From a virus: a stretch of DNA of 35,851 nt. A program made the position numbers and the translations under genes. How positions within the stretch are numbered: the first letter of the stretch is position 1; the number at the start of each line of letters is the position of its first letter. The stretch lies in the UHGV virus genome UHGV-0135983. One strand, written 5' to 3'. The notes beneath the pieces are model-generated. The model worked only from the letters and a program-made list of their open reading frames with translations, was not told where the DNA came from and made no database searches. Below are positions 1 through 35,851 of this stretch, piece by piece.

Positions 1-125
1 TCATTTAGCCGGCACGGCCGGTTCATCAAATCCGGGGATGGCGTTGGCCGCGTCGATTGCTCGTTGGCGCAACTGCACAGCATCACTATCAAACTTGCAC
101 ACAGTACGATTCGGGTCATTGACAT
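1..125 (-). CDS. o-spanin (Rz1-like lipoprotein), partial; 3' end runs off the window start
   Basis: ATG at 125..123 in an alternative frame inside Rz; reads MSMTRIVLCASLIVMLCSCANEQSTRPTPSPDLMNRPCRLN with signal peptide, Cys lipobox-like LCSC and Pro-rich segment; no stop before position 1. Confidence 0.5.
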   Translation of the reverse strand, partial: MSMTRIVLCASLIVMLCSCANEQSTRPTPSPDLMNRPCRLN

Positions 126-378
126 ATTTCACCACATCACGATAAACAGTACGGTAAATCACTTTGGCTTCAGCATTCGCCGTCGCCGCCTTCTGCTCGC
201 CTTCTGCTACCGCTTTTTCCTGTTTTGGCAGTCTGGCTTTAGCCTGGCTGTTCACTTGCTCAGAATGCGCGTACCAGCCTTTCAGATACCCCGCCCAGAA
301 AATACCAGCGGCCACCGCCAGCACTCCCCCAACGATCATCATTTTGGTTTTGCCGTTCACTCGTACAGCCCCCAGCAC
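1..378 (-). CDS. i-spanin (Rz-like)
   Basis: 125 aa, N-terminal TM segment (MMIVGGVLAVAAGIFWAGYL) then charged helical region; last gene of lysis cassette; GTG start with AGGAAAG upstream, ATG alternatives at 342/339. Confidence 0.7.
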   Translation of the reverse strand: MLGAVRVNGKTKMMIVGGVLAVAAGIFWAGYLKGWYAHSEQVNSQAKARLPKQEKAVAEGEQKAATANAEAKVIYRTVYRDVVKYVNDPNRTVCKFDSDAVQLRQRAIDAANAIPGFDEPAVPAK

Positions 379-893
379 GTTAGCGCACTTTCCTGCTCCC
401 GGCGGTCAACCTGCCCGTAACAGCCGTTTTTCTGTCCTTTGGTCAGTCGGCAATCCCGTCCACCATCGAAAACCCAGCGCCGGATCTCCGCGCACGCCCC
501 TTTGCGGTCGCCGGCATTGAGTTTGCGGTAGAACGTCGAGGGGAAGCATTTACCCGGACCGATGTTGTAGGGGCAGAAGCTGGCGATCCCGACCTTCTGC
601 GGCGGCGTCAGCGGAACGTGCACATTCTTTTCAACCCATGCCAGCGCCTTATCGCGCTCGATGGCGTTAACTTTCTTGCACTGAGCCTCGGTTGCTCTTT
701 GACCCTTAATGACACGCTTGCCATCTATAACGGTTACTCCGTGGCACAACGACCACACACCGCCGGGGTCAACAACGGCCACCAGCGCGTTACCTTCTTT
801 TTCGCTGATAAACTGATCGAACAGCACCGGCGCAGATGCACCGGCGGCCAGAAGCGCCAACATTGCGGCGCTGAACTTAGCTTTGTTGCTCAT
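357..893 (-). CDS. SAR endolysin, T4-lysozyme-like (phage 21 R type)
   Basis: Start taken at internal Met ([23 protein letters not shown], signal-anchor-release-like); E-x8-D-x5-T catalytic spacing ([22 protein letters not shown]); GACAEIRRW motif resembles P21 R. Confidence 0.85.
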
Positions 894-1107
894 AGTCCTG
901 TGCCTTCCGCCGGTCGTCTTTAATTTTGAAATACAGATTAGTGAGGTAGGTAAGCAACCCGAAAACAATACTTGCCAGAACGCCTATAGCCGCCCACTGG
1001 CTGGGGCTTACCTTGTCGAGAAGTTGCAGCAGCCAGAAGCTGCCGCTTACTGTGGATGTGATGTACGACGTTCCCGCCGCCACATCCGGTAGATTCTTCA
1101 TTCGCAT
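877..1107 (-). CDS. pinholin (phage 21 S-like class II holin), dual-start MRM
   Basis: 76 aa; [40 protein letters not shown] closely resembles S21; two TM segments; Met1-Arg-Met3 suggests antiholin/holin pair. Confidence 0.85.
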
Positions 1108-1161
1108 GCCTTACCCCTCGGGGGTTCACTGTGTAGTGAAGCGAGGGTAAGGCGTTAACCA

Positions 1162-1178
1162 GGTCGGAATCCTGACTA
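1162..1178 (-). promoter_or_regulatory. conserved late-junction element copy 1 (GGTCGGAATCCTGACTA on + strand), upstream of holin
   Basis: Invariant 11-mer GGATTCCGACC on the coding (-) strand shared with three other sites; 55 nt upstream of holin ATG. Confidence 0.5.
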
Positions 1179-1183
1179 AATAT

Positions 1184-3304
1184 TTAAGCGTTGAAACCAC
1201 CGACTCGAACTTTTAGCGTAGAGAGGTCAACATTAGCAGTTATGTTTAATACACCACTCCCCGCTGAAATAGAGAATAAGCGCCGTCCGCCTGACGTTCC
1301 GCCCCCCGCCGGTGGAGTGGTATCGAGTTCACCTGTGATCGATATTGAAATGGTACCCTCACGGTTAGCAACGAGTAGCTCTAAACATTCAGCCCAGGTG
1401 AATTGTGCTGACGACCATGCGTCAATAAAAATACGCTGAGTAGTTCGGTTTGGAATTGTGATGGATTTCACTTCCCCTGTATTTACCAGCCCCTGAAAAC
1501 GGGTTCCGTAATCTATCCAGCTGATACTGTACCCTGGCGACCCCGTTGTGGGATTTTGAGATGTATACCAGGTCTGAGTCCGCACTCCTGTATGACTGAT
1601 TGACTGGAGAGGTCGAGCAAACTGATCGCGGTGGATGTATGCATTCGCCCGTATACCATTACTTTGCAGATCTATATCTGCTGTTCGGGGGTTAGGATAT
1701 AAACCAGATCCCCCCACATCAAACATCGCATAATGATTTGCTACGGCGGGTATCCAGCCATTTCTGTCGAGGTTCCTGAAAAAATCTTCAAAGGCAAGCC
1801 AGTACGATTGCTGATGCCCAAACAAATTGGGGTGAACAGTCTGTATTTCCGGCGTCCGATTGAATAATGCCGTTTCGCCATATTTAGCTACAGCATCAAA
1901 CCAGTATTTTTCAACATCAATCAGCACACAGCCCATTTCTACCGCGATTTGCCTGATGGCATCGTTTCCACGCAGGAAGCGAACACCTGCCTGTATGTTT
2001 ACACCATTCCATTCAAACGTGACGTTTGACTCTGCCGCTGAAGGGATAATGTCCTCATCGGAAACAGGAAGTGGAGAAAATGATGGCCACACCTGATTAA
2101 CAGACGGCGGCATGCTCCAGCTGTACTCAGCTATATTTGGATGCGGTGTGGTTGTCAAAACAACATCACCGCCAGCCTCCCTGACTAAATTAATCGCGGC
2201 TCTAAGACGCTGCTTAAATCCATTTTCATTGAACGTTTGCCCGGCATTATAGTTTGCCGTTGGGAAATCATTCATACCATAGACAAAGAGCGCGATATCA
2301 GGATATACACCTTCTGCGACGACGCCAGACCACTGATTTACAATGAAGTTATTTATCGACGAACCATTAGCCCCCCTGTTTTCGAAAGTAAGAGGATAAA
2401 TTCCTTGTTTGTTAAGAGTTTTATTTAAGTATTCGAAAAACTTAGCGATAGGGGCTTGCGTTGCAGGATCTGGAAGTGTTGCACCCACTTGCACTGAACT
2501 ACCGAAACCGTAAGCTCTGAACAAATCCTGATAGCCGGTAACGCCATGCCGATAAGCTGTTAATTTATTAATAAACTTTGGAAACAGAGCCTGTGATGAG
2601 CCAGACGCAGCACGAATAGATGCCTCTACCGTTCTTCCTGTTTCAGTAGCAACTAAGCCAGCACCGTCCTTCGAAGCCAGCTTAATAGCCAGATCTGCAG
2701 TTTGAGTCTGTCCGGCGATCGGTACCGGGTTTCCCTGGTCATTAAATCCCAGAAGCATATTTGAACGCGGAGCCACCGGATAAAGCATGCCTACCTGATT
2801 TTCAGGAACGCGTAACGTACGGGAAAAGTTTACCTGTTCAGTTTGGATAACGTATTTTTTTGTAGCGGCGTCCTGATTATCAACAGGGTCCAGTAAATTG
2901 CTAATTCTGTATCCCTGAGCATTAAACGGCCCACCGGACAGCGGGCGAGTTATTGCCAGTCCGAGTTCGAGGAATGCCCGTTGGATAGCCATCCAGATAC
3001 GGTCAAAGTCCTTATTAATAGTATCCGCCAGTAAGTCCCCGTTATCCTGATAATCCGTTAACCGGAACGTCGGAACAACACGCTGTAACATAACGACAGC
3101 GCCATTCGCCGGCGGCGTCAGAAAGGAGATATCACCACCATCTTTATTTCCAACCCCCGCGACGGAATACCCACTGGTAACAATATTTCCGTTTATGCTT
3201 ACCTGCAGATCGCTGGCACTAATGATATAGAACTGGTACGTAAAAACGGTTGTCAGGCCGTTAGCCGTATAGATGTTATAGGGTATCTGGTTCGGTACCG
3301 ACAT
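1184..3304 (-). CDS. tail fiber / tailspike with T7 gp17-like N-terminal domain and possible SGNH-hydrolase-like central domain
   Basis: Start chosen at MSVPNQIPYNIYTANGLTTVFTYQFYI (GGAG RBS; longer ORF to 3367 would overlap the upstream gene); N-terminus has the T7 fiber-type pattern; central GFGSS / YGMND / VHPN motifs resemble SGNH esterase blocks. Confidence 0.7.
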   Translation of the reverse strand: MSVPNQIPYNIYTANGLTTVFTYQFYIISASDLQVSINGNIVTSGYSVAGVGNKDGGDISFLTPPANGAVVMLQRVVPTFRLTDYQDNGDLLADTINKDFDRIWMAIQRAFLELGLAITRPLSGGPFNAQGYRISNLLDPVDNQDAATKKYVIQTEQVNFSRTLRVPENQVGMLYPVAPRSNMLLGFNDQGNPVPIAGQTQTADLAIKLASKDGAGLVATETGRTVEASIRAASGSSQALFPKFINKLTAYRHGVTGYQDLFRAYGFGSSVQVGATLPDPATQAPIAKFFEYLNKTLNKQGIYPLTFENRGANGSSINNFIVNQWSGVVAEGVYPDIALFVYGMNDFPTANYNAGQTFNENGFKQRLRAAINLVREAGGDVVLTTTPHPNIAEYSWSMPPSVNQVWPSFSPLPVSDEDIIPSAAESNVTFEWNGVNIQAGVRFLRGNDAIRQIAVEMGCVLIDVEKYWFDAVAKYGETALFNRTPEIQTVHPNLFGHQQSYWLAFEDFFRNLDRNGWIPAVANHYAMFDVGGSGLYPNPRTADIDLQSNGIRANAYIHRDQFARPLQSISHTGVRTQTWYTSQNPTTGSPGYSISWIDYGTRFQGLVNTGEVKSITIPNRTTQRIFIDAWSSAQFTWAECLELLVANREGTISISITGELDTTPPAGGGTSGGRRLFSISAGSGVLNITANVDLSTLKVRVGGFNA

Positions 3305-3321
3305 ATGGGGAACTCCGGCGG

Positions 3322-4932
3322 CTAATAATCTACGGCGACCATGTGATCGCCATCGTTTGGTTGCCAATGTTCCCGCGCCTGTGCGGTCGGAATCCCGACC
3401 AATTTACCTATACGTACCGGAGTTGAGCTGATAGCACCGGAGCCGGAGTCGATAAAGTCATCGGGCTGATTAGTCAGCGCCGGGTTAAAGTCTCGCATCT
3501 GGTCGTACATTGGGCCGTCGAGCACGTCGGTGTGCGCCCAAAGGAACCGCGACGACAGCGGCGCTTCGAAGGCATCGAGGATGCGTTTCTGTTTATTGGT
3601 CACGCTGAATTCTTCCCGGACGCCGCAACCTGTACCCTTCAACGCCTGAATCAGCAATTTGCCGGCGAAGCTGCCCGGGCCGTTCACCTCGACGCAAATC
3701 AGGGGGATCTGATACTTCAACACCAGCTCTTTAATCTGCATCACCTGACCGCCGGTGATTTTGTCGTTGTCGTCAAATTCTGCCAGTTCGCCCGTAAGCC
3801 CCTGGCAAACATGCCAGTACAGATGCCCGCGCGCGTCGGTGAAAATCAGAGAGAACGCCGAGGCGTCGGCCTTAACTTTGCCGGTGGCCACATCCCACCA
3901 GGCGACAGCACCAACAATTTGCGTCTGGCCAAGCCACATCGAACAGGAGCGGTTCGCGTATCGGATTTCAGGCTGAACGTTGTATTCTCGGATACGGTCA
4001 GGATCAAGACGAACCTCGCCAACCGGTTTACTGTGCAGCTGGTACTGACTGTCCCATTCGTTAATTGTGCGAGTCTCGCGGCGGCGCTTTGTCATTTCCT
4101 CCGGAGTGAATCTTTCCGGCCATTCACAATCGGCGTAACAGTCAACCGTGGTACCGGGAGCCTCGGCAAACTCGATACCATCATCGTTAAGACGATAATC
4201 AACACCTTCAACGAGCAGTCGCGCGCCAATGTGAATACCGACGAAAACATATTCAGGCCGGAACGGTAACGAGTAACGGCTAGCGGTAGCCTGTTTTTCC
4301 TCGATGCGAAATTCTTTGCCGAATAGTTTGATGGTCAGACAGTCGGCGCCCATAGATTCAACCTCATCGTAAAGGCTATCGTGGGTATGCGGCGTGCCGA
4401 TAAACAGCTTTCGCCCGCCGGGGACAAGAATGTGTGTCTGTTCACCCAGACGATAACGCAGCTTTTCCCGCGCCTCCGGCGTCTGGATATTCCGGGGCAC
4501 TTCTACGTCATCGTTCTGACATTCATCGGCACGGGCCGAGGTGACGTTAGAGAGGATCCCCTTTGCGTACATGCTGCCGTTACGCATATCCAGCGAGCCG
4601 TTAACCCACCATTGCTCAACGGTTCCCTGTCCGTCGGGTAGCATACCTTTGGTCAGCGGATGATTGCGTAAAACGTTCTGCGTATCGCGGCTGGTTTTGT
4701 ACGCGGTGCCGTCAGCTTCAGACTGGTGAAGAATGCGGTACTGGCGGTTCTGGTAATATCGCCATGCGTTATACACCGCCAGAATGGTGGATTTTCCGAA
4801 GCCACGGAAACAGCGAAGCACCGCGAGATCCCCGCGGTGTTCCAGCCAGTGGCAGGCTCGATAATGGCAGTCGGGAACCTCCCACCCCATCCGCTCCGCC
4901 CATATGATGAAAAAGGCGACGAATGAAATCAT
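3322..4932 (-). CDS. terminase large subunit (putative)
   Basis: 536 aa; Walker A-like RGFGKSTILA near N-terminus, acidic Walker B-like ADECQNDD; sits between a small putative TerS and the tail fiber. Confidence 0.6.
   Translation of the reverse strand: MISFVAFFIIWAERMGWEVPDCHYRACHWLEHRGDLAVLRCFRGFGKSTILAVYNAWRYYQNRQYRILHQSEADGTAYKTSRDTQNVLRNHPLTKGMLPDGQGTVEQWWVNGSLDMRNGSMYAKGILSNVTSARADECQNDDVEVPRNIQTPEAREKLRYRLGEQTHILVPGGRKLFIGTPHTHDSLYDEVESMGADCLTIKLFGKEFRIEEKQATASRYSLPFRPEYVFVGIHIGARLLVEGVDYRLNDDGIEFAEAPGTTVDCYADCEWPERFTPEEMTKRRRETRTINEWDSQYQLHSKPVGEVRLDPDRIREYNVQPEIRYANRSCSMWLGQTQIVGAVAWWDVATGKVKADASAFSLIFTDARGHLYWHVCQGLTGELAEFDDNDKITGGQVMQIKELVLKYQIPLICVEVNGPGSFAGKLLIQALKGTGCGVREEFSVTNKQKRILDAFEAPLSSRFLWAHTDVLDGPMYDQMRDFNPALTNQPDDFIDSGSGAISSTPVRIGKLVGIPTAQAREHWQPNDGDHMVAVDY
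3385..3402 (-). promoter_or_regulatory. conserved late-junction element copy 2 (GGTCGGAATCCCGACCAA), inside terminase 3' end, upstream of tail fiber
   Basis: Same invariant 11-mer; lies within the last ~27 codons of the upstream CDS, 84 nt before the fiber ATG at 3304. Confidence 0.5.
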
Positions 4933-5270
4933 TTTTTCCGCTGTTGTATGCGTTCGATAACTTCCTGTGCTGCACGTTCAGCGGCAGATACCTGTTGGCC
5001 CAGGCGGAATGCTTCATCGTCCGGATCCTCGCCGGGTTTAGGCGTTCCCCCGCGCGTATGCATGCCAATCAGCGAATGGACTTTTACCAGCAGGGTTAGC
5101 GATGCGGCCGCATTCTTCTTATGCCAGTACCGATCGCCGCGTTCCTGTTTGGTGTGCTTTGTGACTTCCTTCCCTGCCCCCGGCCAGTTATCCGGATCGG
5201 CTTCTTCAAGAACTACATCGGTGAGCTTATCGCTAAGAGCGGTCAGGCGGGTTTTGTAATCTGAATGCAT
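4929..5270 (-). CDS. terminase small subunit (putative, by position)
   Basis: 113 aa, immediately upstream of and overlapping the putative TerL start; no recognisable motif. Confidence 0.35.
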   Translation of the reverse strand: MHSDYKTRLTALSDKLTDVVLEEADPDNWPGAGKEVTKHTKQERGDRYWHKKNAAASLTLLVKVHSLIGMHTRGGTPKPGEDPDDEAFRLGQQVSAAERAAQEVIERIQQRKK

Positions 5271-5317
5271 AAAAAAGCCCCGTGGTTATCCATAGGGCTA
5301 TAATGTGCCGGGCTAGA

Positions 5318-5333
5318 GGTCGGAATCCTGACT
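5318..5333 (-). promoter_or_regulatory. conserved late-junction element copy 3 (GGTCGGAATCCTGACT), upstream of putative TerS
   Basis: Same invariant 11-mer, 45 nt upstream of the ATG at 5270. Confidence 0.5.
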
Positions 5334-5404
5334 ATTGCATATGCAGCGATGTACGTATAAAACTAGCCGACATTAATATAATCATTTTCATTCAGAGGCT
5401 CCCT

Positions 5405-5842
5405 GTGAAAACTTTATTCCCCTTAATACTGTTTATCGTAACTTCTACCGTTTGCGCCAAAGAAGTTAAATATGACTTTCCTCCAGATGGGGAAATGGCA
5501 AAATCACTCAAACCAGAAATTGTTGGCGTGGCTAATTATGAAATGGTCAATAGAAGCGTGCGCTTAAAAGCTTTAGATGTTGGTGAAAAAAATGTTTCTC
5601 TCCTGGTAGTCATAGGTGCTACCGACACCAGAAAACCCGTTACTCAAGCTAACATCCCTGACAAACAATCAATCTCATTAACTAAACAGCAAATTGTGAA
5701 CAAATATTGTGCACCATTCGGGTATGGCAATTGGTACTTTGATGCCTTCAAACAGCGGGGTGTAAAACTGCACTATTACTTTTACTCGGCAGTAGACACC
5801 CCGTTATTTACATTCACGGTAAATAAATCTGATTGCGATTAA
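5405..5842 (+). CDS. secreted hypothetical protein (moron, opposite strand to virion genes)
   Basis: GTG start with AGAGG RBS 7 nt upstream; N-terminal signal peptide VKTLFPLILFIVTSTVCA; AT-rich relative to flanks; TATAAT-like boxes at 5299..5304 and 5377..5382; stop overlaps the convergent internal virion gene stop. Confidence 0.5.
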   Translation: MKTLFPLILFIVTSTVCAKEVKYDFPPDGEMAKSLKPEIVGVANYEMVNRSVRLKALDVGEKNVSLLVVIGATDTRKPVTQANIPDKQSISLTKQQIVNKYCAPFGYGNWYFDAFKQRGVKLHYYFYSAVDTPLFTFTVNKSDCD

Positions 5843-8733
5843 CGCATACCGGGATCGACCTGGTTAATCAGCGGCGCAATCCAGAACAGATTATTACCGG
5901 GTAACAGCGTACGCACGTTATGCAGCACACGGTCGCCGGCGTCGCCATTCAGCACGCCGGCGGTTACATCTGTAACGGTATCCAGCAGGCCAAAGGTTGG
6001 CCCCAGAGCAGAACCGATAAAGCCGCGGCTGGCGTAACGGGACTGCGTACCGGTGCCGAGCAATGGCCCTAGCCCTACCATCCCGCCGGATGCCTTTTCA
6101 GCCATGTTGTTATATTCCATCAGTGGACCGAGGATACCAGAACGGTCGATGCCCTCGAGAACCATCTTCTGCGGGGTCAAATCAACTTCCCGGCCATTAG
6201 CCGCCTGCTTAAGCGCATAGGTCAAAGAGCCCAGGCCAATCTGGAAGGCGGTGCCGTAATAGAACTGCGCGGTACCTTCCTGCAGGCCGCCGAGCGTTGC
6301 GCGATTATAGGATGCCGTAGCAAAAGACTTAAACTGGAATACGGTTTTCCCCAGCGGGGTACTAGCCCACAGCGGCGTATCACCGATCCCCGGCGTGATA
6401 ACTGTATTGTTTACGTCTTTCAGTACCGCGGATTGCAGCAAACCGGCGGCGTACTGGTCATCCCATTTTTCGAAATTGCCGATATGCCAACCCTGAATAA
6501 CTTCGCCGTGCTTCTGAAATTCTCGCTGGATGCGTTCGGCCATCTTCTCATTGATGCCGAGTTTTGCCAGGCGCTTCGCAGGGAACGCGCCGGACAGAAT
6601 ACCGTCGGACGTGATCATGCCATTCACCGATTTGTTCATATCGTCAAAGTGGCCCATCATGGTCAACTTGCCGAACACATCGGTAATACGTTCCATGCCA
6701 GCTTCTGCAGCTGTCGTACGTGAAGAGCTATCGACCAGATCCCCCATCGTACGCGCGCGGGTATGCAGTATGGTTTCAAGTCCAACGGCCATTTTCTTCT
6801 GATCCGCCCGGCTGGCGAGGTAAGCCGGCGAGCGGGTAATCAGTGCGCCATATCCACGCATGGTATTGCTGAAGCCGTTAACCATCATGCCGCGCGCCAG
6901 ATCCGGGATAGCGGATACCGTCATGCCACCGAGTTTTGTTACAAAGTTGGCGCTACGCAGGAAAGCACCGGCGCGGACGAAAAATGATGATGGGTCATCC
7001 GGCATACCGTAGGTACCAACGAGGCGATCGCGGAGCGCCAGAATATCGCGCAGGTCGGCTTCGCGCGCCTTCGCCAGCTTTTCCTGTTCTGCCGGGCGTA
7101 AACGCATCAGCGCGTCGTATTCGTCCTGGATGGCGGCGAGCTGCGAATCCAGCGACTTATTGCCAAAGGTGCGGGTTAATTCGATTTCTGCTGAGGCTTC
7201 ACGAATATGACGCTGCAGGACGTAGTTAGCATCGCTCTCCAGATAATCTTTCATCAGGCGATCGGGAACGCTCAACGTACGCGATTTTGTGCTACCCGGC
7301 GCTTTCACCATAAAGACGTTGGCGAACTCCTGCGGAATTTTGGCCCCGACAATACGGTTGATAGTGGTATCTGCGGCAATTTCGGCATCTTCGCGGGACA
7401 TGGTTTTTTCACCGCGTGACCACCAGTCAACCAGCATGTTGCGGAATTTATCGCGCTCGCTAACGATTTTCCCTACCTTGTACACGCGTGGGAAATAGCT
7501 GGTCTGTCCCATCGCTTTCAGTTCGGCATCCGGCGGAAGTAAACCCAGTTCCTGCTGTGCCGTCTTCACACGATTGATGACCGTACGCATTGCCTGTGCC
7601 GCTTCCTGCACTTTCGCATTAACGTGCACGTCACCGTTGCGCAGCGCCTCGCCAACCTGTTCACGGAAGGCCGTATAACCCAGATCGCCGCCTTCGGCTT
7701 TGTACTGGGTGTATGCCTGCTTATTCGCAGTAACGACGGCCGCCTCTTCACGGCGCCAGCCACGTACGCGCGTCTCAGCTGCAACCGGCGTTTCAATACC
7801 GCGCAGGTTGCCTTCCAGCGTGAAGTTATTCTCTGCAAGTTCCAGCGCTGTCCGGCGCGCTTCTTTTGATGGGGATTCCATCAGGCGGGTGATCGGCGTC
7901 AGATAGCTACCGGCTTTTTTAGCCAGCTTGCCTAGTGGGCCGCCAGACACCGGTGTGAGATCATCCAGCGTAGCTTCGCGGATACGCATGGCGCCGACGC
8001 TGCCACCATTCGGTAAAGTATCCGCCAGGGCATCAGCTGCGTTGTTAATCGTTGGCGAGGCGTTCATATTATCGAGCGCCTCCGCCACTTCACGGGTGGC
8101 CGCATTTCTTACCGACGGGGTGATCATCGCGCCAGCAGTGGCAAATACACCGCTGAGAAGTGCGCCGGCAGTAATGTGTGCGGCGCTCTCCCTGGCTGTT
8201 CTGGTGTACTGCTCGTTATTGAGCGCAACCTCGCTAAGTGCGGTACCGGCAGCGCCAATAGCAACCTGAGAACCAATACGCGCAGCCAAGCTTCCCTGCG
8301 CACCAGGAATAAACATCGATGCGACCGTGACAGGGTCGATAATTCCGGCGGCGATACTAGCCAAAGTTCCTTCAGCGCCTGTTTCAGACAGCACCCGGCG
8401 GTCTTCGTTTTCATCGTCTATCTGGTTTTTAATCCAGGCGGTTTCCTCTGGGGATTTTGAATCCGCAAAGGCGGATCCCCATTGTTCGTACCCCTTTAGT
8501 TCGTTTTTATCAGAATAAGGGTTATAACCGTCCGCCGGTTCGAATTGTTTAGCCGGGCGGAACATTCCGGCCAGCAGGTTATTCTGACGAAAAGCGGCAT
8601 CCCATACAGACGGTTGCTGTTGCAGCGGTTCCGGGTTAGTTCCTTTAGGCAGAGATACATCAAAACCAGTTGGCTCCTGAAGAGCATTATCCATTACGCT
8701 TAGCGGTTCGTCAGATTGTGGGTAGAAAGGCAT
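5839..8733 (-). CDS. internal virion / ejection protein (T7 gp15/gp16-like, large)
   Basis: 964 aa, directly follows the SLT-domain protein with overlapping stop/start; position and size as in T7-type core proteins. Confidence 0.55.
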   Translation of the reverse strand: MPFYPQSDEPLSVMDNALQEPTGFDVSLPKGTNPEPLQQQPSVWDAAFRQNNLLAGMFRPAKQFEPADGYNPYSDKNELKGYEQWGSAFADSKSPEETAWIKNQIDDENEDRRVLSETGAEGTLASIAAGIIDPVTVASMFIPGAQGSLAARIGSQVAIGAAGTALSEVALNNEQYTRTARESAAHITAGALLSGVFATAGAMITPSVRNAATREVAEALDNMNASPTINNAADALADTLPNGGSVGAMRIREATLDDLTPVSGGPLGKLAKKAGSYLTPITRLMESPSKEARRTALELAENNFTLEGNLRGIETPVAAETRVRGWRREEAAVVTANKQAYTQYKAEGGDLGYTAFREQVGEALRNGDVHVNAKVQEAAQAMRTVINRVKTAQQELGLLPPDAELKAMGQTSYFPRVYKVGKIVSERDKFRNMLVDWWSRGEKTMSREDAEIAADTTINRIVGAKIPQEFANVFMVKAPGSTKSRTLSVPDRLMKDYLESDANYVLQRHIREASAEIELTRTFGNKSLDSQLAAIQDEYDALMRLRPAEQEKLAKAREADLRDILALRDRLVGTYGMPDDPSSFFVRAGAFLRSANFVTKLGGMTVSAIPDLARGMMVNGFSNTMRGYGALITRSPAYLASRADQKKMAVGLETILHTRARTMGDLVDSSSRTTAAEAGMERITDVFGKLTMMGHFDDMNKSVNGMITSDGILSGAFPAKRLAKLGINEKMAERIQREFQKHGEVIQGWHIGNFEKWDDQYAAGLLQSAVLKDVNNTVITPGIGDTPLWASTPLGKTVFQFKSFATASYNRATLGGLQEGTAQFYYGTAFQIGLGSLTYALKQAANGREVDLTPQKMVLEGIDRSGILGPLMEYNNMAEKASGGMVGLGPLLGTGTQSRYASRGFIGSALGPTFGLLDTVTDVTAGVLNGDAGDRVLHNVRTLLPGNNLFWIAPLINQVDPGMR

Positions 8734-11447
8734 TATTCATTACTCCATGAAAAGTAGTTTTTGACCCTGTTCATACGCTCATCATGTAAGCGCTGATACT
8801 GTTCATCGAGAGCACGATGTTTTTCCTTAAAGCCCCGAATATCTTTACCACGTAATATTTCCTCTTCGCCTTGTTTCTCCCTCTCCTGCTGCATTTTTTG
8901 ATATGGCCCCCATTTTTCAATGTCAGGTTTCCAGCGCATGGGACGACCAAATTTATCGTAATAAGGCTGTACGCTCTCGATTCCATCTTTATCTTTCATG
9001 CGAACAACAACTGAATATTTGCGGTCGCGAGGGGTATCCAAATCAGGCGTAATCTCTAACTCTCCACCAATACGAGATTCAGGTGTATTGGTGGTTATTA
9101 CGGGCGCAGCCCCGGAAGTTATTCCAAGCTCTGTTGGGCTCGTTAATATTTCTTTACTGCGTTCCCCATACATTAGTTCTTCTTTTTCTTCTTTCCACTG
9201 TGCAGCCTGCCACCCTGCCGGGCCATAATTATAAAGTGCTTCAGGTGCATATTTCATAAACTGGGCGCTGCCATTTACATCGCTAATACTCCATGTTCGG
9301 GATATCTGTACGTTGGTCATTTTTTTAGCTAATTCGGCGTTACCACCCGAATTGCGATAATTGATGTCATACAATGACTGGTAGTCATTACGGAATTTTA
9401 CAGCATTAGGATTCTGGTCATCCGCAGCGGGACCGCCAAAGCTGTACCATGGTTTCATGCTGCTGACTGCAGAATCCATCGCGCTGGCACGCTCTTTTTT
9501 GTACTCCTTCGTGCTCTGTGTAGAAGACAATTGAGATTTCAGTGCGTCGGTCTGGTTGTAGGTCACGTTCTGTGCTTGTTTTACAGCCGCATCGGGTGCC
9601 ATTCCAGCATCGGATAACTGTTTAACTGTCAGGTAAAAACTTTGCATATCCTTTGGCATGTCGCTAATAGATGCAGGATCCGCCCTGTACAGGGAATCGA
9701 ACAAATTAGCCCCCTGCTTCACCACGTCTGGGCTATCAGAGCGAGAAATAGCATTCAGCTGCGATGTAACTTGTGATGGGATAATGCCCGTCTGGTTAAC
9801 CTGCTGCACGATGGCGTCGTGAGTGGTGGCGTCGTTAATGCGGAAGTTAAGCGCCGATGGCGTATTGTCCGCCGCCTTCTGCATGGATTTGTTGCTCGGG
9901 TCGAGTTTCTCGCCGGAGATCAGCGCGTCGTTAAAGCGGGTAGCATCACGCTGCGCCTGAATATTGGCGTTGCTCTTCTGAACCAGCGCACTAAGTTTGC
10001 CGTACGCATCGAGTTTCAATGCGTAATCCGGGTCGTTTGCCTGCGGCTTCACTTTCGCCAGTTCGGCCTGCTGCTCTGCCGGGGTGACGTACTGGATAGC
10101 CTGGAAGGTTCTGGCGGTATCGATCGCGATATCCAGTTGCTTTACTACCTGCTGCCCTTTCTCGCCGTACATGAACATGATGGTTTCGGCATTAGGCATC
10201 GCTTCGGGAACATCACCATTGTACAGCTGAGAAAATGTATTATTAACGATGGGCTCCATCTGCTGGCGCAGCGCCGCTCGCTGTTCTCGGATCTGCGATT
10301 CGGCGATATTGTCGATTTTGTTTACCGCTACCGGGTCGAGGCCAGTTTTATTTTTGTTGTAACGGGAAAGCCAACCACGCGTTTCGGCTGGCAGCTGCTT
10401 AACGAAATCCGCCATTGAGATTTCGCCTTTGCGCGGATCGCCAACTTTAGCGATCAGCTTATCGACGTTACCCATACCCCAGTTATATGCAGCACCGGCC
10501 AGCGTTTCAGACTGATATTTTTTACTGAGCTGCCCGGCATAATCGCGCGCCAGCTGCGCATGCTGCACAGAGTCGTCCGGGTTGTACTCTACTCCACGTT
10601 TAGCCGCCAGTTCTTTCCCGGTGTCCGGCATCAACTGAAATTCACCCTGCGCGCCCGCGGGGGATGTAACAAGGCTACCATCTGCATTGCGGTGCTTGCC
10701 GCCAGATTCCACCAGGCCAACGGCGCGCATATCAAGTTCGCCGGTGCTGCTGTTGACCAGCGTAAAATCGCCATTAAGCCAGCCGGTGGGATTGGTTACT
10801 GCGTAGTTCTGCGCGCGCTGCTCCAGCGCTTTTTGATTCGCTTCGGAGACCGCACCGTCGATGCGTTCCTGCGACCAGCCGCGAGCCTGGCCATACATCT
10901 CGATCGAGTGTTTACGGGCGCTGCGTATCAGCCCCGCCTGCATCGGGTTATCGTAGGCGCTGGCCTCCTGTTCAACTGAAGAGGTCACCGTCGCGTTAAG
11001 CTGCTGGCGCTGGGCTTCCTCAGTCTGCGCCCGTTCGAAACCGCTATAGGTGCTTGTCCGGCGTACCTGCCCCGCTTTCCACTGCGCATCAAAATAGTTT
11101 AACTGGCTGGGCGGCACGCGCTTGCGCGCTTCCTCGTAATCGCCAGCGTCGGCCTTATCCATATCGATGACCACACCTGACGATTTAAAGCCCTGACGCG
11201 TAACCGTGGCGCCCGTCTCCGGGTTTTCCCAGCGGTCATTAGATTTAGCTTCCAGATCGGTCAGAATAGCCTGCGTGGCCGCGACGTCGGCTTTATCCTG
11301 ATCACGCTGCACCTGCTCTGCTACCTGCCCAGCAGCAGCGCCAAAACCAGATACTGCGTTACCCACAGCGCCCACATTGCTGACTGCGACGCGCGTAGGT
11401 TGTACCTGCGGCGTTACATTGCCAAAATTACCCGTTGGAATTCTCAC
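8733..11447 (-). CDS. internal virion protein with soluble lytic transglycosylase (SLT) domain
   Basis: 904 aa; SLT signature GLVESGG...GAQGEFQLMPDTG...AYNWGMGNV (catalytic E-S, Q-L-M-P, AYN-G blocks). Confidence 0.75.
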   Translation of the reverse strand: MRIPTGNFGNVTPQVQPTRVAVSNVGAVGNAVSGFGAAAGQVAEQVQRDQDKADVAATQAILTDLEAKSNDRWENPETGATVTRQGFKSSGVVIDMDKADAGDYEEARKRVPPSQLNYFDAQWKAGQVRRTSTYSGFERAQTEEAQRQQLNATVTSSVEQEASAYDNPMQAGLIRSARKHSIEMYGQARGWSQERIDGAVSEANQKALEQRAQNYAVTNPTGWLNGDFTLVNSSTGELDMRAVGLVESGGKHRNADGSLVTSPAGAQGEFQLMPDTGKELAAKRGVEYNPDDSVQHAQLARDYAGQLSKKYQSETLAGAAYNWGMGNVDKLIAKVGDPRKGEISMADFVKQLPAETRGWLSRYNKNKTGLDPVAVNKIDNIAESQIREQRAALRQQMEPIVNNTFSQLYNGDVPEAMPNAETIMFMYGEKGQQVVKQLDIAIDTARTFQAIQYVTPAEQQAELAKVKPQANDPDYALKLDAYGKLSALVQKSNANIQAQRDATRFNDALISGEKLDPSNKSMQKAADNTPSALNFRINDATTHDAIVQQVNQTGIIPSQVTSQLNAISRSDSPDVVKQGANLFDSLYRADPASISDMPKDMQSFYLTVKQLSDAGMAPDAAVKQAQNVTYNQTDALKSQLSSTQSTKEYKKERASAMDSAVSSMKPWYSFGGPAADDQNPNAVKFRNDYQSLYDINYRNSGGNAELAKKMTNVQISRTWSISDVNGSAQFMKYAPEALYNYGPAGWQAAQWKEEKEELMYGERSKEILTSPTELGITSGAAPVITTNTPESRIGGELEITPDLDTPRDRKYSVVVRMKDKDGIESVQPYYDKFGRPMRWKPDIEKWGPYQKMQQEREKQGEEEILRGKDIRGFKEKHRALDEQYQRLHDERMNRVKNYFSWSNE

Positions 11448-11452
11448 GTTTA

Positions 11453-11941
11453 TTACTCCGCATATAATCCGTATTTGCCAGTTTTAGCCTTTTGCCAGCC
11501 GCTGTACGCCGTCCCGCCGGCGCTTAATAGCGAACTGCCGGCGCTGATATTTCCAGCCGTCGCCGCATTCCTGCCACTGATACGATCGGCCTGTGCCTGC
11601 GCCTGCAGACGGTTAGACGAATTCACGCCATTAAGGATCGTCTGGTAAGCGTCCTGCTCTGCGTCTTCGGTAATGCCAGAAGTAATGCGCAGTGCAGTGC
11701 CTTCGCCGGTTTCCACACCTGACGCCGCCAGCGAAGCGTTAGCCGCTGCAGCCTGTTTACGCCCTGCTTTACGGATGCGGTCGGCTTCCACCCGTGCGGC
11801 TTTCTGACTCGCCTCGGCGTCAGCTTCCGCCTGTGCAGCCTGATAGTTCGCCATTTTTTTCTGCTGCTGCCCGCTATACGCTGCGCCGCCAGCGGCCAGC
11901 ACTGAGGACGCTATTACAGCGATTTCTACGCCAGTGCACAT
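11453..11941 (-). CDS. internal virion protein A (T7 gp14-like)
   Basis: 162 aa, starts MC, Ala/Gln-rich, immediately upstream of the large internal virion proteins. Confidence 0.5.
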   Translation of the reverse strand: MCTGVEIAVIASSVLAAGGAAYSGQQQKKMANYQAAQAEADAEASQKAARVEADRIRKAGRKQAAAANASLAASGVETGEGTALRITSGITEDAEQDAYQTILNGVNSSNRLQAQAQADRISGRNAATAGNISAGSSLLSAGGTAYSGWQKAKTGKYGLYAE

Positions 11942-11943
11942 CG

Positions 11944-12396
11944 TTAAACCTCCATCGAATAAAGCAGGCCTGTTTGCTGCAGGCCGAGACGCGAATACAA
12001 CTGGCCGGTGCGTTCTGCGTGCACCCCAGTGGTGATCCCCATGTTGATAACGGCGGCGCCGTGCTCTTTTGACCAGTCGATAAAGGCGCGTGCCAGTCGC
12101 GGCCCGGCGCTGCCGCCTCGATGTTCTGGCGCGACAAATAAGCCGTATTCAAAAGCCATCAACTGGCGGGAGAAAAATTGCTCTGCGATACCGCCGCCAA
12201 GCCAGCCGATCACATGCCCGTCTTTTTCAGCGACCAGCACACAACCAGACGGCGAATAAATCAGGCTCTGCGCCAGTTCTGCACATTTATCCGCGTCAAA
12301 CGGCGAATTTAGCGAGTAACGGGACTCGAGATACATCCGGGTCCCCAACTCGATAAGCGCCGGGATATCCCCGGCTGTGGCGTTACGAATCATCAT
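11944..12396 (-). CDS. GNAT-family N-acetyltransferase
   Basis: Start taken at MMIRNATAGDIPALIELG, overlapping the tail tubular B stop as TAATG; acetyl-CoA motif A-like VAPEHRGGSAGPRLARAF; longer 216-aa ORF would overlap the upstream gene by ~200 nt. Confidence 0.7.
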   Translation of the reverse strand: MMIRNATAGDIPALIELGTRMYLESRYSLNSPFDADKCAELAQSLIYSPSGCVLVAEKDGHVIGWLGGGIAEQFFSRQLMAFEYGLFVAPEHRGGSAGPRLARAFIDWSKEHGAAVINMGITTGVHAERTGQLYSRLGLQQTGLLYSMEV

Positions 12397-14384
12397 TAGC
12401 CCCCGTTGCTGGTAAATACGATGACAATGGCGAGAAGATGAAATGGCAGCGGCTGGCGCTGCTGAATAGTCAGCGTGTCTTCTCCGCGCTCCCAGCCAAG
12501 TTTTCCCCAGTAGTGATCGCCGGTGAACAACGGCGCCGGCTGGTTGAGGATTTTTGGCCCGAACGTGCGGAACGGGATCACCTGGCCGTTGCACTCTGCG
12601 CCAGTGGTTTCGAGGAAACGCATAGTGACTTCACTTGTGCGCTTACGGGTGTTCTGCGTGGTGCCTTCAGACGTGGCGACTTCAGGTGTCAGCGTGGTAA
12701 TGGTTGTTTCAAAGTGCAGGCCGATTTCGACTTTGTAGGCTTTGCGCGATAGCGTGATTTGGCCGGATGAAACGACCGCCTGCGGCATCACTGAGCCATC
12801 AGCGACAATATCGACGGTCTCGCCTTCGAGGTGCGACAGTCCGCCCCATGTCGTTGCGCCAGTATCACTGGAGCCCGTCACGGCTGCATCGGTGTACAGG
12901 GCGTTACTGAACATTTCGACATAGCGAACGGTCTGGCCGTTGACCGTACGGCGCACAATGGCGTACACCACATCGTCAGTCGCTGAGGGAATAGTCGCTA
13001 CGGACTCAAACGCACCACTGGTGATCTGTCGTGACCACGCGACAACGTTCTGCACCCGGTCGATAGCCATTGTCACCATTACGCCATCATTGCGAACCAG
13101 CCAGGTAAACGCATCAGGTTGCTGCTGATACGCCATATCGATCACACCGCCTTCTGTGATGTGTTCCGCCAGTACAGTCATATCGTTGGCCGAGTAAGCT
13201 ACATAGCTGTCGGGGTCATAGGCGACAGCGTAGAGCTTACGGCCAGAACGCTGGACGAACATAATTTCGGTACCGACGCGCACCGGCCGGATCCCGTTGC
13301 ATCCGTACGGGCTGGGATTTTTTACCGAAATATTGGTAGGCGTAATCGCCGCATCATTGCCGGCGGTGATGGTGAACTCGCCGCCGTACGTCAGCGCAAT
13401 TAGCGTATTCATCTGCGCGAGGTGAACAATCGGGTTAAGCTGGTCAGAAGAGAGCGTAAAGCTGATCGCGTCGTCGTCATCGGTTCCCAGCTCGAAAGAG
13501 AGGTATACGCCCGATTCGCTCCACCAGATAGTTTGCGGATACTGCGGCGAACCAGCCAGAACCAACCGCTGCTGGTAAAGCGTTACCGCACCCGGGTATC
13601 CAAATTCATCCGTCCAGACAGAATCCTCGCGAGTCCAGGCGCCCGGCGATGCTGCCTGCGTTGCGCTTAAATCGGTGCGAATGGTACCGACAGCAACCTG
13701 TGCACTGGTTACGCTCTTGATCAGCACCAGACCGCTGTTAATCCTTACGTACGAGCCCACATCTTCAGGCACCCAGCCATCACCGGTGAGCGTTCCGTCT
13801 CCGCTTTCTGGCGGTTCATCATCGCTCAGTGTCAGCGTGATTTCCGAGCCGACGAATTCTTTCACTGATGGCTTGCACCACTTTTGCGGTGTGTCGCGTA
13901 CTTCGTCGAAGGGTTCAACGATAAACGGCGCCGGTTCCAGAACCCAATCGGTTTGCCCGCGTCGCTGCAGGCGATACGGTTTAACGGCCTGATGCACCAG
14001 AAACATGGTATCGGCGCCCTGAACGTAATTTACCGATGGCAGCATGTCAGAGGTGTACGGGCTGGCGATTTCATACGGCGTGTTATCGTCGTTCACCAGC
14101 TGCTTACCGTCCTGGTAAATTCGCAGATAGCCGTCGCCAAATTCCAGAATGTACGCCTGCGTGCGGTTAAAAACGTACGGAATGAGGCGGGATTTTTTAT
14201 CACCGTACTTTGTGGCCGCTACATACTGCGAACCGGGACGACGCATTACCCCGCCCTGTACCACGACCACGCTATTTTCCAGCGTCTTCGCGCCGTTCGC
14301 ATAGCGATCGATATCCACGCGCCCCATAAGACGTGGGGAAATTTCGCCGGCGGTGAAGTTGGTTTTAATCAGACTGGCGCGCAT
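12396..14384 (-). CDS. tail tubular protein B (T7 gp12-like)
   Basis: Start at MRASLIKTNFTAGEISPRL (GAGG RBS), similar in pattern to the gp12 N-terminus; follows tail tubular A. Confidence 0.7.
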   Translation of the reverse strand: MRASLIKTNFTAGEISPRLMGRVDIDRYANGAKTLENSVVVVQGGVMRRPGSQYVAATKYGDKKSRLIPYVFNRTQAYILEFGDGYLRIYQDGKQLVNDDNTPYEIASPYTSDMLPSVNYVQGADTMFLVHQAVKPYRLQRRGQTDWVLEPAPFIVEPFDEVRDTPQKWCKPSVKEFVGSEITLTLSDDEPPESGDGTLTGDGWVPEDVGSYVRINSGLVLIKSVTSAQVAVGTIRTDLSATQAASPGAWTREDSVWTDEFGYPGAVTLYQQRLVLAGSPQYPQTIWWSESGVYLSFELGTDDDDAISFTLSSDQLNPIVHLAQMNTLIALTYGGEFTITAGNDAAITPTNISVKNPSPYGCNGIRPVRVGTEIMFVQRSGRKLYAVAYDPDSYVAYSANDMTVLAEHITEGGVIDMAYQQQPDAFTWLVRNDGVMVTMAIDRVQNVVAWSRQITSGAFESVATIPSATDDVVYAIVRRTVNGQTVRYVEMFSNALYTDAAVTGSSDTGATTWGGLSHLEGETVDIVADGSVMPQAVVSSGQITLSRKAYKVEIGLHFETTITTLTPEVATSEGTTQNTRKRTSEVTMRFLETTGAECNGQVIPFRTFGPKILNQPAPLFTGDHYWGKLGWERGEDTLTIQQRQPLPFHLLAIVIVFTSNGG

Positions 14385-14385
14385 G

Positions 14386-14949
14386 TCAGAACCTCGATTC
14401 GTACGTTGGATAGCCGCCAAGCTCTTCCGGCGGGTCTTCCTGACCATCTACCGCTTTCGCCTGCTTCAGCAGTACCAGCGATTCCTGGGCGATACTGTCG
14501 CGCAGACTGGTAGAGCCGGTGACGGCATAGGCCAGCTTTGCCTGCATCATCATTTCTGCCACATCAACGAGCGCGGCATCCCAGGTGGATTCGTCTTCGT
14601 TGCGGAACACATAACGCAGCTTCAGTACCTGCACGTTCGCCAGCAGCCGGTTTCCTTCGACGCGGTACGGGATATCGTCGTAAGGTTCCCCAACGGACAG
14701 AACGCGAAGAAGATCACCGGGTAGTGCGAACTGAAAGCGGAAACCGAATACCGGTGCCGTACTGACAGGAGAGAGAACCACACGTTTTACAACGCAGTTC
14801 CACGGATGCACGCGCAGTAGCTTATTGCGTACGGTGGGATAAAGGTTTGAGCACAGGCGGGCGTGATCGGTGTTTTCGTCGAAACTGTTAATCGGGTGAG
14901 CACCGAGCGCCAGCAGTGCGTTAGAGCAGATAGAAATACTGTCAGCCAT
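14386..14949 (-). CDS. tail tubular protein A (T7 gp11-like)
   Basis: 187 aa, directly downstream of capsid gene and terminator. Confidence 0.6.
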   Translation of the reverse strand: MADSISICSNALLALGAHPINSFDENTDHARLCSNLYPTVRNKLLRVHPWNCVVKRVVLSPVSTAPVFGFRFQFALPGDLLRVLSVGEPYDDIPYRVEGNRLLANVQVLKLRYVFRNEDESTWDAALVDVAEMMMQAKLAYAVTGSTSLRDSIAQESLVLLKQAKAVDGQEDPPEELGGYPTYESRF

Positions 14950-14963
14950 AGCCTTACCTCAGA

Positions 14964-14992
14964 TGAAAAAAGGCCGGGAGATATCCCCCGGC
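14964..14992 (-). terminator. intrinsic terminator after the capsid gene (T-phi-like position)
   Basis: On - strand: GCCGGGGGATATCTCCCGGC hairpin followed by CTTTTTTC. Confidence 0.7.
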
Positions 14993-15008
14993 AAAGGCAC
15001 CAGCGGCT

Positions 15009-15920
15009 TTATGCTACGAAATCGATGGCGACTACTTTGTTTTCCGCTGCGCGGCCTGCACCATAGGACGCATCGACGGAAATCTGAATGGTGTTGTTTT
15101 TATCGCGGCGCGGGCCGATATCGACGTTGTACTCTTCGCCGGTACCAAAATGCACAGCAGATTTACACCAGGCTGCGGCGGTTTTGGTGGTTACAGCGGG
15201 ATCACCTGCTGAAGCAGAATCCAGTTTTTCATACGCCAGCCACTTAAAGCCCAGCCAGTTACCAGACACTGCGCCTTCCTGCAGCATTTTCACTGCCATA
15301 AAGTCGGCGCTGGTCAGCGTGGTATCGCTGAGGATTTGGGTCAGCATGTCGGCGTTGTAGGTGATATACAGCTCTTCACCGTTCTGCTCGTCACACTCGT
15401 TACGGCGGAACATGGCTTTCGCGGCGATCAGCTTCGCTTTGGTCATCCCTGTACCGCCAGCAACGATTTTCTGCGATGCAGGCAAGGCAACTGGAGCGTA
15501 CGCGCCAGTATTGGAGGTTTTACGCAGAACGGTATCGAGCAGCGCGCGATAAATAACATCGTCTTTTTTGCGGTTGGATGCGGCCAGCGTCAGCTGCAAA
15601 TATGGCCCCTGCGGGTCAGCCAGCAGTTTGCGCAGGTCGCGCTTTTCCACTGGCACGAATACGCCATAGTCAGCCATCAGCGCATTACGGGTGCCGGCAT
15701 CAGGCAGATCCCAGACGGTATCACCGAAACGCTCGGTGATCTGGGTCATTTCGATGGTACCCATATCGTTGATGGTGAACGACGCACCGGTAATATTGCC
15801 ACGGTCGTAAACAGCAGCTTGCAGGCGGGAATCCTTCTGCTGTGCGGCAATTTCGAAAGAATCATGGAACTGCTGAACAAACGCAGCGGTGATCATGTTC
15901 TTAGCGGTATCAAATGACAT
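15009..15920 (-). CDS. major capsid protein (T7 gp10-like)
   Basis: Start at MSFDTAKNMITAAF with GGAGTGA RBS; 303 aa; pattern ELYITYNADMLTQIL resembles gp10 VFYCDPDSYSAIL. Confidence 0.8.
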   Translation of the reverse strand: MSFDTAKNMITAAFVQQFHDSFEIAAQQKDSRLQAAVYDRGNITGASFTINDMGTIEMTQITERFGDTVWDLPDAGTRNALMADYGVFVPVEKRDLRKLLADPQGPYLQLTLAASNRKKDDVIYRALLDTVLRKTSNTGAYAPVALPASQKIVAGGTGMTKAKLIAAKAMFRRNECDEQNGEELYITYNADMLTQILSDTTLTSADFMAVKMLQEGAVSGNWLGFKWLAYEKLDSASAGDPAVTTKTAAAWCKSAVHFGTGEEYNVDIGPRRDKNNTIQISVDASYGAGRAAENKVVAIDFVA

Positions 15921-16068
15921 AACAATCACTCCAGAAAGTATCGCCTGCGGGGTATCGGTTTCCCGGCCCAAATCAGCACAATGCGGTTGGCGCTGGCGCA
16001 TTGCGGGAAAATCAGGTATCCGGCGTCCCCGCCGGGCTGGTTGTGGAGTGATTGTTAGCGAGGAGAGC

Positions 16069-16084
16069 GGTCGGAATCCCGACC
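16069..16084 (-). promoter_or_regulatory. conserved late-junction element copy 4 (GGTCGGAATCCCGACC), in capsid leader
   Basis: Same invariant 11-mer, ~150 nt upstream of the capsid ATG; leader also has a 12-bp inverted repeat pair at 15921..15932 and 16047..16058. Confidence 0.5.
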
Positions 16085-16109
16085 AAATGAGCGAAAGTAA
16101 GCCGTGCTG

Positions 16110-16994
16110 TTACCCTCTGGGTTCTTTTATCCTATAACCTGTGCCAGGCATGAATTCATCAATAACTCTTGCCGCGTGACCTATAACTCGAAACGCTGAG
16201 CGTGCTTCTTCATCGGTAATTTTAGTCGCTTTAGTCGGGTCATAATCAGGAGTTTGGTCATCGTCAAAATGTACTCGATAGCCAAATTTTGATATTTCTC
16301 TGAAAATGGAACTAACTGACCTATCAATAGTTGCCATAGTGTCCATTAATCTATTTTTATCCTCCTCAATTTTATTTTTTATTTTCTCATAAGGGCCTAG
16401 CTCATCTACTAAATCTTTAAGAGCATCCGACTTAGAATTTATTTCACCTTCAATTTCATTAAGTTTCCCTTCCGCCAACTCAAGCTTCGAACTTAAAATA
16501 TTAAATTGTTCTTCAGCTTCTTCATATGACTTCTTAATGCTCTCGATATCATGTGTAACTTTAGTAACCTTGAGTTCTTCTTCTGCATTCCTTTTTGCAA
16601 ACAGAGATGTTTGATAAGCTAGTGCGCTATCTGCTTTAGCTGTGTATTCAGCAATGATTTCACGAGCCTCACTCTCAGATTTTGCCCTTTTGATATCGTT
16701 ACCATCAGCGATTTTTTGCGCGCATCTTTGAAAAAAACTCACAGCATGACTAGCATAAGGAAAAAGAACGGCAATAATAAAACCCAAAAGGATAGGAGCA
16801 ACTACAGAATACCAAAAAATACATGGTTCACTTTTCACTTTAATGATTCTATCTTGTAGTTCTCCACTACCCATTAAAACTATCAATAAACTATCCCAGT
16901 TAAACCCCAGCCATGAGAGGACTATGAACCCGAAAAGAGGAGTGTTTATTCTTTGAATTAAAGTTTTCTTTACCGCATCAGCTAATTCGTCCAT
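16110..16994 (-). CDS. membrane-anchored coiled-coil protein (AT-rich moron between scaffold and capsid)
   Basis: 294 aa; two predicted TM helices then a long Glu/Lys-rich coiled-coil region; visibly AT-rich; AAGGG RBS; candidate promoter and an upstream terminator. Confidence 0.6.
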   Translation of the reverse strand: MDELADAVKKTLIQRINTPLFGFIVLSWLGFNWDSLLIVLMGSGELQDRIIKVKSEPCIFWYSVVAPILLGFIIAVLFPYASHAVSFFQRCAQKIADGNDIKRAKSESEAREIIAEYTAKADSALAYQTSLFAKRNAEEELKVTKVTHDIESIKKSYEEAEEQFNILSSKLELAEGKLNEIEGEINSKSDALKDLVDELGPYEKIKNKIEEDKNRLMDTMATIDRSVSSIFREISKFGYRVHFDDDQTPDYDPTKATKITDEEARSAFRVIGHAARVIDEFMPGTGYRIKEPRG

Positions 16995-17063
16995 ACGCTT
17001 ACCCTTATGAAGAAACTATCGAAGGATATTTAAGAGTAAAAGGCAAGAAAAGTCATTAACTTT

Positions 17064-17095
17064 AAATAGAAAAAGCCAGCGAAGTTATACTGGCC
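17064..17095 (-). terminator. putative intrinsic terminator after scaffold gene
   Basis: On - strand: GCCAG...CTGGC hairpin followed by TTTTTCTATTT. Confidence 0.45.
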
Positions 17096-17115
17096 TTTGA
17101 TATTACCGTGGCGTG

Positions 17116-17964
17116 TCACACTACGGTTTGCTCGCCGTAACGCTTCTGGTAGTACGCTTTAACCTGTGCAGATACGCGTTCATGGTCGGTATGCTTCGGA
17201 TTCATGTACGCTTCGGACTTCATCAGGTCGCGGATTGATTGCTGCTCTGCCGGGTTGCTGTCTGCGCCCGCTGGCGCGTCTTCCTGCATTTCCGCACCGA
17301 TTTTCGCCAGCATGCGGATCACCATCGGGTTATTGCCGATTTCATCAATGCGGCCGCGATCACCTTCATCGGTCAGGGAATTGAACGCGCGGAAAGCCAG
17401 ACCGATATTCTTGTTAAATTCCGCGTCAGTCTTCCAGACTTCGCGCAGCTGCGTGGTGGCCGCCTCCGAATCCAGCGCCGCGGCGCCGTTGACCAGTTCA
17501 GGCGCAATCTGCGCGTATTCGCTGATAATAAATCCCATCTGATCGTTAGTGATGCCCTTGGCGTGCGCCGACTTCATGAATGATTGCATGCGGGGATCGG
17601 CCTTGAACTCGTCCCAGTTGAAGCCCTCGGCCTTCACCTCAGGTGCATAATCATCTGCCGTTTTCGGCGGCGCGTCGCCGCTGCCCATGCGCTTTTCAAG
17701 GTGCGAGTAAGCATGCGCCAGTTTGCGGGCAGAGCCTTCAATGTCGAGTTTTCCACCTTCGCCCATAACGCGGTATTTTTCAGGTATCCAGTCATTCGCG
17801 CCCGGTTCGCCCGCTCCGGTGCTGAGAAGTGTATTGCCAGCAGAATTATCAGCGCCCTGATTTTCAGTACCACCGCCATTGCCACCATCATTACCCCCTG
17901 TGCTGCCTGCTGGCGCTTCGGCGCCCTGCTCGGCGTTCATGAATAAGTGTTTAATCTTCCACAT
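17116..17964 (-). CDS. scaffolding protein (T7 gp9-like)
   Basis: 282 aa, acidic, Gly/Ala-rich N-terminus, between portal and capsid. Confidence 0.6.
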   Translation of the reverse strand: MWKIKHLFMNAEQGAEAPAGSTGGNDGGNGGGTENQGADNSAGNTLLSTGAGEPGANDWIPEKYRVMGEGGKLDIEGSARKLAHAYSHLEKRMGSGDAPPKTADDYAPEVKAEGFNWDEFKADPRMQSFMKSAHAKGITNDQMGFIISEYAQIAPELVNGAAALDSEAATTQLREVWKTDAEFNKNIGLAFRAFNSLTDEGDRGRIDEIGNNPMVIRMLAKIGAEMQEDAPAGADSNPAEQQSIRDLMKSEAYMNPKHTDHERVSAQVKAYYQKRYGEQTVV

Positions 17965-18184
17965 CGTCGTTTACTCCATCTACACGGTTGATTTGCATCA
18001 GAATGAAATCGAGCACGGCACGTTGTCCGGCCCGGTAACAGGTTTCGCGGTCGCCCTCGGCGCCGCCGGGAACGTATGCCGCACGCCCGAATCGGCGCGT
18101 TAAATCATCCAGTACCTGCGTGCCGCCCGGCATTTCCTCGAAAATGCGTTTGTAGTCCGCCGGTGATACTTGTTTAGTAGCCAT
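17951..18184 (-). CDS. hypothetical small protein between portal and scaffold
   Basis: 77 aa ORF, start overlaps portal stop. Confidence 0.4.
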   Translation of the reverse strand: MATKQVSPADYKRIFEEMPGGTQVLDDLTRRFGRAAYVPGGAEGDRETCYRAGQRAVLDFILMQINRVDGVNDDVED

Positions 18185-19806
18185 TAACCCCCCGCTACTC
18201 GTTGGCCCAGTGCTGCGCCTGCCTGCTGCCCTGCGGCGGTTGCCGCTTCGCTACCTGCCTGCATCATTAGCGCTTGCCCTGCCTGTTGCTGCTGCGCCTG
18301 CTGGCGCTGCTGGCGAAGTTGCTCGACGGCATCAGACGAGCGAATGACTTTCGCCGGTACGCCCAGCGCATCCGCTATCACGCGGGTCGCTTCGTCGGTG
18401 TCGATTAGGTCGGTGACTTCTGGTGATACCTGCGCCAGATTGGCCACGTTCGCGCCAAGGCGTTCAATAGCGGTGACGTTTTCCAGCTGCTGCGCGCGGG
18501 CAAGCGGCGAGATATAGCGCACGTTGAAATTGGCGTTTTGCAGGCTATCCGGCGCTGGCGGGAATACACCGGCGCGGAATGCCAGACCGAAACAGCGTTC
18601 TACCAGTGGTTGCAGGTATTCAGCCTGGAATCGGCCATAGACCGGGCCGAGCAGCTGGCGGATCAGCGCGACACGCACATGCACTTCGGTAGCGGTCATT
18701 GCCGGGCCGTCCTGCGGTTGCAGCTGGTCGGCCATCATGATTTTGCGGATCGACGCCTGCAGGCGTTCTTCTGCAGTAAACGCCACGTTGAAATCGGCGC
18801 CGGTGAGCAACGGTTTCATGCTGTCTACGCTGTTCGCCACGATGATGCGGCGCGGGCCGACCTTGACCGTGCGCGGATTGAGTACGCCGTCATCTTCGGC
18901 AATCCACATCCCGGCGATAGCCAGATCCTGCGCGGCTTTCTCCATGCGCTTCGTTTCGTTCAGCTCTTTGCAGTCCGGCAGCGCGTCGTATACCGGGCCG
19001 ATACCGTACGGCGTGCCGGGGATTTTCATCCAGCGCGGTACGCAGCAGGGGAATTCGTGATAGCCGGATTCGCGCACGATGAGCTTGCCGCTCACCTCCA
19101 CGTTGTACGATGCAAAGCGCAGGTTTTTAGCCAGGCGCGCATTCACCACGTAGTTTTCACGCGGGAAAATGCAGTGCAGGAAGTCGAATTTGTCATCCGG
19201 CTTTTTGGCGGCTGCGTCGCGAATCTTCTTGCTGACCTTATCCGCGCCGAATTCTTTAATCGCCTGCTCTGCGGTGAGCTGGTAGCGGCGATAAATCGTG
19301 TCCACGATGCCGTCGCGACGGGTGGAAGTGACAAAGCACTGCGCCAGCGGCCACTGCTGGAACGAGAATCCGCCCTCTTCGCGGTCTTCGTCGATGTACA
19401 GCGCAAACCAGCCAGCACACACCACATCGAGATTCACCTCGTAGCCTTCGGCGTCGAAATTGGCGGCGTGGATGTTTTCCCATACCAGCGTTGCGCAGGT
19501 GGACAACCACGCGGCGGCATCATCCGGCAGCGATTCGCTGTCGAGGTTCAGCCACTGCGCGTTTGCCGGGGTCATGCCGGACATGAGAGCAGACGCCAGC
19601 ATGCGGGCGCTGTCGGTGGCCGTGCCGTCAAGCAGCCGTGCCACCTTCGATTTCGCGCTCTGTGCGTCCAGCACCTCATCGGATAGCCCCGCGCCGCGCA
19701 GCGGATAGGTGTAGTCGTAGCATTCCCGCCAGACACTTTCGTGCACCTGTCGGTTGGCTTTCAGCGTATCGGCACGCTTAACCAGCTTTACGGCGAGTTC
19801 ATCCAT
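18184..19806 (-). CDS. portal / head-to-tail connector (T7 gp8-like)
   Basis: 540 aa (T7 gp8 is 536 aa); position upstream of scaffold and capsid. Confidence 0.75.
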   Translation of the reverse strand: MDELAVKLVKRADTLKANRQVHESVWRECYDYTYPLRGAGLSDEVLDAQSAKSKVARLLDGTATDSARMLASALMSGMTPANAQWLNLDSESLPDDAAAWLSTCATLVWENIHAANFDAEGYEVNLDVVCAGWFALYIDEDREEGGFSFQQWPLAQCFVTSTRRDGIVDTIYRRYQLTAEQAIKEFGADKVSKKIRDAAAKKPDDKFDFLHCIFPRENYVVNARLAKNLRFASYNVEVSGKLIVRESGYHEFPCCVPRWMKIPGTPYGIGPVYDALPDCKELNETKRMEKAAQDLAIAGMWIAEDDGVLNPRTVKVGPRRIIVANSVDSMKPLLTGADFNVAFTAEERLQASIRKIMMADQLQPQDGPAMTATEVHVRVALIRQLLGPVYGRFQAEYLQPLVERCFGLAFRAGVFPPAPDSLQNANFNVRYISPLARAQQLENVTAIERLGANVANLAQVSPEVTDLIDTDEATRVIADALGVPAKVIRSSDAVEQLRQQRQQAQQQQAGQALMMQAGSEAATAAGQQAGAALGQRVAGG

Positions 19807-19809
19807 CGA

Positions 19810-20031
19810 TTATGCCCCTAAGGTGTTTTTTGCTGCCTGGGCGCCAGAGGAAAGCAGGGATGAACCTGTATCCGTCGCGCCTTCTGCGCCGCTGGCCAGC
19901 AGGGATGATCCCTGTTTGCGCTTTTTGCGCGCTGCGGCGTCGGCGTTCGCTGCCTTTGCTGCGGCGTCGGCTGCTGCATCTGCCTCAGCCTGCGGATCCT
20001 GCTGTACAACTTTGGGTGCGCTACCACACAT
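19810..20031 (-). CDS. small virion protein (T7 gp6.7-like)
   Basis: 73 aa beginning MCGSAPK, Ala/Lys-rich, immediately upstream of portal. Confidence 0.45.
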   Translation of the reverse strand: MCGSAPKVVQQDPQAEADAAADAAAKAANADAAARKKRKQGSSLLASGAEGATDTGSSLLSSGAQAAKNTLGA

Positions 20032-20041
20032 AAAATTCTCC

Positions 20042-20491
20042 TTAGCCCGGAACGTGCCAGCCGTGTTCGGTTAATACGGGTGCGCCGCGTACCGGCTGCG
20101 GCTTGCCCTCTTCGTTCGTCACCATTGCGCCCGTACCGCCGGTGGTAGCCTCAGTGGCTTTACGTACGAGGGTGAGGAATTCGAGATTGTCGGTAAGACT
20201 CTGGTCGTTCAGATCGGTAAAGCCCAGCTCTTCGAAGCGGGCAACGATGGTGGCGCCCTGCGCATTGAGTGTGCCAAGAATGGCGTTGCGCTCGGCCAGT
20301 GCGGTCGCGCCCAGCAACGTCGCAACGTTCTGCTGCACGGTCTGTTCGTCGCTACCGTTACCCTGCTGCTGCGCGCCGTTCTGTTCAGCAGTAATTAATT
20401 GCCCCTCTGTAACGAGCGTTTTTTCTTCCGGCGCCGTTTTTTCCTGCCCCGGCGTCTCAACGATTTTTTTCGGTCGAGCCATTTTTTTCAC
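20042..20491 (-). CDS. hypothetical protein at head of structural module
   Basis: 149 aa, Lys-rich N-terminus, Gln/Thr-rich; no motif recognised. Confidence 0.4.
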   Translation of the reverse strand: MKKMARPKKIVETPGQEKTAPEEKTLVTEGQLITAEQNGAQQQGNGSDEQTVQQNVATLLGATALAERNAILGTLNAQGATIVARFEELGFTDLNDQSLTDNLEFLTLVRKATEATTGGTGAMVTNEEGKPQPVRGAPVLTEHGWHVPG

Positions 20492-20509
20492 TCCTGAATT
20501 AGTGAGTCG

Positions 20510-20806
20510 TCATTGTGTGTTGCCCTTCTGGTCAGTTTCCCGACCAAAAACAGGGCGGCGGAACGTCCACCACTGCCGATAAAGCACTGTGGGGAGTTTT
20601 TTACGGTCTGAGCTGGTAGCCAGACACCAGAGAGCGATAAGTGCCTCACCGTGACCGTGGCGAGGTTCTGATCCGGATTTCCAACCGAGAACGGCAGATT
20701 TCGAAACGCCAAGTTCATCGGCGATTTGCTGAGTGGTGAGGTTTTTTCGTGTCAGGTCAGTAATGACTCTGAACCAGTCTGTACGGAAGGTGGCGACCAG
20801 CGGCAT
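20510..20806 (-). CDS. HTH DNA-binding protein (possible late regulator)
   Basis: 98 aa; helix-turn-helix-like LTTQQIADELGVSKSAVLGW; AGGGGG RBS. Confidence 0.5.
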   Translation of the reverse strand: MPLVATFRTDWFRVITDLTRKNLTTQQIADELGVSKSAVLGWKSGSEPRHGHGEALIALWCLATSSDRKKLPTVLYRQWWTFRRPVFGRETDQKGNTQ

Positions 20807-20961
20807 AAATCAGCCCCCTAAACGCGCGCGTGCGCGAGCATAGAGAAGGGCAAAATCGCCGCCCGCCAGAATGAAAAAGGAGCCTGAACAGAATTTCATG
20901 CTTTCCGGACGCGCTGGCCAACCGCATTTTTTAGCGTTATCTGCTGCTCCTAGAGACGGAA

Positions 20962-21264
20962 TTAAATTCTGCATAAGCGTAATTCCTTTACCTCGCTAGT
21001 GACCTGTTCGAGCAATTCAGTCTCCGTTCCGTAGTTTTCTTCCCATGTTTTTTGCCCTGCGTGGATAGCTACGCCGTGTCCGCCGGTTCTGTGGTGTGGA
21101 GGGCAAAGCGGGAGAGTTTCTTTGTGGTCGGCGCGCTGGGCTATGCCCTGCCCTTTGCGGATATGGTGAACCTCTGCAGGTGTAGCGCCGTAGCCAAGAT
21201 TTCTGCATACGACGCAACCCAGTGATGCAACGTCTTCCAGCCAGCGTTTATCGTCTTTGGTCAT
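20962..21264 (-). CDS. HNH/zinc-binding nuclease-like protein (Ref/DUF968-like)
   Basis: 100 aa with CVVC...HHIR...CPPHH Cys/His motifs. Confidence 0.5.
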   Translation of the reverse strand: MTKDDKRWLEDVASLGCVVCRNLGYGATPAEVHHIRKGQGIAQRADHKETLPLCPPHHRTGGHGVAIHAGQKTWEENYGTETELLEQVTSEVKELRLCRI

Positions 21265-21275
21265 GGCGATATTTC

Positions 21276-21872
21276 TCAGGCGGCATAGCTGAATAATTGC
21301 GAGGCTGCGTTTTCTGCTGCCTGCTGATTGGGGAATGTGCGGAATAAAATAAAATTCCAGAGGACGTCTAATACGGATTTATACAGCTGAGAAAATTCTA
21401 CATCGTCCATTTTTGCGAACGATATGGATTTGGGTTCCTTGCGGGTAGTGCCATCAGGCATCTGGTATTCGGTATAAAAACCGGCTTCGATAGTTACCCA
21501 GGAACGGAACGCTTCAAACGATTTAACCGCACTAATATTTCCGGCGCGTTTTTCTGCTTCATCGCGGAGATACTGATCAGCCAGTTCCTGCAATGTGTCG
21601 GCATGCCCGGCATAGTGGGCCACCAGCTGCACGTAACCACGAACCAGTTTTTTATCGGCTGGCGATATTGCACCGCCGGAAGGTTGCCAGTAATCAAATC
21701 CCAGATTCAGGAGGGCAAAAAATTTGCGGTGGAACGCCGGGTTTCTTGCCTGCTTAAAATCCGCATACAGAATACCGCCCATGCGAACTTTTTTTTCTAA
21801 GAATTCGCGGGCGTCAGGCGTTGCTGGAATTAATACACCGCCAGGTGCTTTTACAAAAGAATACTGCGCCAT
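21276..21872 (-). CDS. hypothetical phage protein (nin-region-like)
   Basis: 198 aa ORF, no motif recognised. Confidence 0.4.
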   Translation of the reverse strand: MAQYSFVKAPGGVLIPATPDAREFLEKKVRMGGILYADFKQARNPAFHRKFFALLNLGFDYWQPSGGAISPADKKLVRGYVQLVAHYAGHADTLQELADQYLRDEAEKRAGNISAVKSFEAFRSWVTIEAGFYTEYQMPDGTTRKEPKSISFAKMDDVEFSQLYKSVLDVLWNFILFRTFPNQQAAENAASQLFSYAA

Positions 21873-21940
21873 TGGGTTCCCCTTTAGCGCAGCAATTGTT
21901 CAGAATTACATGGTGTTGGGTGTTCAGGCCAACGGGGTAA

Positions 21941-22201
21941 TTATAGCATATTGCCGTCTGGTTTGATAATGGTATAACCAGTCAATTTAGCTAATTCAAA
22001 CAACGCGTTAAGTGTCGCTACGTGCTCATCGGAATGGACGATTCTCGTCTTCTTAATTTTGCCCTTTTTACATGTTATCAGCACATCACCATCATCGGGG
22101 AGAAGGTCTCCTGCATCTTTCTTATCAATCACTACCTCTCCCTCGCTGATAATACTGTATAAATTCACAGTATATATACTACCAACTGACAGTGAGCGCA
22201 A
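21941..22201 (-). CDS. hypothetical small protein (AT-rich)
   Basis: 86 aa ORF in lower-GC segment. Confidence 0.35.
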   Translation of the reverse strand: MRSLSVGSIYTVNLYSIISEGEVVIDKKDAGDLLPDDGDVLITCKKGKIKKTRIVHSDEHVATLNALFELAKLTGYTIIKPDGNML

Positions 22202-22261
22202 ACTTTTAAGAGCACGAATCGTTAAAAATCAACAATAAAACTGAAAATATCCGTTTGAATT

Positions 22262-22295
22262 CAAAAGAAAACCGCCATTTCTGGCGGTTCTGTTT
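22262..22295 (-). terminator. intrinsic terminator (hairpin with T-runs on both strands)
   Basis: ACCGCCATTTCTGGCGGT hairpin; - strand followed by TTTTCTTTTG, + strand by TTCTGTTTTAT. Confidence 0.5.
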
Positions 22296-22314
22296 TATCT
22301 GGTATGGTTGTTCG

Positions 22315-22653
22315 CTATGCTGACAATTTAGTTTCGTGCCACCCTCGCGTTACCCAGCATTTCGAATCACCAGCGCACGGGCAGGAGGTGATCGGCAGCG
22401 ACTCACCGCATTTTCTACACAGACGTTTGCTGATCGATTTGATATGGCCACTAAGCCGCGCATCATCCTGACGGATCAGCATAGATATATACTCGGCCAG
22501 TTCGTACGGTTCACGGCCCGGGCGCCGGGCGGCGCAGTTACGCGCCAGCATGTCCATTTCCTGCGCATCGAGAACCAGCTCAATTTTCCGGTTGCCGGCG
22601 GCAGATTGCCGCGCCCTCTGCGCGGCTTTACGTTCTGCGGATGATTTAGCCAT
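22315..22653 (-). CDS. hypothetical protein, RHH-like N-terminus and Cys-rich C-terminus
   Basis: 112 aa; KIELVLDAQEMDMLARN strand-helix pattern; C-terminal CRKCG...CPCAGDSKC. Confidence 0.45.
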   Translation of the reverse strand: MAKSSAERKAAQRARQSAAGNRKIELVLDAQEMDMLARNCAARRPGREPYELAEYISMLIRQDDARLSGHIKSISKRLCRKCGESLPITSCPCAGDSKCWVTRGWHETKLSA

Positions 22654-22686
22654 AAATCACCTTCTCGCAGCACTTACAGCATTTTG

Positions 22687-23520
22687 TCATGCTGCACGCT
22701 CCTGTTTCTGTTGTGCTGCAGGGTTAAGCCAGAGGCATTCAGTACGGACTTTCGTACCGCGCCCGGCACTGATGCGCGATGCTTTCTCGGTCTTCGCCCA
22801 GCCGGATAGCATGTCGTTGTAGACATCAGTGTCGTAACCGCTAATCATCACCATGCCTTTCATCGTTCTGGACACAGCGAGCAATTGCTCATGCCCTTCA
22901 ACGGTCATTTCATGGTTGTAATAACGATTTTTCTGCACTCGTGTTTCCGGCATATATGGCGGATCGATGTAATGCAGCGTCGTTTCTGCGTCGTGGGCGC
23001 GCATTACCGCCAGAGCGTCTTTGTTCTCGATGATGACTCCTTGAAGGCGCTGACAGACAACAGCGAGATTAGCCGGGTAACGCTCCCATAGATGCGCCGC
23101 CGTAGCGTATTTGCGTTTGCTGTCGCTGCGGAAGCCGGATTGACCGCCGATACCTGCGGCAGAGCCGAACCCCATACAGGCACGAACCACCATGCGGCGG
23201 GCGCGTTCGATAGGGTCAGTGGCTGGTTGCTGAGCGTGACAGAACTCATCGCGTGAATACGGGGTCAGGCAACAGGCATCCTGCAGGCGCTGGTTTAATT
23301 CAGGGTCGCGCAATACACGAAACAGGTTCACCACCTCGCCGTCGAGATCGTTGTACACCTCTGAATAGCTACGCGCTTTTTGTAGCAATACGCCAGCAGC
23401 CCCGCCGAACGGTTCGACATAGCAGACGTGTTCCGGCATCTGCTCGATAATCCAGTGTGCCAGTCGGAATTTCCCGCCGTGATATCTGATTACAGGATGC
23501 CTGATTTTTTTTTCAATCAT
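22687..23520 (-). CDS. Dam-type DNA N6-adenine methyltransferase
   Basis: 277 aa; YHGGK, FGGAAGV (AdoMet motif I) and DPPY (motif IV); A9 homopolymer in codons 3-6. Confidence 0.85.
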   Translation of the reverse strand: MIEKKIRHPVIRYHGGKFRLAHWIIEQMPEHVCYVEPFGGAAGVLLQKARSYSEVYNDLDGEVVNLFRVLRDPELNQRLQDACCLTPYSRDEFCHAQQPATDPIERARRMVVRACMGFGSAAGIGGQSGFRSDSKRKYATAAHLWERYPANLAVVCQRLQGVIIENKDALAVMRAHDAETTLHYIDPPYMPETRVQKNRYYNHEMTVEGHEQLLAVSRTMKGMVMISGYDTDVYNDMLSGWAKTEKASRISAGRGTKVRTECLWLNPAAQQKQERAA

Positions 23521-23699
23521 TGATCATCACCCCATTCGTCATAAAAAAAATCATCAACTCGCTTATATGCCTCGTAAGCGGCTTCAATCTCCATTTCTGT
23601 GATATCGAATGATTTACCATTTAATTCGACGATTAATTCCAGCGCGTCGCCCCAATCTTCGAGCGACGCGGTTCTTTTGGTTGCGCTAAAATCTGCCAT
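23517..23699 (-). CDS. hypothetical small acidic protein
   Basis: 60 aa, coupled between the two methyltransferase genes. Confidence 0.4.
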   Translation of the reverse strand: MADFSATKRTASLEDWGDALELIVELNGKSFDITEMEIEAAYEAYKRVDDFFYDEWGDDQ

Positions 23700-24290
23700 C
23701 TATGCTACCTCCCCGATATATTCTGCAATGCCCGGCAGCAGCGCCACCGCTGGCGATTCACACTGGTTGCCCCACACGTCGAAACCATGCGACGACTGGC
23801 GGGCGAATAACTCAATACGCGGTACATCGCCCAGCAGCTGCACCAGCTTTTCGCGCACGATATCCGGTTTGCGCGAATGCTCCAGACGCGGGGCCGTGAA
23901 TGACTGAACGATCCCGGCATCCAGCCGGGCGGGTAATTTCCCCTGCACAGCGAAAAGGCAATCTTCACTGTTCGCCCTGGTCATATGGCCCATTCCTATG
24001 GCCAGTTTGTCGGTCTGCCGGCTGTAGCATTTGTTCCACGTAAAGCCTTTCATGGTCATCAGGCGGAAGCCCCACGCCTCGACTACTCGCAACGCCTCCA
24101 GCGGCTGAGTCGGTACCCACCACATAGCCAGCAGGCAGTTTTCAGCGGCCAGTTCCCAGACCGGAAGACGGCAGATATCGAGCACAGTCATGGTCTGGTA
24201 TTTATGCCCGACGCCACGCTCGCCATCTTTGGCTTTATCGCGGTACGTCCAGGGCGGATCGCAATAAATTAAAGTGTATTTTTCATTCAT
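23700..24290 (-). CDS. MT-A70-family DNA N6-adenine methyltransferase
   Basis: 196 aa; IYCDPPW catalytic motif; start overlaps upstream stop as TAATG. Confidence 0.8.
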   Translation of the reverse strand: MNEKYTLIYCDPPWTYRDKAKDGERGVGHKYQTMTVLDICRLPVWELAAENCLLAMWWVPTQPLEALRVVEAWGFRLMTMKGFTWNKCYSRQTDKLAIGMGHMTRANSEDCLFAVQGKLPARLDAGIVQSFTAPRLEHSRKPDIVREKLVQLLGDVPRIELFARQSSHGFDVWGNQCESPAVALLPGIAEYIGEVA

Positions 24291-24817
24291 TATTTCGAAT
24301 CCTTAATAATATTGGCAACACGATTAAATGATTCATACGTTTCAATGTTTCTTGAGAAATTAAGGAGCCTTGTCTTACCAGATGGATAAACCCGACCTGA
24401 ATAAGTCTTGTTCTGCGTTCTAAATTCAATTGTTTGTTTTATAGAACCAATATTTTTATCACTAACAATCTCACTAGCAGCCATAAAACCCACTTTTTCC
24501 TCTTCAATTACAACGAACGCGTAAAAGTCACAGGAACCATAATTAGTTGCTCTGCAAGTTCCTTTCCCTGTTCTGGTGCTGAACCGAAAAACATTCTTCG
24601 ACTTTCCATAGTCGCGCATACACAAGGTTGTTCTGACTTGCCCTCTTAATAAATACTCGCCAGATTGAACAACTATATCGTATGGCAATCCTTGGTCTGA
24701 GGGGAAACATATAAAACCCTGCTTACTGAGTTTAAATATGGCGTAATACTCACCACATTTGCCAAGTTCTAACTCGCTCGAAAAATCGCTTATGTTTATA
24801 TCAATAGTCCCATTCAC
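24290..24817 (-). CDS. AT-rich hypothetical protein with Hjc/PD-(D/E)xK-like N-terminal pattern
   Basis: 175 aa; G-x-x-GE...LxxxGF...YDIVV...QVR spacing resembles archaeal-type Holliday-junction-resolvase fold with ExK replaced by QVR; GC well below flanks. Confidence 0.5.
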   Translation of the reverse strand: MNGTIDINISDFSSELELGKCGEYYAIFKLSKQGFICFPSDQGLPYDIVVQSGEYLLRGQVRTTLCMRDYGKSKNVFRFSTRTGKGTCRATNYGSCDFYAFVVIEEEKVGFMAASEIVSDKNIGSIKQTIEFRTQNKTYSGRVYPSGKTRLLNFSRNIETYESFNRVANIIKDSK

Positions 24818-24984
24818 GCCAGCACCCCGCTACTGCGGAGATATTCCAGCGCCCACTGCGCAACCTCACATCCAGCCCATATCAGAGCGATAATGACTAT
24901 CCAGCCAACCACGTTTGCACTGAGTACAAACAGCATCAGCGTCCTGCGGCTGCAATGCATAAAATCAGGTGTTGAAAATTTCAT
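24814..24984 (-). CDS. small membrane protein
   Basis: Start at MKFSTPDF overlapping upstream stop as ATGA; one hydrophobic helix LMLFVLSANVVGWIVIIALIWA. Confidence 0.4.
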   Translation of the reverse strand: MKFSTPDFMHCSRRTLMLFVLSANVVGWIVIIALIWAGCEVAQWALEYLRSSGVLA

Positions 24985-25214
24985 GTCCGCTTCTCCCGCC
25001 AAAAATTTAATCGTTCTTTGAAAAACTCTCGGTAGCTTTCCGGCGTCGCTGCAATCTGCTCAACGATGGCCTGTCGAGTAACTTTCTTCTCGAACAGCTG
25101 GCGTATGAGTGCCGAGGCGCGCATGTCGTAGTGCTCTTTGATCTGGCACTCCTGCGGCCATTTGGCGCGATTGAGCGGTAAGCCGGGCGGCAAGTAATCT
25201 GATTGCCCGGCCAT
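24981..25214 (-). CDS. hypothetical small protein
   Basis: 77 aa ORF with AGAGGG RBS. Confidence 0.4.
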   Translation of the reverse strand: MAGQSDYLPPGLPLNRAKWPQECQIKEHYDMRASALIRQLFEKKVTRQAIVEQIAATPESYREFFKERLNFWREKRT

Positions 25215-25217
25215 GCC

Positions 25218-25886
25218 TTATGCCCTCTTGTTCTTCGCTGACTCGATGTAATAACGGGGATCAACGCTGTTAAGCGTGAAGTGAACCACCGGCATATCGT
25301 CGTGACGGGTGATACCCACGTAATTCGACATGAACATGCCGAACACGCGATCGTGAAGTTCTTTAATCGTCACCTGACAATCTGGATAGTGCTTCTGGAT
25401 TAATGCCAGGATGCCCTGGTAAGAAAGCGTTTTGCCTTTCATCACGGCTACCAGCTGCTGCGCGGTGACGCTCCCGGCGTCCTGCTGTTCGTCGCTGGCC
25501 TGCAATGGGCGGATACTCTCCAGCACCAGACGGTGACGGCCAATACTGCCGACGCGCTGGCCCGTTTTTTTATCGAAATGCTCATTGGAGCCAGCAGACC
25601 AGACGGTCGCACCTTCGCTAAGGCGAACGCTTTTTTCACCTCTGGAATAAATCACGGTGCCGATGTGGGTTTTACGCCTGCGGCCGGAAACCGTAGGGGC
25701 GATAATTTCACGCTTAATCGGTTTTTGCGGGGTGATGCCGGGTACAGGGGCCGGACGTGGCGCCGCTACGAACACGGAACGGCTACGGGCGCGCGCGCCG
25801 GCGTTCATGCGCCAGAGAATAACGGGGAGCCAGTTGCAGCCATCATCCGGTTTTACTGGTTTTGGGTAATTTAAATTCGTGGTCAT
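25218..25886 (-). CDS. hypothetical protein (early region)
   Basis: 222 aa; start codon directly preceded by CCGAGGAAAGACCA. Confidence 0.5.
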   Translation of the reverse strand: MTTNLNYPKPVKPDDGCNWLPVILWRMNAGARARSRSVFVAAPRPAPVPGITPQKPIKREIIAPTVSGRRRKTHIGTVIYSRGEKSVRLSEGATVWSAGSNEHFDKKTGQRVGSIGRHRLVLESIRPLQASDEQQDAGSVTAQQLVAVMKGKTLSYQGILALIQKHYPDCQVTIKELHDRVFGMFMSNYVGITRHDDMPVVHFTLNSVDPRYYIESAKNKRA

Positions 25887-25924
25887 TGGTCTTTCCTCGG
25901 TTAAATCGCGCTGGTCAGGCGCGG

Positions 25925-27331
25925 TTAAAATGCATCGGTATTGAATTTCTCAGAGTATTTACGGGGTTGTTTCCGGGGTTTCGCGGCCTCCAGTTGGATA
26001 CGTGTTTTCTCTTTGCCAACATGCTGATCCATTGACAGAAAGTGTCCGTTTTTAAATTCCTGATAAATAATTGCTCCTGCGGCGCTGAAGCGGCTTTTAC
26101 CCAGGATAATTTCAGCGACGCCAGCCGCCGGGCTTTCCGGGTTGTAAACCTCATCGCGGTACAGAAACATGATGCTGTCGGCGTCCTGCTCAATGGATCC
26201 GGAATCACGCAGGTCTGACATGACCGGGCGACGCTGAGCCGCAGGGCGGGAATCGACGGCGCGGGAAAGCTGGCTAAGCGCGAACGTCGGCGTATGCAGG
26301 CGCATAGCCATAGTTTTTAGGTTTCGGGATATGTGGGCGATCGCAAGGTCGTTACGCTCTGCCTTCGGTTTTTTAATCAGGCCAACGTAATCGACAACGA
26401 TCATCGCCAGATGCGGATACCGGCGCTTATGCGTTTCGGCAACGGCGCGGATTTGCTCAATCGTCAGATCGGTAGCATCAACGATCCAGATATCGCGCCC
26501 GTTCATGGTCTCCATGGCCGCTGTAAAGCGCGCCCAGTCCTCGTCCTGCATATCGAGGGGATTACGCAGGCGTGACACTGACATGTTTCCAGAACCCGCC
26601 AGAGAGCGTTCTACGATTTGCGCAGCGGCCATTTCCATGCTGAATATCAACGCGCCACCGCCGGCAGCGGTAACACCATCGACAATCTTCAGCGCAAATT
26701 CTGTTTTACCCATACCCGGACGCCCAGCGACGACAATCAAATCCTGCAGGTTAATTCCGCCGGTCGCATCGTCCAGTTCCTCGATCCCGGTTTTCAGGTT
26801 TCGGGTGCCCTCTTCGCCGTCCATGCGCTTCTGCATGGTTTCCATGTACACCGGCAATAATTCGCTCATGTGTACCGGCTGCACGTCGCCAGTGTCGCCG
26901 GTCATGTCCAGCAGCTGCGCAACGGCAGTTTCGACAACCTGATCGCGCTGTTCCTGGTTTATCGCATCACGAATACCATCCGCACCATCCTGCAGTAATT
27001 GCGCGATGGTTCTGCTTCGCCAGGCCTTAACCATTTTTTTGGCGTAGCCTTTGAGATTGACAATCGATGTCGGGAATTTGCAAATATCGGCGAGATTGGC
27101 CAGCGTCCCCTGTCCGCCAATGGCTTCGCTAATGTACATCATGTCAATTAAGCCGCCGCTCAAGGCCTGCGCTTTGATCACACCGTAAATCTGCCTGTAG
27201 TATGCGACGCTGAAAGCTTCGCTCGGAGTGCTGGCAATCACATCAAAGGCGTCTGGCGTGGCGCCACCGTTCATCAGGCAGCCAAGAACCAGACATTCCA
27301 GCTCCTGAGTGGAATACATCATCTGCATCAT
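25925..27331 (-). CDS. replicative DNA helicase (DnaB family)
   Basis: 468 aa; Walker A GRPGMGKTEFALK; DnaB-like C-terminal blocks; overlaps initiator stop. Confidence 0.85.
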   Translation of the reverse strand: MMQMMYSTQELECLVLGCLMNGGATPDAFDVIASTPSEAFSVAYYRQIYGVIKAQALSGGLIDMMYISEAIGGQGTLANLADICKFPTSIVNLKGYAKKMVKAWRSRTIAQLLQDGADGIRDAINQEQRDQVVETAVAQLLDMTGDTGDVQPVHMSELLPVYMETMQKRMDGEEGTRNLKTGIEELDDATGGINLQDLIVVAGRPGMGKTEFALKIVDGVTAAGGGALIFSMEMAAAQIVERSLAGSGNMSVSRLRNPLDMQDEDWARFTAAMETMNGRDIWIVDATDLTIEQIRAVAETHKRRYPHLAMIVVDYVGLIKKPKAERNDLAIAHISRNLKTMAMRLHTPTFALSQLSRAVDSRPAAQRRPVMSDLRDSGSIEQDADSIMFLYRDEVYNPESPAAGVAEIILGKSRFSAAGAIIYQEFKNGHFLSMDQHVGKEKTRIQLEAAKPRKQPRKYSEKFNTDAF

Positions 27332-28317
27332 AAAGCGCCCTCCCTGGTCTTACGCAATGTCTCTGGTTTCATCAGATAGTCAAAGCTGGCGCGCCATCCG
27401 CCATTTTCACCAAAGTAAAAATCGGAGGCGTCAGCGCGGAATTTTTCGAAATAGCCCAGAAATGCGCCCGTGGTTTTGTTTTTCATATGGGCGGCCAGAC
27501 GGGTGATCATCCGGCGGCGGTCTGTGTCCAGTTCAGCAGCAGGCAGAACGTCAGCAAAAATTTCGTTGTAGCCGTTCATAACGGCTTCCGGATCAATATC
27601 GGTTTCGGTCACCGCCCATGCTTCAGCGTCAGCGAGATAACCATCAAAGCGGTTTACCCGGCAGATGTTCGCTGGCTTCGGCAGGCTATCGCCACGGCGG
27701 CGCCATGTGGCCAGCACCCAGCGGATAACTAACTGCAATTCGTCCAGGGTGTACCCTTCCCGGGTGGTGGTCGGCGTCAGCATCATCACAAACGGTTTCA
27801 GGTCACGGCAGCGGGTACCGGTTTGCTCGTTGTAAAATTCCAGCGCTTTTTTAGCATCAGAATTAATTTTTTCATCGCCTTCCCCCGTCTGGGGGTTAGG
27901 GGGATCTTTAGGTTCTATGACTGGTTCAAAAGAGTGACTGGTTCTGGTGCCGCCACACGGCATAGGGGCTATGCTTTTTGGCGGCATACCTGTGCTTTCT
28001 GACGGCATAGGGGCTATGCTTTTTGGCGGCATAGGGTTATCAAGTTTCATACAGTACAAATTCGACGCGTTACCCTTCCCGTTTTTTACGCCCGGGCGAT
28101 TTTCTTTCACCAGCAGGCCCATGGAAATTAACGCATCGATATGGTCACGCACCGCGCTTTTGCTGCACTCGCAGTGATCCGCAATATGTTTGTAAGACGG
28201 CCAGCATTCGCCGTAATCATTGGCGTTATCAGCCAGTTTGATCAGCACCAGTTTTCGAATCGGGTTTCCGGTCTTGATTGCCATTGCTTTGGCCATAAGC
28301 GTCATACTCATAGTCAA
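27328..28317 (-). CDS. replication initiation protein (HTH N-terminus, lambda O-like role)
   Basis: 329 aa; N-terminal HTH-like region; internal peptide repeat PMPPKSIAPMP x2 coinciding with DNA iterons; conserved phage replication C-terminal region. Confidence 0.7.
   Translation of the reverse strand: MTMSMTLMAKAMAIKTGNPIRKLVLIKLADNANDYGECWPSYKHIADHCECSKSAVRDHIDALISMGLLVKENRPGVKNGKGNASNLYCMKLDNPMPPKSIAPMPSESTGMPPKSIAPMPCGGTRTSHSFEPVIEPKDPPNPQTGEGDEKINSDAKKALEFYNEQTGTRCRDLKPFVMMLTPTTTREGYTLDELQLVIRWVLATWRRRGDSLPKPANICRVNRFDGYLADAEAWAVTETDIDPEAVMNGYNEIFADVLPAAELDTDRRRMITRLAAHMKNKTTGAFLGYFEKFRADASDFYFGENGGWRASFDYLMKPETLRKTREGAL
27958..28037. repeat. iteron-like direct repeats inside the initiator gene (candidate ori)
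   Basis: CGGCATA core at 27958, 27982, 28003, 28027 (21-24 bp spacing); two ~31-bp units CGGCATAGGGGCTATGCTTTTTGGCGGCATA. Confidence 0.6.
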
Positions 28318-28535
28318 ATCCCCAGCGAGTCAGCCAACTGACGGCAGGCGATTTCGTATTCTTTCTGGGTGAGTCCCGCTTCCTGCAGGTCTGCCTTGCG
28401 CAGTTCATAGCGTTCCCAGATTGTCAGCGCAGTAGCGCGACGCTCTTCGAAAATCGATTCGATATCTTCCATCGGGACTTGTACCCCGTTCCGGCGAAAC
28501 CCATTCCGCCAGGTGATGCGGTCTTGTGTTCTCAT
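28314..28535 (-). CDS. hypothetical small protein
   Basis: 73 aa from MRTQDRITWRNGF; ATG directly preceded by CCGAGGAAAGACCA; the longer 162-aa ORF to 28802 would overlap the YdaT-like gene. Confidence 0.5.
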   Translation of the reverse strand: MRTQDRITWRNGFRRNGVQVPMEDIESIFEERRATALTIWERYELRKADLQEAGLTQKEYEIACRQLADSLGI

Positions 28536-28555
28536 TGGTCTTTCCTCGGTACAGG

Positions 28556-29002
28556 TTAAACGCTGGTCAGGCGCTGTGTTTCTCGCATAGCTTGCAATGC
28601 TCTGGCGACTTGCTGCGGCCCGTCTCTGGCGTCGAGTAACAACGCGATAATCGCCGCTGCAAACTCGCGAATGGCCACACAAATTAAATACTGGGTGGAC
28701 ATACCCAAGCGCGCGTAACGTTCTGCCGGCAGCGCCGCTTCCATCGCTTTGACCAGCGCCAGAGTTTTGGCTCTCGCGGCTTTGGTCTCGCCTCGCAACC
28801 AACGAAAAATTTGTTGGCGGTTATTGTTGATTGCCCGCCAGTCGGCGTTTCCATCTGCATCTTCGATCTGGTGCAGCTTCAGCGAACCGGTATTACCACC
28901 AAGACGAAACCACATGCGGCTTATCTCGATAGCAACCAGCTCCTGCCCGCTTTCCGCTGCCCAGTTAAAGATCTCTCGTTTAAGTTCTTCGAGGTATTCC
29001 AC
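28556..29002 (-). CDS. YdaT-like protein (CII-position regulator of Rac-type switch)
   Basis: 148 aa; QQIFRWLRGETKAARAK and overall pattern resemble Rac YdaT as recalled; follows the Cro-like gene. Confidence 0.6.
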   Translation of the reverse strand: MEYLEELKREIFNWAAESGQELVAIEISRMWFRLGGNTGSLKLHQIEDADGNADWRAINNNRQQIFRWLRGETKAARAKTLALVKAMEAALPAERYARLGMSTQYLICVAIREFAAAIIALLLDARDGPQQVARALQAMRETQRLTSV

Positions 29003-29064
29003 TTCGAGCGTCTCCTGTCGCTGAAAATTGATTAAGCGTAATCAGATTTCGATAACGCCTGTAG

Positions 29065-29262
29065 TTATGCTTTAGACGTGTTTTGCTCTTCGTAAAAAGT
29101 AGGGTCGTATTTCAAGGCGCCTGCAGTTACATGCTCAAGTCGCGCAGCTCGCTTTTCAGGAACAACAGCACCCCAGCGGGTTACAGCGACTTGAGAGATA
29201 CCTAATGCACGCGCAACAGCGGTTTTAGTTCCAAAAAATCTGATAACAGTTTCGGTCTTCAT
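29065..29262 (-). CDS. Cro/YdaS-like HTH regulator
   Basis: 65 aa; HTH AVARALGISQVAVTRW; AGGAG RBS; divergent from repressor gene. Confidence 0.7.
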   Translation of the reverse strand: MKTETVIRFFGTKTAVARALGISQVAVTRWGAVVPEKRAARLEHVTAGALKYDPTFYEEQNTSKA

Positions 29263-29330
29263 AGTTTCCTCTCCTAACGTCAGTTAGGAACATAAATACT
29301 AACGAAAGTTATGTCAAGTTAACTTATATT
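29263..29330. promoter_or_regulatory. immunity switch region: operator palindromes and divergent promoters
   Basis: Palindromes TAACGTCAGTTA (29276..29287), TAACGAAAGTTA (29300..29311), AAGTTAACTT (29316..29325); - strand TTGACA (29312..29317) 17 nt from TATGTT (29289..29294); + strand TATATT (29325..29330) just before the repressor start. Confidence 0.6.
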
Positions 29331-29744
29331 ATGGACATGAAAAAATTGACCTTTAACGATCGCATTACATCGAGACGGAAAGAGCTTGGCTTAACCCAAC
29401 AGCAGCTCGCCGATGCCGTTGGCATATCTGGCGTAAGCGTCTACAAGTGGGAAGCAGGTATTAACACCCCAAAAGGGCAAAATCTGTTTTCTCTCGCTGA
29501 GGCTCTTCGTTGCTCTCCGACATGGTTACTTAACGGAACCGATAGCGATGAACCGTTGAAGGCGGAAGACCTTTTACCTCGGTTAGATGATCGCCAAAAG
29601 CTATTGCTTGATCTTTTTGACTCCCTACCTGAATCAGAAAAAGATAGACACATCAATGAGTTGAAAGATAAAGTTGACGGATTCCAGCGATTGTTTGATG
29701 AGTTACTTTTGGTAAAAAAGAAAAAAAACACTCCAAAAAAATAA
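29331..29744 (+). CDS. CI/RacR-like repressor (HTH_XRE, no S24 peptidase domain)
   Basis: 137 aa; HTH LGLTQQQLADAVGISGVSVYKWEAG; possibly leaderless from the ATG at 29337. Confidence 0.75.
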   Translation: MDMKKLTFNDRITSRRKELGLTQQQLADAVGISGVSVYKWEAGINTPKGQNLFSLAEALRCSPTWLLNGTDSDEPLKAEDLLPRLDDRQKLLLDLFDSLPESEKDRHINELKDKVDGFQRLFDELLLVKKKKNTPKK

Positions 29745-29750
29745 ATTAAA

Positions 29751-29780
29751 GGCAATGTTTTCAATGCATTGCCTTTTTTT
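29751..29780 (+). terminator. intrinsic terminator after repressor gene
   Basis: GGCAATG...CATTGCC hairpin followed by TTTTTTT. Confidence 0.6.
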
Positions 29781-29793
29781 ACACCTCAAATAT

Positions 29794-29844
29794 TAACTTT
29801 TGTTAGTAAAAAATATTGCCAATAAAAATACCTTTGGTTATGCT
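29794..29844 (+). promoter_or_regulatory. operator-like palindrome plus sigma70-like promoter
   Basis: TAACTTTTGTTA (29794..29805) matches the TAAC-N4-GTTA pattern; TTGCCA (29816..29821), 17-nt spacer, TATGCT (29839..29844). Confidence 0.45.
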
Positions 29845-29926
29845 TCATCACATCAACGACGCACTAACCACGCGGCAGTTGTTCAGAAACGTTCCGCCGA
29901 CCCGGCGTTAAGGGGGAGGAGAAGTG

Positions 29927-30145
29927 ATGGAAAACGCTGTATTAGGTGCCGTCGGACCAACGCTGAATGTGTTGCTGGATGCACTGAAAGAAGAGAAAGG
30001 AGCCGCCAACGTCGAGGACGTCAAAGCGGTCATCCAGGTTATCAGTGAAGTTGTAGGCAAGTGCGATGGTGATCTGGCTACTGGTTACGCGGTTTGGGAT
30101 GAACTGCTGAATGCGGTGTTACGACATATTTCGACAAAGGGTTAA
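29927..30145 (+). CDS. hypothetical small acidic protein
   Basis: 72 aa; GGGGGAGGA RBS 6 nt upstream of ATG. Confidence 0.5.
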   Translation: MENAVLGAVGPTLNVLLDALKEEKGAANVEDVKAVIQVISEVVGKCDGDLATGYAVWDELLNAVLRHISTKG

Positions 30146-30320
30146 GGCTAATACCCTCTGGTGGGTATAACTCTCGATTGATTCTCACGACTGCTGACAT
30201 GAAATCTACACGGTTATCAATCGGCATCGTAGACAAAATTACTGTCAATAATACCTGGTGTGCTTTCAGCTCTTCTCTGACTGCAGCTAGCTCAGATTTA
30301 AGTTGTTCAAGTTCCGACAT
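30078..30320 (-). CDS. hypothetical small protein (antisense/convergent to 29927..30145)
   Basis: 81 aa from MSELEQLKSELAAVREEL, AAGGGA RBS; 3' end overlaps the + strand gene by 68 nt; uncertain which is expressed. Confidence 0.35.
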   Translation of the reverse strand: MSELEQLKSELAAVREELKAHQVLLTVILSTMPIDNRVDFMSAVVRINRELYPPEGISLNPLSKYVVTPHSAVHPKPRNQ

Positions 30321-30426
30321 TTGTAATCCCTTTTGCTGTTGTTGGAATGGCAAAGGTAGCACGACCGGGCGTGTTGAAAAATCCCGGAACTGAATTCTTC
30401 GGGTCGCCGACAGTACGATGACATGC

Positions 30427-30769
30427 GGGAAAGACCGCAACGAACATCCATTGCTGTGTGTAGTCTTGGCCGGGCGCCCCGGGCATTTTTTTAACACAGT
30501 AACGATTTATGCGACCCTTCAGTGAAAACTGAAGCCCTCGAAAAGAGGGACCCCGTGAGGAAAGACCAGTGAGCCTGACCAGCTCTGGCGCCGGGAAAGA
30601 CCGGGAGGAAAGACCAATGACCTACGGGCATGACCAGCCCTGACAGCCGGGAAAGACCGGCAACCTTTAGATGGCAAAAGGCCCGCACAAGGCGGGCCAG
30701 TTACCCCGAACGGTGACCAAACCATTCGGACTTATCACAAGCGACCAAGCTTGTGATGAGGAAAGACCA
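30427..30769 (+). repeat. cluster of six GGAAAGACC motifs in apparently non-coding DNA
   Basis: GAGGAAAGACCA at 30557, 30605, 30758 (each followed by GTG/ATG and a short in-frame ORF); GGGAAAGACC at 30427, 30593, 30649; 22-bp inverted repeat TCACAAGC-N6-GCTTGTGA at 30735..30756. Confidence 0.6.
30463..30490 (+). terminator. putative intrinsic terminator
   Basis: GC-rich hairpin CCGGGCGCCCCGGG followed by T7 run. Confidence 0.5.
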
Positions 30770-30824
30770 ATGCCGACAGAGTCAACACTGATCGGCTCTG
30801 AGTATACATCAACAAGGAGTCGCT

Positions 30825-31148
30825 ATGGAAGCGCTTACCATCCCCGTGAAGCTGTACATTCACTACATCACCAACACTTTCTCATCCGATAAATATCACG
30901 TTTCAATCTGTGACATGTCACGGAACCACCCGGACATTTATGTGCTGCTGGAAACGCGTGATATCACCATCGATATAAACCAGCCGGAACCCTTCGACCT
31001 TATAGCCTTGCAGGTTGACCAGCTGCGCAGCCAGAAAGAAAACCTTGCTGCCGACGCTCAACGCCAGATCGCCGCGGTCGATGACAAAATTCAGCAGCTG
31101 CTTTGCATCGATCATTCTCAGATTGAAGAAAGTGATATTCCCTTCTGA
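30825..31148 (+). CDS. hypothetical protein (first gene of recombination operon)
   Basis: 107 aa; AAGGAG RBS 6 nt upstream. Confidence 0.5.
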   Translation: MEALTIPVKLYIHYITNTFSSDKYHVSICDMSRNHPDIYVLLETRDITIDINQPEPFDLIALQVDQLRSQKENLAADAQRQIAAVDDKIQQLLCIDHSQIEESDIPF

Positions 31149-31155
31149 GGCGCTT

Positions 31156-31401
31156 ATGAAGAAAAATCCAGTTATCGAAAAAGTTATGGCTTCCGGCCTG
31201 TCTGTATTCGAGCATGAAAATAATAGCGACTTTGGTTCAGGAACTATGCATATCACTATTATCGGTGGTGTCCGACGCGTCGAATTCTATCCAACGACAG
31301 GCACAGTCTATGCCAATGCCGAGAAGGGAAAGTTTCCTGCATTCCGACAGAAAAAAGCCGGTATCGAAGTTGCAATCCGTCTCGCTAAATCCGGCGCCTG
31401 A
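31156..31401 (+). CDS. hypothetical small protein
   Basis: 81 aa from MKKNPVIEKV; GAGG RBS; longer ORF from 31015 overlaps upstream gene. Confidence 0.45.
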   Translation: MKKNPVIEKVMASGLSVFEHENNSDFGSGTMHITIIGGVRRVEFYPTTGTVYANAEKGKFPAFRQKKAGIEVAIRLAKSGA

Positions 31402-31430
31402 CCTGCGCCAGTAACTAAGAGGAAAGACCA

Positions 31431-33650
31431 ATGACCATCTACAACGGCTTATTTGAGCCAAAGAAATCGGCGATTAAAGACTGCGGCGCCGTGCAGCTGG
31501 CGATCGCCATCGATGCGCCAAACAAAAAAGTGGCCGAAAGCATTATGACCGGCAAACTCTGGGAATCATACCCGGCCAATGGTGACAACTATTTCAAACC
31601 GAAACTGTGGGAACACGTTGAAGGCCAGCCGCTGCCGACCGTTGGCCAGTTCGATGAGTCATTCGCCCAGCAGCATACTTTTGACGGTGAAAAATGGGTT
31701 TCTACTGCGCAGGATAGCGCTTCCGGAAGCAGTGCAGGTTTACCTGCCGACGATGAAGTGATCGACCTGATGACCGTTTCCGCAGAGGAACGCTTTGCTG
31801 CCGTCCTGCTTTTTAGCACCGCTGCGATTGATGGCCATCTTTATTCTCAGGTTGTGGATTATCTGGATAACCTGAAAAACCACGATGGCGAATTTGAAGA
31901 GGAAGATCGCTTTAACTTTAATGTGCTGTGCGCCCTACAAAATAACTTCCCGGTTCAAAGCATGCATGTGGAAGGTCTGAATAACCTTGTTCAGGGGATT
32001 TTCTCCCACTTTGAAAACCAGACGCCAGGCAAAGCGGCTATCTCTCAGTTCGTTAAACGCTGGCTTGAGAATCCGGGCAAGCGCGACGAACTGGCCCCCG
32101 GCGTATATAAAAATACCGCTCTCAGCACCAGCACCAGCACCAGCACCGATGATAAAACACCCGTGGTAATTTCTAAGCGGGGTTATAAACACACATATGC
32201 AACGCTGGATCAGGAGATCGCTACCGCCCTTCTCCCGCTGGCGCCTGATGCGCCGGTACTATCCGGAAACCTTCTGGACGCTAAGAAGATGATTGCCGAT
32301 GACCGGGAAGATTTTAAACGCTGGTCTGCATCGCTGCACACCACTCCGCAGATACTCAAATATGACCGCGCCAGCATCTTCGGTGTAGTGCAGAACGTAC
32401 CGGCGAAAGATACCTACCATTTCCCTGACAGCCTGCGCCGCCATATCGATTCATGGCTGGAGGCCAACGGCCGCTTTGAAGAAACCGATACAGGATCCGT
32501 TAAACAGACAGAGGCAACGCAAAATATCGCCTCAAACGTGGGCGAAAAAGCGGAAGTGCCGCAGACGGTTGTAACCGATAACCAAGCGAAACAGGCGCGT
32601 GAGGCGCTCAACGATATGGGCTATGGCGTATATGCATCTGGTGAAGGTGCGGAACCGGAAGATAAGTTAAGCGTTAAGGCTGAGAAAATAGCAGATGAAG
32701 CTGCTCGTTTGTCTCGTGATATTAACCTCAAAGATCGCATGCCAGATGCCGGAGATTTGATTCCAGCAATTCAACCAAATGAAAATATAGCCTCAAAAAA
32801 AATTGAATCATATCTATCTGAATTGAATGACGACCAGGCCAAAGCAAACCTTAGCGTCTGGAATCGCGTCCAGCGCACAGATCCGGCCTTCGTCGAAAAG
32901 AACAGTTTCGGCGCAGGGCTTCACTCAATCCGGGCGCAGTACATGCTGATGCGCGCAACGGAAGTTCTCGGAATGGAAGGAACCGGTTGGGGCGTTGATA
33001 TCAAAGAAGAGCGCATAGATCGAGGTGTGCCGCTTATGGAGCCAATACAGGACCAATCAGGAAAAATAATTGGCCAGAAACCGGTAAGGGACGGGGATGG
33101 CTCATTATTCTGTTTATCCGTACATACAATTCGGATTGAACTCTGGTACCTGCGAGACGGAAAGAAGGGGCGCATTCCGGCCTATGGACATACGGATTAC
33201 ATCACCAAGGGTGGTGATGGTGCATTAAAAATGGAGAAAGAAGCCGCCAAAAAATCACTGACTGACGCTACAACCAAAGCACTATCCCATCTCGGATTTG
33301 GTGCAGACGTGTACATGAACATGCATAACGACAACGAATACACTTCAAAATTGAATGAGATATTCGAAATCAAAAAAGCCAGCGAAAGCATAGAAGATAT
33401 AGTGCGACTTCGTCAGGAATTAGACGACGATCTTACCTCCGTTGCTGAAACCCTATCTACTGGCGTGACTGTTAACGAAGTTGAAAAGGTTTTTGGCACG
33501 ATAGCCCGAAAACTCGAAGTTCACCGCAAGGATGCAGAATCAAAAGGCGATACACAGCGCTCTCGGTACCTCAGTGGCCGGTTGCGCCGCCTGACTGAAA
33601 TCAAAAATGGACGTCTCGCCGAACTAAATAAATCCGAGGAGAAAGCATAA
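31431..33650 (+). CDS. Erf-family single-strand annealing protein with ~480-aa N-terminal extension
   Basis: 739 aa; C-terminal region has Erf-like blocks NSFGAGLHSIRAQYM and KALSHLGFGADVY (cf. P22 Erf NSFGKYKYR / LNGLFGIDD); start preceded by GAGGAAAGACCA; (AGCACC)x4 encodes an STSTSTST linker. Confidence 0.6.
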   Translation: MTIYNGLFEPKKSAIKDCGAVQLAIAIDAPNKKVAESIMTGKLWESYPANGDNYFKPKLWEHVEGQPLPTVGQFDESFAQQHTFDGEKWVSTAQDSASGSSAGLPADDEVIDLMTVSAEERFAAVLLFSTAAIDGHLYSQVVDYLDNLKNHDGEFEEEDRFNFNVLCALQNNFPVQSMHVEGLNNLVQGIFSHFENQTPGKAAISQFVKRWLENPGKRDELAPGVYKNTALSTSTSTSTDDKTPVVISKRGYKHTYATLDQEIATALLPLAPDAPVLSGNLLDAKKMIADDREDFKRWSASLHTTPQILKYDRASIFGVVQNVPAKDTYHFPDSLRRHIDSWLEANGRFEETDTGSVKQTEATQNIASNVGEKAEVPQTVVTDNQAKQAREALNDMGYGVYASGEGAEPEDKLSVKAEKIADEAARLSRDINLKDRMPDAGDLIPAIQPNENIASKKIESYLSELNDDQAKANLSVWNRVQRTDPAFVEKNSFGAGLHSIRAQYMLMRATEVLGMEGTGWGVDIKEERIDRGVPLMEPIQDQSGKIIGQKPVRDGDGSLFCLSVHTIRIELWYLRDGKKGRIPAYGHTDYITKGGDGALKMEKEAAKKSLTDATTKALSHLGFGADVYMNMHNDNEYTSKLNEIFEIKKASESIEDIVRLRQELDDDLTSVAETLSTGVTVNEVEKVFGTIARKLEVHRKDAESKGDTQRSRYLSGRLRRLTEIKNGRLAELNKSEEKA

Positions 33651-34210
33651 TGACTTCCACTACTGCTATTGCCATCGCCGCGGACTATCAGAACCTGCTG
33701 CAACTGCTGGAAAGCTCTGATGACCTGACTCCGGAAATGATCGCCGATACCCTCGAAGGCATGGAAGGAGAGCTAGCCGATAAACTGGATTCCATCATGG
33801 TTATCGCACGTAATAACCTCGGCAATGCCAGCACCTGCGATGATGAAATAAAACGCTTGGCCGAACGTAAGAAGTTCTTTGAGAATAAGGATAAGGCTCT
33901 GCGTAAGTATATTCTCTCCTGCCTGATGGCGGCCGGGCTGGATAAGCTGAAAACGGCAAAAAACACTTTCACTGCTCGCAAAGGTAGCGTAAGCGTTGTG
34001 ATTGATAATACCGATCTTCTTCCCGATGAACTGGTGACTACCCAGGTTGTTATCGCGCCCGATAAAAAGGCCATCAAGGAAGCGATTGAATCAGCACAGG
34101 CAGCAGCGGCCCAGATTACCGCTGACGGCGGAGAGATACCGGAAGAACTGTTAAACCCAGTGCCGGGCGCTCACCTTGAGATTGGCGAACGTTCATTACA
34201 GGTGCGCTGA
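33650..34210 (+). CDS. Gam-like / Sipho_Gp157-like protein (putative host-nuclease inhibitor)
   Basis: 186 aa; helical N-terminus, central LKTAKNTFTARKGSVSVVID resembles Mu Gam-type pattern; start overlaps Erf-like stop. Confidence 0.45.
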   Translation: MTSTTAIAIAADYQNLLQLLESSDDLTPEMIADTLEGMEGELADKLDSIMVIARNNLGNASTCDDEIKRLAERKKFFENKDKALRKYILSCLMAAGLDKLKTAKNTFTARKGSVSVVIDNTDLLPDELVTTQVVIAPDKKAIKEAIESAQAAAAQITADGGEIPEELLNPVPGAHLEIGERSLQVR

Positions 34211-34211
34211 T

Positions 34212-34397
34212 ATGCTCAAAATCACCCTGAAGCGAGGGGATGCCATTCACGTTATTTTTCCTGATGGCACCAAAGGTAAGATCGAAGCCTGCGCACGTTG
34301 CGAGTTTGACTTTAATTTTCCCTATAGCGTGAAAATCACCAGAGAAAATGGCGCGCTACGGAATAAACCAAACCTGATTAAGCCTAATCAGAAATAA
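34212..34397 (+). CDS. hypothetical small protein
   Basis: 61 aa from MLKITLKRGD. Confidence 0.4.
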   Translation: MLKITLKRGDAIHVIFPDGTKGKIEACARCEFDFNFPYSVKITRENGALRNKPNLIKPNQK

Positions 34398-34446
34398 AAA
34401 CCAACCATCGCTAGCATAGCTGCCCCTTTTGAAAACGGAGAACGCT

Positions 34447-34641
34447 ATGCTGCGATGGCAACCGGGAGCTGTATTGCTCTCAGATTTCGATATCAAGATT
34501 GGCCGGTTATCCGCCAGCGTACGAAAGAAGACCCTGACCAGGACTGAAATCGAACGCGCATGCGAAGAAGCTGATAACGCGATCGCCGGCATGATGAGGA
34601 AAGACCATGGTCAGAAAAAACGACCTTCTCACCGACGCTGA
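34447..34641 (+). CDS. hypothetical small basic protein
   Basis: 64 aa from MLRWQPGAV; ACGGAG RBS; overlaps next gene start. Confidence 0.3.
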   Translation: MLRWQPGAVLLSDFDIKIGRLSASVRKKTLTRTEIERACEEADNAIAGMMRKDHGQKKRPSHRR

Positions 34642-34831
34642 GATGATTGAATTTACAGGTTGTAAACAACCAATCAAACAAAAAGAGGTTCTAGATCGTG
34701 GAGGTGTCTCATACATACAGGATAGAGAGGGGCGCCCTATGGTTACCTGGACGCATATTAATGCAGTTCTGAATGGACAAATAACCATCCAATTAGGCAG
34801 CGAAGAAAAACCAAATTTTGAGGCGATATAG
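34607..34831 (+). CDS. DUF4224-like small protein immediately upstream of integrase (putative excisionase)
   Basis: 74 aa; LLTDAEMIEFTGCKQPIKQKEVLDRGG pattern; start preceded by GAGGAAAGACC. Confidence 0.5.
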   Translation: MVRKNDLLTDAEMIEFTGCKQPIKQKEVLDRGGVSYIQDREGRPMVTWTHINAVLNGQITIQLGSEEKPNFEAI

Positions 34832-35851
34832 ATGGGAAGGAGAAGAAAAGATCCAACAGATAATAAATTGCCACCTCGTGTTTCAAAAACCAAAACTCGG
34901 TATTACTACAAACCCACAGCACGAGAAACTATAACGCTAGGGCCAATAACTCTTTCAATGTCTGCATTGTGGAAACGTTATGAGGAAGAAAGACGAAATC
35001 ACTCAGGAGTAATGACGTTTGAAAAGCTCTGGGGAATGTTTTTAAAGAGCGCCTATTACACCGAACTCGCAATTCGTACCCAAAAAGATTATTTGCAACA
35101 TCAAAAAAAATTATTAGTCGTTTTTGGAAAAATGAAAGCTGATCTTATCAAGCCCGAAGAAGTTCGCCAGTTTATGGATCGACGTGGCCTAAAAAGCAAA
35201 AATCAGGCTAATCAGGAAATGAGTAGTATGTCGAGGGTGTTTCGATGGGGTTTTGAACGTGGTTATGTAAAAGGCAACCCATGTGCCGGGGTTAGTAAGT
35301 TTTCGTTAAAGGCACGTGAACAATATATTACCGATGAAGATTATCTGGTTATCTATAAAAATGCTGATTCAGTTGTGCGGGCTGCAATGGAAATATCATA
35401 CCTGTGTGCTGCCCGCCAGGCTGACGTGTTGGGATTGTGCTGGATGCAGATAACAGACAAAGGGATATTCATTCAACAGGGTAAGACGGGGAAAAAGCAG
35501 ATCAAGGTCTGGACCCCTCGCCTTCATCAAGCCTTCGTTACGGCACAAATAGATTGCCCCAAACTGTCTGCTAACGGACTAGTGATCTACAACAACGATA
35601 AAGGCCAGTTTATCCGTAAGACGTTCAATAATCGCTGGCTTAAAGCCGTACGCGCAGCACAAAACGAATTGGGGCGACAACTGGACTATACATTTCACGA
35701 TATCAAAGCGAAGGGGATTTCAGATTTCGAGGGTAGCAGTAAGGACAAGCAGATGTTCAGTGGCCACAAGACGGAAAGTCAGGTTCTGGTGTATGACAGA
35801 AAGGTACAAATAAGCCCTACTTTGAATCTACCCGTAATTGGCGGTGATTGA
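34832..35851 (+). CDS. int: tyrosine integrase (lambda Int family)
   Basis: 339 aa; N-terminal arm-binding-like region, C-terminal catalytic region with conserved R...H-x-x-R...Y arrangement; stop is the final codon of the window. Confidence 0.9.
   Translation: MGRRRKDPTDNKLPPRVSKTKTRYYYKPTARETITLGPITLSMSALWKRYEEERRNHSGVMTFEKLWGMFLKSAYYTELAIRTQKDYLQHQKKLLVVFGKMKADLIKPEEVRQFMDRRGLKSKNQANQEMSSMSRVFRWGFERGYVKGNPCAGVSKFSLKAREQYITDEDYLVIYKNADSVVRAAMEISYLCAARQADVLGLCWMQITDKGIFIQQGKTGKKQIKVWTPRLHQAFVTAQIDCPKLSANGLVIYNNDKGQFIRKTFNNRWLKAVRAAQNELGRQLDYTFHDIKAKGISDFEGSSKDKQMFSGHKTESQVLVYDRKVQISPTLNLPVIGGD

Follow-up and report, generated by a model that had tools for sequence, protein, structure and literature searches.

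A probable homing-endonuclease-like gene of the I-Ssp6803I family at the 5’ end of an MT-A70 methylase gene in a prophage

When the window (the whole stretch of 35,851 nt that was analysed) is compared with near-identical phages, an AT-rich gene of 175 codons stands out as an insertion of 527 nt. It lies at the start of the MT-A70 DNA methylase gene of a prophage. Its product belongs to the I-Ssp6803I family of nucleases (PDDEXK_5, PF11645), and the gene is, on balance, probably a free-standing selfish gene that resembles homing endonuclease genes and encodes a predicted nuclease activity. The original prediction had been a restriction-modification-like or anti-restriction module, which is now disfavoured because of the insertion itself, the 5’ end of the methylase gene that was replaced together with it, and the duplicated methylase gene ends found around members of the family.

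For I-Ssp6803I, the founding member of PF11645, homing endonuclease activity has been proven by experiment (PMC3384342), and its family had been described as a small intron-borne group, mostly from cyanobacteria (PMC3384342, PMC3424549). Literature searches returned no described association of this family with methylases, although one may exist elsewhere.

Organization of the locus

The set of four genes, from the nuclease to the Dam-like D12 methylase, is read from the minus strand in a prophage of Klebsiella type (Table 1), and the coordinates given for it at first are correct. As read from the sequence, the TGA stop of the upstream 62-aa ORF overlaps the GTG start of the nuclease gene (GTGA), the nuclease gene overlaps the MT-A70 gene (TAATG), the MT-A70 gene abuts the 60-aa ORF (TAG-ATG), and the 60-aa ORF overlaps the D12 gene (ATGA). 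The TAATG and ATGA junctions that had been noticed are present, with the abutting TAG-ATG junction in addition, and by its overlap with MT-A70 the nuclease is translationally coupled to a methylase, as proposed. The two methylase families named at first from their DPPY and DPPW motifs are also the right ones (PF02086 and PF05063), but the two genes are not directly adjacent, since the 60-aa ORF, overlooked at first, separates them. The AT-richness of the 175-aa gene is borne out by its GC content of 37.3% (34% GC3), against 56.9% for the MT-A70 gene and 54.4% for the D12 gene; its neighbours have about 57%.

From their position, these genes appear to sit in a lytic-cycle operon, and their expression in the lysogen would not be expected. 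Repeats in the region are only at chance level, and promoter-like sites show no excess over expectation. The 3’ end of the nuclease gene, shortly before MT-A70, contains one promoter-like match (10/12).

Table 1. Features of the locus, with positions numbered along the window.
Feature	Positions	Strand	Remarks
62-aa ORF, small hydrophobic protein	24814..25002	minus	phrog_2936; upstream of the nuclease
175-aa PD-(D/E)XK nuclease ORF (predicted), GTG start	24290..24817	minus	PDDEXK_5 / I-Ssp6803I family
Putative active site of the 175-aa nuclease	E23 24749-24751; D47 24677-24679; Q60-V-R62 24632-24640	minus	
527-nt block without counterpart in the empty-site allele L129	24285..24811	minus	37% GC
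First 10 MT-A70 codons, replaced tract	24261..24290	minus	20% GC
Motif IV (DPPW) codons, GATCCGCCCTGG	24249..24260	minus	right-hand edge of the replaced tract
MT-A70-family (beta-class) N6-adenine DNA methyltransferase, 196 aa	23700..24290	minus	PF05063
60-aa ORF between both methylases	23517..23699	minus	42.6% GC; C-terminal part of phrog_519
D12-class (alpha-class, Dam-like) adenine methyltransferase, 277 aa	22687..23520	minus	PF02086; DPPY codons 22954-22965
Swappable block, 60-aa ORF + Dam	22663..23699	minus	replaced in the closest Klebsiella prophages
112-aa gene, annotated ‘transcriptional regulator’	22315..22653	minus	phrog_536; homology with related prophages restarts here
Terminator-like hairpin	22268-22291		after the 112-aa gene

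The methylases and the swappable block

The 196-aa methylase matches PF05063 with 81.5 bits (cut-off 23.9) over positions 1-172 of the 172 in the profile. The domain occupies residues 5-176, with the DPPW motif at residues 11-14, and the protein comprises little beyond this catalytic core. Its relatives in the PDB are METTL3 and proteins of the MT-A70 family. The gene is 76-78% identical at the DNA level to annotated adenine methylases of Klebsiella, Enterobacter and Salmonella phages, the protein is up to 98% identical to IMG/VR phage genes, and stand-alone copies are common in enterobacterial phages. The slot upstream of MT-A70, which holds the nuclease here, is occupied by a ParB-like gene in phage BUCT709 and by the gene of a 236-aa phrog_874 protein in E. 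coli KMi006.

The 277-aa methylase matches PF02086 with 76 bits (cut-off 22), has its DPPY motif at residue 186, and has many phage relatives. Its scores against TIGR00571 (Dam; 65.3 bits, cut-off 114.85) and NF008152 (37.6 bits, cut-off 441) are low, and by these profiles it is classed as a D12 enzyme and not as a canonical Dam equivalog. Both methylases match MTase_II models of PADLOC. The 60-aa ORF travels with the Dam gene, and in the closest Klebsiella prophages both are replaced by a 76-aa ORF and an HNH_3 endonuclease, to which a C5 methylase is added in some of them, and the locus L142 has the array of MT-A70, 60-aa ORF and Dam and lacks the nuclease. The earlier view of the nuclease and the two methylases as one conserved set was rejected for these reasons; the Dam gene is a separate mosaic block that can be swapped. 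Save for the inserted nuclease gene and the changes in the first ten codons of MT-A70, both methylases are ordinary and like the phage ‘orphan’ adenine methylases (epsilon15-like MT-A70 and Dam-like D12).

Empty sites and the replaced start of the methylase gene

The allele L129, which has no nuclease, aligns to positions 26500..24812 and 24289..23701 with about 96% identity, and exactly 527 nt are missing from it relative to the nuclease-bearing allele. TGAAT is present at both ends of the insert (24812-24816 and 24285-24289), and the GTGAAT at which MT-A70 starts in L129 is the start used by the nuclease in the carrier allele. When the nuclease-bearing locus L007 is compared with phage ST512-KPC3phi13.3, 510 nt stand in place of 4 nt, between flanks that are 95-97% identical. 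The empty-site junction of L129 or ST512-KPC3phi13.3, where the 62-aa ORF or a DUF1317 gene is followed by MT-A70, reads ...TATGCGGATCCGCC... The nuclease is found in 0 of the 80 closest MT-A70 loci of IMG/VR, so the methylase does not depend on the nuclease.

A group I intron had been considered on account of the NCBI family name ‘group I intron-associated’, and was dropped, as Rfam matched nothing in the window, nor in 11 related loci that have no methylase beside the nuclease; the intron-borne arrangement that is classical for the family is therefore inapplicable.

The start of the methylase gene differs together with the presence of the insert. Across MT-A70 codons 2-10, 8 of 27 nt differ from L129, while the remainder of the gene has 14 differences in 558 nt (p = 1.4e-6), and between L007 and L111 the same codons differ at 10 of 27 nt, against 25 of 564 elsewhere (p = 6e-7). 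The replaced tract of ten codons stops exactly at the DPPW codons. Alleles with the nuclease have IY(C/S)DPPW, whereas nearly all of the 80 loci without it have IYADPPW. The first ten methylase codons, up to DPPW, thus arrived together with the nuclease. They are presumed to be a co-converted or ‘immune’ tract, and we infer that the DPPW codons mark the neighbourhood of the nuclease target. Breakpoints at conserved motif codons can also be produced by ordinary homologous recombination between mosaic phages.

Fold and active site of the 175-aa protein

The 175-aa protein scores 25.9 bits against PF11645, just below the gathering cut-off of 26.1, its relatives score 30-63 bits, and many homologs have a precomputed match to this family; the protein matches phrog_24524 at 7e-87. 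A search of the PDB with the single sequence gave nothing useful, but a profile of 35 homologs matches 2OST (E = 4.9e-5) across the D...QVK strands. 2OST is I-Ssp6803I, the PD-(D/E)XK homing endonuclease of the Synechocystis tRNA-fMet group I intron. The AlphaFold model of the protein has a pLDDT of 86.8, and its best Foldseek match is again 2OST (E = 5.3e-7; TM 0.62 by query and 0.72 by target), followed by the SPARDA nuclease and then by Hjc (E about 6e-4 to 1e-2). Structure prediction, which had been named as a check, so returns a nuclease fold, and the Hjc-like PD-(D/E)xK pattern noticed at first corresponds to a fold that is related to Hjc and matches I-Ssp6803I best.

None of 111 family sequences departs from E23, D47 or Q60. 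At residue 62, 70 of them have K, such as the Pectobacterium or Serratia protein, and the other 41, including the 175-aa protein, have R. The catalytic residues of I-Ssp6803I are presumably E of helix 1, D of strand 2 and Q-x-K of strand 3. By the counts at residue 62, Q-x-K is the norm of the family, as in I-Ssp6803I with its QVK, and of the QVR that had been read as a non-canonical form of ExK only the arginine is unusual. The model and the alignment indicate that the PD-(D/E)XK fold of the protein is real and has the putative E...D...Q-x-(K/R) site of the family, and since the three residues are invariant throughout, metal-ion catalysis is predicted to be kept. The QVR variant is mainly confined to the enterobacterial clade, in which arginine in place of the usual lysine could weaken or abolish cleavage. 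The gene is under purifying selection, with dN/dS of 0.03-0.17 within this clade.

The protein matches no restriction-enzyme or defence model of PADLOC and has no NCBIfam assignment, its one match there being weak and well short of the cut-off (TIGR02307, an RNA ligase family, E = 0.005 and 16 bits against a cut-off of 197). Some members of the family have two nuclease domains per chain, and those of the L060 type appear from their sequence to have an HTH-like C-terminal tail. At 50% identity, sequences of the family (E <= 1e-10) fall into at least 710 clusters, and all 110 fetched homologous loci are viral contigs or prophage-like stretches.

Association of the family with methylase genes

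The nuclease ORFs of the homologous loci were located by a strand-specific search; 21 of them are overlapped by longer ORFs on the opposite strand. A DNA methylase gene lies within 200 nt of the nuclease in 101 of the 110 loci, the other 9 having none within that distance, and this linkage is not due to chance. The partners are MT-A70, N6_N4, ParB-N6_N4, C5 and D12 methylases, which occur in both gene orders and are in some cases large proteins with their own DNA-binding domains, and start and stop codons of the two genes overlap in most loci. The protein divergence of nuclease and methylase is correlated (Spearman 0.70). The synonymous divergence of the nuclease and the adjacent methylase is discordant in both directions, and the two genes have separate histories; between L001 and L016, identity steps down near DPPW. 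A functional partnership would also agree with the linkage, the translational coupling and the correlated protein divergence.

In many phages, members of the family directly abut the motif-IV or motif-I end of beta-class methylase genes. In other clades, a ParB-methylase gene and the nuclease are followed by a second, partial methylase C-terminus, which contains motif I and is 63-68% identical to the first copy, and in L044 the nuclease is preceded by an N-terminal remnant of a methylase, which stops right before DPPY, and followed by a complete methylase. L069 and L070/L071, whose methylase cores are unrelated, share at about 92% identity a unit made of the last ~143 nt of the methylase and the nuclease. 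In L083, an intact nuclease ORF is kept beside a methylase whose core is deleted. P0115 and P0128 are diverged natural fusions, in which ParB-like, PDDEXK_5 and MT-A70 parts share a single reading frame.

Alternative explanations

A minimal restriction-modification-like pair of the phage, in which the nuclease would cut host or competitor-phage DNA that lacks the mark of the neighbouring methylase while the DNA of the phage itself would be protected by that methylase, is considered unlikely. It would explain why the nuclease is nearly absent without an adjoining methylase. As in Type II systems such as PvuII, the gene of a small PD-(D/E)XK nuclease overlaps that of a DNA methylase and is seldom found without one, and the linkage is asymmetric in the manner of a toxin and its antidote, the methylase often being alone. 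The start/stop overlaps, the partners from several methylase families in both orders, the correlated protein divergence and the natural fusions, which resemble fused Type II enzymes, also favour it, and the structure of I-Ssp6803I resembles that of R.PvuII (PMC3384342). Unlike in Type II systems, however, the nuclease has no counterpart among the restriction-enzyme and defence models of PADLOC, MT-A70 is usually alone at the same locus, and the nuclease moves with the end of a methylase gene only, not with a whole methylase, and pairs with unrelated cores. The target-recognition domain of beta-class methylases would lie in their central region, and since near-identical nucleases stand beside methylases with unrelated central regions (L069 versus L070), matched specificity is unlikely unless these methylases are non-specific. 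The nuclease that is intact in L083, the nine loci without a close methylase, the discordant synonymous divergence and the position in what is probably a lytic-cycle operon, where expression in the lysogen would not be expected, are further points against such a pair, and a restriction-like dependence on methylation is thereby weakened. It is also doubtful, to about the same degree, that phage PDDEXK_5 nucleases and adjoining, often very small and possibly low-specificity adenine methylases form a widespread, undescribed methylation-gated weapon, which would destroy unmethylated DNA of hosts or rival phages and spare that of the phage itself, and of which the ParB-nuclease-MT-A70 fusions would be the single-chain form.

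An accessory subunit that is not selfish, in which the PD-(D/E)XK-fold protein would bind DNA and recruit or direct the tiny MT-A70 methylase, a role that ParB-like proteins or domains would have elsewhere, is less probable still. Catalysis may be weakened in the QVR clade, and MT-A70 has no obvious target-recognition domain. The varied occupants of the slot before MT-A70 (ParB-like, phrog_874 or nuclease), the single-chain fusions, the translational coupling, a methylase that hardly exceeds its catalytic core, and the change from K to R at a catalytic position despite strong purifying selection are consistent with a subunit of this type. It does not account for the insertion, for the remnants of gene ends or for the AT-richness, and is opposed by the invariant E23, D47 and Q60, which point to kept metal-ion catalysis, by the large partners that bear their own DNA-binding domains, and by the same methylase working in most phages with no nuclease neighbour (0/80). 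The nin region of lambdoid phages usually has a resolvase such as RusA, and no RusA-type gene was recognised among the scanned genes of the nin-like region here, so a Hjc-like Holliday-junction resolvase for phage recombination was considered as well. Archaeal Hjc shares the core fold and is among the Foldseek matches, but it is a weaker match than I-Ssp6803I, which comes first by both structure and sequence. The genomic behaviour is also unlike that of Hjc, closely related phages lack the gene, and the methylase adjacency at varied positions of phage genomes would have no explanation, which makes a resolvase very improbable.

A probable homing-like gene and its implications

As a homing-like nuclease, the protein would act during co-infection or recombination with a resident prophage, when it would cut nuclease-free methylase alleles close to the codons of the conserved motif. 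With the nuclease-bearing allele as the template for repair, the nuclease gene and the adjoining gene end would be copied, and the altered codons would make the carrier allele immune to cutting. MT-A70 and Dam would be ordinary phage ‘orphan’ methylases, which presumably shield phage DNA from host restriction, and would be the landing site of the nuclease and not its partners. A purely sequence-driven enzyme is not obviously expected to stay beside several methylase families for so long, and the ParB-like, PDDEXK_5 and MT-A70 fusions argue for physical co-operation.

By profile and fold the 175-aa protein goes with I-Ssp6803I in the PF11645 family, and it resembles it in the putative active-site strands of the ‘YD ... 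Q-V-K’ type and in the small size (about 150-175 aa), at ~16% identity in structural alignment. It differs from it in being encoded by a free-standing gene that is coupled to its neighbours and has no intron, in the arginine at the last catalytic position instead of lysine, and in its presumed target, which is a phage methylase gene and not a tRNA gene. T4 Seg and Mob are free-standing phage homing endonucleases of the GIY-YIG or HNH type. The 175-aa gene is like them an intergenic, gene-sized, AT-rich insertion beside a conserved gene, with presence/absence polymorphism among near-identical phages and a short tract of the neighbour replaced with it, but its product is predicted to have the PD-(D/E)XK fold, and its family is steadily associated with one class of neighbours, the DNA methylases, a constancy that is uncommon among genes of this kind.

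If the homing reading is true, the phage members of the I-Ssp6803I family would act as free-standing mobile genes, with the ends of methylase genes that code for catalytic motifs as their targets, and would be a source of compact nucleases with long and diverse targets. Annotation calls for caution, since a prophage may have a nuclease gene beside a methylase gene and yet no restriction-modification system. Homing of this kind would also give a concrete mechanism for the shuffling and spread of anti-restriction methylase genes among temperate phages.

Gene order of the prophage

The window is a temperate prophage of lambdoid organisation, and its nuclease and methylase genes lie on the minus strand of a nin-like stretch, with the helicase on one side and the structural genes on the other. 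Further left are found a head-tail connector/adaptor gene (PF12236; phrog_332), a capsid gene and a T7-type tail fibre. From the 62-aa ORF to the D12 (Dam-type) methylase the successive junctions are GTGA, TAATG, TAG-ATG (abutting) and ATGA, and the next element after the 112-aa gene is a terminator-like hairpin. The tandem methylases and overlapping junctions of the original prediction are confirmed, but the 60-aa ORF between the methylases had been overlooked. The nuclease gene has 37.3% GC (GC3 34%), against 56.9% for MT-A70 and 54.4% for the Dam-type gene.

Positions of features in the window
Feature	Position	Strand
Integrase	34832-35851	
Exonuclease and Mu Gam-like gene	31431-34210	
Repressor-type HTH gene	29331-29744	
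O-like initiator and DnaB helicase	25925-28317	
77-aa protein	24981-25214	minus
62-aa ORF	24814-25002	minus
175-aa ORF (nuclease)	24290-24817	minus
Promoter-like site	24289-24318	minus
MT-A70 methylase	23700-24290	minus
60-aa ORF	23517-23699	minus
D12 methylase	22687-23520	minus
14-codon ORF	22646-22690	minus
112-aa gene	22315-22653	minus
294-aa gene	16110-16994	minus
Tail fibre or spike (727 aa)	1184-3367	minus

The 14-codon ORF (MTKCCKCCEKVIYG) spans from the Dam stop (ATGA overlap) to the start of the 112-aa gene, which it also overlaps, and translational coupling may be its sole role. The AT-rich 3' terminus of the nuclease gene contains the promoter-like site (TTGCCA, 18-nt spacer, AATAAT; 10/12 matches), directly upstream of the MT-A70 start; such sites are not above chance in number in the region. 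Two genes upstream of the nuclease, the 77-aa protein is related to the DNA polymerase III theta subunit (phrog_1105, 2e-29). The markedly AT-rich 294-aa gene (37-42% GC), which has no confident Pfam assignment, is flanked within the structural module by the capsid gene and a 282-aa gene. In the tail fibre or spike an N-terminal adaptor domain of T7 type is combined with a GDSL/SGNH esterase domain, and the protein might deacetylate capsule or O-antigen.

Fold and putative active site of the nuclease

The 175-aa protein scores 25.9 bits against PF11645 (PDDEXK_5; cut-off 26.1) and matches phrog_24524 (7e-87). Homologs were gathered (36, from 97% identity in Klebsiella pneumoniae to about 30%), and a profile of 35 sequences, 34 aligned homologs and the window protein, matches the homing endonuclease I-Ssp6803I (PDB 2OST, E = 4.9e-5) over the strands bearing D47 and Q60-V-K/R62. 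With a pLDDT of 86.8 the AlphaFold model is confident, and its best Foldseek matches are, in order, 2OST, the SPARDA DREN nuclease and Hjc, so the nuclease fold suspected earlier withstood a test that could have spoken against it. Residues E23, D47 and Q60 are invariant in 111/111 sequences, while position 62 is occupied by K in 70 sequences and by R in 41, namely the enterobacterial clade and one other. Of the QVR described as non-canonical, only the K-to-R change is thus peculiar, Q-x-K being the family norm. Within the QVR clade dN/dS is 0.03-0.17, hence the protein is maintained by selection. PADLOC has no match for it.

The founding member of the I-Ssp6803I family is a proven homing endonuclease (PMC3384342). 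At 50% identity the family comprises 1,467 clusters (E <= 1e-3) or 710 (E <= 1e-10). Four members of about 284-315 aa (P0038, P0043, P0046 and P0047) have two matched PDDEXK_5 stretches per chain and may be single-chain pseudo-dimers.

Linkage to methylases

Nuclease relatives were compared at 110 loci, from phage KO-TP1, five Klebsiella/metagenome contigs (97%-identical protein), 80 IMG/VR contigs and 24 GTDB genomes, with neighbours identified by Pfam on representatives and local iterative searches. A DNA methylase gene lies within 200 nt of the nuclease in 101 of them, mostly overlapping it; linked clusters number 50/56 at 95% identity and 15/18 at 60%. Partners differ by clade: downstream lies MT-A70 in some and an N6_N4 methylase in others, ParB-N6_N4 fusions stand on the upstream side, and C5 or D12 enzymes occur now and then. 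Pfam annotation precomputed for contigs from Serratia, Pectobacterium and metagenomes independently confirms the nuclease-then-MT-A70 order, in the nin region or beside an integrase, and every nuclease locus seen has a phage context. The linkage is real and family-wide; a literature search found no paper on it, which does not prove that none exists. Among the few members lacking a DNA methylase neighbour is a 672-aa fusion (L075, 4998-7016) of an N-terminal PDDEXK_5 with glycosyltransferase family 9 and TylF-type O-methyltransferase domains.

The Pfam match of the MT-A70 protein spans its full length (81.5 bits), and the DPPW motif occupies residues 11-14. The other methylase, in which DPPY is at residue 186, belongs to the D12 class and scores far under the cut-offs of Dam equivalog models, therefore GATC specificity is not to be assumed. 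PADLOC classes both as Type II-type methylases, and they are ordinary phage orphan methylases. The Dam gene does not form one set with the nuclease and MT-A70, as had been proposed. In the closest relatives (L002-L006) homology to the window ends at the MT-A70 end (23701) and restarts at about 22660; the interval holds a 76-aa ORF together with an HNH_3 endonuclease and, in some cases, a 660-aa C5 methylase. Locus L142 carries the MT-A70, 60-aa, Dam and 112-aa array without any nuclease. The tandem is therefore attributed to phage mosaicism.

The 76-aa ORF (phrog_2044) and the 205-aa HNH_3 gene (7348-7965 in L002-L006; about 2821-3435 in L121, L123, L125, L129, L133 and others) replace the 60-aa ORF and Dam. 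The HNH_3 gene is the second of homing-endonuclease-like type in the neighbourhood of the same MT-A70, at a distance of just one gene. In Stenotrophomonas phage BUCT709 (L115; MT-A70 2464-3057, minus) and in L144, motif IV is EPPW, not DPPW, and these methylases may be catalytically impaired.

Empty sites and replaced gene ends

Of the 80 IMG/VR genes closest to MT-A70 (82-98% identical in protein), none has the nuclease, and in phages ST512-KPC3phi13.3 and Mulock and an E. coli prophage the methylase is preceded by nothing or something else. The methylase has no need of the nuclease. At about 96% identity, the empty-site allele L129 aligns with window 26500..24812 and 24289..23701, and the stop of its 62-aa ORF overlaps the GTG start of MT-A70 (GCGTGAATAACAAATAC...). 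GTGAAT is the MT-A70 start in L129 and the nuclease start in the window, whose insert of 527 nt (24811..24285; 37% GC) has TGAAT at each end.

Other genes also occupy this slot. BUCT709, filed under Stenotrophomonas and about 83% identical in DNA to the Klebsiella-type prophage over the replication genes, has a ParB-like gene there. A third alternative is a 236-aa phrog_874 protein without Pfam match in an E. coli KMi006 prophage (L113, 3555-4265), upstream of MT-A70 in the exact nuclease slot of L007, with flanks 96-98% identical.

Between the window and L129, codons 2-10 of MT-A70 differ at 8/27 nt, against 14/558 in the remainder (p = 1.4e-6); between L007 and ST512-KPC3phi13.3 the same tracts differ at 10/27 and 25/564 (p = 6e-7). 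The change from one pattern to the other coincides exactly with the DPPW codons, nuclease-bearing alleles reading IY(C/S)DPPW and nearly all nuclease-free ones IYADPPW. The MT-A70 start was carried in together with the nuclease insert.

In other clades, L060, L069 and L070 have a ParB-methylase and the nuclease, followed by part of the methylase C-terminus (motif I region) repeated at 63-68% identity to the first copy. L069 and L070/L071 share about 92% identity over the block formed by the last ~143 nt of the methylase and the nuclease, yet differ entirely in their unrelated methylase cores. In L044 an N-terminal remnant of a methylase, cut off just before DPPY, precedes the nuclease, and a complete methylase follows it; in L083 the nuclease has been retained next to a methylase with its catalytic core deleted. 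Such remnants look like the scars expected of a cassette invading methylase genes. Synonymous divergences of nuclease and methylase disagree in both directions, and identity between L001 and L016 steps down near DPPW, which indicates that the two genes have different histories.

Possible roles of the nuclease

The nuclease is somewhat better read as a homing-endonuclease-like selfish gene, for which we infer cleavage, target and drive, than in any other way. Its empty site, co-replaced methylase start, cassette scars and separate history are hallmarks of free-standing homing endonuclease genes and, with the nuclease-free methylases, the reasons why the restriction-modification-like module first proposed is not adopted. 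A methylation-gated, restriction-like nuclease is unlikely, an accessory DNA-binding partner of the methylase more doubtful still, and a junction resolvase very improbable. Some observations lend weight to the rival roles: fidelity to methylases as a functional class exceeds the expectation for a purely sequence-driven selfish element, nuclease and MT-A70 divergence are correlated (Spearman 0.70), and, with R in place of K in its clade, the window protein may or may not cut DNA efficiently.

Two diverged proteins, P0115 (666 aa; L201 4001-6001) and P0128 (628 aa), join a ParB-like N-terminal, an intact PDDEXK_5 and an MT-A70 domain with DPCW as motif IV in one frame, confirmed on contig L201. 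These fusions can be read as in-frame insertions at the same motif-IV-proximal spot, and equally suggest that nuclease fold and methylase may work together. The L201 gene adjoins a GcrA-like gene and a 598-aa N6_N4 methylase.

Within the I-Ssp6803I family, what appears to be new is a free-standing, phage-borne branch placed at the catalytic-motif ends of beta-class methylase genes, the methylases themselves being ordinary.

Follow-up and report, generated by a model that had tools for sequence, protein, structure and literature searches.

A start-associated 12-mer in a prophage early region and a candidate phage-encoded antisense RNA that could target it

Gene blocks, cassette copies and hairpins of the early region

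The window analysed in this work is the whole 35,851-nt stretch of the viral genome UHGV-0135983, and the element it represents is a prophage common in E. coli. Four genes of the early region each stand at the head of a block. On the minus strand, a 73-aa gene (28314-28535; phrog_2465) heads the block 73-aa / O-like / DnaB helicase, and a 222-aa gene (25218-25886; phrog_4183) heads a closely spaced or overlapping run of 222-aa, 77-aa, 56-aa, 175-aa, MT-A70 and onward. On the plus strand, a 739-aa gene (31431-33650) heads the block exonuclease / Gp157 / 61-aa, and xis (DUF4224; 34607-34831) heads the xis/int pair. The 739-aa product, labelled Erf-like in the first-pass annotation, is instead a RecE-like exonuclease, as judged from its assignment to phrog_2489 and a weak match to NF007259.

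An exact 12-mer, GAGGAAAGACCA, adjoins the start codon of all four genes, as had been reported from the sequence before. This SAS-like cassette immediately precedes the ATG of the 222-aa gene (25887-25898, minus strand, conserved in relatives), the 73-aa gene (28536-28547, minus strand) and the exonuclease gene (31419-31430, plus strand), while at xis (34596-34607, plus strand) it overlaps the ATG by one base, the final A of the motif being the A of the start codon. The xis copy also falls inside the coding sequence of a conserved 64-aa ORF (34447-34641; residues ..MMRKD..). Three further copies (30557-30568, 30605-30616 and 30758-30769, plus strand) lie in a non-coding leader downstream of a pL-like promoter (TTGCCA-17-TATGCT, 29816-29844, plus strand), which would drive both this leader and the rightward early operon. 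The total of seven copies, with zero expected, is beyond chance as originally claimed, with a mean of 0.00 and a maximum of 0 copies in 100 dinucleotide-preserving shuffles. The conserved core of the cassette is a 9-mer, GGAAAGACC, which occurs ten times in the window; its three additional copies (30428, 30594 and 30650) sit within small hairpins that read CCGG-GAAAGA-CCGG or GCGG-GAAAGA-CCGC.

A hairpin of 15-17 nt, GCGC-CUGACCA-GCGC, stands upstream of three of the four gene copies; the first-pass annotation did not mention it. Upstream of the 222-aa gene it reads CGCGC-CUGACCA-GCGCG (25907-25923, minus strand), placed after the helicase stop codon and before the cassette; upstream of the 73-aa gene it reads AGCGC-CUGACCA-GCGUU (28559-28575, minus strand), within the last codons of a YdaT/CII-like gene; and upstream of the exonuclease gene it reads GGCGC-CUGACCU-GCGCC (31393-31409, plus strand). 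The GCGC stem is nearly fixed, and the sense strand carries no excess of G-U pairs in these gene-upstream hairpins (7 G-U vs 16 A-C).

The pL leader is rich in related elements. An RprA-like leader RNA (30388-30494, plus strand) ends at an intrinsic terminator and holds a GCGG-GAAAGA-CCGC site (9-mer at 30428-30436). It is followed by an array (30557-30660, plus strand) comprising the 12-mers at 30557 and 30605, two GACCA-loop hairpins (30571-30585 and 30626-30640) and two CCGG-GAAAGA-CCGG hairpins (30591-30604 and 30647-30660). Each of the seven 12-mers is oriented with local transcription, but the stronger earlier statement that all are oriented with a start codon does not extend to the leader copies: the triplet region that follows them varies among relatives (AAUG, AACG or AAAG), the AUG after the copy at 30758-30769 is not conserved, and the ORFs behind the three copies, of 8 to 40 codons, are not conserved either. 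By this comparison of sequences, the leader copies are not conserved ribosome sites.

Invariance of the cassette among related prophages

Comparison with more than 100 related prophage loci from Escherichia, Citrobacter, Enterobacter and Serratia, a check proposed with the original observation, found the 9-12-mer letter-perfect at orthologous starts, next to proteins whose identity falls as low as 46%. Across 72 loci with exonucleases 96 to 46% identical, the 9-mer is exact at orthologous starts, and it is exact again in Serratia, Citrobacter and Enterobacter genomes. For example, exonuclease starts are exact in 68 of 71 loci, the remaining three carrying a single C>U change. Unrelated viral contigs hold the 15-mer as singletons only. 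Furthermore, the other starts inspected in the early/regulatory region of the window have diverse Shine-Dalgarno sequences unrelated to the cassette. Together with the invariance over more than 100 loci, this supports the original suggestion of a shared translational operator as opposed to an ordinary Shine-Dalgarno sequence, although the first-pass interpretation as a whole is only partly supported.

Uniformity of this kind could in principle arise with no trans-acting factor, if hairpin and cassette formed an optimised, insulated ribosome-loading module for de novo initiation where such gene blocks begin. Selection for strength would keep the module uniform, and cassette-type recombination at gene boundaries would spread it, in the manner of T4-type PeSL elements or lambdoid mosaic linkers. 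The GAGG core and its 8-9-nt A-rich spacer make a competent ribosome site, and the cassette genes head closely spaced or overlapping blocks. In addition, an optional extra gene, whose product starts MDIKK or MDIRK, has been inserted along with another copy of hairpin and cassette, and several unrelated upstream sequences adjoin one and the same downstream gene, the junction falling exactly at the module. However, strength does not require exact identity of 9-12 nt over more than 100 loci in four host genera when other inspected sites in the window are diverse; the leader copies lack start codons; and the motif stays constant across spacers of 0 to 4 nt to the start codon. We regard this explanation as improbable.

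Two other readings appear far more doubtful. In the first, the hairpins would be boxB-like nut sites for an N-type processive antiterminator, with the cassette as an adjacent loading element. The P22 boxB, GCGC-UGACAAA-GCGC, resembles GCGC-CUGACCA-GCGC, and both early operons carry the modules, placed before delayed-early genes. This is very hard to reconcile with boxA being unenriched in the sequence (27 matches vs 27.7 expected) and adjoining none of the hairpins, with a pL operon that has no arginine-rich N-like first gene, with 4 to 10 sites per genome and not 2, and with a loop that has no GNRA-like pentaloop sequence. In the second, the cassette would be an asymmetric DNA operator like the stoperators of mycobacteriophage L5, at which a bound protein blocks elongation in an orientation-dependent manner; asymmetric 9-12-bp sites oriented with transcription at gene boundaries do resemble Cluster A stoperators (PMC3203893). 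Here too the probability seems to us very slight, given that the cI/cro operator region (29262-29331) has repeats of the CTAAC-N4-GTTAG type, unrelated to the motif, that neighbouring elements show RNA-type covariation with G-U pairs, and that the position of the motif is fixed to the start codon and not to promoters.

The few departures from the core point towards RNA pairing. Over core positions 2-11, one-mismatch variants comprise 7 A>G, 4 C>U, 1 A>U and 0 G>A changes, a spectrum drawn from 12 non-independent contexts. A>G and C>U changes in a target preserve pairing through G-U, so that the variants are almost all wobble-compatible with a fixed antisense RNA.

A predicted minus-strand RNA in the pL leader

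The final leader cassette and the two hairpins flanking it appear to be the template of such an RNA. On the evidence of fold, covariation, a -10 box and a terminator, we predict an anti-SAS sRNA of ~117 nt on the minus strand (~30794 to 30676), upstream of whose terminator on the plus strand lies the leader array. In order, it consists of a helix P1 (GAUCAG..UUGGUC), a single-stranded UUUCCUC linker, two stem-loops SL1 and SL2 with UUGGUC loops, and a terminator, GGCCCGC/GCGGGCC followed by UUUU. The cassette copy at 30758-30769 would be the template of its seed; SL2 and SL1 are templated by 30706-30729 and 30734-30757 (30706-30757 in all), which on the plus strand read as GACCAA-loop hairpins. 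The predicted sRNA contains CAUUGGUCUUUCCUC, the complement of GAGGAAAGACCAAUG; its UUUCCUC linker complements GAGGAAA and would thus provide an anti-Shine-Dalgarno seed, and UUGGUC, repeated in both stem-loops, complements GACCAA. Since RNA antisense to any cassette copy necessarily contains its complement, complementarity alone is not independent evidence.

Several features place the structure on the minus strand. Its folding energy is -65.8 kcal/mol (z = -9.4) vs -54.0 for the plus strand, the terminator has its U4-7 run on the minus strand only, and G-U cells number 59 on the minus strand vs 4 A-C cells. Pairing in SL1 and SL2 is 96%, 11 of their 18 pairs are compensatory, and 0 of 500 shuffles reach the covariation score. 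A covariance model gave one strong match (57-137 bits) in each of 56 family loci, always on the minus strand in loci oriented so that the exonuclease is on plus, and none in 6 control loci; an extra weak match (locus L022, 21.6 bits, E = 0.007) is probably noise. In the model alignment, 17 of 25 pairs in four helices are compensatory. All 30 predicted sRNAs folded from relatives adopt the same arrangement, in which UUUCCUC is the only single-stranded linker and both stem-loops present UUGGUC loops at an opening energy of 0.0 kcal/mol. The putative promoter has a -10 box at 30801-30806 (TATACT, minus strand; TATAAT in some relatives), and TATA[C/A]T (TATAYT) is invariant in 30/30 relatives with varying flanks. 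The -35, TTCCAT or TCCATA, is weak and lies across the start codon of a 107-aa gene, hence conservation of the promoter region is partly a coding constraint. The predicted sRNA matched neither Rfam C4 nor any other Rfam family, and it was not found in the literature searched.

Pairing energies, computed as seed-to-target hybridisation plus target opening, were scored for 48 gene starts in the window. Strong pairing with the cassette complement through the cassette was confined to the four cassette genes, three of which reach -22.8, -22.2 and -20.0 kcal/mol against a median of -1.2 over the 48 starts; xis, whose site is occluded by local structure, scores only -8.4. The predicted fold has the UUGGUC part of the seed base-paired within P1, and opening the 15-nt seed costs ~10 kcal/mol. 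A template reading AACG yields CGUU in the sRNA, which still pairs with AAUG via one G-U pair. Loop-loop kissing between the sRNA and the target hairpins is unsupported because sRNA loop variants (UGGUU) and target loop variants (AACC) do not co-vary (2/7 vs 12/79).

The cassette and GACCA-loop hairpins might alternatively be bound by a sequence-specific RNA-binding protein acting as a repressor or activator of initiation, the minus-strand RNA being an unrelated cis-antisense transcript. Such a protein could be phage-encoded (e.g. the conserved 73-aa, 107-aa or 222-aa proteins) or a host factor, with T4 RegA, MS2 coat protein, Mu Com and CsrA as models. The motif is invariant and placed at ribosome sites, GACC recurs in the loops of the cassette-upstream hairpins, suggesting a second half-site, and GGA within hairpin loops resembles CsrA sites; small conserved proteins also co-occur with the motif in nearly all loci (p73 in 97/101, p107 in 98/101). 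However, searches of the candidate proteins detected no RNA-binding domain, and this explanation does not account for the minus-strand structure of the leader-cassette hairpins (59 G-U vs 4 A-C), the restriction of cassette variants to A>G and C>U, or the tolerance of the 9-mer both single-stranded and in CCGG...CCGG hairpins. We consider it unlikely, and view the cis-encoded minus-strand sRNA carrying the exact complement as the likely ligand of the cassette.

Proposed silencing of early gene blocks and relation to known systems

Taken together, the 12-mer is probably the common target, a start-associated operator, of a phage-encoded, multi-target, anti-RBS antisense sRNA. Its expression, pairing in trans, repressive effect and timing we infer from the letters of the genomes. 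The sRNA would pair with GAGGAAAGACCAAUG at the first cistron of each delayed-early block (73-aa/O/helicase, 222-aa/.../methylases, exonuclease/Gp157 and xis/int). Pairing would cover the Shine-Dalgarno sequence and AUG and thereby block initiation and, as downstream genes are closely spaced or overlapping, could silence the whole block, probably with Rho polarity. Cassette copies in the pL leader, with the array as a candidate set of binding or decoy sites, and in the RprA-like leader RNA would be further sRNA-binding sites, possibly serving as attenuator targets or, once pL fires, as decoys to titrate the sRNA. If so, one small RNA could shut off the replication, recombination and excision blocks together.

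One of the closest known systems is SAS, an asymmetric 12-13-nt repeat with a Shine-Dalgarno core found a few bases 5' of the start codons of some non-structural genes, in a single orientation, conserved beyond rRNA pairing and with an upstream inverted repeat in a subset (PMC3203893); accounts from 2024 still called its role ill-defined or not known, and in 2025 it was termed unverified. The cassette shares the Shine-Dalgarno core, the start-proximal place, the single orientation and, in part, the upstream hairpin. However, the SAS sequence, GGGATAGGAGCCC, and its host phylum are unlike those of the cassette, the 17-bp inverted-repeat pairs of ESAS are now read as SigA-like promoters whereas those here are 15-nt RNA hairpins, and an antisense RNA, proposed here, has not been proposed for SAS. 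T4 RegA likewise shuts off many early genes as one factor acting on initiation regions, but it is a protein with a loose consensus, while the site here is exact and the best candidate ligand is RNA. The prophage anti-sRNAs or sponges AgvB and AsxR of EHEC titrate an sRNA through target-mimic sites, comparable to the cassette mimics in the pL leader and RprA-like RNA; here a sponge role is purely hypothetical, and it would be the phage's own sRNA that is titrated.

The predicted sRNA itself is best read as working like P1 c4, P4 CI and P22 sar. With P22 sar and lambda OOP it shares the form of a short antisense RNA with its own promoter and terminator, in a lambdoid early region and overlapping a regulatory or ribosome-site region. 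Those RNAs act only on the gene that they overlap (ant and cII), whereas the cassette overlapped here is not itself a ribosome site that is conserved, and the trans targets are presumed to be the identical cassettes elsewhere. The c4 RNA of P1/P7 immI, P4 CI RNA and N15 CA RNA are structured phage RNAs that block translation at the RBS and silence downstream genes (PMC12197685). In each, as in our prediction, exposed sequences of a small structured RNA pair with short repeated targets that include the RBS. To go beyond that review to general background, those RNAs are processed from a sense transcript and act within one operon; the predicted sRNA, in contrast, would be transcribed convergently, cis-antisense to the pL leader, and would act at no fewer than four separate gene starts across both early operons.

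Cassette copies in the early region

The prophage in the window is lambdoid and Rac-like, with a cro-like gene (29065-29262, minus strand) and a cI-like gene (29331-29744, plus strand) diverging from a pR/pL pair. The 12-mer GAGGAAAGACCA, hereafter the cassette, is present in the 35.9-kb window in seven exact copies, starting at 25887(-), 28536(-), 30557(+), 30605(+), 30758(+), 31419(+) and 34596(+), compared with none in 100 dinucleotide-preserving shuffles, a result that agrees with the first-pass annotation in placing the repeat beyond chance. Allowing two mismatches added just three further sites, which are weak. Four of the copies abut gene starts, namely those of a 222-aa gene (25218-25886, minus strand), a 73-aa gene (28314-28535, minus strand), a 739-aa gene (31431-33650, plus strand) and xis (34607-34831, plus strand), where the A of the ATG is the last A of the motif. 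The gene at 34607, which had been called Xis-like, is assigned to DUF4224/excisionase, and the gene at 31431, previously described as Erf-like, encodes instead a RecE-like exonuclease (phrog_2489, E = 4e-284; the match to NF007259 is weak). The remaining three of the seven 12-mers follow a pL-like promoter and lie in non-coding sequence. The 9-mer core GGAAAGACC has ten copies in the window, all of them within the early region (25.8-34.6 kb) and none among the structural genes; its three additional copies are enclosed by CCGG-GAAAGA-CCGG or GCGG-GAAAGA-CCGC hairpins.

All four gene copies carry a recognizable Shine-Dalgarno feature, a GAGG core 8-9 nt before the ATG, and three of the four are preceded, 9-11 nt upstream of the cassette, by a GCGC-CUGACCA-GCGC hairpin. 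Unrelated Shine-Dalgarno sequences were found at the other early-region gene starts inspected in the window. The leftward operon runs through cro, a YdaT/CII-like gene, the 73-aa gene with its hairpin and cassette, an O-like gene and the DnaB helicase gene, and continues with the 222-aa gene, again behind a hairpin and cassette, small genes and two adenine methyltransferase genes. The rightward operon consists of a long leader, genes of 107 and 81 aa, the exonuclease gene with hairpin and cassette, Gp157, genes of 61 and 64 aa, xis with a cassette, and int. Because the genes behind it overlap or sit a few bases apart, each cassette heads a tightly packed block.

Several features of these operons were noted in passing. 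The helicase's own ribosome site (27332-27360, minus strand, for a start at 27331) is AAGACCAGGGAGG, in which a cassette half, AAGACCA, is placed just 5' of a different Shine-Dalgarno sequence. The 64-aa ORF (34447-34641, plus strand) is conserved in 91 of 101 loci at 61-93% identity and overlaps the xis start by 35 nt; the xis cassette lies within its codons (..MMRKD..), with every wobble position frozen. The two adenine methyltransferase genes belong to the MT-A70 family (DPPW; 23700-24290, minus strand) and the D12 class (DPPY; 22687-23520, minus strand); that AGACC and UGACC in the motifs match the DRACH pattern of MT-A70 RNA methylases is mentioned as a curiosity only.

Conservation among relatives and the pL leader

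Searching viral contigs with the exonuclease recovered 72 loci, with protein identities from 96% down to 46%, and every one of them contains the exact 9-mer in 5-12 copies at corresponding places: at the starts of the exonuclease and xis, at the genes that follow the CII-like gene and the helicase, at an optional extra gene and, in 3-6 copies, in the leader. At the orthologous starts of related prophages, where the first-pass annotation had suggested looking, the motif before the exonuclease is exact in 68 of 71 loci and differs by a single C>U in the other three. The GA-type site was compared in 308 unique contexts: 11-12 nt are invariant within flanks that hold almost no information, and the spacer between cassette and start varies from 0 to 4 nt. 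A Shine-Dalgarno sequence would be expected to vary freely outside its core, which is not what we observe. Such conservation is unlike that of an ordinary Shine-Dalgarno sequence, and the earlier proposal of a shared translational operator, a putative function, is to this extent upheld in part.

The layout is common to the 'Stenotrophomonas' phages BUCT708/709 and E. coli SE11 (NC_011415, around 2.3040 Mb), and is also found in Serratia grimesii, a Citrobacter MAG and Enterobacter sichuanensis. When viral contigs were scanned with a 15-mer, multi-copy loci were confined to this prophage family and the sequence was a singleton in 65 loci, many at clearly different GC content; among the sequence records searched, the two-copy pattern was limited to Enterobacterales prophages and chance hits. 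As a separate observation, vB_SmeS_BUCT708/709 (OM816835/OM816834, our loci L001/H1) are ~85% identical to the window prophage over the early region and share cassettes and the predicted small RNA gene described below with this enterobacterial prophage; their stated Stenotrophomonas host looks doubtful. A purely cis reading, in which the cassette would combine an optimal ribosome binding site with a recombination linker, fits the cassette-wise insertion of genes and the mosaic joints that fall exactly at the module, but we consider it improbable, as it explains neither the exactness of the cassette across four host genera nor the leader copies that have no start codons.

Those leader copies (30557, 30605 and 30758) are part of an architecture that we read from an alignment of diverse relatives. 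From its 5' end, the leader comprises an RprA-like RNA with a terminator at its end; a cassette; a hairpin with loop (C/A)UGACCA; the sequence CUGACAG; a CCGG-GAAAGA-CCGG hairpin; a GC-rich hairpin with an A run before it and no U run after it; two hairpins whose loops are always GACCAA while their stems are wholly different between relatives; and, directly after these, the last cassette. None of these copies is a conserved start site, since the triplet that follows a leader cassette is variously AAUG, AACG or AAAG. The proposed tie between the 12-mer and start codons thus stands for the four copies that abut real genes and not for the three in the leader, and leader-peptide attenuation was rejected for the same lack of a conserved AUG. 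In the window, the leader is split at ~29880-30385, relative to most relatives, by an insertion containing a 72-aa gene (29927-30145, plus strand) and a convergent 80-aa gene (30078-30320, minus strand; phrog_20080), which looks like a moron-type element.

The RprA-like RNA (30388-30494, plus strand) scores 32.6 bits against RF00034, below the Rfam gathering score of 70, and shares with RprA only an exact 18-nt block, AUUGCUGUGUGUAGUCUU, and an intrinsic terminator. In relatives it forms the 5' part of the pL leader, sometimes with a 300-400-nt insertion, and it carries one GGAAAGACC site; the prophage may use it to imitate a host sRNA. We rejected a pairing between the cassette and the conserved GUCUUUGCC block of this RNA, since at most 5-6 bp can form and the block occurs as GUCUUGG or GUCUUUG, whereas the cassette is constant.

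Other candidate explanations of the repeat were also discarded. A DNA stoperator, as a repressor-bound asymmetric site, should share its sequence with the operator at the early promoters, but the CTAAC-N4-GTTAG repeats between cI and cro are unrelated to the motif. For N/boxB antitermination, boxA-like matches numbered 27 against 27.7 expected, none of them beside the hairpins, and the pL genes encode no arginine-rich N-terminal motif or ARM protein. By inspection, the 7-nt loops do not follow the sequence rules of anticodon-loop or T-loop mimics. The core GGAAAGACC is identical to nt 2056-2064 of E. coli 23S rRNA (comparison locus L075; confirmed on the rrl gene), a segment that includes the A2058 macrolide/Erm/TLR13 site. 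Mimicry of 23S rRNA was nevertheless rejected: local alignment of the leader with 23S scored 23, where shuffles averaged 22.5, and relatives do not retain the second shared block, AACCUUUA. The identity is probably a coincidence.

A predicted minus-strand RNA and its proposed action

RNAalifold on the plus strand supports the last leader hairpin, with nearly all of its 'broken' pairs being C-A or A-C. These are G-U pairs on the other strand, and the observations that follow point to a minus-strand transcript. The complement of the cassette is found on the opposite strand only, which gave rise to the idea of an antisense gene. Folding of 30672-30795 yielded -65.8 kcal/mol for the minus strand (z = -9.4) and -54.0 kcal/mol for the plus strand. 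When 30 relatives were aligned on the minus strand, the two stem-loops proved to be 96% paired, with compensatory changes at 11 of 18 pairs and a covariation score reached by none of 500 shuffles. The stems are strongly asymmetric between strands (59 G-U cells versus 4 A-C cells), a run of U4-7 follows the GC-rich hairpin on the minus strand only, and upstream on the same strand a putative -10 hexamer, TATA[C/A]T, is invariant in 30 of 30 relatives amid variable flanks. The -35 element of this predicted promoter is weak and overlaps the start of the 107-aa gene. The -10 box, TATACT in the window, falls in non-coding sequence ahead of that gene's Shine-Dalgarno, and the predicted 5' end of the RNA is ~7 nt beyond the box. 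A covariance model built from 39 unique sequences, in whose alignment 17 of 25 pairs show compensatory changes, was run against the family: 56 loci each yielded one strong match (57-137 bits), which falls on the minus strand in every locus where the exonuclease reads plus. Six control loci gave no match; one extra hit (locus L022, 21.6 bits) is weak and probably spurious. Across both alignments, 93-96% of cells are paired and 11-17 pairs have compensatory changes. No Rfam family matches this RNA, the sole hint being a weak Trp-leader match at its terminator. We also observed a near-palindrome, GCGCT-TCCAT-AGCG(A/G)C (30812-30834, plus strand), that is invariant in 30 relatives and covers both the 107-aa start codon and the -35 position of the predicted promoter; it could be a regulator site or merely reflect coding constraint.

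The predicted sRNA is ~117 nt long in the window (~30794 to 30676, minus strand), and the 30 predicted RNAs, of 112-136 nt, all share one fold. A helix, P1, pairs GAUCAG at the 5' end with UUGGUC; a 7-nt linker, UUUCCUC, single-stranded in 30 of 30 folds, forms an anti-Shine-Dalgarno sequence; two stem-loops, SL1 and SL2, each present UUGGUC in the loop at an opening cost of 0.0 kcal/mol; and the terminator comes last. Within this RNA, CAUUGGUCUUUCCUC is the exact complement of GAGGAAAGACCAAUG, that is, of the cassette with its start codon, giving 15 nt of complementarity, and UUGGUC, which occurs three times, complements the 3' half of the cassette. P1 occupies part of the seed, and opening the 15-nt seed is predicted to cost ~10 kcal/mol. 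Target ranking with full-length RNAduplex, which takes no account of intramolecular folding, produced long, meaningless duplexes and was replaced by seed pairing combined with opening energies. With target opening included, the 222-aa gene scored -22.8, the exonuclease -22.2, the 73-aa gene -20.0 and xis -8.4 kcal/mol, against a median of -1.2 kcal/mol over all 48 gene starts scored; the lower rank of xis is due to the local structure of its site.

An antisense RNA is automatically complementary to the copy that it overlaps, and therefore the case for action in trans rests on four other points: the identity of distant copies, the spectrum of variants, the exposed anti-Shine-Dalgarno linker and the presence of UUGGUC in both loops. 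The unique one-mismatch variants at core positions 2-11 comprised seven A>G, four C>U, one A>U and no G>A. After an A>G or C>U change, a G-U pair would keep the site matched to an antisense partner of fixed sequence, making this wobble-compatible spectrum an indirect hint of trans pairing. Similarly, the leader variant AACG places CGUU in the sRNA, which still pairs with AAUG via a G-U pair. Were the ligand of the cassette an RNA-binding protein, the several conserved small proteins of no assigned function that co-occur with the motif would be candidates. They have no detectable RNA-binding domain, however, and a protein would explain neither the minus-strand structure nor the bias toward A>G and C>U, which is predicted by neither a protein nor a DNA site; we regard this alternative as having little likelihood.

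The mechanism that we favor, and hold to be reasonably probable, is that of a multi-target antisense sRNA directed against ribosome binding sites. Such an sRNA would keep translation from starting on the first cistron of every delayed-early block, from where tight gene spacing and Rho polarity would spread repression over the whole block. Its timing could be that of a lysogenic lock or a shut-off, or could depend on titration by pL transcripts. The loop GAAAGA of the CCGG-GAAAGA-CCGG copies is complementary to the seed sequence UCUUUC. These hairpin copies, situated in the pL leader and also within the RprA-like RNA, could serve as regulatory targets or decoys. In the hairpins that precede the genes, the GCGC stem hardly varies and G-U pairs are not in excess on the sense strand; possible roles are as a kissing partner, a stabilizer or a processing site. 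Loop-loop covariation between sRNA and target hairpins was rejected, as their loop variants show no correlation.

A more elaborate version, which we think unlikely though deserving of mention, is an RNA-only early switch, composed of a constitutive anti-RBS lock and an RprA-like leader sponge. Here the lock would cover every delayed-early block (replication, recombination and excision), and the pL leader would be released as an RprA-like sRNA bearing 3 to 6 mimics of the cassette that are single-stranded or lie in the loops of hairpins, such that the sponge would titrate the lock upon pL derepression.

If the favored antisense mechanism is correct, one small RNA would coordinate the translation of all delayed-early functions via a standardized ribosome-site cassette, with a regulon made by copying an operator rather than by the evolution of many imperfect targets. 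Prophage induction, excision and superinfection immunity could then be affected in clinically important lineages, because 453 of 5426 complete E. coli genomes, O25b:H4-ST131 strains among them, carry the element. For synthetic biology, the cassette and its cognate sRNA would offer a natural compact design for multiplexed translational control.

Relation to known phage antisense RNAs and start-associated sequences

The element is not described in the literature that we searched on the motif, its complement, RprA-like RNAs and prophage antisense RNAs. In function, the predicted sRNA most resembles antisense RNAs encoded by temperate phages, namely P1/P7 c4, P4 CI, P22 sar and lambda OOP (PMC12197685), from which it differs in being transcribed convergently and in having many dispersed, predicted targets under one standardized cassette. 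The Rfam C4 family (P1/P7/P4/N15) has no match in 25000-35851, either at the gathering threshold or at E<=5, and a sense-strand complement of the c4/CI type was rejected, there being no GGTCTTTCC in the sense orientation of any early transcript. 

A second parallel is provided by the start-associated sequences (SAS) of Cluster K mycobacteriophages (PMC3203893), first described in 2011, whose role was still considered ill-defined or unknown in 2024 and unverified in 2025. Like the cassette, SAS are asymmetric repeats with a Shine-Dalgarno core, and they mark, in one orientation, the starts of some non-structural genes; their consensus, GGGATAGGAGCCC, and the host of these actinobacteriophages differ, and the window motif is an analogue rather than a member of the group. 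The only reverse-oriented SAS copy of phage Anaya (JF704106, ~59871-59883; 34871-34883 in our locus L207) is located in a non-coding gap to which 182 mycobacteriophage records have a match, with homologous gaps in comparison loci L208-L215. In a conserved ~20-bp hairpin, this reverse copy makes up the apical loop of 10-11 nt, CCUCCUAUCC, and the outer stem differs between phages yet stays paired (MFE -24 to -32 kcal/mol). Since a reverse SAS is thereby held in a conserved paired hairpin, the Cluster K gap may encode an anti-SAS RNA; with the same low likelihood as the RNA-only switch itself, the logic of that switch may also operate in these mycobacteriophages. The SAS question would thus gain a testable hypothesis, as the comparison suggests an RNA carrying the SAS complement; and if Cluster K shares this logic, start-associated sequences would in general represent regulons of phage anti-SAS RNAs.

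Follow-up and report, generated by a model that had tools for sequence, protein, structure and literature searches.

A dyad-repeat array inside an HTH_36-type initiator gene as a likely prophage replication origin

Results

We analysed a viral genome of 35,851 nucleotides (UHGV-0135983; hereafter the window, meaning this whole stretch of DNA), focusing on a gene at 27328..28317 on the minus strand that is listed as an open reading frame of 329 codons starting at TTG 28317. Its product matches Pfam HTH_36 over residues 20-69 (E 3.7e-12) and PHROG 428, 'replication initiation protein' (E 2e-76), in agreement with the preliminary description, which had taken it for a replication initiator. Translation probably begins at ATG 28311, giving the N-terminus MSMTLMAKAM, because homologues begin MSM-LM-KAM. 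The N-terminal winged-helix DNA-binding domain (amino acids 1-93; 28039..28317, minus strand) contains the putative recognition helix SKSAVRDHIDAL and yielded weak matches alone against PDB sequences, to GntR/FadR-type winged helices and the DnaD N-domain. At the other end of the protein, the C-terminal domain (amino acids 239-329; 27331..27603, minus strand) is homologous to the C-terminus of P22 gp18 by BLASTP and is presumed to recruit a helicase. A single-sequence AlphaFold model of the full protein was poor (mean pLDDT 39). When we searched a plasmid collection, about 36 records carried the N-domain of this initiator; all are phage-sized and uninformative on plasmid-type maintenance.

The initiator gene lies within an operon on the minus strand. 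Immediately downstream, and with its start overlapping the initiator stop codon, is a DnaB-type replicative helicase gene (25925..27331; Pfam DnaB_C, E 7e-71, together with a DnaB N-domain and PHROG 19). Upstream lie a small ORF (28314-28535; phrog_2465), a YdaT/CII-like gene (28556-29002; Pfam YdaT_toxin, PHROG 163) and cro (29065-29262; Pfam P22_Cro), preceded by a pR-like promoter at 29289..29317 (minus strand; TTGACA-17-TATGTT) that scores 10 of 12 consensus matches in a scan for the consensus only. A cI-like repressor gene (29331-29744) is divergent from the cro operon. This order of cro, YdaT/CII-like gene, small ORF, initiator and helicase is that of a lambdoid early-right operon. The remainder of the window bears little similarity to known phages.

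The preliminary description had reported four CGGCATA-cored repeats, spaced 21-24 bp apart, inside the initiator coding sequence, and all four positions were confirmed within 27328-28317: on the plus strand the cores start at 27958, 27982, 28003 and 28027 (spacing 24/21/24 bp). Because four copies on the same strand fall within 76 bp, against 6.05 copies expected on both strands of the 35.8-kb window (13 observed), the cluster is far beyond chance, with an estimated Poisson probability of about 1e-6 after correction for position in the window. The plus strand reads ACGGCATAGGGGCTATGCTTTTTGGCGGCATA cctgtgctttctg ACGGCATAGGGGCTATGCTTTTTGGCGGCATA ggg from 27957 to 28037. A repeat finder showed that the 32 nt of 27957-27988 recur without mismatch at 28002-28033, a degenerate, 63% copy lying in between, and it also returned a palindrome, GCATAG-GGG-CTATGC. 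Across the array the initiator product includes ...NPMPPKSIAPMPSESTGMPPKSIAPMPCGG...; the peptide duplication noted earlier is real but shorter than PMPPKSIAPMP, the exact copy being MPPKSIAPMP (10 aa), with G preceding the second copy.

To define the repeat unit, we refined a position matrix by iteration on 49 distinct arrays (226 units), drawn from 80 IMG/VR loci whose N-domains are 77-98% identical to that of the window protein. The unit is a 19-bp dyad that reads TRTGCC-N9-GCAYA in gene sense, with half-site symmetry TRTGC-N9-GCAYA and the full consensus T R T G C C R n C A R A A A G C A Y A, in which T1, T3, G4, C6, C16 and A17 are essentially invariant. Across the 49 arrays the distance between half-sites within a unit is constant and the gap between units varies, with start-to-start distances of 21-25 bp; 32 arrays contain four units, 4 contain five and 13 contain six.

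In the window, the four units lie on the minus strand about two helical turns apart, between the part of the gene that encodes the winged-helix domain and the part that encodes the C-terminal domain. In gene order they are iteron 1 (28015..28033; TATGCCGCCAAAAAGCATA, matrix score 29.4), iteron 2 (27991..28009; TATGCCGTCAGAAAGCACA, 31.5), iteron 3 (27970..27988; TATGCCGCCAAAAAGCATA, 29.4) and iteron 4 (27946..27964; TATGCCGTGTGGCGGCACC, 19.3). Iteron 4 is the most degenerate of the four, abuts the conserved anchor described below and is kept in relatives; it also reaches 12 bp below the start of the span 27958-28037 to which the repeats had been assigned, so that the cores stand as first placed and the lower boundary does not. 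Elsewhere in the 35.8-kb window no site on either strand reached a score of 10, except that unit 2, being palindromic, is also read in reverse. Since these array sites served to train the matrix, only the lack of matches elsewhere is informative. Exact-pattern scans of representative genomes for the array gave no match.

We then compared arrays with the proteins encoded around them. Among relatives, the N-domain hardly varies over its first half, and the variable part comprises the predicted recognition helix region (amino acids ~50-65) and the wing. Among the 103 distinct helix/array pairs listed, the helix CS[KR][ST]AV[RK]x accompanied the TRTGCC..GCAYA dyad in 66 of 66 cases, and ISKRSVM[NL] accompanied a GTGCA-N5-TGCAC dyad, the type found in SfV orf39, in 24 of 24. 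Helices of the form IGRSTVK/VSRSTVKS go with a GGGCAG-N3-CTGCCC dyad, and IDRSTVR, ISRRSVIN, MSR[KT]TAI and ISERSVQN each go with a different one; in all, at least five minor helix classes in this set have a dyad of their own. Such a pattern would follow if the repeats were read by the winged helix of the initiator itself, and suggests that they are.

Codon-position diversity separates the array from the domain preceding it. In 43 distinct collinear sequences, which are related and were compared without phylogenetic correction, diversity at first, second and third codon positions (pi1, pi2, pi3) is 0.09, 0.05 and 0.40 in the part encoding the winged-helix domain, as under ordinary protein-level constraint, and 0.14, 0.10 and 0.06 in the iteron array; at the iteron core positions it falls to 0.011, 0.0 and 0.004. 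Residues within the array change (S to D, I or N; I to T or R) with the third-position base unchanged, as at an AGC codon that is replaced by AAC, ATC, GGC or GAC (S/N/I/G/D) with its third base, C16 of the dyad, constant. A sliding analysis of 35 full-length collinear genes revealed a valley of third-position diversity (0.00-0.11) at codons ~91-140, corresponding to ~27898-28047 of the window, against 0.13-0.51 in the rest of the gene. Furthermore, each of the 13 six-copy arrays has one unit in frame 0, one in frame 1 and the remainder in frame 2, so that one DNA motif encodes different peptides by frame (PVPSKSIA versus CAVKKHS). Because third-position diversity is low, the sliding analysis places a valley there and the motif persists in all three reading frames, we judge from these comparisons that the array is constrained as DNA and not as peptide.

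These data bear directly on the idea that the repeats arose as a slippage or duplication by-product in a proline-rich linker, with any selection acting on the PMPPKSIAPMP-like peptide and the DNA itself functionless. Such an origin would fit the perfection of the 32-nt duplicate in the window and the nature of the encoded segment, which is P/S/G-rich, variable in length among relatives and modelled as coil, at low confidence, by AlphaFold. We consider it extremely unlikely, given the sharp difference in third-position diversity between array and domain, the residues that vary where third bases are fixed, and a motif that is dyad-symmetric, survives in three frames with different peptides and covaries with the recognition helix. 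A repeat kept solely as peptide is ruled out by the codon-position diversity together with the retention of the motif across reading frames.

Directly beyond iteron 4 lies a 37-bp anchor (27911..27947, minus strand; CCAGAACCAGTCACTCTTTTGAACCAGTCATAGAACC in gene sense, encoding RTSHSFEPVIEP) that holds GAACCAGTCA twice, 17 bp apart. The anchor is 97% identical in SfV, ST64B, cdtI, mEp460, Stx2a and Stx2c phages and a Vibrio phage, with flanks that cannot be aligned. An exact-pattern scan for it added at least 120 IMG/VR contigs that carry it; 833 of 5426 complete E. coli genomes match the initiator gene anywhere, most of them only at these 37 bp. Synonymous sites in the anchor vary as little as the iteron cores do (pi3 0.07) and are identical among enteric, Vibrio and Aeromonas phages, including a rare AGA codon; in a few lineages (L043, L044 and L047), about 7 of the 37 positions have changed.

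Upstream of the anchor we found at least six iteron types, and downstream at least six unrelated C-terminal modules of 111-206 aa, whose partners vary between a DnaB helicase, a primase-helicase and a DnaC-like protein. Because iteron types differ on one side and unrelated C-terminal modules follow on the other, the anchor is, by these comparisons, a mosaic junction between an origin-recognition module and a C-terminal module. It may be maintained through origin function, through recombination or as a peptide motif, each of which is a candidate; a literature search for the anchor peptide found no mention of it. We tentatively entertain, at somewhat less than even odds, that the anchor is either a functional element of the whole phage-origin family, serving duplex opening or helicase entry, or a 'linker' for homologous exchange in the sense of Susskind and Botstein.

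The junction also bears on whether the conserved zone serves some function unrelated to the initiator, for example as an mRNA structure, an antisense gene, a hot spot of recombination or a site bound by some other protein of phage or host. Besides the mosaic behaviour of the adjacent anchor, an antisense ORF on the plus strand of the window (27947-28177) spans the array, and the dyads could in principle form hairpins. An overlapping antisense gene was rejected on finding stops in all three antisense frames in 101 of the 113 distinct loci listed. RNA or cruciform pairing was likewise rejected: changes at dyad positions 2 and 18 do not compensate one another, A with C being the commonest combination (103 of 220 units), and the conserved zone has no match in Rfam. 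The binder indicated by the covariation with the recognition helix is the initiator itself, and we regard a function unrelated to the initiator as very improbable.

Duplex stability around the array is only modestly reduced. The preliminary description had placed a moderately AT-rich stretch after the repeats; such sequence is present on both sides, but its bias is modest, and this is the least secure part of that description. The promoter-proximal flank (28037..28064), which encodes the end of the winged-helix domain, has ~29% GC over 28 bp and is probably the stretch that had been meant. A second patch, at 27830..27876 (~28% GC), is the most AT-rich of the gene and a candidate unwinding element; it lies in the P22-gp18-like half, about 70 bp from the array, and its sequence is unconstrained (pi3 0.21-0.34). 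This patch contains the least stable 40-mer of the gene (27830-27869; 28% GC, dG -47.3), about 2 sd from the window mean of -56.5 (sd 4.7). The 40-mers flanking the array have 38-42% GC, that in the anchor (27900-27939) having 42%, and no strongly AT-rich tract directly adjoins the array in the window. Among the 106 distinct anchor-bearing loci listed, the array is consistently flanked by two minima of stability, with the least stable 30-mer falling in the upstream flank in 73 and in the anchor in 12, and no consistent AT-rich tract appears beyond the anchor.

Gene order is the same in P22 and in the window, with the initiator followed by a DnaB-type helicase (gene 12 in P22), and the C-terminal 93 aa of the window initiator are 39% identical to the P22 gp18 C-terminus (BLASTP, E 4e-18). 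The annotated rep_origin of P22, inside gene 18, ends at a C5..C5..G5 palindrome, and a DNA alignment with the P22 segment (L084:1900-2075) places a homologue of this right end at the same position in the window (27882-27903; CCCCCTAACCCCCAGACGGGGG in gene sense), together with a conserved GATC at 27903-27906. In the same alignment, the AT-rich tract of P22 corresponds in position to the invariant anchor. The similarity does not extend to the recognition half: the P22 iterons differ, being (A/G)ATCGGTAAAAC-like, and the N-domain of gp18 is Phage_rep_O (PF04492, E 6.9e-38), whereas the window protein matched HTH_36 only in an equal search. Profile comparison of the window N-domain with the lambda O / P22 gp18 N-domain gave no significant relationship (hhalign probability 6.8%, against gp18). 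On these alignments, the right half of the module is P22-like and the origin-recognition half is from a different domain family.

Discussion

Taken together, the sequence comparisons make it likely that the four repeats are iterons of the initiator and, with the adjacent DNA, form the prophage's replication origin in a lambda-type arrangement within the gene. This reading is supported by the position of the dyads in the gene, the constraint on their DNA, the covariation with the recognition helix, the uniqueness of the motif and the homology to the P22 module.

The comparison with lambda is instructive in both directions. The initiator genes of lambda (O), P22 (18) and phage L (18) each contain their own iterons (PMC8022706); oriλ, located within O, consists of four iterons of 18 bp and an adjoining AT-rich tract of 38 bp (PMC3349717), the iterons being imperfect inverted repeats of 18-19 bp (PMC3349717, PMC7466680). 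The arrays of lambda and the window are alike in having four dyad repeats of ~19 bp, A-rich at the centre and set roughly two turns of the helix apart. Both sit midway along the initiator gene, in the stretch that connects the N-domain with the C-domain, and downstream of pR (a pR-like promoter in the window). Iteron number varies among relatives in both settings, from 4 to 6 in the family studied here and from 4 in lambda to 6 in Stx phages (PMC7466680, PMC3349717). In contrast, the lambda iteron sequence is unrelated to ours, the lambda O family is defined by a Phage_rep_O N-domain instead of HTH_36, its downstream partner is a P-type loader and not a DnaB-type helicase, and its AT-rich tract abuts the array where the window has an invariant stretch of ~40% GC. 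The earlier characterization of the locus as a lambda-type 'ori within O' is supported as to the arrangement, on the strength of the dyads, the constraint on DNA and the helix covariation, and fails for membership of the O family; because the window protein lacks Phage_rep_O, the phrase is an analogy of arrangement.

Modelling the mechanism on lambda and P22, we propose the following sequence of events. Transcription from the pR-like promoter would express cro, the YdaT/CII-like protein, the initiator and the helicase, passing through the array and hence across the putative origin. An initiator dimer would bind each 19-bp dyad through its N-terminal winged-helix (HTH_36) domain, and dimers filling the four in-phase, A-rich-centred sites would be expected to generate a bent nucleoprotein complex. 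A neighbouring, less stable stretch would then melt, possibly the 37-bp anchor or one of the two AT-rich patches, and the P22-gp18-like C-terminal domain may bring in the phage's own DnaB-type helicase.

Cognate-site evidence by itself does not show initiation, and the repeats might instead be initiator-binding sites with a regulatory role (autoregulation, roadblock, titration or handcuffing), replication starting elsewhere. The weakness of the adjacent AT-rich element would be consistent with this, as would the observation that lambda iteron arrays carried by plasmids can act as competitive inhibitors of replication (PMC3349717). Arguing the other way, the motif forms only one cluster in the window, the right-hand palindrome of P22 type is there, and an array inside the initiator gene is the origin in every studied relative, namely lambda, P22 and Stx phages (PMC8022706, PMC7466680). 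We therefore consider a purely regulatory role unlikely and favour the interpretation of the array as part of an origin.

Relatives of the initiator occur in SfV (orf39), ST64B, the Stx2 phages Eru5/6/8/11/13 and temperate phages of Klebsiella and Vibrio, whose HTH_36 genes share the N-domain family (60-79% identical) and are variously labelled 'replication protein', 'primosomal protein I' or 'O'. These genes also share the architecture of a winged-helix domain, a dyad array and the invariant anchor, with the array type tracking the helix; they differ in iteron specificity (GTGCA-N5-TGCAC in SfV), in their C-terminal modules and in their partners, which include primase-helicase and DnaC-like proteins. 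We found no description of the origins of HTH_36 phage initiators in the searchable literature, including PMC8951638. Outside phages, iteron plasmids such as Paracoccus pAES7, pMARC3 and pMOS2 pair an HTH_36-type Rep with iteron-like repeats of 18-19 bp (PMC3832669); the likeness is one of domain and repeats. The predicted oriV of these plasmids lies upstream of rep, and the window array lies inside the gene. Assignment to the iteron-plasmid Rep/oriV type was rejected, as the array is intragenic and a search of 27700-28400 for DnaA-box and IHF consensus sequences found none.

The anchor, a side result, is the more novel part and the one that most deserves follow-up; it is found in hundreds of prophages that have unrelated flanks. 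If functional, it would be a conserved unwinding or helicase-entry element, or else a rare concrete linker mediating modular exchange in phage genomes; if the linker reading is true, it would allow modules for origin recognition (N-domain plus iterons) to reassort freely with modules for helicase recruitment.

Origins embedded in initiator genes are textbook knowledge, and the present finding is therefore confirmatory in that respect. What it provides is a sequence-level definition of the likely origin, the iteron consensus and the specificity classes for HTH_36-type initiators, a family widespread across many enterobacterial prophages and several Stx-phage replication types. These definitions can be used to annotate prophages, to design replication assays and to predict replication incompatibility or cross-activation among co-resident prophages.

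Replication operon and its surroundings

The first 25,000 nucleotides of the window (1-25000) hold late and structural genes, most of them on the minus strand, and no tRNA genes were found in this segment. Its nucleotide similarity to deposited phages is almost nil, with the top matches covering 5% of the query. Weak, sub-threshold Rfam matches at 30388-30494 and 29702-29784, to RprA (32.6 bits; gathering score 70) and STnc240 (27.5 bits; gathering score 55), are most likely due to chance.

Two genes lie between cro and the initiator: one for a YdaT-family protein (28556-29002; PHROG 'CII-like transcriptional activator') and one for a 73-aa protein of unknown function (28314-28535; phrog_2465), a layout that agrees with some non-lambdoid Stx-phage replication regions, Eru8/Eru11 (PMC8951638). 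Mechanical calling started the initiator open reading frame at a TTG codon (28317). Because the N-termini of homologues read MSM-LM-KAM, the true start is probably the ATG at 28311, which lies a short way past the stop codon that closes the small phrog_2465 frame. The helicase start in turn overlaps the initiator stop (27328-27331), an arrangement suggestive of translational coupling between the genes of the operon.

The nearest deposited relative of the replication module, at 90% nucleotide identity, is OM816834.1 ('Stenotrophomonas phage vB_SmeS_BUCT708'), recorded as a Stenotrophomonas phage, whereas the module, its iterons and the anchor described below otherwise come from enterobacterial, Vibrio and Aeromonas phages. 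Its small phrog_2465 frame is labelled 'adenylate cyclase', in what looks like an annotation artefact.

Conserved DNA elements within the initiator gene

Directly after the iterons lies an invariant 37-bp anchor (27911-27947; RTSHSFEPVIEP), in which GAACCAGTCA is present twice. Dozens of phages whose flanking sequences are unrelated share the anchor at 97% identity. It is frozen at synonymous sites and includes a rare AGA codon. Variable N-domain and iteron modules adjoin it on one side, and at least six unrelated C-terminal modules on the other. Matches occur in 833 of 5426 complete E. coli genomes, most of them arising from the anchor, and the exact iteron array was not found in GTDB representative genomes.

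At 27882-27906 stands a C5..C5..G5 palindrome (gene sense CCCCCTAACCCCCAGACGGGGG), and the same palindrome occurs at the right end of the annotated rep_origin in P22 gene 18. The GATC at 27903-27906 is retained among relatives despite variation in the codon preceding it (K/I/T/N/E).

The iterons themselves are more numerous in a group of IMG/VR loci (L066-L083), whose arrays, at approximately 1760-1900, carry six copies, with the 19-bp motif occurring in all three frames of the initiator gene and the encoded peptides including ...IAPCAVKKHSPMP.... These six-copy arrays are a clean natural case in which a DNA site overrides the coding frame.

Follow-up and report, generated by a model that had tools for sequence, protein, structure and literature searches.

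Five copies of one operator at both early promoters point to a DicA/DicC-type immunity switch in a lambdoid temperate phage

We analyzed a 35,851-nt viral genome (UHGV-0135983; hereafter the window, meaning this entire stretch of DNA) and found a region that is very probably the DicA/DicC-type immunity switch of a lambdoid temperate phage, with five copies of one operator and repression of both early promoters. We identify the predicted promoter at 29816, beyond the repressor gene, as PL of this phage and as the counterpart of dicBp in the Qin (Kim) cryptic prophage of E. coli K-12. The operator site upstream of it is the distal half of a putative two-part OL serving repression, because the promoter scaffold is fixed among related phages while the distal and proximal sites both co-vary with their own OR. 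The elements of the region are the following.

29065-29262, minus strand: cro-like gene of 65 aa, matching Pfam P22_Cro at 76.3 bits against a cut-off of 30.2 (DicC / P22-Cro family)
29263-29330: repressor/cro intergenic space of 68 bp, holding three sites
29275-29286: OR site nearest cro, equivalent to Qin Oc; TAACGTCAGTTA, exact match, weight-matrix rank 3
29289-29317, minus strand: PR-like cro promoter; TTGACA (29317-29312), 17 bp, TATGTT (29294-29289)
29300-29311: middle OR site, Om equivalent, in the cro promoter spacer; TAACGAAAGTTA, exact match, rank 2
29320-29331: OR site nearest the repressor gene, Oa equivalent; TAACTTATATTA, one mismatch, rank 5 though outside the training set
29325-29330, plus strand: putative repressor -10, TATATT, 6 nt before the ATG at 29337
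29331-29744, plus strand: DicA-type repressor gene, 137 aa from 29331, probably 135 aa from 29337
29748-29780, plus strand: intrinsic terminator of the repressor gene; 11-bp stem, 7-nt loop, T-run
29794-29805: distal OL site, the "third site" of the preliminary description; TAACTTTTGTTA, exact match, rank 1
29816-29844, plus strand: PL-like early-left promoter, dicBp counterpart; TTGCCA, 17 bp, TATGCT
29829-29840: proximal OL site; TACCTTTGGTTA, one mismatch, center at about -16.5, rank 4 though outside the training set
29851-29889, plus strand: predicted PL transcript start and leader; CATCAACGACGCACTAACCACGCGGCAGTTGTTCAGAAA, conserved across phages of differing immunity types

Exact copies of the operator, TAAC-N4-GTTA, occur three times in the 35.8 kb of the window (beginning at 29275, 29300 and 29794) against 0.31 expected, all of them within regulatory DNA, and none of 100 shuffles reached three. 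Two further copies with one mismatch each had gone unnoticed in the preliminary description (29320-29331 and 29829-29840), and all five sites share 4-bp centers. A weight matrix trained on relatives only, with the window and the proximal and ATG-adjacent sites left out, placed precisely these five at ranks 1-5 of ~35,800 window positions, with scores of 20.3, 20.2, 16.9, 13.7 and 13.3, followed by 10.7 and then 7.9. The one-mismatch match at 29574, inside the repressor gene, ranked 59th and was set aside as chance, as was a promoter-like match at 29645-29674. Neither the window sequence nor the matrix ranking revealed a third OL site between, upstream or downstream of the two OL sites, and a literature search for the GGAAAGACCAA motif returned unrelated primer sequences only.

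The comparison covered 115 related loci spanning 12 repressor DNA-binding-domain groups. The promoter scaffold is fixed across groups, in each of which TTGACx-17-TAAnnT stands at a set distance from the conserved leader. In a fixed-position test on 12 representatives (11 helix-turn-helix groups plus Qin), in which the proximal and distal PL positions were compared with own and foreign ORs, the own OR matched at 12.3 of 16 bases against 10.3 for foreign ORs at the proximal position, and at 13.5 against 11.2 at the distal position; none of 20,000 permutations reached the observed values. This test replaced an earlier cross-match by ungapped local alignment of whole regions, which was noisy (own 12.2, foreign 8.5, with overlapping values). 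Loci whose repressors are of the window or L132 type had exact sites in OR (~1.9 per OR) and PL (~0.9-1.0 per PL), with 0 outside these two in 266 kb, against 1 exact TAAC-N4-GTTA in 887 kb from the loci of the other 10 groups. Repressor and Cro types are paired across loci, and because both proteins thus co-vary, the co-variation cannot tell repressor binding from Cro binding. The operator family proposed in the preliminary description is borne out: its sites are found at OR and the downstream promoter only, and they vary together with repressor and Cro type.

Among named phages searched by tblastn, none encodes a repressor more than 60% identical to that of the window; the best, at 59.5%, is the UV-inducible Cronobacter phage phiES15, which shares the operator family, with its five sites laid out as here. 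A Megablast comparison with named phages returned for this region two "Stenotrophomonas" phage records only, both of another immunity type, and a single-protein scan of genome contigs returned mostly unrelated Firmicutes helix-turn-helix proteins. The mEpimmI "Nus-dependent" phages form a separate group with S24-type repressors.

Within OR, the Oc-equivalent site extends to a perfect dyad, CCTAAC-GTCA-GTTAGG (29273-29288), and begins directly after the cro promoter -10, covering the cro transcription start predicted at about 29282 on the minus strand; in alignment its position matches that of Qin Oc, and the position of the site nearest the repressor gene matches Qin Oa. The Om-equivalent site is nearly invariant across 10 unique OR sequences of relatives. 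A promoter scan scored the cro promoter at 10 of 12 consensus positions, and the promoter is kept in relatives. The 68-bp space, its exact palindromes, a GTTAAC and both promoters, all part of the preliminary description, were recovered where it had placed them, and the scan likewise upheld its near-consensus cro promoter overlapping two operator sites. The GTTAAC is indeed present at 29318-29323, but it is better read as supplying the left half of the third OR site, which takes in its right four bases, TAAC (29320-29323), and overlaps the putative repressor -10. The Cro protein is 42% identical to Qin DicC, with a score of 63.5 that lies below the DicC equivalog cut-off of 130.

Against the NCBIfam DicA model (NF007257), whose cut-off is 101 bits, the repressor scores 152.8 over model positions 1-133 of 135, and its full-length identity to K-12 DicA is 44% (E = 1e-39). 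Residues 8-71 match the N-terminal domain of P22 C2 (1ADR, 2R1J, 3JXB; E = 5e-13). Pfam detected only helix-turn-helix families in the protein (HTH_3), with no match to Peptidase_S24, and the C-terminal 54 aa gave no significant family match. Its layout is that of a P22-C2-like helix-turn-helix N-terminal domain joined to a short helical C-terminal domain, the latter conserved in all immunity groups. The repressor mRNA is plausibly leaderless, probably with the ATG at 29337 as its first codon: in 8 of 14 representatives, drawn from window-type and other groups, an in-frame ATG that lacks a Shine-Dalgarno sequence is preceded at 6-7 nt by a TAnnnT hexamer, and phiES15 shows the same arrangement. 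The weak leaderless-type repressor promoter proposed earlier agrees with this positional rule. The terminator that follows the gene has a fold energy of -14.5 kcal/mol (z = -4.65), and its counterpart in one related locus, L002, carries a compensatory change (GGTAATG...CATTACC).

Beyond the terminator, the PL core agrees with consensus at 9 of 12 positions in the promoter scan, with a -35 hexamer matching at 5 of 6 and a TAnnnT -10. The distal OL site, which relatives and phiES15 also have, lies entirely before the -35, centered at about -51.5 from the predicted PL start. The proximal site sits in the spacer and overlaps the first two -10 bases, at a position where other immunity groups have the operator specific to each (for example GTTAGTCATGACTAAT); within the clade it is always off consensus, with TACC or TATC for TAAC, and the conserved -10 confounds any estimate of how far the site itself is conserved. 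The two centers are 35 bp apart, ~3.3 helical turns, a spacing awkward for simple side-by-side cooperativity. An exact 18-mer of the leader retrieved 113 viral-contig stretches with 12 different repressor types. The leader's first 73 nt folded no better than shuffled sequences (z = +0.5), an Rfam search of 28800-31500 at E <= 1 gave sub-threshold hits only (RprA-like, STnc240, Trp leader), none credible, and a search for an N-like ORF found none. As a separate observation, a boxB-like array of hairpins with GAAAGA loops is present in the PL leader only. The operon downstream holds genes for an exonuclease-like and a Gam-like protein, followed by another large ORF (34832-35851), and resembles an early-left operon; a small extra ORF follows PL in this phage (73 aa) and in the E24377A prophage.

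The closest experimentally studied counterpart is the dicA-dicC-dicBp region of Qin, in which dicBp is the PL analogue. DicA represses dicBp, whose expression is 22-fold higher upon dicA deletion, and an antirepressor relieves this repression (PMC10448788). DicA was shown genetically to bind Oc; it represses dicC and stimulates its own gene, and an in vivo assay of the Qin sites detected DicA binding to Oc but to neither Om nor Oa on its own (PMC3441716). Where DicA binds at dicBp has yet to be mapped by experiment in E. coli K-12 (PMC7567609). Besides the full-length homology of the repressors and the homology of Cro to DicC, the window shares with Qin the three OR positions and a promoter located past the terminator and oriented like the repressor gene. 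dicBp aligns with this promoter column for column, including the distal site, the TTGACx -35 and the proximal site in the spacer, and the 35 bp between site centers is the same in both; both leaders begin with CATCAAC, and their first ORFs share a ydfA-type ribosome-binding region. The two regions differ in operator sequence (TAAC-N4-GTTA in the window, GTTAGTCA/TAACTAAC in Qin) and in the length of the intergenic space (68 bp versus 83 bp). Qin's dicF, dicB and ydfABC cargo is also missing from the window, whose operon instead carries the recombination genes of an apparently intact phage. DicF was not among the Rfam hits in 28800-31500, and a tblastn search of the window for Rem, the Qin antirepressor, returned nothing better than E = 1.5; where Qin has Rem, the window has a gene behind a LexA box. 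Rem and the dicF/dicB cargo are features of Qin and not of the DicA repressor family.

The switch would probably operate as follows. In a lysogen, repressor dimers would occupy the operators and block RNA polymerase at PR, which is expected to drive cro, ydaT and the replication genes, and at PL, which is expected to drive the leader together with genes for recombination and integration. At PL, the strong distal site most likely loads the weak proximal site through cooperative binding; it also overlaps an A-rich segment directly before the -35. Silencing of the strong, back-to-back PR probably frees the weak and probably leaderless repressor promoter, which would account for the reported "auto-activation" by DicA. 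Cro presumably acts on the same operator sites. Since the repressor has no autocleavage domain, another factor must bring about induction, and the likely candidate is the product of a small gene, a 63-aa ORF at 21941-22132, behind a perfect LexA box (22155-22170).

Other readings of the palindromes and of the distal site were weighed against this repression model. That the palindromes arose by chance in AT-rich DNA, or belong to the promoters and bind no protein, would fit the AT-richness of the region and the lack of enrichment of one-mismatch matches across the window (12 versus 9.3 expected). Yet the excess of exact matches in regulatory DNA, the co-variation with OR in the permutation test, the strict association with repressor type over ~1.15 Mb of related loci and the top weight-matrix ranks effectively refute this reading, to which we give almost no credence. 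The preliminary description had regarded the distal site as better placed for activation, and we reject this as very improbable. A repressor bound at 29794-29805 would then activate the 29816 promoter and the 73-aa ORF would be expressed in the lysogen, in keeping with a site entirely upstream of the -35, an imperfect proximal site, and the small extra ORF that this phage and the E24377A prophage have after the promoter. However, activators usually act from about -41.5 or -61.5 (class I and class II spacing), and the center at about -51.5 falls between these positions. The core is already good, with its 5/6 -35 hexamer, 17-bp spacer and TAnnnT -10; it contains a second operator at the place where every immunity group has its group-specific operator; and the two-site layout also occurs in relatives without the 73-aa ORF. 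Positive effects are possible in this family, as DicA is said to stimulate its own gene from Oc (PMC3441716), but the homologous dicBp goes up 22-fold without DicA (PMC10448788).

A long-range function for the distal site is also conceivable, though we consider it unlikely to be the main one: a repressor loop of ~0.5 kb between OL and OR, around the repressor gene, would tune autoregulation in the manner of lambda OL3-OR3. OR and OL are ~520 bp apart with only the repressor gene between them (~510 bp in Qin), the local 35-bp spacing is out of helical phase, and the C-terminal domain common to all immunity groups could mediate oligomerization. Such looping is, however, compatible with local repression as well, and we retain repression from a two-part OL as the most probable function of the distal site.

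Comparison with better-known switches places this one among the lambdoid phages. It resembles P22 immC in that the N-terminal domain of its repressor is homologous to the C2 DNA-binding domain, its Cro belongs to the P22_Cro family, and dyad operators with a 4-bp center, the central spacer of P22 operators, lie at both early promoters; it differs in half-site sequence, in having two OL sites rather than three, and in lacking the S24 autocleavage domain of C2. With lambda CI/Cro it shares divergent genes, a three-site OR overlapping both promoters, a PL downstream of the repressor gene in the same direction and bearing repeated operators, a probably leaderless repressor mRNA, and a probable coupling of PR shut-off to repressor expression. 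Unlike lambda, it has an unrelated repressor C-terminal domain, for which RecA-mediated cleavage is not expected, an OL of two sites 35 bp apart in place of OL1-3, no N-like ORF, and a YdaT-family protein in place of CII. Such a protein also follows cro in Rac (RacR/YdaS/YdaT) and CP-933P (PaaR2/YdaS/YdaT), and the window has a YdaT-box-like dyad, TTGATTAAGCGTAATCAG, at the cro-ydaT junction (PMC11879457), but its repressor is of the DicA type, not RacR or PaaR2, and its operators are unrelated to theirs. In its short, non-cleavable repressor the phage is reminiscent of Gifsy-type repressors controlled by LexA-regulated antirepressors (PMC3121763), and it carries a small gene behind a canonical LexA box that is conserved in relatives of several immunity groups; the candidate antirepressor is only weakly similar to annotated ones (phrog_4792, E = 6e-4).

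Collectively, our results describe an ordinary switch of a temperate enterobacterial phage, one that would not surprise specialists in lambdoid phages, and they correct its annotation: the promoter after the repressor gene is the predicted PL, and two of five operators had been missed. They also indicate from sequence where the DicA sites of dicBp-type promoters may lie. The 12 repressor groups, with their matched operators on a fixed scaffold, form a natural data set for the recognition rules of helix-turn-helix proteins, and the same set may be useful for constructing orthogonal repressor/operator pairs. More speculatively, and with what we judge to be a low probability, the distal PL site and OR may form a loop of ~0.5 kb around the repressor gene that sets autoregulation, in a repressor family whose C-terminal domain is not of the lambda type, with the C-terminal module serving as the common target of one LexA-controlled antirepressor. 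If so, a single antirepressor would be common to phages of at least 10 operator specificities, and the SOS response could induce prophages of differing immunity types together.

The palindromes around the repressor gene are a real but ordinary finding: they are the operators of a lambdoid immunity switch of the DicA/DicC type. The window (35,851 bp) has three exact copies of TAAC-N4-GTTA (29275-29286, 29300-29311 and 29794-29805) against 0.31 expected by chance, and none of 100 shuffles reached three. One-mismatch matches are not enriched across the window (12 versus 9.3 expected). Among them are TAACTTATATTA at 29320-29331, which adjoins the repressor ATG, and TACCTTTGGTTA at 29829-29840, which lies within the spacer of the promoter at 29816 and overlaps its -10. 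We scored all positions on both strands with a symmetrised weight matrix trained on 15 unique sites of relatives; no site from the window, and none in a proximal or ATG-adjacent position, entered the training set. The three exact sites and these two took ranks 1-5 (20.3, 20.2, 16.9, 13.7 and 13.3; next 10.7 and 7.9), and a one-mismatch match within the repressor gene ranked 59. The operator sites number five, not three; OR denotes those between cro and the repressor gene, OL those at PL, the early-left promoter past the repressor gene.

Operator sites, with centres computed for transcription starts assumed 7 nt downstream of each -10
29275-29286, OR site, centre about +2 from the cro (PR) start, overlapping the cro transcription start
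29300-29311, OR site, centre about -23.5 from the cro (PR) start, in the cro promoter spacer
29320-29331, OR site, centre about -43.5 from the cro (PR) start, overlapping the -10 of the repressor promoter
29794-29805, distal OL, centre about -51.5 from the PL start, with A-rich GTAAAAAATA between site and -35
29829-29840, proximal OL, centre about -16.5 from the PL start, overlapping spacer and -10

The enrichment of exact sites and the ranking by a matrix built from relatives bear out the operator family proposed in the preliminary description, and a promoter scan recovered its cro promoter, PR (TTGACA-17-TATGTT, minus strand, 29317 to 29289). The GTTAAC listed there as a separate palindrome is present, as part of the one-mismatch OR site at 29320-29331.

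The OR sites lie in the 68 bp between divergent ORFs at 29065-29262 (minus) and 29331-29744 (plus). The plus-strand product, the repressor, carries a helix-turn-helix domain alone (HTH_3, E = 4.7e-16), with no S24 peptidase in a Pfam search. It matches the full NCBIfam model "transcriptional repressor DicA" at 152.8 bits (curated cut-off 101), is 44% identical end to end to E. coli K-12 DicA (E = 1e-39), and over residues 8-71 shows homology to the P22 C2 repressor's DNA-binding domain, whose structure is solved (E = 5e-13). The minus-strand product is a P22_Cro family member (76.3 bits versus a 30.2 cut-off) and is 42% identical to DicC. Beyond cro on the minus strand lie a YdaT-family protein, the CII analogue, then an HTH_36-domain protein where a replication initiator would be placed, and a 468-aa ORF that corresponds to genes labelled replicative DNA helicase in relatives. 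On the plus strand, a long leader precedes exonuclease-like and Gam-like genes and a further large ORF (34832-35851). Such an arrangement, with one early operon running rightward and one leftward, is that of a lambdoid immunity region.

Two features near ydaT were also observed. At the cro-ydaT junction, TTGATTAAGCGTAATCAG (29028-29045) differs by one mismatch from the published YdaT box, TTGATT-N6-AATCAA, which lies at the same junction in Rac and CP-933P (PMC11879457), and may be a CII-like activator site for an establishment promoter; window matches with at most two mismatches number 3 versus 1.7 expected, counts that alone are not significant. After ydaT, 28314-28538 (minus) encodes a small conserved protein that matches no family and has the motif DRITWRNG, invariant, near its N-terminus, for whose counterpart in phage BUCT708 the label "adenylate cyclase" seems a misannotation.

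On the plus strand, the promoter scan found TTGCCA-17-TATGCT at 29816-29844, directly beyond the repressor gene's terminator (11-bp stem, -14.5 kcal/mol, z = -4.65, then a T-run) and in the same orientation as that gene, the position that lambda PL and dicBp of Qin, the cryptic prophage of E. coli K-12, hold relative to their repressor genes. Alignment of the window with Qin is colinear, element for element, with 35 bp between distal and proximal site centres in both.

Window elements and their Qin counterparts
Distal OL site: TGTTAGCTATAGCATACA
TTGCCA: TTGACC
Proximal OL site: TGTTAGTCATGGCTAAT
Leader start: CATCAAC in both
First-ORF ribosome-binding region: GTTCCGC...GCGTTAAGGGG common to both

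In K-12, dicBp is the PL analogue, and rises 22-fold upon dicA deletion and 165-fold upon expression of the Rem antirepressor (PMC10448788). DicA binds Oc (TTGTTAGTCATAACTAACAA), the Qin OR site nearest dicC, repressing dicC and stimulating dicA, and leaves Om or Oa, the sites successively closer to dicA, unbound when either is alone (PMC3441716); a Reg-Seq study gives the DicA site at dicB as unknown (PMC7567609).

The position of the distal site upstream of the -35 had suggested activation rather than repression. A centre at -51.5 is an unusual activating position, given class I and class II spacing. We rejected the activator reading because of this placement, and because the core promoter is good, contains its own operator and has a DicA-repressed counterpart in Qin.

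The PL leader is near-invariant in relatives, and its exact 18-mer GCGGCAGTTGTTCAGAAA retrieved 113 viral-contig stretches. An upstream repressor was callable in 115 loci, some of them contigs fetched twice. All have in common a conserved stretch of about 50 aa at the C-terminus (LP-SEK-RH...FxxLFxELL), and they fall into 12 groups by N-terminal DNA-binding domain, one of which is a different, miscalled gene. DicA-family repressors are thus modular (loci L030-L142): one C-terminal segment is joined to at least ten different N-terminal helix-turn-helix domains, and each type has operators to match, set in a promoter scaffold that is otherwise constant (TTGACx, 17 bp, TAAnnT, constant distance to the leader in every group). 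Two fixed PL positions, one in the spacer and -10 and the other 34-36 bp upstream, vary by group and resemble the group's own OR sites, as in the DicA-like group (GTTAGTCATGACTAAT and GTTAGTCATGACTTAT at PL, TTGTAAGCCATAACTAACAA at OR) and the BUCT708 group (GTTAGATTTACCTAAA at PL, GTTAGATTTTTCTAAC at OR). The 16-mers at both positions in 12 representatives (11 groups plus Qin) were compared with every OR.

Mean identity of PL-position 16-mers to OR sequences
Proximal position: own OR 12.3/16, foreign ORs 10.3, 0 of 20,000 permutations reaching the observed value
Distal position: own OR 13.5/16, foreign ORs 11.2, 0 of 20,000 permutations reaching the observed value

Exact TAAC-N4-GTTA is confined, with one exception, to loci with window-group or related L132/E24377A-group repressors, which carry about 1.9 exact sites per OR and 0.9-1.0 per PL. 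Outside OR and PL of these loci none occurs in 266 kb, and the other ten groups hold one in 887 kb. Across 16 unique PL and 10 unique OR sequences of the two window-type groups, half-sites are kept and flanks vary. In Cronobacter phage phiES15, which is UV-inducible and whose repressor is 59.5% identical to the window's, the five-site layout recurs with an identical core. Cro types pair with repressor types (the Cro helix SQVAVTRW is common to window and L132), so the sites are a property of the entire immunity module, and their sequence by itself does not tell whether they belong to repressor or Cro.

Among the relatives are two records named Stenotrophomonas phage BUCT708 (L003, OM816834.1) and BUCT709 (OM816835.1). 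Both have an enterobacterial-type DicA/DicC immunity and replication region like those of E. coli and Enterobacter prophages, matching about 14% of a 1.6-kb query with nucleotide identity of about 90%. Their stated host looks doubtful.

The PL leader itself (about 29851-30824) is long and structured, with no Rfam match. It contains three plus-strand hairpins with an invariant GAAAGA loop (30424-30439, 30591-30604 and 30646-30661) and, in mid-leader ahead of the recombination genes, a hairpin that resembles a terminator and has a T7 run (30470-30492, plus); the 321 nt at 30380-30700 fold far better than shuffled sequence (z = -4.2). All 108 related leaders carry one to five GAAAGA-loop hairpins, versus 1 of 112 control regions, and the stems co-vary (ccgg/ccgg, cccg/cggg, tctg/caga, ttcg/cgaa, ctcg/cgag). 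These hairpins resemble boxB, yet the PL operon lacks an N-like gene. GACCAA-loop hairpins are a further feature of these leaders. Behind PL, a 73-aa ORF without family match (29924-30145, plus) takes the ydfA position, convergent with an 80-aa ORF (30078-30323, minus; phrog_20080). The pair, which has the look of an accessory cassette brought in by insertion, is present in the window and the E. coli E24377A prophage and absent from other relatives, where the first GAAAGA hairpin stands instead.

A further repeat, GGAAAGACC, occurs 10 times in the window versus 0.29 expected, every copy being oriented with transcription. Several extend to GGAAAGACC(A)ATG and serve genes as their ribosome-binding regions; 28538, 31431 and 25886 are examples.

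Positions of GGAAAGACC
Minus strand: 25888, 28537
Plus strand: 30428, 30559, 30594, 30607, 30650, 30760, 31421, 34598

The repressor has no cleavage domain, and no Rem homologue was found in the window. At 22155-22170 there is a perfect LexA box (CTGTATAAATTCACAG, part of TACTGTATAAATTCACAGTA), and directly downstream is a small ORF of about 63 aa (21941-22132, minus) that matches phrog_340 and has a weak similarity to an antirepressor family (E = 6e-4). Its homologues, found in 28 related loci, come from at least seven immunity groups, and a LexA-type CTG-N10-CAG box precedes 24 of the 28. The ORF is therefore a reasonable candidate antirepressor under SOS control that would act on the C-terminal domain conserved among the repressors, with precedent in Gifsy prophages (PMC3121763).

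The simplest model is promoter occlusion at PR and PL, in which the perfect distal OL site would help occupancy of the weaker proximal one. The repressor gene has a weak promoter (TATATT at 29325-29330, no good -35) that abuts the strong cro promoter in the opposite orientation; shutting off cro transcription would thus free it, which could account for the reported positive autoregulation by DicA without a dedicated activating contact. TAnnnT stands 6-7 nt upstream of an in-frame ATG, without a Shine-Dalgarno sequence, in 8 of 14 representatives, phiES15 included, so the leaderless repressor transcript suggested earlier is plausible. Translation probably begins at the second ATG, 29337 (MKKLTF...), not 29331, since the conserved TATATT lies exactly 6 nt upstream without a Shine-Dalgarno sequence and phiES15 has an identical -10 followed by a single ATG. 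What is new in this immunity switch is the operator sequence and the two-part organization of OL.

Follow-up and report, generated by a model that had tools for sequence, protein, structure and literature searches.

In the Rac prophage of Escherichia coli K-12, the repressor gene racR is followed by ydaG, ydaF, the convergent gene sieB (with a 4-nt overlap), KilS, kilR, and recE. In lambda, OOP RNA opposes the 3' end of cII, and in coliphages 186 and P2 the promoters pR and pL face each other; these arrangements give convergent transcripts and exclusive lytic or lysogenic expression. The sRNA KilS, which derives from the 5'UTR of kilR, associates with Hfq, has been verified by northern blot, and has yncL as its RIL-seq partner; the paper that describes it does not mention RprA (PMC8175672). 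In RprA, the last 47 nt, including the core sequence considered below, constitute an active processed form (PMC9262595).

Here we describe two small convergent genes, ORF72 (+) and ORF80 (-), and the RNA gene around them in a viral genome (UHGV-0135983), of which we analyzed a 35,851-nt stretch, referred to here as the window. The host of this prophage is probably Klebsiella. As read from its flanks, the two-gene cassette sits directly after the PL leader of a Rac-like prophage (Table 1), and it behaves like a moron or a sieB-type accessory unit beside the immunity region. Searches of the literature by text and by sequence string returned no paper on an RprA-like prophage RNA or on the ORF72/ORF80 cassette.

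Results

Table 1. Features of the immunity region, the two-gene cassette, and the adjoining RNA module (window coordinates; minus-strand features are given in their own direction where one is recorded)
Feature	Position	Strand	Remarks
YdaT/cII-like gene	29002-28556	-	
P22-Cro/YdaS-like gene	29262-29065	-	
Two TAAC-N4-GTTA sites	29275 and 29300		between cro-like and repressor genes
HTH repressor gene	29331-29744	+	137 aa
Hairpin GGCAATG/CATTGCC	29751-29780	both	T-runs on both strands; read from sequence
Operator-like palindrome TAACTTTTGTTA	29794-29805	+	OL-like; consensus TAAC-N4-GTTA
PL-like early-left promoter	29816-29844	+	TTGCCA-17-TATGCT; promoter scan
PL leader CATCAACGACGCACTAACCACGCGGCAGTTGTTCAGAAACGTTC	29851-29894	+	conserved
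Two-gene cassette	29895-30391	both	497 nt; indel relative to near-isogenic prophages
SD of ORF72	29912-29921	+	GGGGGAGGAG; read from sequence
ORF72	29927 (ATG) to 30145 (stop)	+	72 aa, pI 4.5
Antiparallel overlap of ORF72/ORF80 3' ends	30078-30145	both	68 nt
ORF80	30320 (ATG) to 30078 (stop)	-	80 aa plus stop
ORF80 upstream region	30321-30391	-	SD, CA-rich 5'UTR, candidate extended -10, inverted repeat
SD of ORF80	30332-30327	-	AAGGGA; 6 nt before ATG
Candidate extended -10 TGcTACCTT	30361-30353	-	~25 nt before CA-rich leader and SD
Inverted repeat CCGGG-N13-CCCGG	30365-30387		over -35 region
3' half of interrupted PL-initiated RNA	30392-30494	+	KilS/RprA-like module
Seed ATTGCTGTGTGTAGTCTTGGCC	30450-30471	+	RprA core, 21/22 positions
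Terminator	30470-30491	+	hairpin 30470-30482 plus T7; terminator scan
Terminator-like hairpin	30549-30535	-	terminator scan
Terminator-like hairpin	30709-30685	-	read from sequence

An early-left promoter in front of ORF72

The window carries a lambda-like immunity region with a divergent core switch. Three TAAC-N4-GTTA sites are present in the window, compared with 0.31 expected by chance. The hairpin behind the repressor gene has a 9-nt loop and was not flagged by the terminator scan; its stem and T-runs suggest that it terminates the repressor gene on the plus strand. When the regions upstream of ORF72 were aligned, the -35, the -10, and the operators varied with the immunity type of the neighboring repressor. 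The leader (CATCAACGACGCACTAACCACGCGGCAGTTGTTCAGAAAC...) was constant in all loci from about 7 nt past the -10, and the ORF72 initiation region was also constant across immunity types. The PL leader is common to all immunity types and to prophages that lack the cassette. Because the promoter and operator elements are immunity specific and the leader is conserved, we assign the promoter as early-left (PL-like) and ORF72 as its first cistron.

An earlier note on this DNA, made from the sequence alone, had credited ORF72 with its own promoter and an operator-like site. Both elements are present, and the promoter is the PL-like early-left one. The same note had suggested that the unit is expressed in the lysogen. 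For ORF72 this does not hold up: as the first cistron, it has this operator-bearing promoter as its sole recognizable one and should be off in the lysogen, because a PL-like promoter is repressor controlled. The terminator scan found no terminator between ORF72 and 30470, so that the ORF72 transcript has to pass through the whole of ORF80 in antisense before it ends at 30470-30491, 325 nt past the ORF72 stop. A terminator at about 320 nt had indeed been noticed, as a generic intrinsic signal; it is the 3' end of a KilS/RprA-like module.

Two conserved protein-coding genes

The basic description of the locus, a 72-aa acidic plus-strand ORF with a strong ribosome-binding site (pI 4.5, SD GGGGGAGGAG) that overlaps by 68 nt, at 30078-30145, an "81-aa" minus-strand ORF with its own ribosome-binding site (80 aa plus the stop, SD AAGGGA), was found to be accurate. 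The SD sequences of both ORFs are conserved across alleles. The translation initiation region of ORF72 is homologous to that of Rac ydaG (GTTCCGCCACCCGGCGTTAAGGGGAGAG...ATG).

We compared 15 loci, representing about 8 distinct alleles, from Klebsiella, Salmonella, E. coli, and metagenomes. Both ORFs were open and convergent in all 15 loci, with overlaps of 68, 74, or 50 nt. Nei-Gojobori counts were pooled and restricted to the non-overlapping parts of each gene. The resulting pN/pS was 0.40 in ORF72 and 0.24 in ORF80, and neither frame contained a stop. The five alternative frames of the same blocks all carried stops (4 to 32) and had pN/pS values of 0.55 to 2.0, except for a value of 0.33 in the frame opposite ORF80 whose third codon positions coincide with those of ORF80. 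For ORF72 and for ORF80, the lowest value belonged to the gene's own frame. Synonymous divergence between the window and the SE11 alleles is saturated, yet both frames stay open. Inside the overlap both genes drift (dN/dS of about 0.3 to 1.1), and in each protein constraint is weakest in the overlapping tail.

Homologues of both genes were called independently in Klebsiella, Salmonella, and E. coli. The ORF72 product has counterparts in Klebsiella oxytoca (100% identity), K. quasipneumoniae (69%), and Salmonella (52%); relatives of ORF80 show 66 to 70% identity, and those in E. coli show 38 to 39%. RefSeq records of E. coli SE11, Salmonella, and Klebsiella carry the plus-strand ORF alone, and the ORF80 family is therefore largely unannotated. 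Their conservation and substitution patterns mark ORF72 and ORF80 as genuine protein-coding genes that are conserved and, outside the overlap, subject to purifying selection. A conservation and codon-substitution analysis was one of the checks that the earlier note had proposed, and both ORFs came through it intact in the 15 loci, at the pN/pS values given above.

Of the two ORFs, ORF80 alone matched a PHROGs family (phrog_20080; E = 6.7e-11, residues 1-55 against profile positions 1-56 of 75). Further PHROGs matches, to unnamed families, were obtained for ydaG and for the plus-strand gene of a second cassette type (type C, described below), and Rac YdaG gave a UBA-like match. Searches of Pfam, NCBIfam, and PADLOC detected no significant match for ORF72, ORF80, or the SE11 alleles, and nothing significant for the partner genes of other cassette types. 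An exhaustive HMMER search with the ORF72 profile recovered its own cluster and repeat-protein noise, with no further relatives, and a scan of GTDB representative genomes with the ORF80 profile recovered no relatives. Similarity of ORF80 to the ZapG coiled coil appeared in two diverged alleles; at an E value of about 0.01, it was treated as coiled-coil noise.

In the AlphaFold2 models, ORF80 (pLDDT 76) is a helical hairpin whose C-terminal tail (residues 67-80, pLDDT <50) is disordered, and ORF72 (pLDDT 63; residues 70-72, <50) consists of three helices. The overlap thus encodes the low-confidence C-terminal tails of both proteins. Foldseek searches of PDB and BFVD gave nothing at E<=0.001; the ORF72 model was too weak for a structure search. 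GRAVY values were 0.29 and -0.18 for the two proteins, and no transmembrane segment was predicted. ORF72 has a net charge of -5.4 and a pI of 4.5 and carries no Arg-rich motif.

Several candidate identities were considered and rejected. A lambda N-type antiterminator, the usual first PL gene, has a basic arginine-rich N terminus, which the acidic ORF72 lacks. Homology of ORF80 to SieB was set aside, given no SieB match in Pfam or PHROGs. A type II toxin-antitoxin system does not fit two convergent genes on opposite strands that form no operon and match no toxin or antitoxin domain, and a type I system does not fit a locus in which both strands encode selected proteins, neither of them hydrophobic. 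The earlier suggestion of a toxin-antitoxin-like unit consequently finds no backing: the Pfam, PADLOC, and NCBIfam searches gave no match, there is no hydrophobic toxin-like peptide, and the genes are convergent rather than in an operon.

A cargo slot within an RNA gene

Three prophages (L114, L035, and L101) have about 23 to 25 nt where the window has 497 nt. They align with it up to 29894 and again from 30392-30394, at 78 to 99% identity, with flanks 91 to 99% identical; L114 shares its operator type with the window, and the flanks of L035 and L101 are near-identical to those of the window. From these alignments, ORF72 and ORF80 form a discrete cassette inserted in an RNA gene. Its presence/absence polymorphism between conserved flanks is that of an accessory cassette (moron).

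The distance between the leader and the seed was compared across 33 loci and took discrete values, which identifies the site as a cargo slot. A spacing of 108-110 nt, found in 13 loci, corresponds to the empty slot; spacings of 360, 430, and 441 nt correspond to other inserts, 581-582 nt to the ORF72/ORF80 cassette, 738 nt to the type C cassette, and 893 nt to the SE11 allele plus a second insert. The slot is delimited by the leader ACGCGGCAGTTGTTCAG and the seed TTGCTGTGTGTAGTCTT. In the tRNA-like insertion present in SE11, L027, and L050, ARAGORN detected no tRNA.

The convergent layout recurs in every cassette type that has a minus-strand gene, with three unrelated plus-strand genes. In type B (L136, from Rosenbergiella, and L139), a plus-strand gene of 58 to 61 aa opposes a minus-strand gene of 82 aa with an 86-nt overlap. 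Between L136 and L139, pN/pS was 0.23 for the minus-strand gene and 0.53 for the plus-strand gene. At profile level the 82-aa protein resembles the ORF80 core only weakly (P=5e-4), and the type B plus-strand gene is unrelated to ORF72. In type C (L036), the two genes encode 105 aa (+) and 78 aa (-) and overlap by 36 nt; the minus-strand gene differs in sequence and has its own extended -10, TGgTATACT. The sense/antisense geometry that had first drawn attention to the locus is conserved in the 15 loci, and unrelated cassettes in this slot show it again.

The region upstream of ORF80

The 70 nt before ORF80 are nearly invariant, even between the window and the SE11 alleles, the coding parts of which are saturated. 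The same sequence also precedes the different 82-aa minus-strand gene of L136 and L139. In L010 and L136 the -10 element reads TGcTATCTT, and TATCTT is closer to consensus. The candidate promoter of the window is weak by consensus (-35 TTTTCA, -10 TACCTT) and lies below the threshold of the promoter scan. ORF80 probably has its own promoter, to judge from these signals. The conserved 70 nt could instead matter on the plus strand, as part of the PL RNA, and PL or the ORF80 promoter may be subject to additional regulators. Scanning DNA with a pattern based on the region before ORF80 returned one locus, in Rosenbergiella.

Activation of the ORF80 promoter by cII/YdaT was also considered. The published YdaT-box (PMC11879457) was used for this purpose; its best match was at 29028-29045, before the ydaT-like gene, with none near ORF80, and the candidate was rejected. 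Downstream of ORF80, the first terminator-like signal is the 29751-29780 hairpin behind the repressor gene. With no terminator before that point, an ORF80 transcript would cross both ORF72 and PL in the antisense direction.

An RNA module related to KilS and RprA

The RprA consensus core is matched at 21 of 22 positions in the window, and shuffled sequences gave 0 matches. The Rfam model of RprA (RF00034) scored 32.6 bits at 30388-30494 (+), below its gathering threshold of 70, and 38 to 46 bits in five cassette-free relatives; the likeness to RprA is limited to the 3' half of the RNA. The core ATTGCTGTGTGTAGTC is found in K-12 KilS, where a terminator accompanies it, and in RprA. In the window, too, the ATTGCTGTGTGTAGTC core and the intrinsic terminator that follows it lie on the PL strand, past the repressor gene and before the early-left genes. 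The 13 loci with an empty slot encode a contiguous RNA of about 170 nt that starts from PL and ends in the module. No plus-strand sigma-70 promoter for an RprA-like RNA was recognizable in 30321-30450. Predicted folding of the leader (z = +0.17) and of the sRNA half (z = -0.92) was no more stable than that of shuffled sequences.

At least 120 stretches with TTGCTGTGTGTAGTCTT, in more than 100 distinct contexts, were recovered from IMG/VR, and almost all of these contexts adjoin cro or repressor genes. In almost all inspected loci the seed is followed by a hairpin of quite different sequence, and a T-run follows the hairpin wherever the extract reaches that far. KilS itself was found through K-12 annotation only.

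Discussion

The two genes are real, the boundaries of their cassette and its position relative to PL and the terminator are defined, and the architecture is recurrent. We consider it somewhat better than an even chance (a probability of roughly 0.55) that the convergent cassette is a lysogen-versus-lytic pair of mutually exclusive genes. PL would fire on induction or infection, so that ORF72 would be made at once, and it would be silent in the lysogen. ORF80 would be read from the candidate extended -10 promoter and is most likely the lysogen-expressed gene; the terminator-like hairpins upstream may insulate its promoter from incoming minus-strand transcription. Transcriptional interference together with full-length antisense pairing would make expression mutually exclusive, with ORF80 assigned to lysogeny and ORF72 to the lytic state: once PL is on, collision and antisense pairing would silence ORF80. 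In position and logic this would correspond to sieB versus ydaG/ydaF in Rac, and to sieB in lambda. The likeliest roles would be those of a lysogen accessory protein (exclusion or host modulating) for ORF80 and of an early lytic protein for ORF72.

The overlap itself could simply reflect compaction. If so, the genes might be independent accessory genes that merely abut, and their overlap would be a side effect of packing without any regulatory role. Such a reading is consistent with an overlap that covers only poorly constrained, low-pLDDT C-terminal tails and varies in length (36, 50, 68, 74, and 86 nt, and 4 nt in Rac), and with the finding of no special RNA structure or stability. It is nonetheless unlikely in our estimation, given that the convergent layout recurs in every cassette type with a minus-strand gene, with three unrelated plus-strand genes, and that, with no terminator in between, each transcript would have to cross the whole partner gene, and that of ORF80 PL as well. 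Some interference is therefore hard to avoid. Far less probable still is that one ORF is a chance frame or that the locus is a sense/antisense RNA pair only. RefSeq annotates the plus-strand ORF alone (SE11, Salmonella, and Klebsiella), and ORF72, modeled at a pLDDT of 63, has no family beyond its own small cluster, as might be expected of a spurious frame; against this stand the lowest pN/pS in each gene's own frame outside the overlap, the lack of stops in any allele, two frames kept open despite saturated synonymous divergence between the window and SE11, and conserved SDs for both ORFs.

A more serious competitor, although one we still regard as doubtful, holds that the proteins are a cognate effector/neutralizer pair (toxin-antitoxin-like, or defense plus self-immunity) and that the layout only sets their ratio. 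ORF72 and ORF80 occur together in all 15 loci, which is uninformative on this point because the genes are tightly linked in a 497-bp cassette. Across the three cassette types, however, each type of minus-strand gene has its own plus-strand partner. ORF72 is small and acidic (pI 4.5), as are many phage inhibitor proteins; the positional analogue sieB is annotated as an exclusion gene, and P22 makes an escape function against its own SieB. These points are countered by the lack of any PADLOC, Pfam, or NCBIfam match, including for the SE11 versions, by the absence of a hydrophobic type I toxin in either protein, and by a gene arrangement other than an autoregulated bicistronic operon. Mutually exclusive expression in the lysogenic and lytic states thus remains our preferred reading. 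A wider scheme, which we offer as speculation with low odds, is that the slot inside a PL-initiated sRNA gene repeatedly captures lysogeny/lytic toggles. A lysogen-expressed, ORF80-like effector would be cancelled on induction by its cognate, PL-expressed ORF72-like partner, and the 3' end of the ORF72 mRNA would be an sRNA with the seed of processed RprA, through which induction of the prophage would act on the host Rcs/RprA regulon.

The analysis adds to enterobacterial prophages two real small genes that are mostly unannotated or half annotated, locates a cargo slot precisely, immediately behind PL in Rac-like prophages, and identifies the convergent overlapping pair as a recurrent design of the cargo at that slot. 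If lysogenic/lytic exclusion holds, the cassette would be a compact, portable switch module and a good place to seek new exclusion and anti-exclusion proteins. The more surprising items are the neighboring RNA module and the cargo slot. The module ties KilS, a Rac sRNA that is known but has received little study, to RprA and to over 100 prophage contexts; through such a tie, what the processed RprA seed does would become open to tests from the phage side.

Comparison with known systems

The locus resembles type I toxin-antitoxin systems (par of pAD1 and txpA/RatA) in having convergent units that overlap at their 3' ends in a mobile element. In those systems one partner is a noncoding RNA and the toxin is a small hydrophobic peptide, whereas the cassette encodes two selected, non-hydrophobic proteins. 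As in lambda OOP/cII and in the 186/P2 switch, transcripts converge and either cover the 3' end of an early gene or would run into each other. The differences from these systems are that both partners in the cassette encode conserved proteins and that the cassette is accessory and lies outside the core switch.

With the lambdoid morons (lambda rexAB and lambda/P22 sieB), the cassette shares the character of an accessory unit beside the immunity region that is present or absent among near-identical prophages, probable expression signals of its own, and one gene that is predicted to be on in the lysogen. It differs in being a convergent two-gene unit instead of a single gene with a promoter and a terminator, and in lying inside an sRNA gene or PL leader with one member under PL control.

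Rac is the remaining comparison. Neither ORF72 nor ORF80 is a homologue of ydaG, ydaF, or SieB; ORF80 is an 80-aa protein predicted to form a helical hairpin, compared with about 160 aa for SieB; the overlap is 68 nt here and 4 nt in Rac; and the RNA upstream of the seed has a body different from that of KilS. Set against these differences are the neighbors of the cassette in the window, which are YdaT-like, P22-Cro/YdaS-like, and RecE-N/YdfE_N-like. ORF80 is convergent with the first PL cistron beside the repressor, as sieB is with ydaF/ydaG. In both prophages the order and the strands are the same, running from the repressor through small first cistrons in the PL direction, a convergent gene that overlaps them at its 3' end, and an sRNA with ATTGCTGTGTGTAGTC and a PL-strand terminator to the kil/rec operon.

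A KilS/RprA-like RNA module and variable cargo

The ATTGCTGTGTGTAGTCTT core of the module downstream of the convergent ORF72 (+)/ORF80 (-) pair is common to KilS, the Rac prophage sRNA of E. coli K-12, and to the E. coli sRNA RprA. In IMG/VR, this 17-mer was found in >100 distinct prophage contexts, between which the hairpins that follow it are unrelated in sequence; cro or repressor genes adjoin most of these copies. RprA goes unmentioned in the paper on KilS (PMC8175672), and no description of a KilS-RprA link was found in the literature.

The slot between the leader of the early-left promoter (PL) and the sRNA seed holds two more types of cassette, each with two small convergent genes that overlap at their 3' ends, the + genes being unrelated between types. 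A lone 48-aa + gene takes the place of the pair in L027. At a second insertion point, a ~290-nt element combines a KilS-like GGCGGAGTGCGCTCC hairpin with a tRNA-like T-arm (GGTTCGATTCCGG); ARAGORN called no tRNA in the element of L002 (E. coli SE11), L050, or L027. In the NCBI records of SE11, Salmonella, and Klebsiella (the last two L006 to L009), the + partner is the sole annotated member of the pair, and the ORF80 homologue is uncalled in Salmonella and Klebsiella.

Features of the window and of related loci
Feature	Location	Strand	Remarks
KilS/RprA-like sRNA 3' module	window 30392-30494	+	seed 30450-30471; ATTGCTGTGTGTAGTCTT core, then terminator
Same, further loci	L016-L135; L140 2906-3003 (-); L141 373-478		same core
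Cassette, 58-61 aa (+)/82 aa (-)	L136 7527-7866; L139 5137-5485		86-nt overlap
Cassette, 105 aa (+)/78 aa (-)	L036, PL leader to seed		36-nt overlap
Second insertion point	L002 ~4440-4730; also L050, L027		~290-nt element directly upstream of seed
ORF80 homologue	L002 4095-4328 (NC_011415.1, about 2303112-2303345)	-	absent from RefSeq annotation of SE11
Untranslated, conserved, hairpin-rich stretch, ~330 nt	window 30495-30824	+	from terminator to 107-aa gene
Lambda boxB-like hairpin	window 30535-30549		CCCTC-GAAAA-GAGGG; within untranslated stretch
isrB weak match	window 30676-30760	-	Hfq-binding island sRNA; 16.6 bits
isrB weak match	L119 783-867		29.7 bits (gathering score, 35)
Terminator-like hairpin	window ~30709-30685	-	GGCCCGC...GCGGGCC+TTTT
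GGAAAGACC copies	window 25888, 28537	-	
GGAAAGACC copies	window 30428, 30559, 30594, 30607, 30650, 30760, 31421, 34598	+	
CTGATTACGCTTAATCAA, YdaT-box-like	window 29028-29045		one mismatch to published Rac YdaT-box (ATGATT-n6-AATCAA)
Palindrome similar to YdaT-box-like site	window 34374-34391		
Promoter-like match	window 30892-30921	-	GTGACA-18-GATATT; inside 107-aa gene

Signals along the early-left path

On the minus strand, the boxB-like hairpin doubles as a terminator-like site. The 30470 terminator lies in the path of early-left transcription, and no N-like protein was evident. The isrB-like region may be a second, minus-strand sRNA.

The motif GGAAAGACC occurs 10 times in the window (0.29 expected), every copy oriented in the direction of early transcription, and is kept in related loci. 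Its frequent extended form, GAGGAAAGACCAATG, comprises the RBS and start of early genes. The untranslated 30428-30660 region holds a cluster of five copies, some as the loops of CCGG-GAAAGA-CCGG hairpins. A translation-initiation module, a nut-like site, and a recombination boundary are candidate roles.

Overlapping the promoter-like match, the palindrome CTGTGACATGTCAC shows no nucleotide change among diverged alleles of the 107-aa gene. The palindrome may bind a protein, or it may simply reflect conserved CDMS codons.

Resemblance to Rac

YdaT-box matches overall were not more numerous than expected by chance. The YdaT-box-like site CTGATTACGCTTAATCAA lies directly upstream of the window's YdaT-like gene, as in Rac. 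In the 739-aa early-left protein (31431-33650, +), relatives of which match YdfE_N, the N-terminal half resembles the N-terminal part of RecE/exonuclease VIII (NCBIfam E=9e-14). Its gene is followed by a Gp157-family gene, and these features confirm a Rac-like early-left recombination operon.

Follow-up and report, generated by a model that had tools for sequence, protein, structure and literature searches.

Two candidate small RNA elements on opposite strands of an early-left prophage leader, and a predicted recognition box shared with early-gene ribosome-binding sites

The region 30320-30824 of the virus genome UHGV-0135983, analysed here as one window of 35,851 nucleotides, is best explained as an early-left operon leader in a lambdoid prophage whose immunity region is of the DicA/DicC type, and it appears to carry two small RNA elements on opposite strands: an RprA-like element on the plus strand and a predicted antisense sRNA, distantly related to Salmonella IsrB, on the minus strand. 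According to this explanation the six GGAAAGACC repeats of the leader would be versions of a single box recognised by the sRNA, one of them serving as template and the other five resembling targets, the sRNA would silence early genes in trans, and the leader copies would serve as decoys for it. We give this explanation, taken as a whole, a probability of about one half, the decoy step being its more speculative part.

An initial annotation had described positions 30146-30824 as a non-coding region carrying six copies of the repeat; its observations were confirmed in part, and its interpretation is supported in part. The repeats themselves are borne out. GGAAAGACC occurs ten times in the window against 0.29 expected, a count reached in 0 of 100 shuffles; the six leader copies all lie on the plus strand (30428, 30559, 30594, 30607, 30650 and 30760), and the repeats are kept in 100 distinct related prophage leaders, which were gathered by a DNA pattern scan of viral contigs. 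Three copies consist, as annotated, of the full 12-mer GAGGAAAGACCA followed by GTG or ATG (30557-71, 30605-19 and 30758-72) with open frames of 24, 8 and 40 codons, respectively, while the other three are hairpins of the form NNNNG-GAAAGA-CNNNN. The annotated intrinsic terminator is placed at 30468-30492 by a terminator scan, the perfect 22-nt inverted repeat lies at 30735-30756, and the 12-mer does form the ribosome-binding context of real genes, which it precedes at 31419(+), 34596(+), 28547(-) and 25898(-). The statement that no convincing ORF is present fails for 30146-30320: the first quarter of the region codes on the minus strand, where the 80-aa ORF 30078-30320 has an SD-like AAAGGGA 6 bases ahead of its ATG, matches a PHROGs family and recurs in the E. 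coli SE11-type prophage. Together with the 73-aa plus-strand ORF 29924-30145, for which Pfam, PHROGs and NCBIfam gave no family match, it makes up an inserted two-gene cassette splitting an otherwise conserved leader, which runs from 29852 to 29889 and resumes at 30392. Leaders of this kind accept large insertions, and their unit copy number ranges from 1 to 3 among relatives. A scan of a genome collection with the 107-aa protein returned three loci only. No Rfam match attained the gathering score in the window or within the leaders of 15 relatives, nor was there any tRNA.

Table 1. Coordinates of the leader elements, the predicted antisense RNA and the box-bearing genes (duplex energies are predictions for the seed region of the antisense sRNA)
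Feature	Position	Strand	Remarks
DicA-family repressor gene	29331-29744		152.8 bits against NCBIfam DicA (cut-off 101)
Early-left (pL-like) promoter TTGCCA-17-TATGCT	29816..29844	+	Promoter scan; downstream of the DicA-family repressor gene
Conserved leader 5' start ATCAACGACGCACTAACCACGCGGCAGTTGTTCAGAAA	29852..29889	+	Begins at the predicted transcription start; homologous start in the Qin dicB operon
73-aa ORF	29924..30145	+	ORF list; position of ydfA in Qin; homologue annotated in E. coli SE11
80-aa protein gene	30078..30320	-	phrog_20080, E 6.7e-11; conserved in SE11-type prophage
Hairpin UGCGG-GAAAGA-CCGCA, copy 1	30424..30439	+	Aligns with RprA stem-loop 2
RprA-like element: seed ATTGCTGTGTGTAGTCTT, GC hairpin, U7 terminator	30450..30492	+
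Hairpins CUUCAG-UGAAAA-CUGAAG and CCCUC-GAAAA-GAGGG	30517..30549	+	Optional; the second has a lambda boxB-like pentaloop
RBS-type box GAGGAAAGACCAGUG, copy 2	30557..30571	+	Duplex -33.5 kcal/mol
Hairpin GAGC-CUGACCA-GCUC	30571..30585	+	Loop type also found before box-type RBSs between real genes
Hairpin (G)CCGG-GAAAGA-CCGG, copy 3	30590..30604	+
RBS-type box GAGGAAAGACCAAUG, copy 4	30605..30619	+	Duplex -34.7 kcal/mol
Hairpin GGGC-AUGACCA-GCCC	30626..30640	+
Hairpin GCCGG-GAAAGA-CCGGC, copy 5	30646..30661	+	Stem becomes GCCCG/CGGGC in relatives
RBS-type box GAGGAAAGACCAAUG, copy 6	30758..30772	+	Template of the sRNA's 15-nt anti-box
Predicted antisense sRNA, about 117-119 nt	30676..30794	-	IsrB relative; from conservation, covariation and homology
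Predicted sRNA 5' hairpin	30794-30765	-
Predicted single-stranded sRNA seed UUUCCUC	complement of 30758-30764	-	7 nt; anti-SD part
Predicted sRNA stem-loop 1, loop UUGGUC	30756-30735	-	Equals the 22-bp inverted repeat of the initial annotation
Predicted sRNA stem-loop 2, loop UUGGUC	30727-30708	-
Predicted sRNA terminator	30698-30680 plus U4	-
Predicted antisense -10 TATACT	30801..30806	-	-35 region overlaps the ATG of the 107-aa gene
107-aa gene (phrog_2479)	30825..31148	+	First conserved gene past the leader; own AAGGAG RBS 30814-30819, without box
Box, RBS of 739-aa exonuclease gene	31419..31433	+	Duplex -30.2 kcal/mol; exact box in 93/106 orthologues; hairpin GGCGC-CUGACCU-GCGCC upstream
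Box, RBS of excisionase gene	34596..34609	+	Duplex -33.5 kcal/mol; 30/31 orthologues
Box, RBS of 73-aa gene after the YdaT (CII-like) gene, early-right operon	28533..28547	-	Duplex -28.5 kcal/mol; 106/106 orthologues
Box, RBS of 222-aa gene after DnaB	25884..25898	-	Duplex -30.9 kcal/mol; 46/57 orthologues

The predicted layout of the plus strand is clear at the level of sequence, with a pL-like start, a 5' domain and the RprA copy with its terminator. The leader start ATCAACGACGCACTAACCACGCGGCAGTTGTTCAGAAA is invariant in 27 compact leaders irrespective of immunity type, and its nucleotides 20-30 are able to pair with the RprA-like seed in an 11-bp helix (RNAalifold), a pairing on which covariation cannot inform. 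The seed ATTGCTGTGTGTAGTCTT is identical at 18 of 18 positions to nt 59-76 of E. coli K-12 RprA in pairwise alignment. Contiguous identity with RprA reaches 18-24 nt (AUUGCUGUGUGUAGUCUU[UGCCCA]) with a similar terminator, and the preceding hairpin and an AACGAA motif also align; the seed AUUGCUGUGUGUAGUCUUUGCC followed by a terminator is found at 18/18 in the window and at 24/24 in one relative. The Rfam RprA model (RF00034) scores 32.6 bits in the window and 35-50 bits (maximum 50.2) in relatives, below the gathering score of 70 that would make this a full RprA RNA. As judged from the alignments, the homology is confined to the 3' half of RprA, an RNA known to have a processed 47-nt 3' form (PMC9262595). 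Unlike RprA, the element here has neither the 5' stem-loop nor a promoter of its own, and it sits in a phage operon leader with the 5' end of which its seed can pair; any RprA-like action is putative. The strong terminator that closes the element is conserved, while its stems vary between relatives; its distance from the start is about 150 nt in compact leaders and 618 nt here.

The leader hairpins with the GAAAGA loop keep their pairing through 20 different stems and always have a G-C closing pair; in the upstream ones the distribution of G.U pairs favours the plus strand, 11 to 2; in the downstream GAAAGA and UGACCA hairpins either strand may be the constrained one. The complementarity of the hairpin copies to the antisense sRNA amounts to just 6-9 nt. 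The CUUCAG and CCCUC hairpins (30517..30549) are both missing in compact leaders. Both arms of the CUUCAG stem are altered in one relative, and the loop of the CCCUC hairpin reads GAAGA or CAAGA in relatives.

On the minus strand, conservation, covariation and homology all point to an sRNA gene. The 100 unique leaders without exception keep a minus-strand -10, an anti-box 20-45 nt downstream of it, and a GC hairpin with U4-U7 at 112-160 nt. The -10 reads TATACT in 82 of them and TATAAT in 18, with variable flanks. We infer the transcription start from this -10; the -35 is poor, and the promoter scan made no call for an antisense promoter. The putative promoter overlaps the RBS and start of the 107-aa gene, the first gene of the operon. 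The two predicted stem-loops covary across related prophages: among 39 distinct sequences 97% of cells are paired on the minus strand, against 42-53% when the partners are slid, 10 of the 18 pairs show compensatory changes, and 0 of 500 shuffles reach the covariation score. Pairing is supported on the minus strand only. Of the non-Watson-Crick pairs in the GACCAA hairpins, 31 read as G.U on the minus strand and one does so on the plus strand. In 50 unique sRNAs the seed and the two loops are unpaired with a probability above 0.9. The 5' extension of the sRNA is the exact complement of the box GAGGAAAGACCAAUG, and its UUGGUC loops are complementary to the GACCAA half of the box. The earlier proposal of a structured regulatory RNA is supported both by the RprA-like element with its terminator and by the covarying IsrB-like stems, although these would be two RNAs on opposite strands and not one.

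The relationship to IsrB is distant, and we treat the predicted sRNA as a relative of that family and not as a member of it. Rfam isrB (RF01386) scores 16.6 bits in the window and 29.7-30.4 bits in two relatives, under its gathering score of 35, while the genuine Gifsy-2 IsrB reaches 99.3 bits. At 30 bits the alignment in the relatives is nevertheless full length and includes the UUUGGUC loop and the GCCCACUUCGGUGGGC terminator, a stem-loop and a terminator that IsrB and the sRNA described here have in common. Our own model (R1) scores 112 bits in the window and retrieves the Gifsy-2 IsrB locus with E 0.004. In Salmonella Gifsy-1 and Gifsy-2, IsrB likewise lies antisense in the early-left operon, immediately ahead of the exonuclease region (in Gifsy-2, of the exonuclease VIII gene), and shares the Rho-independent terminator. 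It was mapped experimentally as an 88/94-nt RNA by Northern blot and primer extension (PMC2330248), a report that gives no function for it. By our own reading of the Gifsy-2 sequence, IsrB has a -10, TAGAAT, 6 nt before its mapped 5' end (PMC2330248); the geometry is the same as here, and about 20 nt separate this -10 from the start codon of the sense gene that follows. The sRNA of our window differs from IsrB in a 5' extension of about 45 nt with the anti-box and in a second UUGGUC loop; Gifsy-2 IsrB has no anti-box, and Gifsy-2 has no set of box-type RBSs.

The exonuclease, excisionase, 73-aa and 222-aa genes share a near-invariant RBS, GAGGAAAGACCA(A)UG, to which the seed together with the flanking stem is complementary; orthologues for the counts in Table 1 were identified by protein sequence. 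None of 107 orthologues of the first operon gene has the box, and in a complete phage genome the box is confined to early genes. When duplex sites for the seed region are ranked over the entire 35.9-kb window, boxes take seven of the first nine places. One of them is the cis template; the other six, the trans boxes, lie at -28.5 to -34.7 kcal/mol, where the background is -12.7 +/- 3.9. Complementarity of the sRNA to the boxes is automatic since it is antisense to one of them. The box core is invariant across relatives, and seed-target covariation therefore carries no signal. The modelled duplexes lead us to infer that the sRNA may act on the boxes in trans.

These elements can be assembled into a putative regulatory scheme. 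In the quiescent prophage, the minus-strand promoter over the RBS and start of the first gene would drive the IsrB-related RNA, which would pair in trans, at the exonuclease, excisionase, 73-aa and 222-aa genes, with the identical box over RBS and start codon and so block translation of four early genes belonging to both early operons. When the early-left promoter fires, transcription would pass through the conserved 5' domain to the RprA-like seed and terminator, and read-through would enter the array of boxes and hairpins. Each leader transcript would then offer a perfect cis target, two linear boxes and three GAAAGA-loop hairpins, and these decoys, with convergent transcription, may titrate the sRNA and thereby free the early genes. 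The decoy initiation sites of the initial annotation would in that case be plausible decoys for the complementary sRNA, not for ribosomes. Compatible with targeting by the sRNA is the frequent ACG variant of the leader box, in which the pseudo start codon is lost while the pairing of the sRNA with the target AUG is kept via G.U. More tentatively, and as something possible rather than probable, one may envisage an RBS-box regulon in which a constitutive sRNA silences the four genes, the leader sponge sets the threshold for lytic commitment, and the leader releases a mimic of processed RprA.

Part of the array could be explained as an evolutionary residue. The box may simply be a strong, recombination-prone RBS or module boundary and the array a functionless series of emptied or duplicated junctions, with the sRNA acting in cis only or being inactive. 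The leader units are indeed laid out like real junctions (UGACCA-loop hairpin, spacer, box); their variable copy number and the large insertions agree with such an origin, as does the decay of the start codons after the leader boxes to ACG or AAG. Copy 6 is homologous to the genuine RBS of Gifsy-2 exonuclease VIII, Gifsy-2 CAUUGUUUUGUCCUC standing opposite CAUUGGUCUUUCCUC in the R1 alignment. Because the units resemble empty intercistronic junctions and copy 6 matches a real RBS, some of the leader copies may be leftovers. As an account of the whole system, however, this is unlikely given the constrained pairing and closing pair of the GAAAGA-loop hairpins, the near-invariance that the 12-mer shows across about 100 phages at four unrelated genes, much more than an SD requires, and the fact that the box complement falls in a single-stranded stretch that is conserved, as is the antisense RNA around it. 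The start codons also bear on the suggestion of leader peptides, or of ribosome-decoy starts coupling translation to transcription of the leader. All three linear boxes in the window precede GTG or ATG at the correct spacing, but the roughly 195 boxes of 100 unique related leaders are followed by ACG in 76 cases, by ATG in 65, by GTG in 19 and by another triplet in about 35, and the frames are shifted or truncated between relatives. With start codons so poorly conserved we reject the leader peptides, and coupling of this type appears very improbable.

A conserved strong terminator near the start of a leader also brings to mind processive antitermination of the nut or put type, in which the repeated hairpins, whose A-rich loops start in G and end in A, would be boxB-like and bind an N-type protein, or the 5' domain would modify RNA polymerase, and allow read-through into the recombination/xis/int operon. 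Free variation of the terminator stem next to an invariant upstream sequence speaks against an attenuator built on alternative structures and would suit antitermination; the conserved RNA begins at +1 as in HK022 putL (PMC9378689), the usual position of the N gene holds no N gene, and the hairpin CCCUC-GAAAA-GAGGG (GAAGA in a relative) resembles lambda boxB. This lambda-like hairpin (30535-49) is the only one, however, and is absent in compact leaders; the early-right operon has no such hairpin and no GAAAGA hairpins, and no convincing boxA is present. A scan of all ORFs found no arginine-rich N-like protein, the N-terminus of the sole candidate not being conserved as basic. The put RNA of HK022 has two stems in about 70 nt, starts at the 5' end of the transcript and has a second copy in the early-right operon; here sequence similarity to HK022 is absent, the predicted architecture differs and there is no early-right counterpart, and the terminator is itself part of the RprA homologue. 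We regard antitermination as improbable. Little credence is also given to a protein operator, that is, to an RNA-binding protein of RegA-like or coat-protein-like type recognising GGAAAGACC or GACCA and being titrated or nucleated by the leader. The same short motifs appear both in the loops of hairpins and as linear sequence at RBSs, which would fit such a protein, but Pfam, PHROGs and NCBIfam yielded no candidate among the conserved small early proteins, and complementarity to the conserved antisense RNA is enough to explain the linear box and each of the three loop types, no protein being required.

Several other readings were considered and set aside. GGAAAGACC equals E. coli 23S rRNA 2056-2064, the A2058 macrolide/Erm loop; mimicry was judged a coincidence, as hairpin copies also read CGGAAAGACG and conservation does not extend to the 23S-like bases beside them. 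For the box to pair more extensively with the 3' end of 16S rRNA, or with sites inside it, helix 45 would have to open, and this was unconvincing. The box is not a good target of the RprA-like seed, with which it forms only GUCUUU:AAAGAC and two more pairs, boxes being absent among the best duplexes. The 73-aa protein was rejected as an N analogue: its conserved motif DRITWRNG[FW]xxNG is not arginine-rich. By eye, the loop sequences fit none of CsrA, Hfq (ARN), ANTAR, tRNA-anticodon-mimic, CRISPR-repeat or ToxI-like elements, and the mEp021-type N/nut system belongs to a different phage group with no DNA similarity. Our literature searches on the box, the anti-box or a prophage RprA-like RNA found nothing relevant.

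Among known systems, the Qin dicB operon of E. coli K-12 has the same DicA/DicC immunity type and a homologous leader start, and its DicF, an sRNA that ends in a terminator, lies in untranslated operon sequence at a relative position matching that of the RprA-like element. The seed sequence of DicF differs, however, and Qin has no boxes. The Rfam models of DicF (RF00039) and C4 (RF01695) found nothing, whether the window was searched at the gathering score or 29700-30900 at E<=10. Phage antisense RNAs that repress translation by pairing at sites overlapping the RBS, and thereby silence a lytic or early function, include C4 of P1/P7, OOP of lambda and Sar of P22, and C4 has duplicated target boxes. 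The sRNA predicted here has no sequence or Rfam relationship to them and differs in having four predicted targets in two operons, reached through one box that also has leader copies. The SAS/ESAS of cluster K mycobacteriophages are reportedly motifs of about 13 nt that include the SD, stand just upstream of some start codons and sometimes follow an inverted repeat. Their sequence and host are unrelated to ours, and we know of no antisense RNA linked to them.

If our explanation is true, one antisense RNA would control genes of two operons in trans, with the leader of one operon as its sponge, and the IsrB family, so far detected experimentally, would receive its first functional hypothesis. 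The conservation of an over-long RBS motif at several unrelated phage genes would also be explained, and the start-associated sequences of mycobacteriophages pose the same puzzle. Within the putative RBS-box regulon, the sponge would titrate the sRNA once the repressor is lost, and a mimic of processed RprA could reprogramme the control of RpoS, biofilm or conjugation in the host at induction. Since the RprA seed is present in prophages of several enterobacterial genera, phages may be mimicking the stress signalling of their hosts, or part of RprA may have come from a prophage.

The interval 30146-30824, described in the initial annotation as a non-coding stretch of about 0.7 kb with six short repeats, is the leader of the early-left operon, because a DicA-type repressor lies upstream of it (DicA-family, 152.8 bits with the cut-off at 101) and recombination, xis and int genes lie downstream (107-aa, 81-aa, exonuclease, Gp157/Gam-like, xis, int). 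The gene divergent from the repressor is DicC-like, and the immunity region (29065-29744) is of the DicA/DicC type when compared with the E. coli K-12 prophage Qin (L213, 1435-3300). The conserved leader sequence starts at 29852, and its initial bases resemble the homologous beginning of the dicB operon in Qin. The supposed lack of a convincing ORF does not hold for 30146-30320, where an 80-aa minus-strand ORF (30078-30320) matches phrog_20080 (E 6.7e-11) and is found again in the E. coli SE11 prophage. This gene and a 73-aa plus-strand gene (29924-30145), which occupies the same place as ydfA in Qin, are convergent, with 68 bp of overlap between their 3' ends, and form an insertion within the leader; the ~500 bp carrying them (29890-30391) stand in place of one GAAAGA hairpin of compact leaders.

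An unannotated leader of 0.4-1.3 kb precedes the 107-aa gene in phage BUCT709, in E. coli prophages and in Citrobacter, Enterobacter and E. whittamii genomes. Scanning viral contigs with an 18-mer of the leader start gave 111 stretches; with previously collected loci added, there were 100 unique leaders, 366-1349 nt long. Leaders with differing repressor/operator regions have a common sequence from the transcription start onward.

In the 35,851-bp window the repeat GGAAAGACC has ten occurrences where 0.29 are expected, and ten are reached in 0/100 shuffles. The six leader copies are all on the plus strand within 30428-30768; three are, as originally reported, 12-mers with GTG or ATG next (GAGGAAAGACCA), and the other three form hairpins NNNNG-GAAAGA-CNNNN. 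The 12-mer, hereafter the box, also precedes real genes, as had been noticed; there are four of them. GAAAGA-loop hairpins number 290 across the 100 leaders and use 20 different stems, all with a G-C closing pair; GACCAA-loop hairpins number 107 and use 10. Hairpins with (Y)UGACCA loops are also present in the leader. At real gene junctions, similar hairpins, some with variant loops, stand 8-14 nt 5' of box-type RBSs, their stems showing changes on both arms. Judged by these sequence comparisons, the leader hairpins are real. Across the complete genome of BUCT709, boxes are confined to early genes, save two copies within coding sequences and not at an RBS, and more than one box per contig was found only in the phage family of the window.

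Features of the early region in the window and its relatives, with predicted antisense RNA duplexes and box conservation
Feature	Position	Strand	Duplex (kcal/mol)	Orthologues with exact box
DicA-family repressor	29331-29744			
Early-left promoter TTGCCA-17-TATGCT	ends 29844			
Hairpin, repeat copy 1	30424-39	+		
12-mer, copy 2	30557-71	+	-33.5	
Hairpin, copy 3	30590-604	+		
12-mer, copy 4	30605-19	+	-34.7	
Hairpin, copy 5	30646-61	+		
12-mer, copy 6 (cis site)	30758-72	+	-54.6	
12-mer before 222-aa gene	25898	-	-30.9	46/57
12-mer before 73-aa gene	28547	-	-28.5	106/106
12-mer before 739-aa exonuclease gene	31419		-30.2	93/106
12-mer before excisionase (xis) gene	34596		-33.5	30/31
107-aa gene				0/107
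Inserts in relatives' leaders	L002 2640-2950, L003 2680-2990, L020; L001 3120-3390, L010 1860-2130, L005 2690-2990			

The idea that these copies start leader peptides was rejected. The triplet following GAGGAAAGACC(A) in the leaders is variable (ACG 76, ATG 65, GTG 19, other ~35), being ACG after the last box in 27/27 compact leaders, and the would-be peptides are frameshifted among relatives.

A structured regulatory RNA had also been proposed, and this stands in the form of a conserved minus-strand structure supported by covariation, with partial RprA homology on the plus strand; its function we infer. Taken on its reverse strand, the region 30676-30760 aligns in relatives to the full Rfam isrB model, including the UUUGGUC loop and the terminator, with 30.4 and 29.7 bits (gathering score 35). 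Across 39 distinct sequences of the minus strand, pairing in the two stem-loops is 97%, compared with 42-53% once the partners are slid by 1-3 columns; compensatory changes affect 10/18 pairs, and the covariation score is 0.454 versus 0.244 in shuffles (reached in 0/500). Non-Watson-Crick positions of the GACCAA hairpins read as G.U 31 times on the minus strand and once on the plus strand, so it is as minus-strand RNA that these stems are constrained. The perfect 22-nt inverted repeat recognised earlier, placed at 30735-56, is stem-loop 1 of this RNA. Only on the minus strand does a U run follow the GC hairpin at 30680-98 (U4 in the window, U6-7 in others), and the most conserved block, GAGTATACAT, immediately 5' of the 107-aa RBS, gives on the minus strand a -10-like TATACT (82) or TATAAT (18) in 100/100 leaders, with variable flanks. 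The comparison shows a conserved RNA structure with promoter-like and terminator elements; the RNA would be produced from a predicted start at ~30794 as a transcript of ~117-119 nt. Its order would be a 5' hairpin, single-stranded UUUCCUC (the seed), stem-loops 1 and 2 (both with the loop UUGGUC), a spacer rich in A/U and the terminator. The seed and both loops are predicted to be unpaired with a probability >0.9 in 50 unique versions. A covariance model built on our minus-strand alignment gives the window 112 bits and recovers the Gifsy-2 IsrB locus (E 0.004). A further minus-strand promoter-like site, GTGACA-18-GATATT (30892-30921), lies within the 107-aa gene and could give a longer antisense RNA over the start of that gene.

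The seed and the 3' arm of the 5' hairpin read CAUUGGUCUUUCCUC, the exact complement of GAGGAAAGACCAAUG. When the seed region was scanned against every 36-nt window of both strands (background -12.7 +/- 3.9 kcal/mol), the nine best non-overlapping duplex sites included seven boxes. Complementarity links the GAAAGA loops to UCUUUC of the anti-box, and the loops of the small RNA to GACCAA of the box and UGACCA of the junction loops. The ACG variant of the leader box gives a small RNA with CGU, in which pairing with a target AUG is kept via G.U. Orthologues were picked by protein sequence, not by motif, and counted if an exact box stood upstream. An invariant motif, DRITWRNG[FW]xxNG, marks the N-terminus of the 73-aa protein encoded at 28314-28535 (minus strand; phrog_2465), whose gene has a box-type RBS in every case. 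The compared sequences show the repeats, the hairpins and a network of complementarity, and the genes sharing the early RBS box plausibly make up a regulon of the antisense RNA.

The genuine Gifsy-2 IsrB (99 bits) is likewise antisense, lying between STM1010 and the gene for exonuclease VIII, and its 94-nt form has a mapped 5' end (PMC2330248). A -10 read as TAGAAT lies 6 nt before that end and ~20 nt from the exonuclease start codon, the same promoter geometry as in the window. The exonuclease VIII RBS of Gifsy-2, GAGGACAAAACAAUG, matches the box of the window family at 12/15 positions and its complement lies just 5' of the IsrB start (L215, Gifsy-2, 5936-5992); the antisense promoter thus seems to have moved further upstream, giving rise to the anti-box extension. 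Copy 6 aligns with this real RBS, and Gifsy-2 is without a box set; an alternative is that the leader units may be emptied junctions. The 5' domain and its terminator may also have a nut- or put-like antitermination role, but no N-like protein, early-right counterpart or similarity to HK022 was found.

On the plus strand, the segment up to and including the intrinsic terminator (confirmed at 30468-92) aligns to the whole Rfam RprA model; the scores, 32.6 bits for the window and 35-50 for relatives, are all below the gathering score of 70. The window equals K-12 rprA across ATTGCTGTGTGTAGTCTT (RprA nt 59-76), a region belonging to a processed 47-nt form that is active by itself (PMC9262595). 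One relative (L002) has 24 nt identical to RprA and a nearly identical terminator, and the copy 1 hairpin aligns to RprA stem-loop 2. The RprA homology, partial as it is, is shown by these alignments. RNAalifold predicts pairing of the RprA-like seed with leader nt 20-30, two invariant sequences that offer no covariation. The terminator stems vary freely among relatives. Our literature search turned up no RprA-like RNA from a prophage. The element has the same relative position as DicF in Qin (compare ATCAATTTTCTGGTGACG of Qin with ATCAATTTGCTGTGTTTAG of relative L005), and a single sRNA slot of prophages may have DicF and the 3' half of RprA as its alternative 'alleles'.

The leaders of relatives carry two distinct inserts of ~270-310 nt, located after the second GAAAGA hairpin and before the RprA-like seed, both of structured appearance and with no Rfam or tRNA match; that of L005 has a T-arm-like GGTTCGATTCCGGGCGCCCA at its end and is in part similar to the Qin region upstream of dicF. 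The repeat GGAAAGACC at 30428-30768 is also identical to 23S rRNA 2056-2064 (L127), most likely a coincidence; this rRNA segment includes A2058 (the macrolide/Erm site and TLR13 ligand). GACCCCGTGA (23S 2061-2070) adjoins one window copy and is not kept in relatives. BUCT709 (OM816835, 'Stenotrophomonas phage vB_SmeS_BUCT709', L001/L011) has the early-region gene order of the window, and parts of its leader region are ~77-90% identical to the window in DNA sequence; its leader also occurs in prophages of E. coli, Citrobacter and Enterobacter, and its Stenotrophomonas host assignment looks doubtful. In the early-right operon, a strong hairpin at 22268-22291 (AACCGCCATTTCTGGCGGTT), flanked by T runs on either side, resembles a bidirectional terminator and is possibly positioned ahead of the late genes. 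Rfam sRNA-Xcc1 exceeds its gathering score in two related viral contigs (L021 12230-12318, L071 10882-10970), far from the leader.

The leader is more than a simple repeat array, as the alignments place overlapping sRNA elements on both of its strands. According to our reading, the antisense RNA would repress the box-bearing early genes in trans. The decoy array suggested earlier would survive in a changed sense: more speculatively, the remaining leader copies could act as decoys, or a sponge, for the antisense RNA once the early-left promoter fires. On comparative evidence, the finding adds a new variant to known phage antisense control.

Follow-up and report, generated by a model that had tools for sequence, protein, structure and literature searches.

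The closest known systems to the locus that we describe here are the Rad52/Rad22-type SSAPs, which include the N-terminal domain of human RAD52, Mgm101 from yeast, and the Rad52-like and Sak/Sak3 proteins from phages. Erf, Rad52, and Sak3 form a single structural superfamily (PMC2896510, PMC8093625). Another relevant protein is RecE. Its N-terminal region (about 560 amino acids) has been enigmatic for decades. The nuclease domain alone suffices for recombination, and the N-terminus only boosts linear-linear recombination (PMC11611040). "RecE-2" proteins, which lack the nuclease domain, also exist (PMC12315714). Recombination (Rec) modules without a nuclease are frequent in lambdoid phages (84/246; PMC12315714).

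The window that we analyzed is UHGV virus genome UHGV-0135983, a stretch of 35,851 nucleotides. It encodes a 739-amino-acid protein (Table 1) that joins a RecE/YdfE-type N-terminal scaffold to a predicted Rad52-fold annealing domain. We did not find this fusion described in the literature on YdfE, on the N-terminal domain of RecE, or on Gp157 with Rad52. A sequence-only reading of the window had proposed a large N-terminal extension followed by a C-terminal annealing domain, and this layout holds, with the annealing domain at about residues 473-649. We think that the gene is probably the annealase of a nuclease-less recombination module that also includes Gp157, and that the scaffold may be a non-catalytic adaptor.

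Table 1. Features of the fusion gene and its neighbor, in window coordinates.
Feature	Coordinates	Strand	Basis
ORF, 739 aa: RecE/YdfE-type N-terminal scaffold and Rad52-like annealing domain	31431..33650	+	ORF list, homologs
Shine-Dalgarno-like AAGAGGAAA upstream of the ATG at 31431	31417..31425	+	read from sequence
Scaffold domain D1, aa 1-93, small alpha/beta ferredoxin-like fold	31431..31709	+	
Scaffold domain D2, aa 110-225, helical	31758..32105	+	AF2 pLDDT about 83-96; conserved block in alignment A3
(CAGCAC)x4.2 repeat, encodes STSTSTST (aa 232-239), in disordered linker L2 (aa 226-249)	32123..32147	+	TRF
Scaffold domain D3, aa 250-350, helical	32178..32480	+	AF2 pLDDT 82-97
Linker L3, aa 351-472, acidic (pI 4.4), mostly disordered	32481..32846	+	pLDDT profile
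Short conserved helix motif AKQAREALNDMGYGVYAS in L3, aa 386-403	32586-32639	+	alignment A3
Rad52-fold single-strand annealing core, aa 473-649	32847..33377	+	predicted
Invariant helix EKEAAKKSLTDATTKALSHLGFGADVY of annealase core, aa 602-628	33234-33314	+	
C-terminal helical tail, aa 650-739	33378..33647	+	AF2 helices at 181-284 of modelled fragment
Sipho_Gp157 gene	33650..34210	+	PF05565, E = 2.7e-36, 125.5 bits vs. cutoff of 28.6

The N-terminal scaffold and its alternative partners

The sequence-only reading recognized no motif in the first ~480 residues. We found that NCBIfam model NF007259 (ExoVIII/RecE) matches residues 50-389 (model positions 54-396 of 877; E = 9e-14) and that phrog_607 also matches this region. 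The evidence for YdfE_N (PF27430) comes from homologs, which have this precomputed Pfam label at 57-99% identity to the query. By sequence, then, the N-terminal region belongs to a RecE/YdfE-type scaffold, and it lies outside the nuclease domain of RecE. The pLDDT profile shows three confidently predicted globular domains (D1-D3), and no catalytic fold was recognized in any of the three. D3 is the best-conserved block that is common to RecE-type proteins, with matches to phrog_607 and phrog_2082, and the most distant relatives align to residues ~230-390. In alignment A3, the sole invariant residue of the scaffold is an alanine, and no acidic or histidine residues are conserved.

The (ST)4 linker encoded by a hexanucleotide repeat, which the sequence-only reading had pointed out, is present and is predicted to be disordered (AF2 pLDDT is below 50 at residues 229-243, around the ST run). 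The length of the ST run varies among homologs (0, 2, 3, 4, or 5). Linker L3 contains the upstream mosaic breakpoint, which we placed at about residues 400-425 by sliding identity. L3 also contains the helix motif AKQAREALNDMGYGVYAS, which is restricted to the class of annealase fusions.

To examine the C-termini of 80 long representatives of the scaffold from an exhaustive search, we used seed-based domain assignment. (Single-linkage clustering was dropped because truncated proteins bridged the groups.) We found 24 Rad52-like, 14 PDDEXK, and 11 DEDD C-termini, and ~27 of one shared type that we did not recognize. The PD-(D/E)XK fusions are true RecE, and the DEDD fusions are 3'-5' exonucleases. 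The ~27 unrecognized proteins may correspond to the RecE-2 of PMC12315714. A separate Pfam scan of scaffold proteins identified one fusion to RecT. Fusion of the scaffold to an annealase, to two unrelated types of nuclease, and to an unrecognized domain suggests that its function is independent of nuclease chemistry.

In Klebsiella prophages, the annealase core is exchanged as a cassette: the cores are about 40% identical, and the flanks on either side agree at 96-100%. The identity of the core ranges from 16% to 50% between flanks at 96-100%, and the reverse pattern occurs too. Such swapping of cassettes within flanks that barely differ may reflect either selection for diversity of the annealase or plain linker-mediated shuffling. 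We saw no co-variation of Gp157 and annealase alleles, which could have hinted at contact between the two proteins: the identities of Gp157 and the annealase were 99% vs. 41% in one comparison and 85% vs. 96-100% in another.

These patterns might instead indicate that the scaffold does the main work, perhaps as an anti-defence factor, an anti-RecBCD factor, or a DNA mimic; host manipulation would be primary and the annealase would be interchangeable cargo. Such a role would fit with the acidity of D1, L1, and D2 (pI 4.1-5.2), with the conservation of the scaffold at 96-100% while the annealase core swaps, and with the ~27 representatives in which no enzymatic domain is recognizable in the attached C-terminus. 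However, the scaffold resembles no known inhibitor in fold or sequence, and wherever the partner is recognizable, the scaffold is fused to a DNA-processing module. Also, the nuclease domain of RecE supports recombination by itself, and the N-terminus only enhances the linear-linear type (PMC11611040). We consider host manipulation as the primary role to be unlikely.

The annealase core and its relatives

No Pfam family covers the annealase core. It is ~35% identical to standalone proteins of ~240 amino acids from Pseudomonas phages F116, PMG1, and H66 and from many Vibrio phages. Some of these standalone homologs are annotated as "RAD52-like annealing protein" or "DNA repair protein." In the AF2 model of the C-terminal fragment (pLDDT 78.8), we see a helix, long beta-hairpins, and a crossing helix, which is consistent with the core fold (beta-beta-beta-alpha) of the N-terminal domain of Rad52. 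When we compared the core to BFVD using Foldseek, the hits included Rad52-named models (1.6e-7 to 2e-5), Sak3 (1.5e-5), Erf (2.3e-4 or weaker), and RecT (1e-2).

The sequence similarity to Rad52 is weaker. The query's match to PF04098 (Rad52_Rad22) is below the threshold (E = 0.099, 13.0 bits vs. a cutoff of 20.3), and the best match among 26 family members (alignment A1) had E = 0.0049. These weak matches coincide with the invariant helix EKEAAKKSLTDATTKALSHLGFGADVY. No match to PF06378 (SSAP_RAD52) was listed for the query or for the 26 members. When we used hhalign to compare the family profile to human RAD52, 130 columns aligned at 25% identity (E = 0.008, probability 5%). Neither the full protein nor the C-terminal profile found a useful match among PDB sequences; these searches yielded L-galactose dehydrogenase (E = 0.13) and a designed binder (E = 2.8). 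Because the sequence similarity to Rad52 is below significance, the assignment leans mostly on a structure that is predicted with moderate confidence. As modelled, the C-terminal domain is a Rad52-fold annealase, and Rad52/Rad22-type proteins are its closest named structural relatives. The core is also basic, unlike every other segment of the protein. From the predicted fold and the basic core, we infer that it binds ssDNA, oligomerizes, and anneals strands. In Red-beta/RecT systems, the C-terminal domains of the annealases contact the exonuclease partner and SSB (PMC11611040); by analogy, the C-terminal tail of the fusion protein might interact with a partner.

The sequence-only reading had placed the protein in the Erf family, as an Erf-type annealing protein with an N-terminal extension. 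Erf does share a structural superfamily with Rad52 and Sak3, Erf-named viral models appear in the Foldseek list (2.3e-4, 2.1e-3, and 6.9e-3), and erf genes in Firmicutes phages are typically neighbors of Gp157 genes (PMC8093625). But the Rad52- and Sak3-named models place above Erf, and all of our tests with Pfam and hhalign were negative. Pfam's ERF (PF04404) is silent for the query (E ≤ 0.1) and for the 26 members of alignment A1 (E ≤ 10). The hhalign probability was 0.13% against P22 Erf (over 21 columns) and 0.07% against a six-member Erf profile, A4 (over 12 columns). According to hhalign of A1, the Erf blocks KxQYNSFGKYxYRSxEDI ... KKGMDxAQxTGATSSYARKY are absent, and the invariant Erf residues (K20, Y29, R32, E35, D36 ... 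GATSSYARKY) have no counterpart in A1. Membership in the Erf family is quite improbable; Erf is a more distant member of the structural superfamily of the core.

Gp157, the operon, and the exonuclease annotation

The sequence-only reading had also inferred a recombination module from an adjacent Gam/Gp157-like gene. The setting is as proposed: the start codon of the Gp157 gene overlaps the stop codon of the fusion gene (TAATG), so that the gene with the annealing domain is translationally coupled to it. The Gp157 half of the description is borne out by the match to PF05565, and the Gam half is an annotation label: the protein matches phrog_253 (E = 2.9e-50), which PHROGs labels as "Mu Gam-like end protection," and Phage_Mu_Gam is absent from its Pfam matches. 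Comparison to PDB sequences gave no meaningful match. Judging from the label, Gp157 possibly has a Gam-like role in protecting DNA ends.

The pairing of the annealase fusion with Gp157 is repeated in Salmonella, Enterobacter, Klebsiella, and ZF40, and the gene order cI / small ORFs / fusion / Gp157 / small ORF / xis / int is found in four genera. We did not identify any nuclease family in the six neighboring ORFs (30825 to 34831) using PHROGs and Pfam. Similarly, no product of the syntenic loci has a precomputed nuclease label from Pfam, and no nuclease is annotated in ZF40. By these scans and annotations, the operon lacks the adjacent, dedicated exonuclease gene that marks the two-component SynExo/EATR systems. 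A nuclease that we did not recognize may be encoded by the small ORFs or elsewhere in the prophage genome.

Databases name the homologs of the fusion protein "exonuclease," "exonuclease VIII," or "hypothetical." If the labels in PHROGs and RefSeq were correct, then the protein would be an ExoVIII/RecE-like exonuclease. Its N-terminus is homologous to RecE, phrog_2489 and phrog_7838 are both labelled "exonuclease," as is gp07 of ZF40, and some Klebsiella homologs are annotated as "exonuclease family protein" or "Exodeoxyribonuclease VIII." However, the match to RecE is limited to the non-nuclease region (the NF007259 score is 50.5 vs. a cutoff of 1269). The query contains no PDDEXK/DUF3799 (PF12684), DEDD, or other nuclease domain from Pfam, while these are present in true RecE-type relatives. 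The N-terminal domains lack both a catalytic fold and conserved acidic or histidine residues, and the C-terminus has a predicted Rad52 fold. An exonuclease function is very improbable. A widespread protein of enterobacterial prophages is labelled as an exonuclease, and the evidence points to an annealase without a nuclease domain.

The 739-amino-acid protein matches phrog_2489 over its full length (E = 4e-284). Its full-length homologs form more than 1,000 protein clusters (35-99% identity) from the phages or prophages of Klebsiella, Raoultella, Salmonella, and Enterobacter and from Pectobacterium phage ZF40. A single Salmonella sequence of the fusion protein occurs in 884 index blocks, and megablast of E. 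coli genomes gave partial N-terminal matches only. A hexanucleotide repeat in the middle of the ORF and a protein of separable modules might suggest that an error in sequencing or assembly merged two genes close to the ST repeat, but this is effectively refuted and the fusion is genuine: the independent clusters and isolated phages (ZF40 and BUCT708/709) share the full-length architecture, neither linker breaks the reading frame in any of the full-length homologs, and because the repeat unit is 6 nt, changes in copy number keep the frame.

Proposed role and comparison with known systems

Our proposal that the gene encodes the annealase of a nuclease-less module draws on its domain boundaries, fold, homologies, alternative fusions, synteny, and mosaicism. 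The strand-annealing protein would serve the early-left recombination module of a lambdoid prophage. The annealase part would oligomerize on ssDNA and pair complementary strands, like Rad52, Mgm101, Sak, Erf, or Red-beta. Gp157, which might be Gam-like and protect DNA ends, would be made by co-translation with the annealase. With no recognized nuclease in its operon, the module would depend on host nucleases or on ssDNA generated by replication, like the P22-type modules ("annealase plus anti-RecBCD, no nuclease").

The N-terminal 350 residues form three globular domains, none with a recognizable catalytic fold, that are joined by flexible linkers; they would act as a generic adaptor or tether, apparently outside the chemistry. 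We infer an adaptor role because, in different phages, the one scaffold carries a 5'-3' nuclease, a 3'-5' nuclease, RecT, or an annealase. The scaffold could bring its attached DNA-processing module to a partner or site that all the fusions have in common, such as the ends of DNA, a protein of the host, or another DNA molecule. A more ambitious version of this idea is that the RecE/YdfE-type scaffold is a universal and exchangeable recombination adaptor that tethers each module to one common target, for instance a DNA end, a repair or replication protein of the host, or another DNA molecule; this is possible, but we are doubtful.

If the scaffold is such a universal adaptor, then its fusion to an annealase would explain the N-terminus of RecE apart from nuclease chemistry, and one polypeptide plus Gp157 would be enough for phage recombination via recruited host nucleases. 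Lambdoid prophages with the fusion protein would also have been overlooked as recombination-proficient: surveys would undercount such prophages if this family escapes their annealase profiles. The natural fusions provide clean constructs for probing what the scaffold binds, and the annealase core could provide recombineering in Klebsiella and Salmonella with a new reagent.

In contrast to the Rad52/Rad22 types, the fusion protein is below the thresholds of Rad52_Rad22 and SSAP_RAD52, and it has a 470-residue RecE-type scaffold in front. Its core also has an extra beta-hairpin insertion (residues ~535-560) that is missing from the standalone homologs. Like P22 Erf with Abc1/Abc2, the locus combines a (predicted) Rad52-superfamily annealase with an accessory protein in an early-left operon, without a phage nuclease (PMC12315714). 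Unlike P22 Erf, the protein has no detectable sequence relation to Erf, is paired with Gp157 instead of Abc, and has 739 instead of 205 amino acids. YdfE of the Qin prophage and the 823-residue "exodeoxyribonuclease VIII" of Qin-like phages such as PhiR42_1 share the YdfE_N scaffold (PF27430) and the operon position, but representatives of their class have a C-terminal DEDD Rv2179c-like 3'-5' exonuclease and not an annealase; we placed PhiR42_1 in this class by length only (823 amino acids, equal to P0198), and no annealase gene is annotated alongside its gene. Finally, like RecE/ExoVIII of Rac-type prophages, the protein contains homologous D1-D3 domains and is encoded at the early-left operon site beside xis-int. 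Unlike in RecE, an annealase replaces the C-terminal PD-(D/E)XK nuclease, and the partner gene is Gp157 instead of RecT.

The fusion gene and its neighborhood

The gene for the 739-aa fusion protein lies in the early-left operon of a lambdoid prophage. In the window, a cI-like repressor is followed by small ORFs, the fusion, Gp157, more small ORFs, a DUF4224 excisionase, and an integrase. The stop codon of the fusion gene overlaps the start codon of the Gp157 gene (TAATG, by inspection of the sequence). A similar order (cI, 1–2 small ORFs, the fusion, an overlapping Gp157, an ORF of ~60 amino acids, xis, and int) is kept in Salmonella, Enterobacter, Klebsiella, and ZF40.

Features of the prophage genome in and around the fusion gene
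Feature	Position	Strand	Basis
NinB/Orf homologous-recombination mediator, early-right region	21276..21872	-	phrog_319, E 1e-71
DNA methyltransferase genes, nin-like region	22687..23520 and 23700..24290	both -	phrog_56, phrog_359
P22-Cro-like gene	29065..29262	-	Pfam/PHROGs
cI-like HTH repressor	29331..29744	+	Pfam/PHROGs
107-aa ORF (phrog_2479), just 5' of fusion	30825..31148	+	PHROGs
~84-aa ORF from internal Met of 128-aa ORF (phrog_36277), just 5' of fusion	31147..31401	+	PHROGs
AAGAGGAAA, 5' of fusion ATG	31417..31425	+	Sequence inspection
Fusion ORF, 739 codons, uninterrupted	31431..33650	+	ORF list
(CAGCAC)x4.2 repeat encoding STSTSTST, aa 232-239	32123..32147	+	Tandem Repeats Finder
Intragenic mosaic, fusion aa ~425-700	32700..33560		Comparison with loci L015 and L016; some homologs from Klebsiella
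Sipho_Gp157 gene	33650..34210	+	PF05565 E 2.7e-36; phrog_253 'Mu Gam-like end protection' E 2.9e-50
DUF4224 excisionase	34607..34831		Pfam/PHROGs
Integrase	from 34832		Pfam/PHROGs

The sequence-only reading had reported an (ST)4 linker encoded by a hexanucleotide repeat, which Tandem Repeats Finder confirmed, and had raised the possibility of a sequencing frameshift nearby. The longest ST run varies across 233 full-length homologs (0, 2, 3, 4, or 5 units); because the repeat unit is six bases long, slippage preserves the reading frame. In a word-indexed search, 1,118 protein clusters matched the fusion at E ≤ 1e-3. The best 120 of these are all ~700–750 amino acids long and cover 100% of the query; they belong to Klebsiella, Raoultella, and, in a few cases, E. 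coli. Searching with a profile of the N-terminal region added homologs from Salmonella (757 amino acids; one of these sequences, P0405, is present in 884 index blocks) and Enterobacter (730–737 amino acids). With tblastn, Stenotrophomonas phages BUCT708/709 (63% identity) and Pectobacterium phage ZF40 (35% identity) each matched the full-length fusion in a single piece. With full-length homologs in over 1,000 clusters and in isolated phages, and a repeat unit that stays in frame, we rejected the idea that the ORF is an artefact.

The downstream neighbor had been described as Gam/Gp157-like. The Gp157 half of that description holds, but Pfam's Phage_Mu_Gam is not among its matches, and a comparison of Gp157 to PDB sequences found nothing. 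In Firmicutes phages, Gp157 genes adjoin erf where Mu Gam homologs otherwise sit, and this common position has been taken to suggest an analogous function (PMC8093625). No nuclease family was matched by the scanned ORFs neighboring the fusion (Pfam and PHROGs), and the products of the syntenic loci carry no nuclease Pfam label. Rec modules without a nuclease are common: of the 246 enterobacterial lambdoid phages that have a Rec module, 84 have no nuclease gene (PMC12315714).

The two small ORFs just upstream could be part of the recombination module: ORFs of similar size occupy the matching position in Salmonella, Enterobacter, and Klebsiella loci, and the 107-aa ORF is 52% identical to its counterpart in L016. 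The cI-like gene is separated from the first of these ORFs by ~1.1 kb (29745..30825) with short ORFs only, on both strands; those tested had no family match, and a 73-aa ORF at 29924..30145 has no PHROG. The NinB/Orf gene in the early-right region gives the prophage a second recombination function besides the early-left module.

The C-terminal core, a probable annealase

Residues ~470–700 of the fusion are ~35% identical to standalone phage proteins of ~240 amino acids. These are found in Pseudomonas phages (F116, PMG1, H66, LKA5, and others), in many Vibrio phages, and in Xanthomonas, Acinetobacter, Sulfitobacter, and Pelagibacter phages, and they are labeled 'exonuclease', 'DNA repair protein', or 'RAD52-like annealing protein'. 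None of the relatives that we found has a precomputed Pfam domain. We aligned residues 455–739 with 25 relatives (alignment A1, 26 members), which revealed an invariant block, KKSLTDAxxKALSxLGFGxD.

This region had been assigned to the Erf family from sequence alone, and every test went against that assignment. The whole fusion protein does not match Pfam ERF at E ≤ 0.1, and 0/26 members of A1 match it at E ≤ 10. When A1 was compared with hhalign to P22 Erf, the probability was 0.13% (21 columns); when six diverse Erf proteins (from P22, Vibrio, Gordonia, Bacteroides, Lactococcus, and Streptococcus) were used as a profile instead, it was 0.07% (12 columns). We therefore rejected membership in Erf.

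Instead, the evidence points to a Rad52 fold. Four members of A1 match Pfam's Rad52_Rad22 weakly, with the matches falling on the invariant helix and a best E of 0.005. An AlphaFold2 model from A1 (pLDDT 78.8) has a helix, long beta-hairpins, a crossing helix, and then a helical tail. When we compared this model to predicted viral structures with Foldseek, the top named hits were 'DNA repair protein' (4.8e-9), Rad52 (1.6e-7), and RAD52-like (7.8e-6), followed by SAK3 (1.5e-5), Rad52/59/22 (2.1e-5), Erf (2.3e-4 and weaker), and RecT (1e-2). A1 also aligned to human RAD52 (residues 1–211, confirmed against 1kn0 with E = 7e-143) over 130 columns (RAD52 residues 45–176), with 25% identity and E = 0.008; within this alignment, a 20-residue stretch pairs with EKEAAKKSLTDATTKALSHLG. 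Finally, the core (residues 473–649), with a pI of 8.0, is the protein's sole basic segment, as the others are acidic except for the 24-aa linker L2. Together, these results suggest that the C-terminal domain is a Rad52-fold annealase, although it falls under the threshold of all the curated families that could be tested, including Rad52_Rad22. It shares a structural superfamily with Erf and is closer to Rad52/Rad22-type proteins.

The core looks like an internal cassette that can be swapped, with breakpoints in linker L3 (residues 351–472) and close to the tail's end. The Klebsiella homologs P0018, P0019, and P0024 are 96–100% identical to the fusion up to residue ~400, 16–50% identical across the core, and 56–93% identical in the tail (88–93% for the last ~40 residues of P0019). 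P0009 and P0016 have the opposite pattern: a diverged N-terminus (20–88% identity by 25-aa window) and a C-terminus that is 92–100% identical. Compared to the window's Gp157, the Gp157 of the P0019 locus is 99% identical and that of the P0009 locus is 85% identical, so the core and Gp157 do not co-vary.

The N-terminal scaffold and its other cargoes

The sequence-only reading saw no motif in the first ~480 residues, but this region is not an orphan. Residues 50–389 match positions 54–396 (of 877) of NCBIfam's ExoVIII model with E = 9e-14, at 50.5 bits versus a cutoff of 1269; residues ~164–406 match phrog_607 and phrog_2082 ('exonuclease'); and residues 45–390 are ~28% identical to 'ExoVIII' proteins from E. 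coli lambdoid phages. Homologs of the fusion carry the Pfam label PF27430 (YdfE_N). An exhaustive phmmer search with the scaffold found only 142 clusters among 1.84 billion representatives.

An AlphaFold2 model from 28 sequences (alignment A3; pLDDT 81.4, pTM 0.37) has three confident domains: D1 (residues 1–93, alpha/beta), D2 (~110–225, helical), and D3 (~250–350, helical). Residues 94–101, 229–243 (the ST repeat), and 355–378 are predicted to be disordered linkers. Within the otherwise disordered L3, residues 386–403 (32586..32639) contain a conserved motif, AxQAREALNxMGYGVYA, that is predicted to be helical. Within A3, it is restricted to the annealase-fusion class, and it might serve the annealase domain as a docking or autoregulatory helix.

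We surveyed 80 scaffold representatives of at least 480 amino acids. Using hmmsearch with A1, we found a Rad52-like C-terminus in 24 of them. A Pfam scan of the other 56 identified DUF3799 (PDDEXK-like) in 12, an Rv2179c-like DEDD 3'-5' exonuclease in 11, RecT in one, and 'Exonuc_VIII' (PF06630) in 29. Per-protein coordinates show that PF06630 is the extreme N-terminus and not the nuclease; the catalytic domains are C-terminal. Seed-based classification sorted the 80 into 24 Rad52-like, 14 PDDEXK, 11 DEDD, and 31 unassigned proteins.

Most of the unassigned proteins (27/31) share a C-terminal region that has no Pfam family. These include P0205, P0206, P0211, P0218, P0219, P0234, P0258, and ~20 more, with sequences such as '...LTYQQQLTIAALHGLCANP...', and are 500–760 amino acids long. 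They may be the 'RecE-2' proteins without a nuclease domain that were recorded previously (PMC12315714). The same study reported DnaQ-like nucleases among the Rec modules of lambdoid phages and proposed a "shuffling of partner interaction domains" (PMC12315714).

In the Qin-like Escherichia phage PhiR42_1, the operon slot of the fusion is occupied by an 823-aa 'exodeoxyribonuclease VIII' (3366..5837 of locus L014), with no annealase annotated beside it. This protein is the same length as P0198, which combines YdfE_N with a DEDD (Rv2179c-like) 3'-5' exonuclease, not a RecE-type PD-(D/E)XK nuclease. If the PhiR42_1 protein belongs to this class, as its matching length suggests, then ExoVIII is probably a misnomer in that phage as well.

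Proposed function and relation to known systems

The fusion has a basic Rad52-fold core and a helical tail, and in front of these lie three non-catalytic domains joined by flexible acidic linkers. It is co-translated with Gp157. We propose that the core would oligomerise on single-stranded DNA, which host nucleases or replication could supply, and would pair complementary strands, while Gp157 might tune end processing. Because the scaffold can be joined to an exonuclease or to an annealase, the two halves of the classical pair, it might be an adaptor or tether. We think it fairly likely that the fusion is the Rad52-like annealase of a nuclease-less module; we have far less confidence in any specific role for the scaffold.

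An annealase in a prophage is unsurprising. What is notable is that the enigmatic N-terminus of RecE is a portable scaffold, common to annealases and two unrelated types of nuclease. The databases already include this protein family (phrog_2489, with PF27430 on the N-terminus), labeled 'exonuclease' or 'hypothetical', and we found no description of the fusion in the literature. It is not a member of RecE/ExoVIII because it has no nuclease domain; it lies outside of Erf, as it lacks the defining features of that family that we tested; and it scores under the threshold of Rad52_Rad22 in Pfam. Its predicted mode of action is like that of the Rad52, Sak, and Erf annealases.
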